DNA from: an uncultured virus (IMG/VR IMGVR_UViG_3300011240_000038)
Lineage: Duplodnaviria; Heunggongvirae; Uroviricota; Caudoviricetes
DNA length: 20,000 nucleotides
Direction: 5' to 3' (one strand)
Virus record (IMG/VR): IMGVR_UViG_3300011240_000038
Shown: piece by piece, positions 1 through 20,000 of the stretch
How the letters are laid out: the number at the start of each line of letters is the position of its first letter
Numbering within the stretch: the first letter of the stretch is position 1
Notes under the pieces: generated by a model
The model's input: the letters and a program-made list of their open reading frames with translations, nothing else
Told to the model about the DNA's origin: nothing
The model's database searches: none
Position numbers and translations under genes: made by a program

Positions 1-59
1 AATCTAGATGTATCTGGTCCCATAGTGCCAGTTACATTTAACTTTCTTTTTTTCTTCAT
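1..59 (-). CDS. 5' end of a hypothetical protein running off the window (MKKKRKLNVTGTMGPDTSR...)
   Basis: ATG at 59 on the minus strand preceded by SD GAGGTGAT (reverse complement of 65-72); frame open to the window edge. Confidence 0.6.
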   Translation of the reverse strand, partial: MKKKRKLNVTGTMGPDTSR

Positions 60-83
60 TATAAATCACCTCATTTGAAAATA

Positions 84-111
84 TTGACAAAGTGTGAATA
101 TATTATACAAT
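84..111 (+). promoter_or_regulatory. SigA-type promoter of the lipoprotein gene
   Basis: TTGACA (84-89), 16-nt spacer, TACAAT (106-111). Confidence 0.6.
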
Positions 112-144
112 GTAAATATAATAGAAAAGCATGGGGGTTATTTA

Positions 145-606
145 ATGAAGAAAATATTTAGTTTATTATTATGTGCAATAATGATATTAGGTCTAGTTGG
201 GTGTGGGGATAATGATATGAGCTCAGAAAAAAAGCAATTAATAAAGCAATTTGAAGAGGGTGTTGAAGATTATAAAACCGCATTGGAATATTTTAAAAAA
301 GATGATCATGAGAATAAAGGCAAATATTTAGATTTAGCTTTTGAAAAATTTAATGATATACTCAATATAACTAATGATGGTGATTTAACAGTACTTGATA
401 CTGGTTCAGAAAACTATAAATATTATTATGAACACTACTATTCAGGTAAACTTACAGAGATATATTCAAGCAATACAGATTTATATTTGGCTGATTACTA
501 TATGAGTTATGAACAACTTTTAGAAGAATGGAACAAAAATATAGATAATATGAATAATATTATTAAGGAATACAAAGAGACGAACAATAATGAAACTTCA
601 AAATAG
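145..606 (+). CDS. Putative lipoprotein (prophage moron-like)
   Basis: Start moved to ATG145 after GGGGG SD; MKKIFSLLLCAIMILGLVGC is a type II signal peptide with lipobox LVGC; own promoter and terminator. Confidence 0.8.
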   Translation: MKKIFSLLLCAIMILGLVGCGDNDMSSEKKQLIKQFEEGVEDYKTALEYFKKDDHENKGKYLDLAFEKFNDILNITNDGDLTVLDTGSENYKYYYEHYYSGKLTEIYSSNTDLYLADYYMSYEQLLEEWNKNIDNMNNIIKEYKETNNNETSK

Positions 607-608
607 TT

Positions 609-633
609 GACTAGGGAAACCTAGTCTTTTTTT
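609..633 (+). terminator. Rho-independent terminator
   Basis: GACTAGG-GAAA-CCTAGTC perfect stem followed by a T7 run. Confidence 0.85.
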
Positions 634-637
634 ATTT

Positions 638-665
638 GAAGGAAATTTATGGGATATGTAGAATA
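638..665 (+). promoter_or_regulatory. SigH-like promoter of the HTH gene
   Basis: GAAGGAAAT (638-646) and TAGAATA (659-665) fit the SigH AGGA...GAAT consensus and spacing. Confidence 0.55.
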
Positions 666-686
666 GTATATCGTAGAGGTGGTGTT

Positions 687-887
687 ATGGAAGTTAAAAA
701 TAAACTTAAAGAGATACGTATGCGAGAGTATATGATGGATTCAGGAGAGTTTGCTAAATTTTTAGGAGTTCCAAGAAGTACATATTCACAATGGGAAACT
801 GGAAATAATAATCCTACATTAAATAAGGCTTTTGAAATTGCTGAAAAGTTAGAAAGAAAATTAGTGGATATATGGTATTCAGAGTAA
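687..887 (+). CDS. XRE/Cro-family helix-turn-helix transcriptional regulator (66 aa)
   Basis: ATG687 after GAGGTGG SD; NKLKEIR...EFAKFLGVPRSTYSQWETGNNNPTL is a typical HTH_3 pattern. Confidence 0.85.
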   Translation: MEVKNKLKEIRMREYMMDSGEFAKFLGVPRSTYSQWETGNNNPTLNKAFEIAEKLERKLVDIWYSE

Positions 888-915
888 TATCATATATCCT
901 TATTTTTTATACATA

Positions 916-1009
916 AAATTCTAAAAAAATAAAATAAATTCTAAAATATAGGAAACATTTTAAAAAAACAAGCATATAAATATATTAAGAAGTTAGAAAA
1001 ATTTAGAAA
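916..1009. repeat. TTCTAA repeat cluster upstream of parM (candidate parC/operator)
   Basis: AAATTCTAAAA at 916-926 and 936-946; inverted TTAGAAA copies at 993-999 and 1003-1009. Confidence 0.4.
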
Positions 1010-1028
1010 TATTTATAAGGAGATTGAT

Positions 1029-1895
1029 ATGATTCTAGGAATTGATGTAGGAAATTATAGTGTAAAAGTTAATCCAAACATTAACGTAAAAAGTTTAGTG
1101 AGTACAGAAGAAAACATTTTAGGATCAGGTATAGTTCTAGAATATGATAATAAAAAGTTTGTTATAGGTGAGGGGAGCTTTGAAACTGAACTAAATAAGA
1201 GTAGTAAGGAGAACTTTCTACCAATGTTATACACAGGCATTGCATTAGCAAGTGAAGATGTGTTTAATCAAGTTGTTTGTGGATTGCCAATTAACCAATA
1301 CAAGGCGAATAAAGATGCACTTGAGAGAATGGTTAATGAAAACAAGATGAAAACAGTAAAACTAAATGGTAAGTCTAGAGAAATAGTAATTTCTGAGTTT
1401 AAAGTTTATCCAGAAGGAATAGGAGCTTATTACAGTTTATCTACTAATGAAGATGTAATTATAGTTGATATAGGTGGAAGAACTACTGATATAGCGTATA
1501 TATGTGATAAAAAGCACCACACGAGCTCTACTGTGGCAGTAGGAACACTTAATATATATAAATCTATATGTGATAGGTTAAACGGTGAGCATAGCTTAGA
1601 TTTGGACTTACAAATGGTAGATAGAATTATTCAAAAGGCTTCACTTAAAGTGGATAATAAAGAAGTTGATTTAAGATTTATAACGGAAATTCTTAAAGAA
1701 AATTTTATGAAAATTAAACAGGATTTAGATTTCAAGTTCCCAGCTAGAACTGAAAGAATAATATTAGTTGGTGGTGGAGCTAAGTTGTTTAGCAGGGCAT
1801 TTGCTAAAAGATATTCTAACTTTGAAATAGCAGATAATCCTTTATATGCTAATGCGATTGGATTTAAAAAGGTAGGTGAAAGTTTATGGCAATAA
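1029..1895 (+). CDS. parM: ParM/StbA-family actin-like partition ATPase
   Basis: Actin-fold motifs ILGIDVGNYSVK, VVCGLP, YPEG, IVDIGGRTTD, LVGGGA, ANAIG; SD AAGGAG. Confidence 0.9.
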   Translation: MILGIDVGNYSVKVNPNINVKSLVSTEENILGSGIVLEYDNKKFVIGEGSFETELNKSSKENFLPMLYTGIALASEDVFNQVVCGLPINQYKANKDALERMVNENKMKTVKLNGKSREIVISEFKVYPEGIGAYYSLSTNEDVIIVDIGGRTTDIAYICDKKHHTSSTVAVGTLNIYKSICDRLNGEHSLDLDLQMVDRIIQKASLKVDNKEVDLRFITEILKENFMKIKQDLDFKFPARTERIILVGGGAKLFSRAFAKRYSNFEIADNPLYANAIGFKKVGESLWQ

Positions 1896-2089
1896 AACCA
1901 ATAACCATAAGTTTTAAAAATAATGCAGAAGATAAAGAATTGAATTTATGGATAAATAGCCATAGCAATTACAGTGGATTCATAAAAGACTTATTAAGAA
2001 AGGCTATGCATGAGGAAAGAAAAGAAGGTGGAGAAGTTATAAAAAAGCAGGTTGGATCTAGCAATTTGATAGATTTAGGGGATTTTTAA
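1886..2089 (+). CDS. Small ParR-like (ribbon-helix-helix) adaptor
   Basis: Overlaps the parM stop; N-terminal strand-helix-helix pattern ITISFK...ELNLWI...SGFIKDLLRKAM; acidic flexible tail; position typical of type II partition operons. Confidence 0.6.
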   Translation: MAIKPITISFKNNAEDKELNLWINSHSNYSGFIKDLLRKAMHEERKEGGEVIKKQVGSSNLIDLGDF

Positions 2090-2091
2090 AT

Positions 2092-2129
2092 AAAAAATAG
2101 CCTAAATCCAAATGGGTAGACTTAGGCTA
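2092..2129 (-). terminator. Rho-independent terminator, minus-strand orientation
   Basis: TAGCCTAAATC (2098-2108) pairs with GACTTAGGCTA (2119-2129); A-tract 2092-2097 becomes the U-tract on the minus strand, where the single mismatch is a G-U pair. Confidence 0.7.
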
Positions 2130-2177
2130 GGAAGCTTAAGCATGCACTCCAGCGTCTACTCTACGCTTTCGCTTCAT
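2092..2177 (-). ncRNA. Candidate ~85-nt structured small RNA
   Basis: GC-richer island with nested stems (GAAGC 2131-2135/GCTTC 2171-2175; AGCGT 2151-2155/ACGCT 2163-2167) between a SigE-like promoter and a terminator; no credible ORF. Confidence 0.4.
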
Positions 2178-2182
2178 ACTTC

Positions 2183-2212
2183 AGCGTATGCTATAAATTT
2201 TGAAATGATAAC
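2183..2212 (-). promoter_or_regulatory. SigE-like (mother-cell) promoter
   Basis: Minus strand reads GTTATC-N16-CATACGCT, matching the ATa-N16-CATAcaaT consensus. Confidence 0.5.
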
Positions 2213-2254
2213 TATTTTAGCTCCAAATATTCAAAGTTTACAAAATGTTAAAAA

Positions 2255-2329
2255 TTAGAAAATAACTGCAGCACAAACAACCGCATAACAAATAAGGTAA
2301 CCACATGTAATTGCAAATGGAATAGTCAT
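2255..2329 (-). CDS. 24-aa hydrophobic peptide MTIPFAITCGYLICYAVVCAAVIF (not in ORF track)
   Basis: Strong SD GGAGGTGT (reverse complement of 2335-2342) before ATG2329; almost entirely hydrophobic. Confidence 0.6.
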   Translation of the reverse strand: MTIPFAITCGYLICYAVVCAAVIF

Positions 2330-2406
2330 ATAAAACACCTCCGATAAAATTTATTAAGTATTAATATCATTAACAAGATTCAATTAATTATTCAGGAGGA
2401 TCTATT

Positions 2407-2811
2407 ATGTTAAATAAAAAAAAGGTTTATTCGATTCAAGAATTTATTCAATACTTGGATGAAAAAAACATTAAAAAGACAGATAAACAAGTAGGGATAT
2501 TATTGAAAGATAGAAAATTTAAGCCTATATTAGTTGCAGTAACAGGAAATTTATTACACTATAGTGTAGCGTTAGCGGATGCATCTTCAGCTACGGGGAA
2601 AATTAGTGTTGCTGGTAATACCATATTTGGTATATGTAAAGAAGCTGCATTCTGGATATGTTTGATTATGTGTGCTATAGAAATAGTAAAAGCATTGATG
2701 AATGGGGATACGAAGAGTGTTAGTAAAGTTATAGCAAAATATATAGTAGCATATGGAGCTATATATCTTTTACCATGGTCATTCAATCTTATAAAAGATA
2801 TATTTGGTTAG
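2407..2811 (+). CDS. Small membrane protein, TrbC/VirB2 pilin-like
   Basis: SD CAGGAGGA; basic leader, ALA-D processing-like site, then two hydrophobic helices separated by a short charged loop (NGDTKSVSK). Confidence 0.6.
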   Translation: MLNKKKVYSIQEFIQYLDEKNIKKTDKQVGILLKDRKFKPILVAVTGNLLHYSVALADASSATGKISVAGNTIFGICKEAAFWICLIMCAIEIVKALMNGDTKSVSKVIAKYIVAYGAIYLLPWSFNLIKDIFG

Positions 2812-2823
2812 GAGGTATGAACT

Positions 2824-3120
2824 ATGATTAGTTACACTATTTCTGAATTTTTAGCAGTAATTGAACCAGCGGATAAAATTTCTTATATGGATGCAATAAA
2901 AAATATAGGGACTTTTTTCAGTTATCTTTTACACCCAAGTAAAATATTATTATTGTTATGGAATTGGACATTTGAATTATCGTATTTTATATGTTTACTT
3001 ATTGCTTTATATGGTTTTTTTATGGTGATGACAGGGGATAAAAGTAAAAGAAAATATTTAAGTGGTTCTCTAATAACTTATTTTTTTATTAATATTATTA
3101 ACTATATAATTATGGGGTGA
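2824..3120 (+). CDS. Small membrane protein with 2-3 TM segments
   Basis: SD AGGAGGT; hydrophobic segments flanking TGDKSKRKY; tightly coupled between the pilin-like gene and the ATPase. Confidence 0.7.
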   Translation: MISYTISEFLAVIEPADKISYMDAIKNIGTFFSYLLHPSKILLLLWNWTFELSYFICLLIALYGFFMVMTGDKSKRKYLSGSLITYFFINIINYIIMG

Positions 3121-3124
3121 TTAC

Positions 3125-5455
3125 ATGAAATTTAAATCATTGAAACTAAGTGATTATTTTGAAATAAAAAAACCTACGTATATTTATTTGAAACTTACAC
3201 CAGATAGTTCTATAAGAAACTATAATAGCAGTGCTATAGCTAAATCTATATCTCTTATGTATAAAAGCATATTCCAACACATAAAAAATGAAAATAAAAA
3301 AATAATATTTGAGACTAATTGTAAGGTTTCATATTTTATAAATATAACTAAAAAAGAAGTTACATTTTACTTCATAGTACCAAACTTTTATAAAGATTTA
3401 ATTAAAGAAAAAATACGTAACACTTGGAAACGAATAACTATAGATGAAGTAGATGCTATCAAAGAATTTAAAGGTGATTCAATAAAATATCAACTATATT
3501 ATAAAAAAGAGGATGCATTATCTTTAGCTGTAGATAAAAAGAATAATGATCCATTAAATTCTTTATTAAATGTAATAGAAATAATTAAGGAAGATGAAAG
3601 AATAGGAATATTTTATAATTTCATTCCAACATTTCAAGGTGATTGGAGAGGTAGTTATAAGAAAACTATATCTAAATTAGAGAGTGGTAAACCAGTTGAA
3701 AGAGATATCACTGGTTCAATTATAATTAGGAATATAGTTAGTTTTATATCAGATATATTGAAGGAAGCATTAGGCGTTATATTAGGAAATGAAGCAAAAG
3801 AAAATTCTAATTTAAGTTTTCTAGAAGCTGCAATGGGTATAGTAAAGAACTTTAATTTATCTAATGCTACAGAGAAGAAAAAGAATGCATTAATATTAAA
3901 GGGTCAGATAATAGTAGAAAGCGAATCAAAAGATAGGGTTAGAGCAACTACAAATGCTATTACAGTATGCCAAAGTTTTAAGGCTATAGAAGAAGATAAT
4001 GAGCTTAAATATAAAGAAATTAAAAATAAAATGAAGAATGTATGGTATACTACAGACTTCAAGATTAAGGGTGTAGAAGAAAGTAAATTTTCCATAGATG
4101 AATGTAGTAATTTCATTCAGTTACCAGGTAGAGAACTACAAGATAGATTTGGAGGAATTAAAAAAATTAATACACTTGAAACTGAAGTACCAGATGAACT
4201 TCAACAAGGTACAAAATGTATAGGGCATAATACTTATAAGGGAAATGTGACAAAAACTTATTTAACTACAGATAAAGATTATAAGAATTTAGCATTAGTA
4301 CCTATAGGGCCTACAAGAAGCGGTAAAACTACACTATTAGGAAATCTTGCAGCAGATAGTGTTAAATGTGGAGAATGTGTAATAGTTTTAGATTATATAG
4401 AGAATTGTGGATTGAGTGAAGATATTAAAGCTATGATACCCAAAGAGAATGTTTTTGAAGTTAATTTGTATGATACTAACAATTTACAAGGTCTTGGATA
4501 TAATGAAGCTATAGTTGATACAGATGATGTATTTAGACAATATGAGAGTGCTAAAAAACAAGCATCACAAGTGCTTGCACTTATTAATAGTATTAATATC
4601 AGTAATAGTGAATTTACTCCAAGAATGGAGCGATATTTAACAAGTGCTTGTCTAGTATCTTTTATACAAAAGAAGTCACTGAGAGATGTAATAAAATTAT
4701 TGCAGGAATGGCAGTTTAGAGAAGATATAATAAATACCATATCTAAGAACCAAAATGATAACTTGGAAGAATATATAGGGTACCTTAAAGAGTTGGACGA
4801 ATGGTCAAAGGCTACTAAAGATAATCCTTCTGAAAAAATAGGGACTAAAACAAGTTTGATAAGTGGAGTAGTGGATAGGTTTAATAAATTGAAATCTAAT
4901 ACTTATATGGAACTTATGCTTAAGAAAGATATTACGGATAATTTTAATCTTCTGGAAGAGATGGAGAAAAATCAAGTGATATTTATAAAAATGCCTGAAG
5001 TTATGTTTGGTACTGCAGAAGAAAGAGATATAATGACAACCTATTGGTTGACTAAAATTTGGATGGCAGCTCAAGCGAGAGCTTGGAAAATTACTGATAG
5101 ATATAAAAGAAAAACAGTTACAGTAATTGGTGATGAAATAGCACAATTAAAATCAGCAGAAGAATATATTGGTAATAGATTAGATCAAACCGCAAAGTTT
5201 GGAATTAAATTTGTGTTAAGTACTATGTATATTAATCAATTAAGAATTAGAGAAAAACTTAAGACTGCTAATACTAGTTATATGTTTATATCCGGTAGTG
5301 ATAAATCTAATTTTAAAGAATTGAAAGATGAATTTGAACATAGTGGATATACTTTAGAAGATATGTTAAATCTAAAAAGATATCATTCATTGAATTACAT
5401 TAAGCATTCAGAAGGATATTGGGCTGGCATTACAGAATTACCTAAACCTAATTAA
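3125..5455 (+). CDS. Large P-loop ATPase of the VirB4/VirD4(TraG)/HerA-FtsK superfamily
   Basis: Walker A GPTRSGKT (4307-4330), VIVLD strand, helical insertion, distal Walker B VTVIGDE, then TAKFG and LSTMYINQL where the family has RKxG and xTQ motifs. Confidence 0.75.
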   Translation: MKFKSLKLSDYFEIKKPTYIYLKLTPDSSIRNYNSSAIAKSISLMYKSIFQHIKNENKKIIFETNCKVSYFINITKKEVTFYFIVPNFYKDLIKEKIRNTWKRITIDEVDAIKEFKGDSIKYQLYYKKEDALSLAVDKKNNDPLNSLLNVIEIIKEDERIGIFYNFIPTFQGDWRGSYKKTISKLESGKPVERDITGSIIIRNIVSFISDILKEALGVILGNEAKENSNLSFLEAAMGIVKNFNLSNATEKKKNALILKGQIIVESESKDRVRATTNAITVCQSFKAIEEDNELKYKEIKNKMKNVWYTTDFKIKGVEESKFSIDECSNFIQLPGRELQDRFGGIKKINTLETEVPDELQQGTKCIGHNTYKGNVTKTYLTTDKDYKNLALVPIGPTRSGKTTLLGNLAADSVKCGECVIVLDYIENCGLSEDIKAMIPKENVFEVNLYDTNNLQGLGYNEAIVDTDDVFRQYESAKKQASQVLALINSINISNSEFTPRMERYLTSACLVSFIQKKSLRDVIKLLQEWQFREDIINTISKNQNDNLEEYIGYLKELDEWSKATKDNPSEKIGTKTSLISGVVDRFNKLKSNTYMELMLKKDITDNFNLLEEMEKNQVIFIKMPEVMFGTAEERDIMTTYWLTKIWMAAQARAWKITDRYKRKTVTVIGDEIAQLKSAEEYIGNRLDQTAKFGIKFVLSTMYINQLRIREKLKTANTSYMFISGSDKSNFKELKDEFEHSGYTLEDMLNLKRYHSLNYIKHSEGYWAGITELPKPN

Positions 5456-5472
5456 TATGCAACAATATTAGG

Positions 5473-5492
5473 AGCCAAGTACATGCATGGCT
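5473..5492. other. Putative hybrid attachment site (attR/attL), crossover near CA 5482-5483
   Basis: AGCCA-AGTA-CA-TGCA-TGGCT: imperfect inverted repeat centred on CA, where the host frame starts to look family-like (HAWLYNVNRIEP). Confidence 0.6.
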
Positions 5493-6507
5493 TTACAATG
5501 TAAATAGAATAGAGCCAGCGGTAAGAAGACACATTGAAAAAATGGGAATAAAAGTTAGATTTGTAAGCCGTGTAGTAGATGTAAATATGGAAGGGATTAA
5601 TATAAAGGGAATTTATCTTAGTAATGGTGAATATATAGAAGCAGATGCCTTTGTAGAAACTACTGGTTCTACAGGACCTATGGGAAATTGCTTACGCTAT
5701 GGAAATGGTTGTTCTATGTGTATTTTAAGATGCCCAGCCTTTGGACCAAGAGTAAGTATTAGTTATAGAGCAGGTATAGAAGATATAAAAGGTGAAAGAC
5801 AGGAAGATGTATTTGGTGCTTTCAGTGGATCATGCAAGTTGGAGAAGGATAGCTTATCAGAGAAAATAGTAAAACAGTTAGATGAAACAGGAGTAGTAGT
5901 ATTAAAGGTTCCACCAGAAGATATAAATACGGATAAGTTAAAGCAAAAGGTTTGTCAACAATATGCACTAAAGGAATTTGCGGAAAATATAGTACTTTTA
6001 GATACTGGTCATGCTAAGTTAATGACTTCTTATTATCCCTTAGATAAACTTAGAAAAATTGAAGGTCTTGAAGAGGCAAAATTTGTAGATCCATATGCAG
6101 GTGGTAAAGGAAACTCCATTAGATATTTATCAGTTGCACCAAGAAGTAATCAGATGAAAGTTGTAGGACTTGATAATTTATTCTGTGCTGGAGAAAAAAG
6201 TGGGCTTTTTGTAGGACATACAGAAGCTATAACAACTGGTTCATTAGCAGGACATAATGCTGTTAGAAATGAGCTTGGAATGCCACTTTTAACCCTTCCA
6301 AGAAATTTAGCTACTGGAGACATTATAGCTTATGCTAATGAAAAGGTTCAAACTACAGAAGGTAGAAGAAATAGATATACCTTTGCAGGAGCCGAGTACT
6401 TTAAGAGAATGAAGGATAATGAACTTTATATTTTAGAGTCAGAAGAAATTCAAAAAAAGGTGAGGAAGTTGGAGTTAGATAATATTTTTAATCAAAAATT
6501 AGTATAG
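5482..6507 (+). pseudogene. 3' portion of a GidA/MnmG-like FAD-dependent oxidoreductase gene split by the element
   Basis: Frame continues upstream of ATG5542 as HAWLYNVNRIEPAVRRHIEK; no SD before 5542; N-terminal GxGxxG Rossmann motif absent while ADAFVETTG and NLFCAGE...GHTEAITTGSLAGHNA are present. Confidence 0.75.
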
Positions 6508-6544
6508 AATACATCAAATTTAGAATATAAATCTATTTAACAGT

Positions 6545-6584
6545 AACCATCAAGATATATGATTTAGTATATCCTGATGGTTTT
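6545..6584. terminator. Terminator hairpin between convergent genes
   Basis: AACCATCAAGATATA (6545-6559) and TATATCCTGATGGTT (6568-6582), 14/15 complementary, T-tract follows. Confidence 0.75.
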
Positions 6585-6604
6585 ATTGATGAATTTTCAA
6601 TAAT

Positions 6605-7033
6605 TTATTTATATAAAAATTTATGTTTTAAAAATTTTATATCTATATTTTCGCAGTTAGCAATAGTGTTTATAGATAAACCTTCGTAATTAAGTATTAT
6701 TGACTTATCAATCAACAGCTCAGCTGCAAATTGATCAGCTTGCATTTCATATTTACCTTTAACTTGAGTAGTTTTACTTTCTAAAAAAAGTATATTTAGA
6801 TTACTATGCAATATAGCGTGGCCAAGTTCATGAGCACAAGTAAATAACATATCGATTTCACTTAATCTAATATTTAAGTGAATTATTTTATTTTTTGGAG
6901 CATATTGATAAAATCCATGAATAGACCCTAAATCTTCGTACATAACATTTATTCCAAGAGCATCACATAATTCTCGAGGATCATTAGTTTTATATTTTTT
7001 TACTAAGTTATTTACTAAATTTGAAATTTCCAA
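6605..7033 (-). CDS. ImmA/IrrE-family Zn metallopeptidase (anti-repressor)
   Basis: AHELGH (HExxH) and EMQADQFAAELL motifs; probable TTG start at 7033 after a G-rich SD; directly downstream of the repressor. Confidence 0.9.
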   Translation of the reverse strand: MEISNLVNNLVKKYKTNDPRELCDALGINVMYEDLGSIHGFYQYAPKNKIIHLNIRLSEIDMLFTCAHELGHAILHSNLNILFLESKTTQVKGKYEMQADQFAAELLIDKSIILNYEGLSINTIANCENIDIKFLKHKFLYK

Positions 7034-7086
7034 AATTATATTCCCCCCCAAAAACATCATCAAATTTTACGAAATAAAGTTTGAAA

Positions 7087-7530
7087 TTATTTTTTATATT
7101 TTTTAGGGGTATATTTTATCTTATTCATTTTCTTAGCATACTCAATTCCATTTTGAATAGCAGATTTTAATAATTCCCAGTCTTCATCATTAATAGGATT
7201 ACCGGAAAGCATAAGTCCTTCTTGATTTTCTAAAGACTCCAAGGTACTGTTAAAAATTTTCTCAATATCTTTTTTATCTTTGGGATTTAATTCTAAATCA
7301 TCAAAAGTTGATTTTTTAGGTGATGATATATCACTTCTACCAAGTAAGTAGTCTACAGATACGGAAAAAAAATCGGCAATTCTTTGAAGCAATTCATTTT
7401 CTGGTATTGCTTTATCATTCTCATATTTAGAAATTGAGCTATTATCTATTAAAAGAATATCTGCTAATGATTTTTGTGTTAATCCATGTTTTTTTCGAAG
7501 TTCTTTTAACCTAATACCCAGTGTATTCAT
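7087..7530 (-). CDS. ImmR/CI-like XRE-family repressor
   Basis: LGIRLKELRKKHGLTQKSLA...ISKYEN...IADFFSVSVDYLLGRSD; SD AGGAGGTG; C-terminal KYTPKKY typical of ImmA-cleaved Firmicute phage repressors. Confidence 0.9.
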   Translation of the reverse strand: MNTLGIRLKELRKKHGLTQKSLADILLIDNSSISKYENDKAIPENELLQRIADFFSVSVDYLLGRSDISSPKKSTFDDLELNPKDKKDIEKIFNSTLESLENQEGLMLSGNPINDEDWELLKSAIQNGIEYAKKMNKIKYTPKKYKK

Positions 7531-7553
7531 ATATTTACACCTCCTATAATTAT

Positions 7554-7581
7554 ATTATAACCATATTTGAAGTAAAATCAA
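7554..7581 (-). promoter_or_regulatory. Leftward promoter for repressor-immA
   Basis: Minus strand TTGATT-N16-TATAAT, overlapped by the first operator. Confidence 0.55.
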
Positions 7582-7849
7582 TATAAGTTGAAATAAAATC
7601 AAAAAAAATTCAATATGACTTGACAATTTGAATTTAATTCAATAAAATCAAAATATGAATATTGAATTAAATTCAAATATGGGGGTTGTATAAGAAATGA
7701 AGTATATTTAGAGAAATAACTCAATAATAGTAAATCACGTTATAATTAGAGTGCAGGCTGAAATATGTCTTTAACAAATGAAATATTATATTGAATTTAA
7801 ATCAATATAATATTTCAACAACAAATAATAAAAATTGAATTAAATTCAA
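7567..7849. promoter_or_regulatory. Six 15-bp palindromic operators TTGAA-N5-WTCAA
   Basis: Copies at 7567-7581, 7588-7602, 7628-7642, 7662-7676, 7791-7805, 7835-7849. Confidence 0.85.
7620..7648 (+). promoter_or_regulatory. Rightward (lytic) SigA promoter
   Basis: TTGACA (7620-7625)-N17-TAAAAT (7643-7648), with an operator filling the spacer. Confidence 0.8.
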
Positions 7850-7860
7850 GGGGAATCGGT

Positions 7861-8295
7861 ATGAATATGAATAAAAAAATTGAAACTATGCTTTATAACT
7901 TTAATCAAACGAAAGCAGAAATTAAAAATATAAAACTAGATATAGAGTTATTAGAAAATGAATATGATGACGGAATTGGTGTAAATTACGTGGAGAAGAC
8001 AGGAAAAACTAATAAAATTACTTCAACAGTGGAAAACATGATAATAAGAAAAGAGGCTCAAATTAACAGATTAAATTATGCTATAAAAGTTAAAGAAGCT
8101 GAAATAAAAAAGATTGAAAATGCTCTAGAAATTCTTACAGATAGAGAAAGAAGTATTATTGAAATGAGATATTTTCAGAAGGAAAGTAATAGAAATATTT
8201 CAGCAAAGCTTTATATTACAGAAGAATATGTATCAGCAATAAAGTCAAAAGCTATTAAATCTCTTGCAAATATATTCTTTATAAATTCTTTATAA
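7861..8295 (+). CDS. ArpU/RinA-family phage late transcriptional activator
   Basis: N-terminal coiled region, TNKITSTVE, C-terminal sigma-region-4-like HTH (IENALEILTDRERSIIEMRYF...ISAKLYITEEYVSAIKSKAIKSLA). Confidence 0.85.
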   Translation: MNMNKKIETMLYNFNQTKAEIKNIKLDIELLENEYDDGIGVNYVEKTGKTNKITSTVENMIIRKEAQINRLNYAIKVKEAEIKKIENALEILTDRERSIIEMRYFQKESNRNISAKLYITEEYVSAIKSKAIKSLANIFFINSL

Positions 8296-8355
8296 ATTCT
8301 TTATAAATTTCTTTTAAACTCTCTTTATATAATCGGGTTAAAGCGGTGCTAGAAT
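8275..8355 (+). promoter_or_regulatory. Late promoter: tandem 11-bp activator-binding repeats plus extended -10
   Basis: TTCTTTATAAA x3 (8275-8307) plus two degenerate copies to ~8329; TGcTAGAAT at 8347-8355; no good -35. Confidence 0.65.
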
Positions 8356-8772
8356 AATATCATCGCAGTGGTGATAAGTTATTAAAAGTTGAGTCTTAAG
8401 ATAATAAATTAGTTTTAAATTTTAAAATAAGAATAATAAAGTTTAGATTACTAATTTATCACTATGAGTTATGGTTAAAAAGTTTTATTAACAAATAAGA
8501 AATGGAGCTAAAGGAAAGGGGTGATAACAATGCGGTGACTTTCATATTAAGATTTATAAATTCTTTGAAATACATTAGGATAATTCAAAAAGAAAGAATA
8601 GCCTCTAATTTAAAGTAAATAAAAATATATATTTAAATTTTATTAGCTAAATAGGATCTAGATAAACCATTTCAATTTTAAAAACTAGTAACCAAAGTCT
8701 TAAACTGTGACAATGATTTTAATAAATAGCTAATAGATATTAAAAATATATAAATCAGTAGAGGAGGTAGAA

Positions 8773-9213
8773 ATGAATATAGTAGAAAGTATCAAAGAAT
8801 ATATAGGAACCTGTCCTTATCTAGCAAATATTAATGATGGTATTAATATTAATTACTTAGGTGAAAATACAGTATCCTATATGATAGAAGAACTTCCTAG
8901 AGAACAAATTTTAAAAAAGTATATTGATGGAACTAGTCTTAGACAATACTGTTTCATGTTTGTCAGTAGGGAAGTATGCGGACAAGATGTAGTACAAAAT
9001 ATAGCTAATAGTAAATTCTATGAAAACTTTGCTAAGTGGCTAGAACTTCAATCAGAGCTTAATAATCTACCAGTACTAGATAGTGGGAGAGTGGCACAAA
9101 AAATAGAAGCATTAACAAGTGGTTATGTTTTCGAAAAAAATCTAGATAAAGCACAATATAAAATAGAATGTAGATTGGTATATTACCAAGAAGGAGGAAA
9201 AAATAATGAGTAG
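8773..9213 (+). CDS. Phage tail terminator/completion protein (minor structural)
   Basis: SD GAGGAGGT; first gene of the tail operon, upstream of the tail tube; KKYIDG...RQY.F and AQYKIECRLVYYQE resemble A118-like minor structural proteins. Confidence 0.6.
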   Translation: MNIVESIKEYIGTCPYLANINDGININYLGENTVSYMIEELPREQILKKYIDGTSLRQYCFMFVSREVCGQDVVQNIANSKFYENFAKWLELQSELNNLPVLDSGRVAQKIEALTSGYVFEKNLDKAQYKIECRLVYYQEGGKNNE

Positions 9214-9700
9214 AGAATCAATACAAAGACATCAAATAGCAGATTATATAAATATAGGTGGATCAACAGGTGTAGAAAAATATGAATTAATGGGAGCTGG
9301 ATTTAATACATTAGATGAAAATCCAGCAGCTCAACTTGATACTAAAGTTTATATTAACGATAAATCATCGTCAACTACAATTAAGTCATACCAAACACAA
9401 TTCCCATTCACATCAGATTTAATTAAAAGTGAAGGGGCAGTAATGGCATTATACAATGTTGGAAGAAATCATCTTACAGGTGCAGATGCACAATTTGACT
9501 ATGTTAAAGTTGAACTATTTCAACCAATAGAAGGAAGTGAGAATACTTATAAGGCTAGAAAATTTATAGTAAGTTGTGAAGTTGCTGGATTAGCTGGAGC
9601 AGGCGGAGAAACTATTGTGGTATCAGGAAACTTAAATGCAGTAGGAGATTTTATAGAAGGTACATTCAATACTGCAACAAAAACATTTACTGCAATTTAG
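9206..9700 (+). CDS. Major tail (tube) protein, siphovirus type
   Basis: 164 aa; YELMGAGFNTLDENPAAQ...YIND...TIKSYQTQFPF and GTFNTATKTFTA; position before chaperones and tape measure. Confidence 0.75.
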   Translation: MSRESIQRHQIADYINIGGSTGVEKYELMGAGFNTLDENPAAQLDTKVYINDKSSSTTIKSYQTQFPFTSDLIKSEGAVMALYNVGRNHLTGADAQFDYVKVELFQPIEGSENTYKARKFIVSCEVAGLAGAGGETIVVSGNLNAVGDFIEGTFNTATKTFTAI

Positions 9701-9715
9701 TAGGAGGAATATTTA

Positions 9716-10057
9716 ATGAATATTAATGGAATTGAGCTAGAATTAGATATATTTGATGCCGATGTTGCAGAAAAATATGATAAAGCAATAAAAAAAGTAA
9801 TGAATATAGAAGAAGAAACAAAGGGTATGTCAATTGGAGAAGGGATAAGAACTCAGTGCAAAGCCATCTTTAAAGTTTTTGATGAACTTTTTGGACAAGG
9901 TACTCATGAAAGAGTATTTGGAGATAAAGTTAACTTACTTGAATGTTTAAAGGCTTTTGAGGCTCTAATAACAGGCATAAATGAGAAAAATAAAGAAATT
10001 GAACTCATTGCTAATAAGTATTCTTCTAATAGAATTCAAAGACGTTCTAAAAAATAA
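9716..10057 (+). CDS. Tail assembly chaperone
   Basis: 113-aa acidic helical protein between tail tube and Gp15-like gene; C-terminal NRIQRR. Confidence 0.65.
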   Translation: MNINGIELELDIFDADVAEKYDKAIKKVMNIEEETKGMSIGEGIRTQCKAIFKVFDELFGQGTHERVFGDKVNLLECLKAFEALITGINEKNKEIELIANKYSSNRIQRRSKK

Positions 10058-10653
10058 TGAATATTTTAATTGATGTTTTACCTCGAAAAGTTGAAATAGA
10101 TAATAGAGAATATAAGATTAATTATGATTTTCGTACATCCATTTTGTTTGAGATAATGATTCAGGATGATGAGCTTGATGATAAAGAAAAGATATATAAT
10201 GCTCTTCTTCTATATTATCCAGTAATACCAGATAATTTAGAAGAAGCAATTAAACAAATTCTTTGGTTTTATAGAGGTGGAAAAGATATTAATGAAGGAA
10301 GTAGTGGAGTATCTATGGGTAAGAGTACAAGAGCATATAGTTTTGAATATGACGATGACTATATTTACTCCGCTTTTCTAACCCAATATGACATAGACCT
10401 TCAGGATATAGAAGATTTACATTGGTGGAAATTTAAAGCCATGTTTAGAGCTTTAAAGGAAGACAATGAAATAGTTAAGATTATGGGATATAGATCTATG
10501 ACTATAAATACCAATATGAGCAAAGAACAAAAGGATTTTTATAGTAATATGAAGAGAATTTATGCTATTCCAATGAGTAAATCTAAAAAACAAAAGGTAA
10601 CAGAAATTGAAAATGCTCTTATGGAAAATGGAGACTTAAGGGGAATACTTTGA
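10057..10653 (+). CDS. Bacteriophage Gp15-family tail assembly protein
   Basis: INYDFR, YSFEYDDDYIYSAFLTQYDIDL, LHWWKFKAMF, IMGYR motifs of the A118 gp15-like family. Confidence 0.85.
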   Translation: MNILIDVLPRKVEIDNREYKINYDFRTSILFEIMIQDDELDDKEKIYNALLLYYPVIPDNLEEAIKQILWFYRGGKDINEGSSGVSMGKSTRAYSFEYDDDYIYSAFLTQYDIDLQDIEDLHWWKFKAMFRALKEDNEIVKIMGYRSMTINTNMSKEQKDFYSNMKRIYAIPMSKSKKQKVTEIENALMENGDLRGIL

Positions 10654-10675
10654 TTTTAGTATTCTAACTATAAAA

Positions 10676-10717
10676 ACTAATAAAAAGTGCTTATAAAACT
10701 AGGCACTTTTTATTAGT
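10676..10717. terminator. Intra-operon terminator/attenuator hairpin
   Basis: Perfect 15-bp inverted repeat ACTAATAAAAAGTGC (10676-10690)/GCACTTTTTATTAGT (10703-10717). Confidence 0.7.
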
Positions 10718-10734
10718 AAAGGTAGGTGATTTGC

Positions 10735-10872
10735 ATAGTAAAAGTAAAATGTCCATTTTGTAATAAATTATTAATTAAAGCTGATTACATCAAAGGAGAA
10801 ATAAAATGTAGTAGATGTAAGAGGTTAATAAATATAGAAATAGAAAAGCCAGAGCTTAGAGCCACACCCTAG
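10735..10872 (+). CDS. Mu Com-like zinc-finger protein (~45 aa, not in ORF track)
   Basis: VKVKCPFCNKLLIKADYIKGEIKCSRCKRLINIEIEKPELRATP* with CxxC-x15-CxxC; SD AGGTAGGTGA; no in-frame ATG, probable ATA start at 10735. Confidence 0.75.
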   Translation: MVKVKCPFCNKLLIKADYIKGEIKCSRCKRLINIEIEKPELRATP

Positions 10873-10914
10873 AGTAGTGAGCCGTAGCCTGCTTTATAAA
10901 AGGCAGGTGATATT

Positions 10915-13086
10915 ATGTCAAATACAAGTATAAATGAAGAGATAAATTTAACATTAAAAAGTATATTAGAAAATTTAGAATCACAAGGTGAAGAAGCTAA
11001 AGAGAAAAGTACAAAAATCATTTCTAAATTAGTTACTGGAGCAGGAAAAGAAATAATTAAGGCTAACTCCGTTGCTATGGGTAAAATTGGACAAGGGTTA
11101 AACAAAGGGTTTTCTAAGATAAATTTCTTTGAGTCTATAGCGAAAACTTTTGAAGAAAAAGTAGGAGGGCTTTCAGAAAAAGTAAGAAGAACTTTTAATA
11201 CACTAAAAACTGATATTAAGCTTTGTACAATATTAGTAACAGATGTAATGAAAGAAACAAAGTGGTTTAAAATGGCATCTTCAACTATAGATAGTGCTAA
11301 AAAGGCTTTTGAAAGAATAGGCTCTGAAGTAGGAATATCAGGAAAAGGAGCTTTTCTAAAGATTGCTACTGGGGTCGGTAAAGAAGGAGCAAGTGCGCTT
11401 ATAAATATATCATCTAAAGTTGGAAAGGTAGCATCAACGGCTTTTAGTGGTACTATTAAAGCTATTGGAAAAGTTGGATCTTATGGAATAAAGGCTGGAG
11501 AACAGTTTGCACAAGGAGTATCTAAAATAGCTGATTTTAGTCAAAATGCAGGGAAAGAAATAGAAGACTTAAATGTATCAGCAGCAACTATGGAAGATGG
11601 ATTAGGCCGTGAAGTTACTATATTTAAAAGCTCACTTATGAGTCTTGGAAAAGATATGGGTGATAGCATAGATGGCCCATTAAAAGAAATAACAGCTTCA
11701 GCAACAGGGATGATTGGACAGCTATCTTCAGCATTCCAAGAAGGTGGATTTGAAGGACTTGCAGGTAGTGTTGGAGATGTATTTACTCAAGCAATTACAG
11801 GCATAGCTGACAAGGCTCCTGAATTTATGAATATTGCAGTTTTGATTATAGAATCATTAATAGCTGGATTCCAAGAAAATATGCCGTTAATAGCAGAATC
11901 ATCAATACAGATAATAATGCAGCTAGCTGAGGGTATTATTACCATATTACCTAGTATATTTGAGCTAGGAATTACTTTAATATCTGAATTGTTATTAGGA
12001 TTAGTAGAAGCTATTCCACAGTTAATAACTTTAGCACAAGAATCTATTATAAGTATTATGACATTGATAACGGAAAATTTGCCATTAATTATGGAAAGTG
12101 GATTTCAAATTGTTTTAGCACTTATAAATGGAATATCTGAAATGTTGCCAGAGTTAATACCGCTAGTAATACAAGCCATAACAACTATTATTACATCTAT
12201 AGGAGAAAATTTACCACTTATACTTCAGAGTGGTATAGATATTCTTGTGGCACTTATTAATGGAATAGCAGCAATGTTGCCAGAGTTAATTCCAATGGCT
12301 GTACAAGCTTTGTTAAATATAGTAGATACCCTCATAGTAAATCTTCCACAAGTTATAGATGCAGCTATTAAAATAATAATGGCTTTAATACAAGGAATAA
12401 TTGGAGCATTACCACAATTAATTATGGAAATACCAAAGATAATAAATGGAATAGTATTAGCAGTCATAAATAATTTGCCAGCAATTATAAGTGCGGCAAT
12501 TCAAATAATAATGGCTTTAATACAAGGACTAATTATAGCAATTCCTACGTTAATAGGTAATATACCCACTATAATAGCTGCAATTATAGGAGCTTTTGCT
12601 AAAGCTGATTGGAAACAAATTGGTACAAACTGTTTGGAGGGCTTAAAAAATGGTCTTATAGCAGGGGTTAGTGCAGTAGTTGATACAGTAAGAAATGTAG
12701 CCAGTAGTATAGCAAATGGATTTAAAGACTTTTTTGGAATCCATTCACCATCTACTCTATTTAGAGATATGATAGGTAAAAACCTTGTTAAAGGTATCGG
12801 TTTAGGTATTGATATAGAAACTCCAAATCTTGAAAAAGAAATAGGTGGTAATCTAGAGGATCTAACAAGAAAAATGAGAGCTACAATTGATTTTGAAACT
12901 ACTAAGGTTTCTGGCAATATGGCAATGAACTCTAGTTATAGAGCTGCTATGGAAACTCCATATTCCATAGTAAATAATAATGATAACGGTGTAAATGAAA
13001 TTATTAATATATACCAACCAGTAAAATCACCATCTGAAGTTGCAAGAGCAATAAAAATACAAAGAAAGGAGCTTGCATTTGGATAA
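10915..13086 (+). CDS. Tail tape measure protein (723 aa)
   Basis: Ala/Gly/Ile-rich helical protein with ~11/22-residue Pro-punctuated repeats and FFGIHSPS motif; canonical position. Confidence 0.9.
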   Translation: MSNTSINEEINLTLKSILENLESQGEEAKEKSTKIISKLVTGAGKEIIKANSVAMGKIGQGLNKGFSKINFFESIAKTFEEKVGGLSEKVRRTFNTLKTDIKLCTILVTDVMKETKWFKMASSTIDSAKKAFERIGSEVGISGKGAFLKIATGVGKEGASALINISSKVGKVASTAFSGTIKAIGKVGSYGIKAGEQFAQGVSKIADFSQNAGKEIEDLNVSAATMEDGLGREVTIFKSSLMSLGKDMGDSIDGPLKEITASATGMIGQLSSAFQEGGFEGLAGSVGDVFTQAITGIADKAPEFMNIAVLIIESLIAGFQENMPLIAESSIQIIMQLAEGIITILPSIFELGITLISELLLGLVEAIPQLITLAQESIISIMTLITENLPLIMESGFQIVLALINGISEMLPELIPLVIQAITTIITSIGENLPLILQSGIDILVALINGIAAMLPELIPMAVQALLNIVDTLIVNLPQVIDAAIKIIMALIQGIIGALPQLIMEIPKIINGIVLAVINNLPAIISAAIQIIMALIQGLIIAIPTLIGNIPTIIAAIIGAFAKADWKQIGTNCLEGLKNGLIAGVSAVVDTVRNVASSIANGFKDFFGIHSPSTLFRDMIGKNLVKGIGLGIDIETPNLEKEIGGNLEDLTRKMRATIDFETTKVSGNMAMNSSYRAAMETPYSIVNNNDNGVNEIINIYQPVKSPSEVARAIKIQRKELAFG

Positions 13087-13933
13087 GTATATAGATATTA
13101 AATTAGAATGTAATGGCAAGATTTTAGAGATTGGCAAGGATAAATTATACAAATTAATAAATATAGAAGGAATCTCTAGCTCAGAATATAGTGTAGATAT
13201 TGTAAATAATGCACAATTTGATGGTGGGACTGTTAAAAGTAAAAGAGTAGAATCAAGACTTATAACTATTACAGCAGAATATCCATCAACAGAAGATACA
13301 GAAACTAGAAGACAAAACCTAATTAGATTTTTTAATCCTTATTTAACTGGAAAGTTATATGTAAACTACTCTGGAGTTAAGAGGGTAATTAATTATGAGG
13401 TAGCAGGATTTAAAGATAGTAGAGAGAATTTATATGATCCACTTAAATTTATTATTAATCTGATATGTCCTAATCCATTTTTTAAAGATGAGAGAGAGTT
13501 TAGTAAAAATATGGCTGGTAAAATTAATAGTATTACTGTACCTTTCACTATTCCGGCAAGTGGTATGATTATGTCGGCTAAAGTATTGAGACAAGAGGCT
13601 ACAATAATTAATAATGGAGATAAAGATACAGGGCTGATTATCTCATTTATAGCAAAAGGTGAGGTGAGCAACCCAAAGATAGAAAACTTAACTACAGGAA
13701 AATTTTTAAGGATAGTAGTGGACTTGATGCCTGGTGATATTCTCACAATTAATACGAATAAAGGGAATAAGATGATAGAACTAAATGGGAAAAATATTTC
13801 TCAAAAAATGGATCGTTCTAGCTCTTTTATTGACATGCAGGTAGGAGAAAATATATTAAAATATAGTGCTGATAAAGGATATACAAATCTTAATGTTTAT
13901 CCAAAGTGGACAGCTGAATTCTTTGGGGTGTAG
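13079..13933 (+). CDS. Distal tail protein (Dit)
   Basis: Follows tape measure; LICPNPFF, INNGDKDTG, GDILTINT, GENILKY patterns; TTG13079 is 7 nt after SD GAAAGGAG. Confidence 0.8.
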   Translation: MDKYIDIKLECNGKILEIGKDKLYKLINIEGISSSEYSVDIVNNAQFDGGTVKSKRVESRLITITAEYPSTEDTETRRQNLIRFFNPYLTGKLYVNYSGVKRVINYEVAGFKDSRENLYDPLKFIINLICPNPFFKDEREFSKNMAGKINSITVPFTIPASGMIMSAKVLRQEATIINNGDKDTGLIISFIAKGEVSNPKIENLTTGKFLRIVVDLMPGDILTINTNKGNKMIELNGKNISQKMDRSSSFIDMQVGENILKYSADKGYTNLNVYPKWTAEFFGV

Positions 13934-13936
13934 GAC

Positions 13937-14989
13937 ATGATAGAACTAATTATACTAAATAACAAATTTCAACCAATAGGATTTATAGATGAGTTCACAT
14001 CTCTTATATTGACTAGAAGATATTACAATGTTGGGGAGTATGAGTTATATATAGATTCAAAATATTTTCAGTTATTAAGAAAGGGAGGATATATTTATAG
14101 TTCTAGCTTCAGAGAAGTTGGAATTATAGAAACTTATTCTTATATAAAGGAAGATAGTCAATGTACTATTAAAGGTAGATTTATAGAGGCTTTACTTAGT
14201 TATAGAGTTATAGATAAAATACAAAATCTGAATGGAACAGCTGAAAATATTGTTAGAAATCTTGTAAACAACTTTGCAATTGTTAATAAACCTATAAATA
14301 AACTTCAATTAGGTAATGCGAATGGACTAGGTGCAAGTATTGCATTACAAGTTGAATATGAAAATCTATGCGAAAAAATATATGATATTGTAGCTACTCA
14401 GGATTTATCTATAAGAGTTAAATACAATTATGAAGAGGATAAAATGTATTTTGAAGTGTGGCAAGGAATAGATAGAACGGAAAATCAAAGTTCAAATTCA
14501 ATTGTTGTATTTAGTGATGAATATGAGAACATTTCTACGTCTACCTATGAGTGTAATCATAAAGAATATAAAAACTTTGCTTATGTAGTTGGTGAAGGAG
14601 AGGAAGGTATTAAAGTAATTATTGCTATAGATTTAACCAATGGTAATGAGCGTAGAGAGATTTTCCTTGAAGTCAGAGATAAACAAGATGAATTGACACT
14701 AGAGGAGTATAAAAAAGTATTATATCAAAAGGGAATTGAAAAACTATATGATTATGGAGTTGTTGAAAATGTTAATACGACAGTTAATTCTCTATCTAAT
14801 CTTAAATATAAAGTAGATTATGATTTAGGTGATTTATGTAGTTATGTGGATAATGAGTTAGATATAGTAGTTAATCAGCGAATTACTGAAATAACTGAAG
14901 TATATGAAAATAATAAGCACGATATTTCTATAGTATTTGGTAAAGAAGAAAAAACAATAATGCAAAAATTAAATAGAGAGGTGAAATAA
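13937..14989 (+). CDS. Tail hub/Tal-position protein (ReqiPepy6 Gp37-like family)
   Basis: IDEFTSLILTRRYYNVGEYEL, KNFAYVVGEGE, RREIFLEVRD, YKVDYDLGD motifs; position after Dit. Confidence 0.8.
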   Translation: MIELIILNNKFQPIGFIDEFTSLILTRRYYNVGEYELYIDSKYFQLLRKGGYIYSSSFREVGIIETYSYIKEDSQCTIKGRFIEALLSYRVIDKIQNLNGTAENIVRNLVNNFAIVNKPINKLQLGNANGLGASIALQVEYENLCEKIYDIVATQDLSIRVKYNYEEDKMYFEVWQGIDRTENQSSNSIVVFSDEYENISTSTYECNHKEYKNFAYVVGEGEEGIKVIIAIDLTNGNERREIFLEVRDKQDELTLEEYKKVLYQKGIEKLYDYGVVENVNTTVNSLSNLKYKVDYDLGDLCSYVDNELDIVVNQRITEITEVYENNKHDISIVFGKEEKTIMQKLNREVK

Positions 14990-14990
14990 A

Positions 14991-16178
14991 ATGTCAATTA
15001 TAAGTGGAATATTTCCTAGCGAAATTGTAGATATAGACGAAAGTGGGCTTCCTATTTATGATAGGGCTGTGGATGAAGAATATTTTGCAAAATATCATAG
15101 TGAATTTTTAAGTAATGGTGTATATGCCAATCCATCAAATAATTTTCAAGTAATGGTTAATGACTTGATGAAATTGAAAGTAAAGGCAGGTAGCTGTTTT
15201 ATAAATGGTTATTATGCCTATGATAATTTTGATGGAGAAATAATTCTTGAGCCAGCAAGTTCAGATTTAAATAGAATAGATAGAATTGTAACAAGATTAG
15301 ATAGGATAAATAGAAAAATATCTATAGAAGTAAAAAAGGGTGCCTATGGAACTGTTTCATATTCAGCACCTAGCCTACAAAGAGATGATGATATATGGGA
15401 GTTAGGACTTGCAGATGTATTAGTTAAAAAGGGGACAACTCAAATAGTACAAGCAAATATAACAGACCTGAGACCTATACAAGAATATTGTGGTTATGTA
15501 TATAATCCAATGCAAAATATAGATACTACGGATTTATTTGCTCAATATGATAATTCTTTTGAAGTATGGTTTCAACATGTTAAAGATCAGTTAAGTACTG
15601 ATGCAGCTGGAAATTTACAGAAACAGATTGATACACATACTTCGGAATTGGAAGATTTCATGAGTTTCTTTAATAATGGTGGAAGAGTATCAGGTAAGGT
15701 AAGTACAAATGGAATTACAGTTAAACAAGATGATGGAAATGCAATAGTACTTTCAACTGGAGTTGATGGAAAATTCAAAATACAAAAATATTTAGCTAAT
15801 GGTTCTTGGGATTATGATATAATGATGGAAAAAGATGGGTATATAGAAGTGGGAAAAGATTTATATATGGGAAATTACAGTAGGAAAACTAATGGGTACA
15901 CAAAAATCTCTAATGGAATGATATTACAATGGGGTACTAGCAATTTATTAGCAACAAATTATTCTTCAAATGGAGCTTCATTTAAAACAGGTGTGGGGTA
16001 TTTTCCTATTGCTTTTCCTAATACGTGTTTAAATGTAGTAGCTGTATCAGGATTTAGAGAATATACGCTATCAATAGCAAATACAGGCAAAACTCAATTT
16101 AATGCAGAAGGTTGCTGTGTTGCTAATGGTCCTAGTGATTCCACAAGGCCGTTTCATTGGATAGCGATAGGATATTAA
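14991..16178 (+). CDS. Baseplate/tail fibre receptor-binding protein
   Basis: Conserved-looking N-terminal baseplate domain (NGVY...VKAG...ING...RIDRIV...ITDLR...CG), short coiled coil, C-terminal fibre domain (NGYTKISNGMILQWG...FPIAFPN...WIAIGY). Confidence 0.8.
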   Translation: MSIISGIFPSEIVDIDESGLPIYDRAVDEEYFAKYHSEFLSNGVYANPSNNFQVMVNDLMKLKVKAGSCFINGYYAYDNFDGEIILEPASSDLNRIDRIVTRLDRINRKISIEVKKGAYGTVSYSAPSLQRDDDIWELGLADVLVKKGTTQIVQANITDLRPIQEYCGYVYNPMQNIDTTDLFAQYDNSFEVWFQHVKDQLSTDAAGNLQKQIDTHTSELEDFMSFFNNGGRVSGKVSTNGITVKQDDGNAIVLSTGVDGKFKIQKYLANGSWDYDIMMEKDGYIEVGKDLYMGNYSRKTNGYTKISNGMILQWGTSNLLATNYSSNGASFKTGVGYFPIAFPNTCLNVVAVSGFREYTLSIANTGKTQFNAEGCCVANGPSDSTRPFHWIAIGY

Positions 16179-16194
16179 AGGGGGAGGTAATAAT

Positions 16195-16500
16195 ATGTTG
16201 TATATGGATTTGGATATTGAAAAAAAAAATAATGGATTTTATACAGAAGATATACATGGGATAGAAAAATGTGAAACTATACTAGCACAAGAGGGACTAT
16301 TAGTAGATGAAGAACTATGGCAGCATCTGTTAGTTGTAGAAGAATGTAAATTTATCGGTACAGTAGAACAAAGAGAATATACTATTTTAGATAAAGATTT
16401 ATTTGAGAAAATAATACAACCAGTAGATACTAAACCTCAACAACCTTTACTAGAAGAAAGGCTTGCTGCTCTTGAAACGTTAATGATGGGAGTGATATAG
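16195..16500 (+). CDS. Putative tail fibre assembly chaperone
   Basis: Acidic 101-aa protein right after the fibre; GFYTEDIHG and EERLAALE motifs; SD GGGGAGG. Confidence 0.6.
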   Translation: MLYMDLDIEKKNNGFYTEDIHGIEKCETILAQEGLLVDEELWQHLLVVEECKFIGTVEQREYTILDKDLFEKIIQPVDTKPQQPLLEERLAALETLMMGVI

Positions 16501-16647
16501 ATGAATCCTTTTTATAACTTTTTAAAAAATATGTGGATTATGAGAAAAGCTGATGAAGAGTATCTTCAAGCTAGAGTTGGTAAGAATCAAATAACCCAGG
16601 AAGAGTATAATGAAATAGTAGCAATGAAACAAGTTCAGGAGCAATAG
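16501..16647 (+). CDS. XkdX-family small phage protein (48 aa, not in ORF track)
   Basis: MNPFYNFLKNMWIMRKADEEYLQARVGKNQITQEEYNEIVAMKQVQEQ* with ITxEEYxEI signature; SD GGGAGTG. Confidence 0.75.
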   Translation: MNPFYNFLKNMWIMRKADEEYLQARVGKNQITQEEYNEIVAMKQVQEQ

Positions 16648-16673
16648 AAGTATATTGTGAAATGATTTAATAG

Positions 16674-16705
16674 AAAAGAGATTAGATTTAATTCTAGTCT
16701 CTTTT
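16674..16705. terminator. Terminator after tail genes
   Basis: AAAAGAGATTAGA/TCTAGTCTCTTTT stem with one G-U pair. Confidence 0.7.
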
Positions 16706-16752
16706 GCTTATAACAAAGTATATAAGTATAGTTAAAAGATAGATATATAAGT

Positions 16753-17086
16753 GAAAATTATATAAAGATTATATTAGTAGGCATAGGAATTGGAATAACA
16801 TGGCTATTAGGAACATTAAATATTGTAATAATTCTAATAGATAAGGAATATGAGTATATCTTACAAAAAGGTATTAGGTGATGTTGTATTTAAAGGTGTT
16901 GTTAGAAAATCTGTTATATTTATAGTTAAAGTATTATTGGATGGACTTTTGAATGCTAGTACAAGGATATCTAGAGCTCTTGTATGCTATTTTTATTTAG
17001 ATAATTAAAGTATTTAATTATTAGAGAATTGCGAGGGGAGGTTACTTATATCACACAAAATAAAAGATGTAGTAGTAAAATATTTA
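16753..17086 (+). pseudogene. Decayed phage holin (Phage_holin_4_1-like)
   Basis: Frame 1 NYIKIILVGIGIGITWLLGT; frame 2 FKGVVRKSVIFIV..LLDGLLN....RALVCYFYLDN*SI*LLENC; stops at 17006-17008 and 17015-17017, frameshift near 16840-16870. Confidence 0.7.
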
Positions 17087-17202
17087 AGTATGAATATATC
17101 AGTAATAACGCAGGGCGTGTATAAATTAATTATAGGTATAGGGTTTGTATATAGATAATAGAAATAAGCATAAGAATAAGTTTAAAATTAGGAAGGTGAA
17201 AT

Positions 17203-17436
17203 ATGAATGATGAATTAATAAAGCATAAGTTAGAAATACATGAGAAAAGAATTAATAATCATAGCGAGCGTATTGATGAACTTGAAAGAGGAAGAGCTGC
17301 TACAGATGTTAAGATGGATAACCTCTGCGAAAAGCTTGAGGCACAGACAAAGAGTATAAATTGGTTAATAGGACTTATGGCTACAAGTTTGCTAGGGTTC
17401 TTTTTTCATGCAATTCAAACTAATTTATTTAAATAG
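17203..17436 (+). CDS. XhlA-family holin-associated protein
   Basis: HEKRINNHSERIDELE coiled coil plus single C-terminal TM helix; SD GGAAGGTG; lysis cassette position. Confidence 0.8.
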   Translation: MNDELIKHKLEIHEKRINNHSERIDELERGRAATDVKMDNLCEKLEAQTKSINWLIGLMATSLLGFFFHAIQTNLFK

Positions 17437-17451
17437 GAAGGAGAGATAATT

Positions 17452-17697
17452 ATGAATATTATTAATTACATTACAGAAAATGCTTTAATTTTAATACCAG
17501 TACTTTATATTATAGGTATGATTTTAAAAGGAATTGAAAGAATAAAAGATAAATATATACCATTAATACTATTACCTATAGGTATAGGTCTAGCTATGGC
17601 ACTTATGGGCATTAATATAAATGCTATAATTCAAGGTGTTCTAGTAGTAGGTGTTAGTGTTTATACAAATCAACTTATAAAACAAATTAATAAGTAG
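17452..17697 (+). CDS. Phage holin (81 aa, ~3 TM)
   Basis: LILIPVLYIIGMILK...KDKYIPLILL...AIIQGVLV...NQLIKQ; precedes the endolysin. Confidence 0.85.
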   Translation: MNIINYITENALILIPVLYIIGMILKGIERIKDKYIPLILLPIGIGLAMALMGININAIIQGVLVVGVSVYTNQLIKQINK

Positions 17698-17702
17698 TTT
17701 AC

Positions 17703-17727
17703 AGAGTGGGAGAAATCTCACTCTTTT
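17703..17727 (+). terminator. Hairpin between holin and endolysin
   Basis: AGAGTGGGA-GAAA-TCTCACTCT followed by short T-tract. Confidence 0.55.
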
Positions 17728-17748
17728 ATATTTAAGGAGGAATTGATT

Positions 17749-18657
17749 ATGAAATTAAGAGGTATAGACGTATCACATCACCAAGGGACTATTGATTGGG
17801 ATAGGGTTAAAAGTCAGATAGATTATGCAATCTTGAGTGTAGGATATGGTGATAACATAACAAGCCAGGATGACAAGCAATTCCATAGAAATGCTAAAGA
17901 ATGTACTAGACTTGGGATACCCTTTGGAGTTTATATTTATTCTTATGCAATCTCAATATCACAAGCCAAAAGTGAAGCGGATCATATCCTAAGATTAATA
18001 AAAGGATATGAACTAAAATATCCAGTTTATTATGATTTAGAAGATGCAGGGACTACAGGAAAGTGCTCTAATAAACTTATAGCAGATATGGCGGAGGTAT
18101 TTTGCAATGCTATAGAAAAGACTGGTTATTGGGCAGGTATTTATGCTAATACATCCTGGTTTAATAATAAGCTAACAGATAACAGGTTTAATAAATGGGT
18201 TAAGTGGGTGGCTCAATATAATACGACTTGTACCTATAAAGGTAAACATGATATGTGGCAATATGTTAGTGATGGAAGAGTAAATGGCATTAGTGGTAAT
18301 GTAGATATGAACTATTGCTATGTTGATTATCCTGGACTAATTAATTCTAAAGATAACATAGATAAACCAGAAAAACCAAAACTTAATACAGATAGTAAAG
18401 AGGAAAATAAAATGGATTATATTATACAATATTCAAATGCAACAGACCAGGCAATAGCTGAGGTAATAGCTGATAGGATTAACTGTCCAACAATAAACTG
18501 TTTAAGACCATATGCACATTATGGACAATATAAAACAGTTATTGCAGTAGGAGAGGCTAAGAATAAGAGTGGTTATACAAATGTACTTATCCAGGGTAAG
18601 AATAGAGAGGAAACATTAGATAAGGCTATAGATTATTGTAAGAAGTTAGGTAAATAA
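17749..18657 (+). CDS. Endolysin: GH25 muramidase plus C-terminal cell-wall-binding domain
   Basis: GIDVSHHQGTIDW, GVYIYSYA, YPVYYDLE, WVAQY, MWQY, GNVDMN; ATG17749 after SD AAGGAGGA; C-terminal DQAIAEVIADRINCPTIN resembles the CTP1L/CD27L-type domain. Confidence 0.9.
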   Translation: MKLRGIDVSHHQGTIDWDRVKSQIDYAILSVGYGDNITSQDDKQFHRNAKECTRLGIPFGVYIYSYAISISQAKSEADHILRLIKGYELKYPVYYDLEDAGTTGKCSNKLIADMAEVFCNAIEKTGYWAGIYANTSWFNNKLTDNRFNKWVKWVAQYNTTCTYKGKHDMWQYVSDGRVNGISGNVDMNYCYVDYPGLINSKDNIDKPEKPKLNTDSKEENKMDYIIQYSNATDQAIAEVIADRINCPTINCLRPYAHYGQYKTVIAVGEAKNKSGYTNVLIQGKNREETLDKAIDYCKKLGK

Positions 18658-18661
18658 TATT

Positions 18662-18697
18662 TAAGGCTAGTAGGGAGTAAAATATTTATTAGTCTTA
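18662..18697 (+). terminator. Probable terminator after endolysin
   Basis: TAAGGCTAGTAGG/TTTATTAGTCTTA imperfect stem with several G-U pairs. Confidence 0.5.
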
Positions 18698-18711
18698 TTA
18701 TAAACACATAA

Positions 18712-18740
18712 TTGAAAAGGGAACAAATGTTTGATAAAAT
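18712..18740 (+). promoter_or_regulatory. SigA promoter with LexA (Cheo) box
   Basis: TTGAAA (18712-18717)-N17-TAAAAT (18735-18740) with TG extension; GAACAAATGTTT (18721-18732) matches GAAC-N4-GTTY in the spacer. Confidence 0.75.
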
Positions 18741-18761
18741 GTATTTATAGGGGGTTATAAA

Positions 18762-18980
18762 ATGTTGACTAAAAAGCAAAGGATAGTTCTTAATGCCATA
18801 AATGAATATGTACAGAGGGAGAGTATTTCACCAACAGTTAGAGAGTTATGTGATATTGTAGGTATAACATCTACATCTACAGTTCATGCACATTTAAATA
18901 AGCTTGAAGAAAAGGGATATATAACAAGAAAAAGAGAATCTCCAAGGAGTATAAGAGTAGTAAAAGAATACAACATATAG
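18762..18980 (+). CDS. LexA N-terminal DNA-binding-domain-only protein
   Basis: MLTKKQ...SPTVRELCDIVGITSTSTVHAHLNKLEEKGYITR...PRSIRV; lacks the Ala-Gly cleavage site and S24 peptidase domain. Confidence 0.85.
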   Translation: MLTKKQRIVLNAINEYVQRESISPTVRELCDIVGITSTSTVHAHLNKLEEKGYITRKRESPRSIRVVKEYNI

Positions 18981-19010
18981 ACTTTTAATAGGATTGTATT
19001 TTATACGAGT

Positions 19011-19046
19011 AAAGATTAGGTTAATTATACTGAGACCTAGTCTTTT
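19011..19046 (+). terminator. Probable terminator
   Basis: AAAGATTAGGT/ACCTAGTCTTT stem. Confidence 0.55.
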
Positions 19047-19264
19047 AAATATGAAATATAGATGTTAAGTTTATATGTGGTTTTTAAAAGAAACTACATT
19101 AGATATTTATAAGTAGTACAAAGAAATGACTAAATGAATGTTAACTGACTTTATAATTTATATAGGAAACTATTTAACTATTTAAATAGTTGTTTTATTC
19201 ATGCAGGTTTGAAGGAATTCAGATTATAGGTGATGTGAGTAAAGGGGGTATATAAAGGTGCAAT

Positions 19265-19293
19265 TTGAAAGATTTTAACAAATATGATATAAT
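19265..19293 (+). promoter_or_regulatory. Strong SigA promoter immediately before ATG19302
   Basis: TTGAAA (19265-19270)-N17-TATAAT (19288-19293) with TG extension. Confidence 0.7.
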
Positions 19294-19301
19294 GGTAAAG
19301 A

Positions 19302-19697
19302 ATGAAATATATAAGAAAGGTTAAAGCGGTAAGAACAGCAAATAATTTTAATAGATACACGGAATTAATAGGGAAATTAAACAATTTAGAAGTAAGAATA
19401 TGGTATAATAAACGTGATAAAAACATTATTAATGAAATAGATAAATCATTATCAATAAAAGAACAAGCAAAGCAAGCTCACTTTTTAAGAAATAAGTATA
19501 GAGCACAAGCTAGAAAGCTAATGGCAGATAGAATGTTGGCAGAAAAATTAAGTATTAATAATACTAATCTACCTTTTGAGTATTATGAAAATAAATATTT
19601 AAATCAAGGATATAATGACAATGAACTCTATGAAAAGATAATAGCAGCATCTACAAGGACAAATAAAATGGTAAACGTAGCATTAGGAATTGGTTAG
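19302..19697 (+). CDS. Stand-alone polymorphic-toxin-like C-terminal domain (putative RNase)
   Basis: LNNLEVRIWY...IDKSLSIKEQAKQAHFLRNKYRAQARKLMADR...YEKIIAASTRTNKMVNVALG resembles, from recall, toxin tips of MuF/Rhs/CdiA proteins. Confidence 0.55.
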   Translation: MKYIRKVKAVRTANNFNRYTELIGKLNNLEVRIWYNKRDKNIINEIDKSLSIKEQAKQAHFLRNKYRAQARKLMADRMLAEKLSINNTNLPFEYYENKYLNQGYNDNELYEKIIAASTRTNKMVNVALGIG

Positions 19698-19805
19698 TGA
19701 TTCTAAAAGTGCTACTATCATATTTTCAAGATAAATTTTTAAATTAGCTAAATTAAAAATGTTTTAATTATAAAATATATTTATATAATTTACCAAAAGT
19801 GAAAT

Positions 19806-19850
19806 TAAGGGCAGTAGACTGAAGAAAGTCTTACTAGCCTTATTTTTATT
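19806..19850 (+). terminator. Probable terminator
   Basis: TAAGGGCAGTAGACT...AGTCTTACTAGCCTTA imperfect stem followed by TTTTTATTT. Confidence 0.55.
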
Positions 19851-19974
19851 TCATTTAAATTGAGTATAAAATTGTTTATGGAAATAATAGAAAATTTAGA
19901 AAAAAATGTTGACCAAGCGGTGGGAGTTAGGTACCATAATATTGTAATAATAATTTTAAATGGAGGGTTACAAA

Positions 19975-20000
19975 ATGGAGCAACAATATTTATATACTGA
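19975..20000 (+). CDS. 5' end of the next gene (MEQQYLYT...), truncated by the window
   Basis: SD GGAGGG at 19962-19967; candidate promoter TTGACC (19909-19914)-N17-TACCAT (19932-19937). Confidence 0.55.

Follow-up and report, generated by a model that had tools for sequence, protein, structure and literature searches.

A candidate relaxase-less version of the phage DNA translocation operon at the end of a temperate Clostridium prophage

A temperate Clostridium siphovirus prophage of about 57.7 kb ends in an operon set at positions 636-5455 of the window, the 20,000-nt stretch of an uncultured virus analysed here. Because its ATPase falls into the gp27.4/orf201 family, we assign the module to the 'phage DNA translocation operon' of Pathria et al. 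2012 (PMC3357382); judged by its sequence, it is a relaxase-less Clostridium version of that operon, adjoining attP. According to that paper, the operon was first noted in the Bacillus phages 0305phi8-36 and SPO1 and combines a relaxase, a coupling ATPase, membrane proteins and an actin-like protein. The original prediction had seen in the module a speciality of this element; the cassette is in fact widespread among phages and had already been published there. We put the probability that the module is a member of this operon and handles DNA at the membrane at about 0.6, a figure that excludes its purpose. The ParM, 67-aa, 134-aa, 98-aa and 776-aa reading frames lie exactly where they had been placed, within the following features:

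94..606, plus strand: lipoprotein-like ORF (likely start at an internal Met around 145; lipobox LVGC)
636..887, plus strand: XRE-type HTH regulator (Pfam HTH_3, 3.7e-11)
1029..1895, plus strand: ParM-type actin-like ATPase (Pfam ALP_N 3.2e-19, MreB-like_C 1.7e-11, ParM_N 5e-8)
1886..2089, plus strand: 67-aa ribbon-helix-helix (RHH, ParR-like) protein, overlapping parM by 10 nt (phrog_4223, 4.4e-8)
2072..2129, no strand assigned: stem-loops behind the RHH gene (inverted repeat I5)
2255..2338, minus strand: ORF for a hydrophobic peptide of 24-27 aa, behind a GGAGG ribosome-binding site and convergent with the module
2407..2811, plus strand: VirB2/TrbC-like membrane protein, 134 aa (hydropathy, 50-sequence alignment)
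2824..3120, plus strand: hairpin protein with two TM segments, 98 aa (hydropathy, family alignment)
3125..5455, plus strand: soluble FtsK/HerA-superfamily ATPase, 776 aa (phrog_5156, 6.8e-95, full length)
5456..5489, no strand assigned: right prophage junction, attR (host homology from 5481, core ACATGCATG)
5482..6507, plus strand: host gene for a GIDA/TrmFO-like FAD oxidoreductase, interrupted by the prophage (3' part, codons 85-425)

By sequence comparison, the ATPase is a member of the SPO1 gp27.4 / 0305phi8-36 orf201 family. Tblastn with the window protein recovered SPO1 gp27.4, CampHawk, TP-84 and D6E, and the CampHawk copy as query found SPO1 gp27.4 (95.5%) and 0305phi8-36 ORF201 (2e-23); the family comprises 608 cluster representatives at E<=1e-3. 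The protein consists of an N-terminal domain of ~380 aa followed by a P-loop motor. Hydropathy analysis detected no TM segment, and a Pfam search with 25 N-terminal domains resulted in no consistent family, only scattered matches at chance level. Residues K401, D670 and E671 are invariant across 83 diverse members. The motifs TAKFG (689-693) and STM (699-701), which had been singled out as unusual, are indeed present: residue 690 is an arginine in 65 of the 83 relatives, and residue 701 is a histidine in 70, a glutamine in 11 and a methionine in the window copy. An arginine at position 398 occurs in all 18 sequences without R690 and is absent from all 65 that have it. TAKFG is a trait of an entire clade, in which an arginine shifted to the P-loop compensates for it. 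Together with the invariant catalytic residues, this R398/R690 swap makes the motor look active, and Met701 could weaken its catalysis.

Outside its own family the ATPase gave weak profile matches to TrwB, DotL, HerA, VirB4 and DptH (against PDB profiles: TrwB 2.3e-3, DptH 6.2e-5, VirB4 E 0.035). Pfam TrwB_AAD_bind was matched by 11 of 49 relatives, the Pfam VirB4 families neither by the window protein nor by any of these 49, and the neighbours in the ESM Atlas bear the same families as the coupling-protein matches. An hhalign comparison of the family with eight chromosomal ATPases (819-911 aa) reached a probability of 99.8 (E 3.4e-28, columns 12-777); M23/SLT wall hydrolases are encoded beside three of the eight and a Replic_Relax gene beside one. 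The predicted secretion-type ATPase behind a pilin-like protein is retained as a soluble motor of the FtsK/HerA superfamily, as far as sequence similarity can tell.

The first of the two small membrane proteins has the layout of VirB2, with a cytoplasmic N-terminus, a signal-like segment leading to A-x-A, two hydrophobic helices and a short GD..K loop, and the signal-like cleavage motifs are kept across the 50-sequence alignment of the pilin-like family. Pfam TrbC matched none of the window proteins and one of 50 relatives; in pCLD, the gene in the VirB2-like slot beside a related ATPase scored 28.5 bits (cut-off 27.9). For the window copy, these data point weakly to VirB2. The hairpin protein has a short basic loop, G-x-KKG-K among its relatives, and no match in Pfam or PHROG; its gene ends 4 nt ahead of the ATPase gene, which is the position of VirB3. 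In type IV secretion systems (T4SS) the gene order is virB2-virB3-virB4, and the pilin-like, hairpin and ATPase (~780 aa) genes run parallel to it. This order and the conserved cleavage motifs would suit a short pilus or a pore for protein export, in which the ATPase would pull the VirB2-like subunit out of the membrane as VirB4 does pilins; the structure would then serve adhesion or release rather than DNA transport. We regard this as most improbable, given that tip, stalk and wall-spanning parts are absent and that the close ties of the cassette with the DNA-binding RHH protein and with filaments that segregate DNA make DNA the likely cargo.

At the front end, the HTH regulator likely starts at the ATG at 687, which is preceded by a GGTGG ribosome-binding site. 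Homologues occur in 18 of 73 loci (tblastn), upstream of the ATPase among the matches listed; they are mostly on the same strand as the ATPase and on the opposite one in several loci (e.g. L017, L019, L021, L028, L043, L062). ParM matches phrog_691 'partition protein' (5.7e-52), shares its local HMM family with the ParM-like gene from CampHawk, a SPO1-like phage, and is predicted to be a filament-forming DNA mover. The 67-aa protein has no Pfam match. Its sequence pattern suggests a ribbon-helix-helix fold, its family HMM matches TP-84 gp45 (2.8e-20) and 000TH010 gp44 (5e-15), and it is probably a DNA-binding adaptor. No clear parC repeat array was found; a short upstream repeat gave 35 matches, with 31.8 expected by chance.

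The stem-loops behind the RHH gene divide parM-RHH from the membrane and ATPase genes. They include a minus-strand terminator (2129-2098; 13 pairs and a T run) that serves the small antisense gene, whose product looks like a type I toxin; an Rfam search of positions 1-8000 gave no match. With a terminator and an antisense gene between them, the two halves may be transcribed apart.

To define the architecture of the cassette, we tallied local HMM families in 117 related loci. Of these, 112 have the VirB2-like gene, 91 the hairpin gene and 74 the RHH family, the last including 44 of the 76 loci without ParM. ParM itself occurs in 41 loci, being absent from about six in ten, and comes first in 40 of these 41; in one locus an RHH gene precedes it. 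Four Paenibacillus loci carry a tubulin-like gene in the slot of ParM. The lytic, SPO1-like CampHawk has the order ParM, RHH-like gene, small TM genes, ATPase and Replic_Relax gene, and pCLD has the pilin-like gene and the ATPase only. The core cassette is RHH, VirB2-like, hairpin and ATPase, with ParM as an optional front end. Of the actin-like partition pair originally proposed, ParM stands, whereas the 67-aa gene taken for ParR accompanies the ATPase cassette also in loci that lack ParM.

The same tally bears on the idea that two unrelated neighbours meet here without joint function, a ParMR partition pair for an extrachromosomal state and a separate conjugation leftover. The terminator and antisense gene between the halves, the low frequency of ParM and the two-gene set of pCLD agree with it. 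So do close relatives, 57-kb C. botulinum 'plasmids' that are phage-plasmids, since they bear terminase and portal genes. However, ParM also leads the cassette in lytic SPO1-like phages without a plasmid state, a tubulin-like gene can occupy its slot, and RHH stays with the ATPase in most ParM-less loci; moreover, the invariant catalytic residues indicate that the ATPase is not a decaying leftover. We therefore consider a chance neighbourhood quite unlikely.

The setting of the module was read from the provirus record G001, which shares 99.1% identity with the window across 19,936 nt. Its 52 kb upstream make up a complete temperate siphovirus, encoding a large serine recombinase, CI/Cro and RecT, the terminase, portal, capsid and tape measure proteins, and lysis functions. 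The phage integrates via the large serine recombinase at the core CATGCATG within a host GIDA-like gene. From nt 5482, corresponding to codon 85, the sequence is homologous to an intact GIDA-like protein of 425 aa, and the host gene product is 71% identical to the intact protein of L020 over its residues 85-425. In contigs from four RNA-library runs the match starts at 5481/5482, and upstream of it the GIDA-like gene is uninterrupted; in L020 and L070, a PRK05802-type FAD/NAD-binding protein is encoded next to this gene. The element boundary predicted at the end of the module is thus the prophage junction 5480/5481 inside the host gene. Ahead of the module, ORF 94..606 gave weak matches to lipoprotein families only and is a putative accessory gene of the prophage.

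The module sits between the lysis genes and attP, in an accessory region of the kind that also houses defence genes. G001 encodes a SIR2-like 805-aa protein upstream of it, and L133 an AAA and subtilase pair. A membrane-anchored ATPase, carried by the prophage and by lytic phages, that blocks or expels incoming foreign DNA, as superinfection exclusion or an anti-phage/anti-plasmid cassette, would suit this location, as well as a weak PADLOC match (MADS mad8, 6.9e-7) and the weak DptH profile match. It would also suit the dispensability of the operon: its deletion in 0305phi8-36, the only one in print, left growth in the laboratory unimpaired, as reported by Pathria et al. 2012 (PMC3357382). 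On the other hand, the gene order is kept across very distant phages with RHH and ParM or TubZ-like partners, unlike defence islands, which turn over rapidly; a nickase is also present in SPO1-like phages, and the PADLOC system models match no other gene of the module. A defence role is unlikely in our view.

Neither the window nor the 52 kb upstream of it in G001 contained a relaxase, VirB6/VirB8 or T4SS; the only hydrolase of that upstream stretch is the phage lysis amidase. Apart from this amidase, the proposed lack of relaxase, VirB6/VirB8 and wall hydrolase genes holds for both regions. The view that the module is not classical conjugation is likewise supported: what lies upstream is no conjugation cluster, and the element amounts to an entire temperate siphovirus. 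Pathria et al. 2012 (PMC3357382) interpreted the operon as conjugation-like spread, by which phage DNA would be exported to neighbour cells or coupled to a resident T4SS of the host. The homology of the ATPase to the coupling-protein/VirB4 class, the pilin-like partner and the Replic_Relax nickase added in SPO1-like phages agree with this. Such spread is nevertheless very unlikely here: the whole 72-kb record holds no relaxase, VirB6, VirB8 and wall-hydrolase partners are absent, a tblastn query with CampHawk Replic_Relax (E<=0.01) found no homologue in the other loci compared, CampHawk itself excepted, and the restriction to spore-forming hosts would stay unexplained.

This restriction was observed with both queries, as 88 of 88 phage records matched by the window and 145 of 146 matched by CampHawk (tblastn) come from hosts in endospore-forming genera. 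Among 401 sampled Bacilli genomes, SpoIVA was present in 61 of 62 with a match and in 272 overall (68%; Fisher p = 1.6e-10 without phylogenetic correction), a comparison confounded by phylogeny and made against a high SpoIVA baseline; in the Clostridia sample all four strong matches tested had SpoIVA. Confinement to spore-formers, as anticipated, is borne out among the taxa searched, none of the non-sporulating ones yielding the module. The distribution fits a role in spore entrapment and is no proof of it. The sporulation-type promoters were not confirmed: a scan of the plus strand of 1-5500 with consensus strings gave no match for SigE, SigF, SigG or SigK. The link to the sporulation septum proposed with them is conjectural. 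Virospores are formed by SPO1, and in Magalie et al. 2026 the ParM of this phage (gene 27.9) is named as a suggested aid to entrapment.

Within the preferred reading, DNA handling at the membrane, the RHH protein would mark the phage DNA, and ParM filaments, where present, or TubZ-like filaments in some relatives, would bring it to the membrane or pole. The ATPase, presumably as a hexamer, may dock on both small membrane proteins via its private N-terminal domain, as the gene order suggests, and could then keep the double-stranded phage DNA at the membrane or pump it across. As to purpose, we tentatively rank first that the module places the phage genome in the forespore or keeps it there (a 'virospore'); a slightly less likely second is that it segregates the extrachromosomal phage genome, tethered to the membrane, while cells grow.

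Among known systems, the operons of 0305phi8-36 (orf200-207) and SPO1 (gp27.3-27.9) share with the module the ATPase family, the family of the actin-like partner, small membrane proteins between these genes, the location in a phage accessory region and spore-forming hosts. In contrast to them, the module lacks the MobC/Replic_Relax relaxase, has a clearer pilin-like partner and lies beside attP in a temperate Clostridium siphovirus with a serine recombinase; orf203 of 0305phi8-36 is VirB6-like. Gene order and sizes match virB2-virB3-virB4, the first membrane protein has the pilin-type topology of VirB2, and the ATPase, like VirB4, is a soluble two-domain protein of about 780 aa without TM segments, with full-length homology to ATPases beside wall hydrolases in chromosomal elements; unlike a T4SS, the module has no Pfam VirB4 match and none of the other parts. 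Of the weak sequence matches to the ATPase, those to type IV coupling proteins (TrwB/VirD4/TraG) are the best; the ATPase differs from these proteins by an extra N-domain of 380 aa and by lacking an N-terminal TM anchor and a relaxosome. From type II (ParMRC) partition, the module has a ParM that passes the Pfam cut-offs and a small RHH-type gene overlapping its 3' end, but no clear parC array, and the RHH gene keeps with the ATPase cassette instead of ParM. The archaeal Ced system imports DNA without a relaxase by means of a VirB2-like pilin and a HerA/VirB4-like ATPase, together with the VirB6-like CedA. By description, this minimal relaxase-free pair resembles the module, Ced being archaeal and cellular and the module viral.

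The module was recovered in the form given by the original prediction, as a tight run of open reading frames on the plus strand (window 94-5455). In window coordinates, its genes are:

94-606, plus strand, lipoprotein-like protein (ORF call)
636/687-887, plus strand, XRE helix-turn-helix (HTH) regulator (ORF call)
1029-1895, plus strand, ParM (Pfam ALP_N at 70 bits, cut-off 26.3; ParM_N at 33.6, cut-off 27.4)
1886-2089, plus strand, 67-aa ribbon-helix-helix-like (RHH) protein, overlapping parM by 10 nt
2407-2811, plus strand, 134-aa pilin-like membrane protein (hydrophobic helices)
2824-3120, plus strand, 98-aa hairpin membrane protein (hydrophobic helices)
3125-5455, plus strand, 776-aa ATPase (phrog_5156 at 6.8e-95 over the whole length)

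Searched against PHROGs, ParM matched phrog_691 (5.7e-52), and a hydropathy scan placed transmembrane (TM) helices in both small membrane proteins and none in the ATPase. The parM-RHH half and the membrane/ATPase half are 317 nt apart in the window copy, and the gap holds a terminator and an antisense ORF. This ORF (window 2255-2338, minus strand, between the RHH and pilin-like genes) encodes a hydrophobic peptide, MTIPFAITCGYLICYAVVCAAVIF, of 24-27 aa. It is equipped with a GGAGG ribosome-binding site and a terminator of its own (2129-2098, minus strand), and it resembles the type I toxins that stabilise Clostridium prophages. No Rfam family matched window 1-8000. For the sporulation-type promoters that the original prediction had invoked, a sporulation-sigma promoter scan with consensus strings gave 0 matches.

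The ATPase gene had been proposed to end at an element boundary, and this boundary proved to be exact. Once translated, window 5452-6507 aligns at 71% identity to an intact GIDA/TrmFO-like protein of another Clostridium (locus L020; 425 aa), covering its residues 85-425, and the alignment begins at nt 5482. Contigs of four RNA-library runs from four studies match the window only from 5481/5482 on (window 5481-6508) and have an uninterrupted gene upstream. Empty-site strains must therefore exist, since these contigs carry the GIDA-like gene without interruption. No RNA-library contig spans the module, which has no bearing on whether it is expressed. Unless the prophage excises, the host gene lacks its first 84 codons here. 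The junction (window 5456-5489, compared with L133:13150-13290, L007:10170-10310 and L020:13806-13898) contains a palindromic core, CATGCATG, which corresponds to codons 83-86 in the GIDA-like gene. The core is common to C. sporogenes-type prophages, which use the same site in the opposite orientation and carry an ATPase of 60% identity. The palindromic centre (GC) of the core could let a serine recombinase integrate in either orientation.

The wider context is given by G001, an IMG/VR provirus record of 72,254 bp (CheckV 100%) with 99.1% identity to window 66-20000 across 19,936 nt. Its first 52 kb contain the complete gene set of a temperate siphovirus. A large serine recombinase gene occupies the far left end, and there are further genes for CI- and Cro-like regulators, YqaJ/RecT, a DnaC-like protein and SSB, for both the small and the large terminase, an SPP1-type portal, a scaffold and the major capsid protein, for a tape measure (1106 aa) and another tail protein (1536 aa), and for XhlA, holin and amidase, followed by a SIR2-like 805-aa protein and then the window genes. 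No relaxase or T4SS gene was found anywhere in these 52 kb. A conjugation cluster just upstream, which would have spoken against the original reading of a minimal translocation module, is absent: this stretch is siphovirus. The 805-aa protein (G001 47370-49787; L157:7370-9787), which lies between the lysis genes and the module and has a weak SIR2_2 match, may be a defence gene.

Ahead of attR, the right prophage junction, the module forms the final operon set, and in the excised circle it would adjoin attP and the recombinase gene. Across 135 loci with relatives of the ATPase, the commonest genes up to 2.5 kb downstream of it were those for XRE regulators, in 36 loci and usually on the opposite strand, and those for large serine recombinases, in 16. 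Of 116 loci, 41 have an amidase-type lysin about 3 kb upstream, and 17 of 73 viral contigs ended less than 1 kb past the ATPase.

Past the junction, window 6605-18657 holds a siphovirus tail cluster that lacks head genes but has a switch and lysis genes of its own: an ImmA-like protease, XRE repressor and RinA-like activator, then tail completion, tape measure, Dit, Gp37-type tip and fibre, and finally XhlA, holin and a GH25 lysin. Terminase, portal and capsid genes were not found in this cluster, which is a candidate for an F-type (monocin-like) tailocin or a prophage remnant. Its XhlA/holin segment (window 17182-17461) shares 91% identity over 280 nt with the lysis cassette of the neighbouring prophage (G001 45813-46090); the two direct copies are about 26 kb apart and could recombine. 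Directly past the lysin, a 72-aa protein (window 18762-18980) consists of a LexA-type DNA-binding domain alone, without the protease domain.

The ATPase is not covered by any Pfam or NCBIfam family, and phrog_5156 carries the annotation 'unknown function'. Using the window ATPase in tblastn, we found 88 relatives among 50,697 phage records, including Clostridium phage phiCp-D (40% identity), a Terrisporobacter phage (32%) and many Bacillus and Geobacillus phages with full-length matches of 20-25% identity. The latter include the lytic SPO1 group, whose counterpart is gp27.4 (5e-17). With the copy of CampHawk, a lytic SPO1-like phage, as query (95.5% identical to SPO1 gp27.4), 146 phage records were matched, among them ORF201 of 0305phi8-36 at 2e-23. 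Both named genes belong to a 'DNA translocation operon', so called by Pathria et al. (2012; PMC3357382), who interpreted it as a MobC-like relaxase (orf200/gp27.3), a 'coupling ATPase' without TM helices (orf201/gp27.4), a VirB6-like membrane protein (orf203) and an MreB/actin-like protein (orf207/gp27.9). According to the same paper, which did not settle on a purpose, growth was unimpaired when the operon was deleted. Among the papers searched, which lay outside subscription journals, gp27.4 came up by name only in Pathria et al. (2012; PMC3357382).

The family is medium-sized, with 608 of 1.84 billion cluster representatives matching at E≤1e-3, and by its sequence it forms a branch of the FtsK/HerA superfamily that stands apart from the curated ones. 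A profile built on 83 members gave weak matches to PDB entries (DptH 6.2e-5, TrwB 2.3e-3, DotL 6.1e-3, STIV B204 0.01, HerA 0.023, VirB4 0.035), and a single-sequence search of PDB returned nothing at E≤10. Neighbours in the ESM Atlas carried TrwB_AAD_bind, DUF87 and TraG-D_C. In Pfam, the window protein had no match to TrwB_AAD_bind, T4SS-DNA_transf or DUF87 (the HerA central domain), and 49 representatives gave weak TrwB_AAD_bind matches in 11 cases and DUF87 in 1. The VirB4 families of Pfam and NCBIfam matched neither the window protein nor any of these 49 relatives. A PADLOC match to mad8 was discarded as a generic P-loop hit, the other MADS parts being absent.

For the N-terminal 380 aa, a Pfam search of 25 members (E≤1) revealed no consistent family, only scattered chance-level matches; DUF8128, a lead from the ESM Atlas, did not recur in this search and was rejected. 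Compared profile to profile with eight chromosomal ATPases (819-911 aa), the family reached a probability of 99.8 (E 3.4e-28), and because the match covers columns 12-777, the N-domain is common to these apparent conjugative-element ATPases. Three of the eight adjoin M23/SLT wall hydrolases (L164, L165, L167) and one adjoins Replic_Relax (L166:1296-4747), and the chromosomal relatives may be conjugative-element cousins of the phage cassette. The full-length ones come from spore-forming Bacilli, and the wall hydrolases next to them are bifunctional.

TAKFG and STM, noticed by the original prediction as departures from the usual motifs, are indeed present at residues 689-693 and 699-701. At position 690, 65 of 83 diverse members have Arg and 15 have Ala; at position 701, 70 have His, 11 have Gln and 2 have Met. 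The Ala690 form characterises a whole clade (23/25 close relatives), and Met701 replaces the usual His or Gln in 14 of 25 members of the nearest sub-clade. All 18 sequences with an arginine at position 398, inside the P-loop (GPTRSGKT), are without R690, and all 65 sequences with R690 have G or N at 398, while K401, D670 and E671 are invariant in the 83 members. Taken together, the arginine swap and the invariant residues read as a relocated arginine in a working site and not as decay. The 398/690 swap may represent a single event in one clade.

Local HMMs derived from the window proteins were run on the ORFs of the related loci, 117 of which have the ATPase in full length and 4 kb or more of upstream sequence. 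The pilin-like family was present in 112 of these 117, the hairpin family in 91, the RHH family in 74 and ParM in 41. The order is ParM, RHH, pilin-like, hairpin, ATPase, with ParM leading in 40 of the 41 ParM loci; exceptions are RHH before ParM in one locus, a duplicated RHH gene in five and a duplicated pilin-like gene in one. RHH also occurs in 44 of 76 loci lacking ParM, and its HMM matches gp45 of TP-84 (2.8e-20) and gp44 of 000TH010 (5e-15), two phages without ParM. The RHH protein is no less a part of the ATPase cassette than a partner of ParM.

Members of the 134-aa family have a cytoplasmic N-terminus, a signal-like segment with an A-x-A end, and two hydrophobic helices with a short GD..K loop between them (alignment A3), which is the predicted topology of a pilin, including a long signal-like leader with a putative cleavage site. 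Pfam TrbC did not match the window protein and matched 1 of 50 family members (E 0.0055). On pCLD, a large C. botulinum plasmid, a gene in the same position beside a 25%-identical ATPase passes the TrbC cut-off, and its link to our local HMM is weak. This locus (L159, pCLD 126150-128950) consists of the TrbC/VirB2-family gene and the ATPase only, with no other T4SS gene within 12 kb, and the same pair was found by tblastn in relatives of pCLD. The 98-aa family is a two-helix hairpin with a basic loop. An N-terminal 'SIxEF' motif considered common to both membrane proteins was dropped because the hairpin family does not conserve it.

In four Paenibacillus-type loci, a tubulin/FtsZ-like gene (about 360 aa), recognised by the G.GQ.G.N and GGSGSG motifs only, takes the ParM slot directly before the pilin-like, hairpin and ATPase genes:

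L112:7648-8745, tubulin-like gene
L024:1238-2317, tubulin-like gene
L029:5855-6937, tubulin-like gene
L031:5870-6949, tubulin-like gene

ParM and RHH-family genes were not detected in these four loci.

All 88 phage records matched by the window query infect Bacillus, Geobacillus, Lysinibacillus, Brevibacillus, Alicyclobacillus, Clostridium or Terrisporobacter, all of them endospore-forming genera, and the same genera account for 145 of the 146 records found with the CampHawk query, the exception being one Microcystis phage record. The tblastn matches contained no phages of Staphylococcus, Listeria, Enterococcus, Streptococcus or lactic acid bacteria, several of which are infected by SPO1's own family. 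Of the genome-contig loci, 67 of 68 were assigned to Bacillota and one contig (L008, 34% GC) was binned as Bacteroidota; one Rhodopseudomonas-labelled protein also carries a relative. The Bacteroidota, Rhodopseudomonas and Microcystis cases may be binning or labelling errors or weak matches.

With SpoIVA as stand-in marker for sporulation, we compared 401 Bacilli genomes, of which 272 carry SpoIVA and 62 match phrog_5156 at E≤1e-15. SpoIVA was present in 61 of the 62, and the remaining genome matched with the C-terminal half only (Fisher p = 1.6e-10 for any match and p = 6.8e-4 for the 19 genomes whose match was judged to be full-length, both without phylogenetic correction). Among 300 Clostridia genomes, 11 matched, four of them full-length and one with a strong half-length match, and SpoIVA was found in 4 of 4 tested, a count without a sample baseline. 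In the genomes searched, the module is therefore not common in non-sporulating taxa, in agreement with the original prediction. Shared host ancestry could give the same spore-former pattern.

A working model can be sketched from these parts. The RHH protein would bind the phage DNA, a filament of ParM or the tubulin-like protein would move the RHH-bound DNA, and the ATPase ring would dock via its private N-domain on the two membrane proteins and hold or pump double-stranded DNA. Bacillus and Clostridium phages can hide their genomes in spores, and to our knowledge only phi29-type phages, which use host proteins, have a known route for bringing their DNA into the forespore. The cassette is a concrete candidate for this step, because it combines a DNA-positioning filament with a secretion-type motor, is conserved, is dispensable in the laboratory and was seen with spore-former hosts only; this can be tested directly in SPO1 and B. 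subtilis. As its purpose, we rank forespore entrapment of the phage genome first, with a probability of about 0.3, because it fits the host range, the occurrence in lytic and temperate phages and the laboratory dispensability. SPO1 forms virospores, and its ParM was suggested as an aid (Magalie et al., 2026; PMC12991052).

A tentative proposal is that the cassette is a phage-built spore-entry device, its ATPase pumping double-stranded phage DNA into the forespore. Here, RHH would tag the phage genome, ParM or TubZ-like filaments would push it to the sporulation pole, and the pilin-like and hairpin proteins would seat the ATPase in the septal membrane, with pumping independent of, or alongside, host SpoIIIE. 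Such a device would explain the retention by lytic and temperate phages, the laboratory dispensability and the finds in endospore formers only. Ranked next, only a little below forespore entrapment, is membrane-tethered segregation of a replicating or plasmid-state genome; close relatives include 57-kb C. botulinum 'plasmids' with terminase and portal genes. Below segregation come a role in defence or exclusion, a mere adjacency of two unrelated gene sets, conjugation-like spread and the building of a pilus. If the spore idea fails, a widespread minimal type IV secretion relative (608 cluster representatives) remains, without a known job.

Compared with named systems, the ATPase resembles VirB4 in its solubility, its length of about 800 aa, its N-domain followed by a Walker A/B motor at the C-terminus, and the position of its gene after small TM genes, whereas VirD4/TrwB has an N-terminal TM anchor which the hydropathy scan did not find here. 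Because it is soluble, two-domained, about 780 aa long and encoded after the pilin-like and hairpin genes, its predicted architecture is nearer to VirB4 than to VirD4, and its sequence meets the definition of neither. In contrast to HerA, it lacks DUF87, which 1 of 49 relatives matches. The ParMRC system is represented by the actin-fold ATPase ParM; for the adaptor and repeat array, the RHH-like gene is without a Pfam match and TTCTAA repeats at 916-1010 are not above chance. The closest counterpart is the operon of Pathria et al. (2012): the orf201/gp27.4 ATPase family is present in the window, the actin-like gene is matched by ParM (the ParM-like gene of CampHawk falls into the same local HMM family), and the separate membrane-anchor proteins are matched by the two TM proteins directly upstream of the ATPase. 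The MobC(CloDF13)/Replic_Relax relaxase beside that ATPase is missing from the window and upstream G001 by Pfam, and tblastn with the Replic_Relax protein CampHawk_128, a single query of low sensitivity, found only itself. The window cassette is the Clostridium temperate-phage form of a printed, unexplained operon, and new are the lack of a relaxase and the position beside attP, together with the split into core and accessory genes across 117 loci, the RHH gene going with the motor, the arginine swap and the association with SpoIVA.

Follow-up and report, generated by a model that had tools for sequence, protein, structure and literature searches.

The 20,000-nucleotide stretch of DNA analysed here (the window) carries an FAD-dependent oxidoreductase gene that begins in the middle of its reading frame, directly beyond phage DNA, which raises the question of what separated the gene from its 5' end and whether the two halves are ever joined again. 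On balance, the reading we favour is that position 5482 is the attR of a ~58-kb siphovirus, integrated at codon 85 by a large serine recombinase (LSR), and that the gene is reassembled most likely in the sporulation mother cell.

The extent of the damage is defined by the frame at 5452-6507. Its upstream limit is the TAA at 5449-5451; read from the sequence, the frame passes from LICNNIRSQV into HAWLYNVNRIEPAVRRHIEK and a methionine at 5542, and it remains free of stops until TAG/TAA at 6505-6507. BLASTP against the intact 425-aa protein of C. subterminale (P0002) gives a gapless match of 97% identity over residues 85-425, so the first 84 codons, with the GGGWSG FAD-binding end, are absent from the window gene. 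What is retained at 5482..6507 (plus strand) is the 3' part, 341 codons and a stop codon (residues 85-425 of 425), with a match to the Pfam GIDA C-terminal family (E 6e-23); the product reaches no curated family cut-off. DNA similarity to the intact genes of C. subterminale and C. sulfidigenes starts at window 5481/5482. The first-pass annotation had described a truncated frame behind the stop at 5449-5451, a missing FAD-binding N-terminus and a stop-free remainder, all of which the sequence and the BLASTP match to P0002 bear out. It had also allowed that homologues might simply start near M5542, but the great majority of the relatives among the 120 matches listed by a protein search are 425 aa long.

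The break lies within an imperfect inverted repeat, AGCCAAGTAC / ATGCATGGCT, at 5473..5492 (plus strand), which is read as the attR core, a hybrid of a phage half-site and a gene half-site. In this 20-mer, AGCCAAGTACATGCATGGCT, the outer five bases pair (AGCCA/TGGCT) and the centre falls between 5482 and 5483. The meaning of so short a repeat comes from the rebuilt attP sites of related elements rather than from the repeat alone, these being 50-bp palindromes centred on the same CA of the His85 codon. In the rebuilt attP of C. tunisiense and of G266 the arms are 28 nt apart and spacer bases 14-15 are CA, and the CA at 5482..5483 (plus strand), the first two bases of the His85 codon, is most likely the crossover point. 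The outer arm of the phage half-site (P arm), ATGCAACAATAT at 5457..5468 (plus strand), lies 14 nt left of this dinucleotide and aligns with ATGCATCAATAC in the C. tunisiense attR and with (T)CGCAATAC in eight other attR junctions at the same codon (site 1); these arms pair with GTATTGATGCAT or GTATTGCGA in the corresponding attL. Identity between sites is short, the shared cores of the rebuilt related sites measuring 4-11 bp, and in the window only the P half is visible. Such arms and spacing support the window break as an LSR att junction, and the earlier proposal of a serine-recombinase junction centred on CA 5482-5483 agrees with the attP palindrome centres of the relatives.

Most of the phage lies outside the window. 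Window positions 66-20000 are 99.1% identical to positions 52330-72254 of provirus record G001, and the overlap with the phage block of that record (1-57,750) is only its last 5.4 kb. The block is a complete siphovirus of ~57.7 kb with a 531-aa LSR (phrog_95, E 3e-116; PF07508) at the end far from the window junction, and it also encodes a repressor/Cro pair, RecE/RecT, DnaD/DnaC, terminase, portal, capsid, tail and lysis genes. With all modules in one block, and taken with the window junction, it is an integrated temperate tailed phage. Its right arm, at 1..5481 of the window (no strand assigned), is recognised from Pfam and PHROGs scans and from the G001 match as an accessory module behind the lysis genes, with ORFs for a signal-peptide protein (94-606), an HTH protein (636-887) and a ParM/Alp-like actin (1029-1895), a further ORF (1886-2089), two membrane ORFs (2407-2811 and 2824-3120) and a 776-aa P-loop protein, phrog_5156 (3125-5455). 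In G001 the genes of this module come after those for XhlA, holin and endolysin. A conjugative element or plasmid was considered for 1-5455 on account of the ParM-like gene and the 776-aa P-loop protein, and was dropped because these genes follow the lysis cassette of a complete siphovirus in G001. The record itself is composite, joining the prophage, the host gene fragment and a separate tail-only cluster; records of this kind call for caution with completeness estimates and host-gene calls.

The missing 5' half had been expected beside a serine recombinase. This expectation holds in C. tunisiense, where the order is residues 1-87, a 533-aa LSR, 23 kb, and residues 82-425, representing a 23-kb relative element at the same codon as the window phage. 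Its attL and attR have ACATGC in common, and in its rebuilt attP two 12-bp arms form a perfect inverted repeat around the central CA. For the window's own lineage the attL was not found: G001 lacks the 5' half and ends at the LSR stop codon, an exact 39-mer of the LSR 3' end has no match in the viral and metagenome contigs, and the predicted attL pattern, which would carry the arm ATATTGTTGCAT, has no match in contig pattern scans. Six viral contigs with 95-97% identical LSRs all stop at or before the LSR stop codon. Another 20 viral-contig loci, with LSRs of ~47% identity, were tried as users of the same gene and rejected; no piece of the oxidoreductase gene lies within 2.5 kb of them, which indicates that they use another target.

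The uninterrupted form of the window's gene is found in nearly identical DNA. A metagenome contig (X7) and an RNA-library contig (X15) show 0 differences to the window from 5481 onward, and upstream of 5481 both read ...GATTTTCCAGGACATGA, the uninterrupted gene, while the window-type junction is also assembled in the independent runs X2 and X3. Near-identical strains of this lineage differ in whether they carry the phage insertion, as seen in public runs compared as assembled contigs, which cannot reveal minority junctions. Rejoining in codon register, as the first-pass annotation had proposed, gives stop-free ORFs of 423-426 aa in 12 of the 12 genomes anchored on both sides (four loci without a right-hand anchor are left out of this count), one restored gene being assembled from four pieces, and the alleles in X7 and X15 are the intact counterpart of the window's own gene.

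Insertion into this gene is a recurrent event. In a Clostridiaceae sample the gene is split in at least 75 of the 341 genomes that carry it, or about 1 in 5 sampled species, at codons ~85, ~261 and/or ~332, and the break base is the same as the window's in more than 20 other species. These genomes hold 91 insertions, with all three sites occupied in two of them. Site 2, at the His261-Ala262 codons (CATGC; 6010..6016, plus strand), is empty in the window and has cores CATGCAA or ACATGC in five fetched loci; site 3, at the Glu332-Ala333 codons (GAAGCT; 6223..6228, plus strand), is likewise empty, with GAAGC(T) in the same codon register in seven fetched loci. The isolate run X3 has, besides the site-1 junction as in the window, a break at 6010-6016 whose loose ends show site-2 attP arms. 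Each insertion in the fetched loci has one LSR (22/22), located within 133 nt of a junction in 19 cases and 1-1.4 kb off or undetermined in the other three. Mapped on the LSR tree, the sites require 3 label changes, whereas shuffled labels need 8.3 on average and get down to 3 in 0 of 200 shuffles; judging by this tree, each of the three sites has its own LSR group. The G266 LSR has the domains PF00239, PF07508 and PF13408 (Resolvase, Recombinase and zinc-ribbon), and the YSRKS catalytic motif is invariant in 16 of 16 aligned LSRs, so that by domains and attP geometry the elements qualify as a large serine recombinase integration system.

Many of the elements are small. A single contig holds the whole insertion in 55 cases, and 19 of these are mini-elements of at most 7 kb that contain an LSR and a small ORF. 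In 15 elements the LSR is adjoined by a member of a family of 48-60-aa ORFs, of which G001 has a weaker relative, and the small ORF beside the LSR has no family match. Excision by an LSR normally requires a directionality factor, and this ORF of ~50 aa may be one.

Divergence between hosts indicates that the split gene is still in use. In four species with a common site-1 mini-element, host gene dS is 0.15-0.24 and dN/dS is 0.01-0.06; such strong purifying selection means that the split gene must still be assembled somewhere. In three of these species the LSR dS of 0.20-0.21 equals that of the host gene, indicating that element and gene diverged together, and in the fourth the LSR dS of 0.46-0.53 lies above that of its host gene, indicating that some elements spread horizontally.

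The sequence of events that would account for these observations starts with an LSR integrating the phage at the CA of codon 85. In the lysogen the gene, missing its FAD-binding end, can give no full protein, and precise excision by the LSR would place the gene back in frame. The conserved oxidoreductase gene is a family-wide landing pad for three LSR groups at three fixed sites, many of the residents being stripped to the LSR and a ~50-aa ORF. Reassembly would most likely take place during sporulation in the mother cell, which does not pass on its genome, as with skin/sigK, SPbeta/spsM and gin/gerE.

The genomic context offers hints of such timing. The oxidoreductase is gene 2 of a two-gene operon, after a PyrK-like electron-transfer subunit, and the operon neighbours are ytfJ and a dacB-like gene. 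Of 42 species, 30 have the motif TA[AG]CA-N15/16-[CA]ATAnnnT[AG] ahead of the operon, whereas it turns up in 1 of 840 shuffled sequences and 17 of 4992 random windows; the 42 upstream regions are related by descent, and the motifs are short and AT-rich. The motif agrees with the B. subtilis σK consensus KCACM / GCATANNNTA given in the text available from PMC3416734 and with the C. difficile SpoIIID box KRTAACARK in that available from PMC5025042. Upstream of the small ORFs a σK/SpoIIID-like motif is present in 8 of 15 regions and absent from 7, with controls at 3% or below. The small ORF beside the LSR of the window-type phage has a σA-like TTGAAA-N17-TATAAT without a σK-like motif. The literature searched contains no paper on the oxidoreductase gene as a sporulation gene or phage target, and the main texts of PMC4191935, PMC10747680 and PMC5027557 hold nothing relevant under 'oxidoreductase'. 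Recurrence at three sites, the existence of mini-elements, the purifying selection acting on split genes and promoter motifs of σK type together make sporulation-coupled excision of the split gene plausible from sequence evidence, the case being weakest for the window's own phage.

Comparison with known systems shows a likeness to elements that are excised from sporulation genes. SPbeta/spsM of B. subtilis (LSR SprA with directionality factor SprB), according to portions of PMC4191935 and PMC5499854, is likewise a full-size, active-looking LSR prophage inside a coding frame, with precise excision rebuilding the gene and degenerate descendants at the same site in related species. Unlike spsM, the target here encodes an uncharacterised FAD oxidoreductase and shares its operon with the gene for a PyrK-like subunit; unlike in SPbeta, the candidate directionality factor of the window phage has no visible σE/σK-type promoter, and the LSR matches SprA-type enzymes at family level only. 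The 3-7-kb mini-elements share the plan of gin/gerE in Bacillus cereus ATCC 10987 (LSR GirC with the 42-aa GirX), as outlined in part of PMC5595907: no phage structural genes, one LSR with an adjoining very small ORF, insertion into a coding frame, and a short core that forms part of an imperfect inverted repeat. Unlike them, gin has three recombinase genes in that account; gene, genus and LSR lineage also differ, and the function of the small ORF is here a putative one.

Skin/sigK (SpoIVCA in B. subtilis; CD1231 with directionality factor CD1234 in C. difficile) is, in the relevant part of PMC5025042, similarly a prophage-derived LSR element splitting a gene, a mother-cell gene in the case of skin. 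Excision of the C. difficile skin is timed there by a small directionality factor under σE/SpoIIID control, and the SpoIIID box TGTAACAAT described in the same part resembles the GTAACA box upstream here. Skin occupies one site in sigK, in contrast to the three sites in the oxidoreductase gene, which is no known sporulation gene. The clostridial element yin in yabG of Clostridium botulinum V73 is also prophage-like and lies in a gene. According to part of PMC10747680 it carries a recombinase, and both a small directionality factor and a σK promoter are proposed for it; it is reported there as unique to one strain, whereas the elements here occur in at least 75 species-level genomes and at three sites.

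The main competitor of sporulation-timed reassembly is ordinary lysogeny, a serious possibility that we rate below it, in which the phage integrates into a conserved stretch of a dispensable gene, lysogens simply have that gene switched off, and excision occurs only at phage induction, without developmental use. The window's 58-kb phage in particular fits this description, since the prophage appears complete and self-sufficient, its small ORF and LSR stand behind a σA-like promoter, and near-identical strains are polymorphic for the insertion; an intact paralogue of the oxidoreductase (~60%), present in several genomes, could cover the function. Many LSR phages occupy genes without a known switch. 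Yet ordinary lysogeny leaves unexplained why degenerate elements of 3-7 kb have stayed in the same places with the split gene at dN/dS 0.01-0.06 over a dS of ~0.2, why genes in three or four pieces are stop-free, and why three LSR groups converge on one gene.

An improbable variant retains a regulated switch and places it outside sporulation, with excision in part of the cells answering to a signal such as stationary phase or redox or oxygen stress, much as with the comK phage of Listeria or the mutL islands of streptococci. It is compatible with a target that is a redox enzyme pair of unassigned role, and yin of C. botulinum is reported, in part of PMC10747680, to excise in a growth-phase-dependent manner and at all time points. 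But the operon promoter, which is conserved, resembles σK/SpoIIID sites, as do half of the small-ORF promoters, and mini-elements unable to re-infect would be lost from dividing cells, yet they co-diverge with their hosts. That there was no insertion, the 3' fragment being what a deletion or rearrangement left to decay, or else an artefact of assembly, can be put aside as very improbable: the 5' half of the window's own lineage was not found in the scans, but the same break base recurs in other species, the element side carries a conserved phage half-site, the junction was assembled independently in X2 and X3, and the fragment is stop-free and 97% identical to intact genes.

If reassembly in the mother cell holds, the oxidoreductase gene would be a new and very frequently used target among genes rebuilt by programmed excision in spore formers, and an uncharacterised two-subunit redox enzyme would likely have a late-sporulation function in Clostridium. 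A wider proposal, which we advance tentatively and consider slightly short of probable, is that the PyrK-like/FAD-oxidoreductase operon is an unrecognised mother-cell operon whose gene 2 is assembled, in about one fifth of Clostridiaceae species, through one to three independent excisions, each with its own LSR and small factor under σE/σK-SpoIIID control. This would be a multi-lock developmental DNA rearrangement, to our knowledge so far known only for heterocyst nif genes, and temperate phages like the window's would ride the same sites. The natural LSR/attB/attP sets within this one 1.3-kb gene fall into three families and come with candidate directionality factors; they are useful as orthogonal recombination tools.

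Among isolated phages, Clostridium phages HM T and CP51 have no site-1-type attP beside their integrases in a simple and weak arm-motif scan. The isolated phage with the nearest integrase is Terrisporobacter phage TPELB_ph1 (PP197244.1), whose LSR aligns with 94% of the G001 LSR at 50.7% identity. Directly after its integrase gene lies TCGCAATACT-N32-AGTATTGCGA, the arm motif of site-1 attP sites, and the spacer holds GGCCATGAGCA, like GGTCATGAACA of the oxidoreductase gene. Its host belongs to another family, and its site is centred ~6 bp further upstream, on the first His codon of GHEH.

The frame of the oxidoreductase gene at window 5452-6507 opens with 10 unrelated residues, LICNNIRSQV, continues as HAWLYNV... 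and stops at 6505-6507, its upstream end being set by a TAA at 5449-5451. Relatives retrieved by protein search are mostly 425 aa long, named FAD-dependent oxidoreductase and from Clostridium, which speaks against a natural start near M5542. The best match, an intact C. subterminale protein (P0002), is 97% identical without gaps over its residues 85-425 only; therefore 84 N-terminal codons are missing from the window gene, the GGGWSG dinucleotide-binding end among them. DNA similarity to the intact C. subterminale and C. sulfidigenes genes starts at 5481/5482, with none before, and the broken frame and lost FAD-binding N-terminus proposed in the first-pass annotation are thus borne out. The inverted-repeat 20-mer it had placed at the junction lies at 5473-5492, centred between 5482 and 5483.

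Of 80 loci holding a relative of the gene, that of C. tunisiense TJ matches residues 85-425 and no others. The order in its genome is residues 1-87, 40 nt, an oppositely oriented 533-aa large serine recombinase (LSR), about 23 kb, and residues 82-425 on the gene-piece strand, and the LSR shares 57% identity with that of G001, a near-identical public provirus record. The C. tunisiense attL and attR have ACATGC in common, and joining them yields GAT TTT CCT GGA CAC GAA CAT GCC TGG (DFPGHEHAW), in frame, as had been anticipated for a rejoined gene. In the reconstructed attP, two perfect 12-bp arms, ATGCATCAATAC and GTATTGATGCAT, stand 28 nt apart, with CA as the central two bases of the spacer; a matching arm, ATGCAACAATAT, occupies window 5457-5468, 14 nt before CA 5482-5483. 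The attP symmetry in relatives and the matching window arm support CA 5482-5483 as the inferred crossover, the position first suggested. The missing 5' half, expected beside a serine recombinase, is present in C. tunisiense and was not found in G001 because that record is trimmed at the LSR gene.

G001 comprises 72,254 bp, the last 19.9 kb being 99.1% identical to window 66-20000. Its start coincides exactly with the stop codon of a minus-strand 531-aa LSR, which matches PF07508 and phrog_95 (E 3e-116), and the record lacks attL because it is cut at that codon. The window junction corresponds to G001 ~57,750. Between the LSR and this point lie lysogeny and replication genes (repressor/Cro pair, RecE/RecT, DnaD/DnaC, anti-repressor, SSB), packaging and head genes (small and large terminase, portal, scaffold, major capsid), tail genes (tail tube, 1106-aa tape measure, 1536-aa tail fibre) and lysis genes (XhlA, holin, endolysin). 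The final, accessory module before the junction, window 1-5455, encodes an HTH protein, a ParM-like actin, two membrane ORFs and a 776-aa P-loop protein. Judged by this gene content, the inserted element is a complete-looking temperate siphovirus of about 57.7 kb. A conjugative-element reading of the left part of the window is ruled out by the siphovirus gene set in G001.

As a record, G001 is a composite of the prophage, a 3' fragment of the host gene and a separate tail-only cluster, and its 100% completeness estimate covers that composite. Behind the lysis genes, at window 1029-5455, the ParM/Alp-like actin is accompanied by a 67-aa partner ORF, a partition-like pair that is odd in an integrated phage; the two membrane ORFs and the 776-aa P-loop protein (phrog_5156, no Pfam family) share this region. 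Additionally, an 805-aa ORF after the endolysin gene of G001 (L094:7370-9787) matches the SIR2-like family PF13289 weakly (E 6e-5, narrowly short of the cut-off) and may be a phage-carried defence gene.

The gene was surveyed in a sample of 401 genomes from the family of C. tunisiense. It is present in 341 of 388 genomes scored, and LSRs near the G001 enzyme (E 1e-140 or better) occur in 46 of 383; genomes with the closest LSRs are largely those with a weak best match to the oxidoreductase gene. All 96 genomes with a best E-value weaker than 1e-195 were re-searched and the rows sorted by hand: the gene is split at fixed positions in 75, a lower bound because genomes with an intact copy beside a split one were left out of the re-search, intact but divergent in 4, and ambiguous (contig ends or lone fragments) in 17. 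The 75 split genomes hold 91 insertions, at codon ~85 (site 1, 21 genomes), codon ~261 (site 2, 42 genomes) and codon ~332 (site 3, 28 genomes), with two sites filled in 12 genomes and all three in two (G055, G285); the gene is an insertion hot spot. Fifty-five insertions lie on a single contig and span about 3 to 80 kb by coordinates, 19 of them 7 kb or less. One genome (G053:C1:2691828-2800422) has a 5' piece, residues 1-264, and behind it, spread over 108 kb, four differing 3' pieces (residues ~246-425, 62-64% identity to P0002), a pattern suggestive of stacked site-2 elements that each left behind a separate copy of the gene end. In another (L124, G109:C51:152000-161500), the 3' piece matches from residue 60 and overlaps the 5' piece (1-86) by ~26 codons, a stretch that the element or its junction seems to carry in duplicate.

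Twenty stretches were fetched from 18 split genomes and all their junctions aligned to the intact gene in codon register. Cores of attL and attR share their columns in every fetched locus: CATGC at site 1, with attP arms TCGCAATAC / GTATTGCGA; CATGCAA at site 2, with arms GTTGCAGTTT / AAACTGCAAC; and GAAGCT at site 3, with arms close to TTGCAAATTG and its complement. The 22 insertions in these loci have one LSR each (520-597 aa), which lies 133 nt or less from a junction in 19; the distance is 1.4 kb in L126 and 1.05 kb in L129, and in L128 the gene piece nearest the LSR falls outside the fetched stretch. Identity to the G001 enzyme is 48-56% at site 1, 41-47% at site 3 and 40-42% at site 2. 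On the maximum-likelihood LSR tree the site label needs 3 changes (minimum 2), against a shuffled mean of 8.3, with 3 reached in 0/200 shuffles, and the site-2 LSRs form a single clade (100/100 support). Joining in register gave stop-free ORFs of 423-426 aa in 12/12 genomes with both sides anchored, a count outside which four further loci without an anchor fall; among the restored ORFs are one joined from four pieces (G055) and one from three (G184). The insertion is established, as is its LSR geometry, and for the family of elements reversible restoration has good support.

Site-1 elements occur in two layouts: in one, which the window type follows, the LSR gene adjoins attL and runs opposite to the oxidoreductase gene, and in the other it adjoins attR and runs in the same direction (L090, L123, L130, L131 and L133 versus L115-L122 and L124). 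The attP arms and centre CA are identical in both and the layouts are intermixed in the LSR tree, by which attP polarity relative to the integrase gene has evidently flipped during evolution.

Contigs of four public runs, in which minority excision products are invisible, were compared with window 4500-6500. Two of them, one from a freshwater metagenome (X7) and one from an RNA library (X15), show zero differences to the window from 5481 on and continue upstream as ...CCACAAAAATATAGATTTTCCAGGACATGA, the uninterrupted gene, and an isolate run (X2) has the junction of the window. The insertion is polymorphic in nature. A further isolate, a close relative of the window's organism (X3), has the site-1 prophage junction and a second break at 6010-6016, with loose ends GTTGCAGTTT... 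and ...AAATTGCAAC, and by these ends it carries a second element, at site 2.

Mini-elements of at most 7 kb contain the LSR, a ~48-60-aa ORF beside it, mostly divergent from it, and up to a few odd cargo genes (Rad52-like relic, GNAT, holin-like protein, choline-binding repeats). The small ORFs align as one loose family, whose C-terminal part is common to a 51-aa ORF upstream of the G001 LSR, and have no Pfam or NCBIfam family match. In position and size they resemble GirX, CD1234 and SprB, which PMC5595907, PMC5025042 and PMC4191935 describe as small directionality factors belonging to gin, skin and SPbeta, and they are candidate directionality factors. Four species-level genomes (G266, G255, G281, G248) have a site-1 mini-element with the same gene content. 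Their rejoined host genes show dS of 0.15-0.24 and dN/dS of 0.01-0.06. The LSR dS in three of them is 0.20-0.21 (dN/dS 0.16-0.20), a depth equal to that of the host gene, which fits co-descent of mini-element and host; the LSR of the fourth has diverged further (dS 0.46-0.53). A gene dead since before the species split would not hold dN/dS near 0.03, so the simplest reading is that the split gene is still assembled and used. Among the computed evidence, this host-gene dN/dS speaks most strongly for a working switch, and it bears on the mini-elements, not directly on the window's phage.

Sporulation is the leading guess for when restoration might occur. A 331-aa ORF passing NCBIfam equivalog NF004470 (sulfide/dihydroorotate dehydrogenase-like FAD/NAD-binding protein) overlaps at its end with the oxidoreductase gene; in C. 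subterminale the pair follows scpA, scpB, ytfJ and a dacB-like carboxypeptidase gene, and a terminator lies ahead of the pair. The motif TA[AG]CA-N15/16-[CA]ATAnnnT[AG], sought in the 100 nt upstream of the operon, occurs in 30 of 42 species, 1/840 dinucleotide shuffles and 17/4992 random windows of the same loci; it is short and AT-rich and the 42 regions are related by descent, both of which count against sporulation timing. It agrees with the σK consensus of B. subtilis, KCACM / GCATANNNTA, listed in PMC3416734, and its GTAACA part fits the C. difficile SpoIIID box KRTAACARK as given in PMC5025042. Eight of 15 small-ORF upstream regions have the operon motif or AC-N16/17-[CA]ATAnnnTA, the strict form CATAnnnTA occurring in 4 of 15 versus 0.5% of shuffles. 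Also against such timing, a σA-like TTGAAA-N17-TATAAT precedes the small ORF of the window-type phage, and the enzyme reaches no curated family cut-off and has no known sporulation role, literature searches having found nothing on it.

The finding is of the same kind as SPbeta/spsM, skin/sigK, gin/gerE and yin/yabG, and differs from them in the target gene, in having three sites, every one used by a separate LSR group, and in the large proportion of species affected. The nearest isolated-phage integrase, from Terrisporobacter phage TPELB_ph1 (PP197244.1), has 50.7% identity. Right after its gene, L136:3100-3190 reads TCGCAATACT-N32-AGTATTGCGA, the arm motif of site 1, with a spacer holding GGCCATGAGCA, which resembles the GHEH codons of the oxidoreductase gene. 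This stretch is likely an attP whose target, in the homologue of the gene from a different bacterial family, lies ~6 bp upstream of site 1.

Immediately behind the oxidoreductase gene, window 6625-19155 holds a 12.5-kb cluster with genes for an ImmA/IrrE-like protease, an XRE repressor and a sigma-70 region-4 regulator, after which come those for tail completion, tape measure, Dit, minor tail and fibre and lastly XhlA, holin and GH25 lysin. Terminase, portal and capsid genes are absent from the cluster, which looks like a non-contractile tailocin, in that case presumably monocin-like, or a prophage remnant. The cluster is an indel, missing from C. sulfidigenes and present in C. subterminale at 93.6% identity.

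What the first reader, a model, noticed from the sequence alone, without database searches (positions are those of the whole stretch)
6605..18657. Candidate clostridial F-type (non-contractile) tailocin with monocin-like architecture
Seen: ImmA, repressor, operators, ArpU activator, tail terminator, tube, chaperones, tape measure, Dit, hub, fibre, holins and endolysin are all intact. The activator's late promoter leads straight into tail genes, skipping the packaging and head block, and there is no integrase beside immA. Known: the Listeria monocin (lma/ftb) locus has the same order (metalloprotease, repressor, ArpU-like activator, A118-like tail, lysis), whereas the characterised C. difficile diffocins are contractile R-type. 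Inference: this is a domesticated flexible-tail bacteriocin. Clean loss of whole modules with intact tail ORFs, next to a heavily decayed holin, argues for selection rather than random decay. At ~0.15 nm per residue, the 723-aa tape measure predicts ~100-110 nm particles.
Basis: partly seen in the sequence, partly recalled or inferred. Interest (0 to 1): 0.9.

Follow-up and report, generated by a model that had tools for sequence, protein, structure and literature searches.

The report
Head-less phage-tail bacteriocin locus in Clostridium
A Clostridium chromosome carries a phage tail gene set with its own switch and lysis genes but no head genes, kept intact by selection, and it is most likely a flexible-tail bacteriocin like one recently seen in Clostridium histolyticum.

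Summary
Window 6605-18980 encodes an ImmA protease, a Cro/CI repressor, six operator sites, a sigma-region-4 late activator, a tail terminator, tube, two chaperones, a 723-aa tape measure, Dit, hub, fibre, XhlA, holin and a GH25 lysin. There are no head, packaging, connector, replication or integrase genes. The same head-less element lies at the same chromosomal site in C. subterminale JCM 1417 (93.6% nt identity) and in two other isolates. Tail-trunk dN/dS is 0.10-0.17. Neutral drift would give about 28 premature stops per lineage, and none is seen. The fibre tip and the lysis cassette are swapped between strains. The tube is about 40% identical to the C. histolyticum F-type tailocin tube (PDB 11OK). 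The terminator model best matches the monocin cap.

Corrections:
- Window 1-5480 is the right arm of a separate complete prophage, and IMG/VR merges the two into one 72-kb "provirus".
- The activator is below cut-off for ArpU.
- Likeness to monocin is in gene order and fold, not sequence.
- Two of three distant head-less relatives are incomplete, so head loss also happens by plain decay.

Verdict: a well-supported candidate F-type tailocin and a new member of a known kind. Particles and killing are untested.

The parts
1..5480 (+). Not part of the element. This is the right arm of a separate complete siphovirus prophage ('prophage A'): HTH 636-887, ParM-like partition protein 1029-1895, and a phrog_5156 776-aa protein 3125-5455. 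It is inserted into the FAD gene.
   Evidence: Searches give the domains. In one search the window matches G001:52330-72254 at 99%. One search shows that G001 1-50 kb holds a serine recombinase, RecT, TerS/TerL, SPP1 portal, scaffold, capsid, a 1106-aa TMP, tail, XhlA/holin/amidase. This stretch is absent next to the element in L003 and in isolate runs X3 and X6.
5481..6507 (+). Left chromosomal flank. This is the 3' three-quarters of a GidA/TrmFO-family FAD gene, which is 425 aa when intact in C. subterminale. Its first ~251 nt are displaced by prophage A.
   Evidence: Pfam GIDA. The blastn break is at 5481. dN/dS is 0.035.
6605..7063 (-). ImmA/IrrE-type zinc metalloprotease, the presumed anti-repressor.
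   Evidence: Peptidase_M78, 7.2e-21; phrog_87; HELGH motif.
7087..7530 (-). Cro/CI-type repressor.
   Evidence: HTH_3, 3.1e-16; RstR-family, 1.8e-20; 98% aa identity to the L003 copy, dN/dS 0.019.
7567..7849 (.). Switch region with six operator-like palindromes (TTGAATTNAATTCAA) and divergent sigma-70-like promoters. The + promoter is at 7620-7648 (TTGACA-17-TAAAAT). The - promoter is at 7581-7554 (TTGATT-16-TATAAT).
   Evidence: L003 has six sites at the matching place.
7861..8295 (+). Small late-gene activator with sigma-70 region 4 (RinA/ArpU/Ltr-like superfamily). It is not assignable to ArpU.
   Evidence: Sigma70_r4, 6e-11; phrog_36, 3e-24; RinA and ArpU both below cut-off.
8296..8772 (+). 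Conserved non-coding spacer, the presumed late promoter and leader. An 11-nt tandem repeat lies at 8267-8321, with one more copy at 8553-8566.
   Evidence: 96% mean column identity across three genomes. RNA fold z-score is 0.01. No Rfam match. Repeats.
8773..9213 (+). Tail terminator (cap) protein.
   Evidence: phrog_3266 'tail completion', 7e-46. The AlphaFold model has pLDDT 76.6. Its best PDB matches are Listeria Antigen B 4acv (E 5e-4) and the monocin cap 9j1j_A (E 2e-3, TM 0.42-0.47).
9206..9700 (+). Tail tube protein.
   Evidence: phmmer 8.6e-27 to PDB 11OK, the C. histolyticum tailocin tube. 68% identical to the phiCD111 tube N-terminal part.
9716..10653 (+). Two tail assembly chaperone genes: DUF6673 at 9716-10057 and Phage_Gp15 at 10057-10653.
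   Evidence: The order is the same as in phiCD111.
10726..10872 (+). 48-aa CxxC...CxxC zinc-ribbon ORF of unknown role.
   Evidence: ORF only; not tested further.
10915..13086 (+). Tape measure protein, 723 aa.
   Evidence: phrog_5493, 1.3e-66, and other TMP PHROGs. Lengths are 728 aa in L003 and 720 aa in L002.
13073..13933 (+). Distal tail protein (Dit).
   Evidence: SPP1_Dit, 2.2e-15; phrog_33.
13937..14989 (+). Baseplate hub / Tal-like protein.
   Evidence: Sipho_Gp37, 1.7e-66; phrog_538.
14991..16178 (+). Fibre / receptor-binding protein. The N-terminal ~233 aa are conserved and the C-terminus is strain-specific.
   Evidence: Gp53-like_C, 3.4e-14. Similarity to L003 ends at 15683-15689. 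Isolate X6 carries 1073 other letters in place of 15684-16640.
16195..16647 (+). Two small fibre-associated ORFs. The first is 101 aa (16195-16500) with no family. The second is a 48-aa XkdX-like ORF (16501-16647).
   Evidence: Phage_XkdX 24.7 bits against a cut-off of 23.5. The 101-aa ORF has no match to the 94-aa ORF at the same place in L003.
16865..17080 (+). Decayed holin_4_1 pseudogene.
   Evidence: 50% aa match to residues 76-151 of the intact L003 holin. The frames are broken by stops.
17203..18657 (+). Lysis cassette: XhlA 17203-17436, Hol44-type holin 17452-17697, GH25 endolysin 17743-18657.
   Evidence: XhlA is 94.8% aa identical to that of prophage A.
18762..18980 (+). 72-aa protein that consists only of a LexA-type DNA-binding domain. 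It lies at the right end of the element and its role is unknown.
   Evidence: LexA_DNA_bind, 1.5e-18; TIGR00498 residues 4-71 only.
19085..19161 (+). Decayed second copy of part of the FAD gene. It marks the right border.
   Evidence: 78% over 77 nt to 6105-6181. L003 has a larger direct partial copy at 19685-20313.
19177..19856 (+). Right chromosomal flank shared with C. subterminale.
   Evidence: 88.7% over 683 nt to the DNA just beyond the L003 element.

Best explanation
Window ~6.6-19.1 kb is a chromosomal, head-less siphovirus-tail element that works as an F-type (flexible, non-contractile) phage tail-like bacteriocin.

Proposed mechanism:
1. In the resting state the Cro/CI repressor sits on the six palindromic operators and shuts the rightward promoter. 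The sites are shown; binding is inferred.
2. On DNA damage or another stress the ImmA-type metalloprotease cleaves the repressor. This is inferred from ImmR/ImmA of ICEBs1 and from MpaR of the monocin locus.
3. The small sigma-region-4 activator is then made and turns on a late promoter in the conserved 477-nt spacer (inferred).
4. One rightward operon yields terminator, tube, chaperones, tape measure, Dit, hub and fibre. These assemble into capped tails of roughly 108-120 nm (inferred).
5. XhlA, holin and the GH25 lysin lyse the producer cell and release the particles (inferred).
6. The strain-specific fibre tip binds a surface receptor on related clostridia. The hub and tape measure then breach the membrane and kill without replication. 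This step is inferred from monocin and is not tested.
For: Gene content:
- The tail, switch and lysis gene sets are complete. There is no sheath, capsid, portal, terminase, connector, replication or integrase gene in 6605-19080.
- The left cut falls exactly where a tailocin should begin. In phiCD111 and in 5 of the 6 head-bearing relatives, homologues of the stopper and the tail-to-head joining protein lie directly before the terminator. Here the activator and spacer do.

Conservation:
- The same element lies at the same site in C. subterminale JCM 1417, where the left flank is housekeeping (ScpA/B, PBP5) and no prophage is nearby.
- It is contiguous with the FAD gene in isolate runs X3 and X6.
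- 14 DNA runs each hold at least 65% of the sampled words of 8296-16178.

Selection:
- dN/dS is 0.10-0.17 for terminator, tube, both chaperones and Dit, while dS is 0.04-0.25.
- At that divergence about 28 premature stops per lineage are expected under neutrality. 0 of 2000 simulated replicates stayed open, yet all tail ORFs are open.

Tailocin-like variation:
- The fibre C-terminus plus its small partner ORF, and the lysis cassette, differ between the window, L003 and X6.

Homology to proven particles:
- The tube scores 8.6e-27 against PDB 11OK, about 40% identity by my count of the printed alignment. 11OK is the tube of the F-type tailocin particles found in C. histolyticum collagenase.
- The terminator model best matches the monocin cap.

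Regulatory layout:
- A repressor-metalloprotease pair faces early genes across divergent promoters, as described for monocin (passages of PMC6872733).

Weak hint of transcription:
- RNA-library contigs of an isolate (X16) and of a soil metatranscriptome (X15) lie on tube, tape measure and fibre.
Against: - No particle, proteomic or killing data exist for this locus.
- The RNA contigs do not prove transcription, because DNA can be present in such libraries.
- Close copies were found in only 2 of 78 scored species representatives among relatives of C. subterminale, so the element is young and narrow in range.
- Tape measure, hub and fibre have higher dN/dS (0.37-0.65).
- Head loss in this tail lineage also happens as plain decay. 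Of three distant head-less relatives, L029 lacks a detectable terminator and L034 lacks hub and fibre.
- Head-less clusters are scattered among head-bearing ones on the tree.
- The terminator, which is the head-joining face, is retained. That fits a tailocin but does not exclude joining to foreign heads.
- One holin is decayed.
- Fold matches of the terminator are modest (TM 0.34-0.47).
Confidence: 0.68

Rival explanations
1. It is a cryptic prophage remnant with no present function. A deletion removed the head block, the rest has not yet decayed, and the apparent selection is carried over from gene flow with live phages.
For: - Two of three distant head-less relatives are visibly incomplete.
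- Head-less clusters are interspersed with head-bearing prophages on the tree. At least 3 changes are forced by well-supported branches, and the label is no more clustered than shuffles (217 of 500 shuffles are as low).
- A holin pseudogene lies in the element.
- The 98.5-100% identical Dit/hub tract between window and L003 shows recent recombination.
- XhlA is 94.8% identical to that of the neighbouring prophage.
Against: - The activator-spacer-terminator junction is collinear and 96% identical in three genomes. Head loss therefore predates their split.
- Since that split, dS of 0.04-0.25 has accumulated with dN/dS of 0.10-0.17 and no stop.
- Switch, tail and lysis modules are all intact in both fully seen copies.
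- None of the 12 insertions or deletions listed for X3 and X6 lies in 8773-15683; 4 more rows were not shown.
Confidence: 0.17
2. The tails are made, but they serve as spare tails that join DNA-filled heads made by another resident element. That element could be a related prophage or a capsid-forming satellite. In this reading the locus widens the host range of transduction rather than killing.
For: - The terminator, which forms the head-joining face, is kept and is under purifying selection.
- C. subterminale also carries a head-bearing prophage of the same tail lineage, with 47% terminator identity and its own stopper and joining-protein homologues (L027).
Against: - That prophage, and prophage A in this strain, each have a full tail set of their own.
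- No homologue of the joining protein was found with this query in the UBA1056 genome, which carries the head-less cluster. That genome is a MAG, so absence is not shown.
- Known tailocins (monocin, the C. histolyticum particles) also keep the terminator as a cap.
Confidence: 0.08
3. It is simply the tail end of the 72-kb provirus that IMG/VR calls at this place, that is, one large phage with two tail sets.
For: - G001 is classed as a single provirus of 72,254 bp with 100% CheckV completeness. It holds the window at 99% identity.
- The two parts share a near-identical XhlA.
Against: - A fragment of a chromosomal FAD gene separates the two parts.
- C. subterminale and isolate X6 carry the tail element without the upstream prophage. 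In X6 the contig runs on about 12 kb beyond 5481 in DNA unlike the window.
- Prophage A has its own repressor, activator, tail and lysis genes. It has no homologue of the element's terminator, tube, chaperones, tape measure, Dit, hub or fibre.
Confidence: 0.03

Closest known systems
F-type tailocin of Clostridium histolyticum NCTC 503 (locus 02168-02181; tube structure PDB 11OK; bioRxiv 10.64898/2026.06.17.733002, abstract and sections 5 and 26 read)
   Same: Clostridial, head-less and non-contractile. The order is terminator, tube, chaperones, tape measure, Dit, hub, RBP, lysis. The tube proteins are homologous (8.6e-27, about 40% identity).
   Different: That locus has a duplicated tube gene (TTP*), and particles were seen by EM and MS. 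Here there is a single tube gene and no particle data. Its regulators are not described in the sections I read. The other proteins could not be compared because only the tube is in the PDB.
Monocin (ftb/lma locus) of Listeria monocytogenes (PMC11830787 and PMC6872733, passages read)
   Same: The module order is the same: repressor + DUF955/M78 metalloprotease facing early genes across divergent promoters, then terminator, tube, two chaperones, tape measure (622 aa vs 723 aa), Dit, hub, fibres, holin-lysin. The terminator model matches the monocin cap fold.
   Different: There is no sequence-level match of terminator, Dit, hub or fibre to any PDB chain, monocin's included. The tube matches only 11OK at E <= 0.001. 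Monocin has a three-protein side-fibre set (FtbN/O/P). Here there is one fibre gene plus two small ORFs. The activator here is a sigma-region-4 protein. The identity of the monocin early regulators was not checked.
C. difficile siphophages phiCD111 / phiCD38-2 / phiCD146 (Leicestervirus)
   Same: These are the closest phage relatives of the tail trunk. The tube is 64-68% identical. The order terminator-tube-DUF6673-like-Gp15-tape measure-Dit is the same.
   Different: They are complete phages with terminase, portal, capsid and connectors directly upstream of the terminator. Their tube is 266 aa, carrying an extra C-terminal part, against 164 aa here. Their tape measure is 1767 aa. There is no nucleotide-level match.
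Efagins of Enterococcus faecalis (bioRxiv 10.64898/2025.12.13.693970, passages read)
   Same: Chromosomal, head-less, non-contractile tail-like particles of a Gram-positive bacterium, with regulatory, structural and lysis modules.
   Different: The authors report little or no sequence identity between such systems. No comparison was run here.
Diffocins (R-type) of C. difficile
   Same: A tail-like bacteriocin in a clostridial relative.
   Different: Diffocins are contractile, with sheath and baseplate. No sheath gene is present here.

Membership tests
F-type (non-contractile) phage tail-like bacteriocin | Full siphovirus tail gene set (terminator, tube, chaperones, tape measure, Dit, hub, receptor-binding fibre) and no sheath | tested here: met
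   All ORFs are open.
F-type (non-contractile) phage tail-like bacteriocin | No capsid, portal, terminase or head-tail connector genes in the element | tested here: met
   for the window; for L003. Probes for TerL, portal, capsid, adaptor, stopper and joining protein hit the head-bearing relatives. In this strain's near-identical record G001 the TerL, portal and capsid genes lie at 25.9-33.4 kb in prophage A, upstream of the window's start at G001 52330.
F-type (non-contractile) phage tail-like bacteriocin | No means of self-replication or integration (fixed chromosomal locus) | tested here: met
   No integrase or replication gene lies in 6605-19080. The flanks are the same in C. subterminale.
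F-type (non-contractile) phage tail-like bacteriocin | Own lysis cassette for release | tested here: met
   XhlA, Hol44 holin and GH25 lysin are intact. L003 has holin_4_1 plus Amidase_3.
F-type (non-contractile) phage tail-like bacteriocin | Maintained by selection in the host lineage, with variable receptor-binding part | tested here: met
   dN/dS; neutral simulation; three different fibre C-termini.
F-type (non-contractile) phage tail-like bacteriocin | Head-less particles are produced and kill sensitive strains without forming plaques | not testable with these tools
   Needs induction, EM/MS and spot assays.
Monocin (ftb) family proper | Sequence homology of structural proteins to FtbF-FtbP | tested here: not met
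   phmmer against all PDB chains found no match for terminator, Dit, hub or fibre. The tube matches only 11OK at E <= 0.001. Only a fold-level match of the terminator to 9j1j/4acv was found.
Monocin (ftb) family proper | Gene order and a repressor-metalloprotease switch | tested here: met
   compared with passages.
C. histolyticum-type clostridial F-type tailocin | Tube homologous to the 11OK tube; same structural gene order | tested here: met
   (8.6e-27). The order follows Fig. 1D legend and text.
ArpU family late regulator (TIGR01637) | Score over the family's curated cut-off | tested here: not met
   27.1 bits against 43.1. RinA scores 30.5 against 31.9, and the sigma70-ECF superfamily 40.3 against 42.9. 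Pfam Sigma70_r4 passes.
R-type tailocin (diffocin-like) | Sheath and contractile baseplate genes | tested here: not met
   None was found among the Pfam or PHROG hits.

The most novel reading that the evidence does not exclude
The phiCD111-like siphovirus tail lineage has given rise several times, independently, to head-less bacteriocin loci in different Clostridium species, each cut at the same point so that the late activator is fused to the tail terminator. In this strain the element's ImmA protease may also act as the anti-repressor of the adjoining prophage. That prophage has a CI-like repressor with no protease domain and no ImmA of its own. One switch would then fire both elements, a convergent copy of the MpaR circuit of Listeria.
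Probability: 0.2. Interest if true: 0.65.

Novelty: new member of a known kind. Interest (0 to 1): 0.5.

Why it matters
Flexible-tail bacteriocins of Gram-positive bacteria are known from very few cases: monocin, efagin and, since a 2026 preprint, particles in C. histolyticum collagenase.

This locus offers a second clostridial example, and it has features that make it directly testable:
- a clear regulatory switch;
- a natural series of fibre-tip variants;
- a named, culturable carrier, C. subterminale JCM 1417.

Such particles are narrow-spectrum killers and can be re-targeted by swapping the fibre tip. They also matter for strain competition in soil, sediment and gut clostridia.

There is a practical point as well. 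Virus catalogues can merge such a locus with a neighbouring prophage into one "complete" provirus, as happened here.

Tried and rejected
Searches that found nothing:
- Nucleotide search of 6605-18657 against 50,697 phage records: no match.
- The whole window against plasmids: one 372-nt match in the right flank to a C. tetani plasmid. The ParM gene therefore does not make this a plasmid.
- No whole genome is held for the window.
- No Rfam family in the window.
- No SOS (Cheo) box at up to 1 mismatch.
- Earlier findings of this scan: none by place or by sequence.

Ideas dropped:
- A shared att site at window 5481. The partial gene copy at the right end of L003 starts near nt 36 of the gene, not nt 251.
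- The 477-nt spacer as a structured RNA: fold z-score 0.01.
- The spacer as a remnant of terS or head genes: only chance-level blastn and tblastx matches to 10 loci.
- Its 39-codon ORF as a gene: frameshifted in UBA1056.
- Head-less clusters having shorter tape measures: 583-906 aa against 713-1767 aa, with overlapping ranges.
- A single origin of all head-less clusters: not supported by the tree.

Sequencing runs:
- Parts of the window without RNA-contig cover, and the small-share runs that I did not lay (X17-X20), say nothing.
- A joint 6647->19160 in X3 rests on only 21 letters on one side, so it was not used.

Full report
**What is in the window**

The window is AT-rich, with 24-34% G+C. 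It falls into four parts.

*Part 1: bases 1-5480.* These encode an HTH protein, a ParM-like partition protein and a 776-aa phrog_5156 protein. No whole genome is held for the window. A 72,254-bp IMG/VR provirus record, G001, matches window 66-20000 at 99% identity at its positions 52330-72254. The first ~50 kb of G001 encode a complete siphovirus:
- a large serine recombinase and a CI-like repressor;
- YqaJ/RecT;
- small and large terminase, SPP1-type portal, scaffold and major capsid protein;
- a 1106-aa tape measure and a 1536-aa tail protein;
- XhlA, holin and amidase.

So window 1-5480 is the right arm of a neighbouring prophage, which I call prophage A. It is not a plasmid and not part of the finding.

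*Part 2: bases 5481-6507.* This is the 3' three-quarters of a GidA/TrmFO-family FAD gene. The gene is 425 aa when intact in C. subterminale. Its score is far below the TrmFO cut-offs, so I do not name it TrmFO.

*Part 3: about 6.6-19.1 kb.* This is the element in question.

*Part 4: bases 19177-19856.* This is chromosomal DNA shared with C. subterminale.

**Check of the observation**

Their coordinates are in the parts list. Points beyond the bare gene list:
- ImmA keeps its HELGH zinc motif.
- The operator palindrome TTGAATTNAATTCAA occurs six times at up to 2 mismatches. All six lie between the repressor and the activator, against 0.79 expected, and 0 of 200 shuffles reach six.
- A TTGACA-17-TAAAAT site lies among the operators on the + strand, and a TTGATT-16-TATAAT site on the - strand. 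The overall count of promoter-like sites is no higher than in shuffles, so this is a reading and not a test.
- The 164-aa ORF after the terminator has no Pfam family. It scores 8.6e-27 against PDB 11OK, 'phage tail tube protein'.
- A model of the 146-aa terminator was built on 10 homologues (mean pLDDT 76.6, pTM 0.73). Its best PDB matches are Listeria Antigen B (4acv, E 5e-4) and the cap region of monocin (9j1j_A, E 2e-3). Phage neck and terminator proteins follow. TM-scores are modest at 0.34-0.47.
- The holin_4_1 remnant is real. It matches residues 76-151 of the intact C. subterminale holin at 50%, and it is split over two frames with stops.
- I add a 48-aa XkdX-like ORF at 16501-16647, a 48-aa zinc-ribbon ORF at 10726-10872, and a 72-aa LexA-DNA-binding-domain-only ORF at 18762-18980.

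Two labels need softening:
- The activator has sigma-70 region 4 and matches phrog_36. It is below cut-off for ArpU (27.1 against 43.1 bits) and for RinA (30.5 against 31.9).
- No late promoter was identified. What lies between activator and terminator is a 477-nt non-coding spacer.

**Where the cut lies**

The closest phages by protein are the C. difficile siphophages phiCD111, phiCD38-2 and phiCD146. Their tube is 64-68% identical in 9 of the 16 matching records. There is no nucleotide match to any phage record.

In phiCD111 the order is terminases, portal, capsid, adaptor, two connector proteins, 'tail completion', tube, chaperone, Gp15, tape measure, Dit. The window starts exactly at the tail-completion (terminator) gene. 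It lacks everything from terminase to the last connector.

In 5 of the 6 head-bearing relatives that I fetched (L027, L030, L032, L033, L035), homologues of the two phiCD111 connector proteins lie directly before the terminator. L004 has only one of them and no detected terminator.

**Relatives and synteny**

A scan of one genome per species found three loci among 40 candidate stretches.

*C. subterminale JCM 1417 (L003).*
- It matches window 5481-15683 at 93.6% over 10,228 nt.
- To the left of the intact FAD gene lie PBP5, ScpA, ScpB and a YtfJ sporulation protein.
- To the right come ImmA, repressor, six operator sites, activator, terminator, tube, chaperones, a 728-aa tape measure, Dit, hub and a 421-aa fibre.
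- These are followed by a 94-aa ORF, an intact 154-aa holin_4_1, an Amidase_3 lysin, a small HTH_17 gene and a partial direct copy of the FAD gene.
- The DNA beyond that matches window 19177-19856 at 88.7%.
- The element therefore sits at the same chromosomal site, without prophage A, and is head-less there too.

*Clostridium sp. UBA1056 (L002/L028).*
- It shares activator to tape measure at 90%, but in another context.
- Upstream lie an iron ABC transporter, a second sigma-like gene and a BhlA holin.
- It has a different Dit, and the contig then ends. No head genes are upstream there either.

*Wider search.* Among 81 relatives of C. subterminale, 78 were scored and 9 had a tube match. Only these two genomes matched at 95-96% identity. 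The rest matched at 37-48%.

*Sequencing runs.* A search found 14 DNA runs holding at least 65% of the sampled words of 8296-16178, among 20 holders from 13 studies. I laid four runs on the window.
- Isolate run X3 covers 5481-20000 in pieces with 0-11 differing letters each. It has essentially nothing on 1-5480.
- Isolate run X6 has one 24,955-letter contig covering 5481-15683 with 53 differences. It then carries 1073 other letters in place of 15684-16640, which is a third fibre tip.
- By its record coordinates that contig continues about 12 kb beyond 5481 in DNA that does not lie on the window.
- Prophage A is thus a strain-specific insertion, and the IMG/VR 'provirus' merges two elements.

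**Selection**

Window against L003, by the Nei-Gojobori method:

| Gene | dN/dS | dS |
|---|---|---|
| Terminator | 0.17 | 0.12 |
| Tube | 0.11 | 0.24 |
| DUF6673 chaperone | 0.14 | 0.25 |
| Gp15 chaperone | 0.14 | 0.25 |
| Dit | 0.11 | 0.04 |
| Hub | 0.37 | 0.06 |
| Tape measure | 0.45 | 0.15 |
| Fibre (aligned part) | 0.45 | 0.50 |

- Against L002 the values are similar, and the tape measure is 0.65.
- The flanking FAD gene has dS 0.37, so the element is no older than the split of the hosts.
- The activator-spacer-terminator junction is collinear and 96% identical in the three genomes. Head loss therefore came before they diverged.
- I simulated neutral substitution at half the observed dS per gene over the 2212 tail codons. 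It gave a mean of 28 premature stops per lineage, and 0 of 2000 replicates stayed open. The real ORFs are all open.
- None of the 12 insertions or deletions listed for X3 and X6 falls in 8773-15683; 4 more rows were not shown.
- The identity profile is mosaic. The operator region 7601-7800 is only 73.6% identical, although the repressor is 98% identical. Dit and hub (13001-14600) are 98.5-100% identical, a sign of recent exchange.

**Comparison with known systems**

*C. histolyticum.* A 2026 preprint reports F-type tailocin particles in commercial C. histolyticum collagenase (10.64898/2026.06.17.733002; abstract and sections 5 and 26 read).
- It gives a 3.5-A tube structure (PDB 11OK) and MS detection of six proteins of locus NCTC503_02168-02181.
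- The window's tube is homologous to that tube, about 40% identical by my count of 62 of 155 aligned residues.
- This is the closest known system, and it shows that tails of this tube family can exist as head-less particles.

*Monocin.* Passages of PMC11830787 and PMC6872733 describe:
- the same order: cap FtbF, tube FtbG, chaperones FtbH/I, a 622-aa tape measure, Dit, hub, fibres, holin-lysin;
- a switch made of a CI-like repressor and a DUF955 metalloprotease facing early genes across divergent promoters.

The architecture is thus monocin-like. However, phmmer against all PDB chains found nothing for terminator, Dit, hub or fibre. The locus is not a sequence relative of monocin.

*Literature coverage.* In two full-text searches the C. 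histolyticum preprint was the only paper I found that reports a clostridial F-type tailocin. A review of solventogenic clostridia deals with R-type elements.

**How it most likely works**

The steps are given under Best explanation. The gene content, the operator sites, the conservation and the selection are shown. The cleavage of the repressor, the activator's promoter, particle assembly, release and killing are inferred from homologous or analogous systems.

*Predicted length.*
- 723 aa x 0.15 nm, a rule recalled from general knowledge, gives about 108 nm.
- Scaling from monocin (622 aa, 103 nm) gives about 120 nm.
- With the 3.7-nm rise of the C. histolyticum tube this is about 29-32 rings.

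*Transcription.* RNA-library contigs lie on the tail genes in an isolate run (X16: tube with 2 differences in 508 letters, tape measure, fibre). They also lie on them in a soil metatranscriptome (X15). Such contigs cannot prove transcription.

**Results that cut the other way**

I fetched seven more loci with 35-48% tube identity, plus L004 and L027.
- Six are head-bearing prophages.
- Three are head-less (L029, L031, L034). All three have an ImmA-repressor pair and a sigma-like activator upstream of the tail genes, next to housekeeping genes.
- Only L031 looks complete within the stretch.
- L029 has no detectable terminator.
- L034 stops after Dit and still keeps replication genes.

On a tree of terminator + tube + chaperones (13 rows, none dropped):
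- The three close copies form one starred clade.
- The head-less label as a whole needs 4 changes, at least 3 of them forced by starred branches.
- The label is no more clustered than in shuffles.

Head loss in this lineage is therefore recurrent, and at least sometimes it is plain decay.

Other negative points:
- Tape-measure lengths do not separate the two classes.
- The element is also narrow in range.

These points keep the confidence at about two-thirds rather than higher.

**Verdict**

The locus is a strong candidate F-type tailocin, related through its tube to the C. histolyticum particles and laid out like monocin. It is a new member of a known kind. It is of moderate interest, mainly as a directly testable second clostridial case with natural fibre-tip variants and a possible shared switch with a neighbouring prophage.

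Noticed in passing
window 1-5480; G001 1-57745: IMG/VR record G001 (72,254 bp, 'provirus', CheckV 100%) merges a complete serine-recombinase siphovirus prophage with the separate head-less tail element. The prophage is inserted in a GidA-family FAD gene at window 5480/5481. It is absent at that place in C. subterminale and in isolate runs X3 and X6.
   Followed up: yes
G001 2096-2506 (L012) and window 6605-7063: The CI-like repressor of prophage A has no peptidase domain, and no ImmA gene lies beside it. The tail element next door has an ImmA. The two repressors are 34% identical over the HTH part. This mirrors the Listeria case, where the monocin protease MpaR also induces the resident prophage. 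Cross-cleavage was not tested.
   Followed up: partly
window 18762-18980 and 18715-18735: A 72-aa ORF consists only of the LexA DNA-binding domain, with no S24 protease part. It is preceded by GGAACAAATGTTTG, which is two mismatches from the recalled SOS-box consensus. It could be an uncleavable LexA-like repressor. C. subterminale has a small HTH_17 gene at this place instead.
   Followed up: partly
window 8267-8772: The 477-nt non-coding spacer between activator and terminator is 96% identical in three genomes, at least as conserved as the coding DNA around it. No stable RNA fold (z 0.01) and no Rfam hit explain this. An 11-nt unit TTCTTTATAAA is repeated 3-4 times in tandem at the activator's stop codon, with one copy fewer in the relatives. 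A further 14-nt copy lies at 8553-8566. These are candidate activator sites.
   Followed up: partly
window 7601-7800 vs L003: The operator/promoter region is only 73.6% identical between window and C. subterminale, while the repressor protein is 98% identical. The six operator sites are kept in both.
   Followed up: partly
window 13001-14600 vs L003: Dit and most of the hub are 98.5-100% identical to C. subterminale, against about 90-96% elsewhere. This points to recent recombination between elements of different strains.
   Followed up: no
window 17203-17436 and G001 45833-46063: The XhlA of the tail element and that of the neighbouring prophage are 94.8% identical in protein (75% nt over 17176-17760). 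The holins are only 41% identical. The lysis cassette was probably exchanged with a phage of that kind.
   Followed up: partly
window 19085-19161; L003 19685-20313: The element is bracketed by an intact FAD gene on the left and a decayed partial direct copy of the same gene on the right. The copy is large in C. subterminale and is a 77-nt trace here. How the duplication arose is unexplained.
   Followed up: partly
window 19165-19216: Many contigs of isolate runs break here. Summed depth rises about ten-fold in X6 (442-576 against about 49), which suggests a short multi-copy repeat in these genomes.
   Followed up: no
window 10726-10872: A 48-aa ORF with two CxxC pairs (a zinc-ribbon, Com-like by recall) lies between the Gp15 chaperone and the tape measure. 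Head-bearing relatives have a 166-213-aa ORF at this position instead.
   Followed up: no
L029 (G039), L031 (G045), L034 (G015): Three further head-less tail clusters of the same lineage occur in other Clostridium-relative genomes. Each has an ImmA-repressor pair and a sigma-like activator next to housekeeping genes. L031 looks complete, L029 lacks a terminator, and L034 lacks hub and fibre but keeps replication genes.
   Followed up: partly
G001 47370-49787; window 3125-5455: Prophage A carries an 805-aa protein with a weak SIR2_2 match after its lysin. It also carries a 776-aa phrog_5156 protein of unknown function next to ParM. Both are possible accessory or defence genes.
   Followed up: no
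window 19296-19667: The right-flank ORF 19302-19697 (131 aa, no family) is 78% identical in DNA to a hypothetical gene on a 51.8-kb C. tetani plasmid.
   Followed up: no
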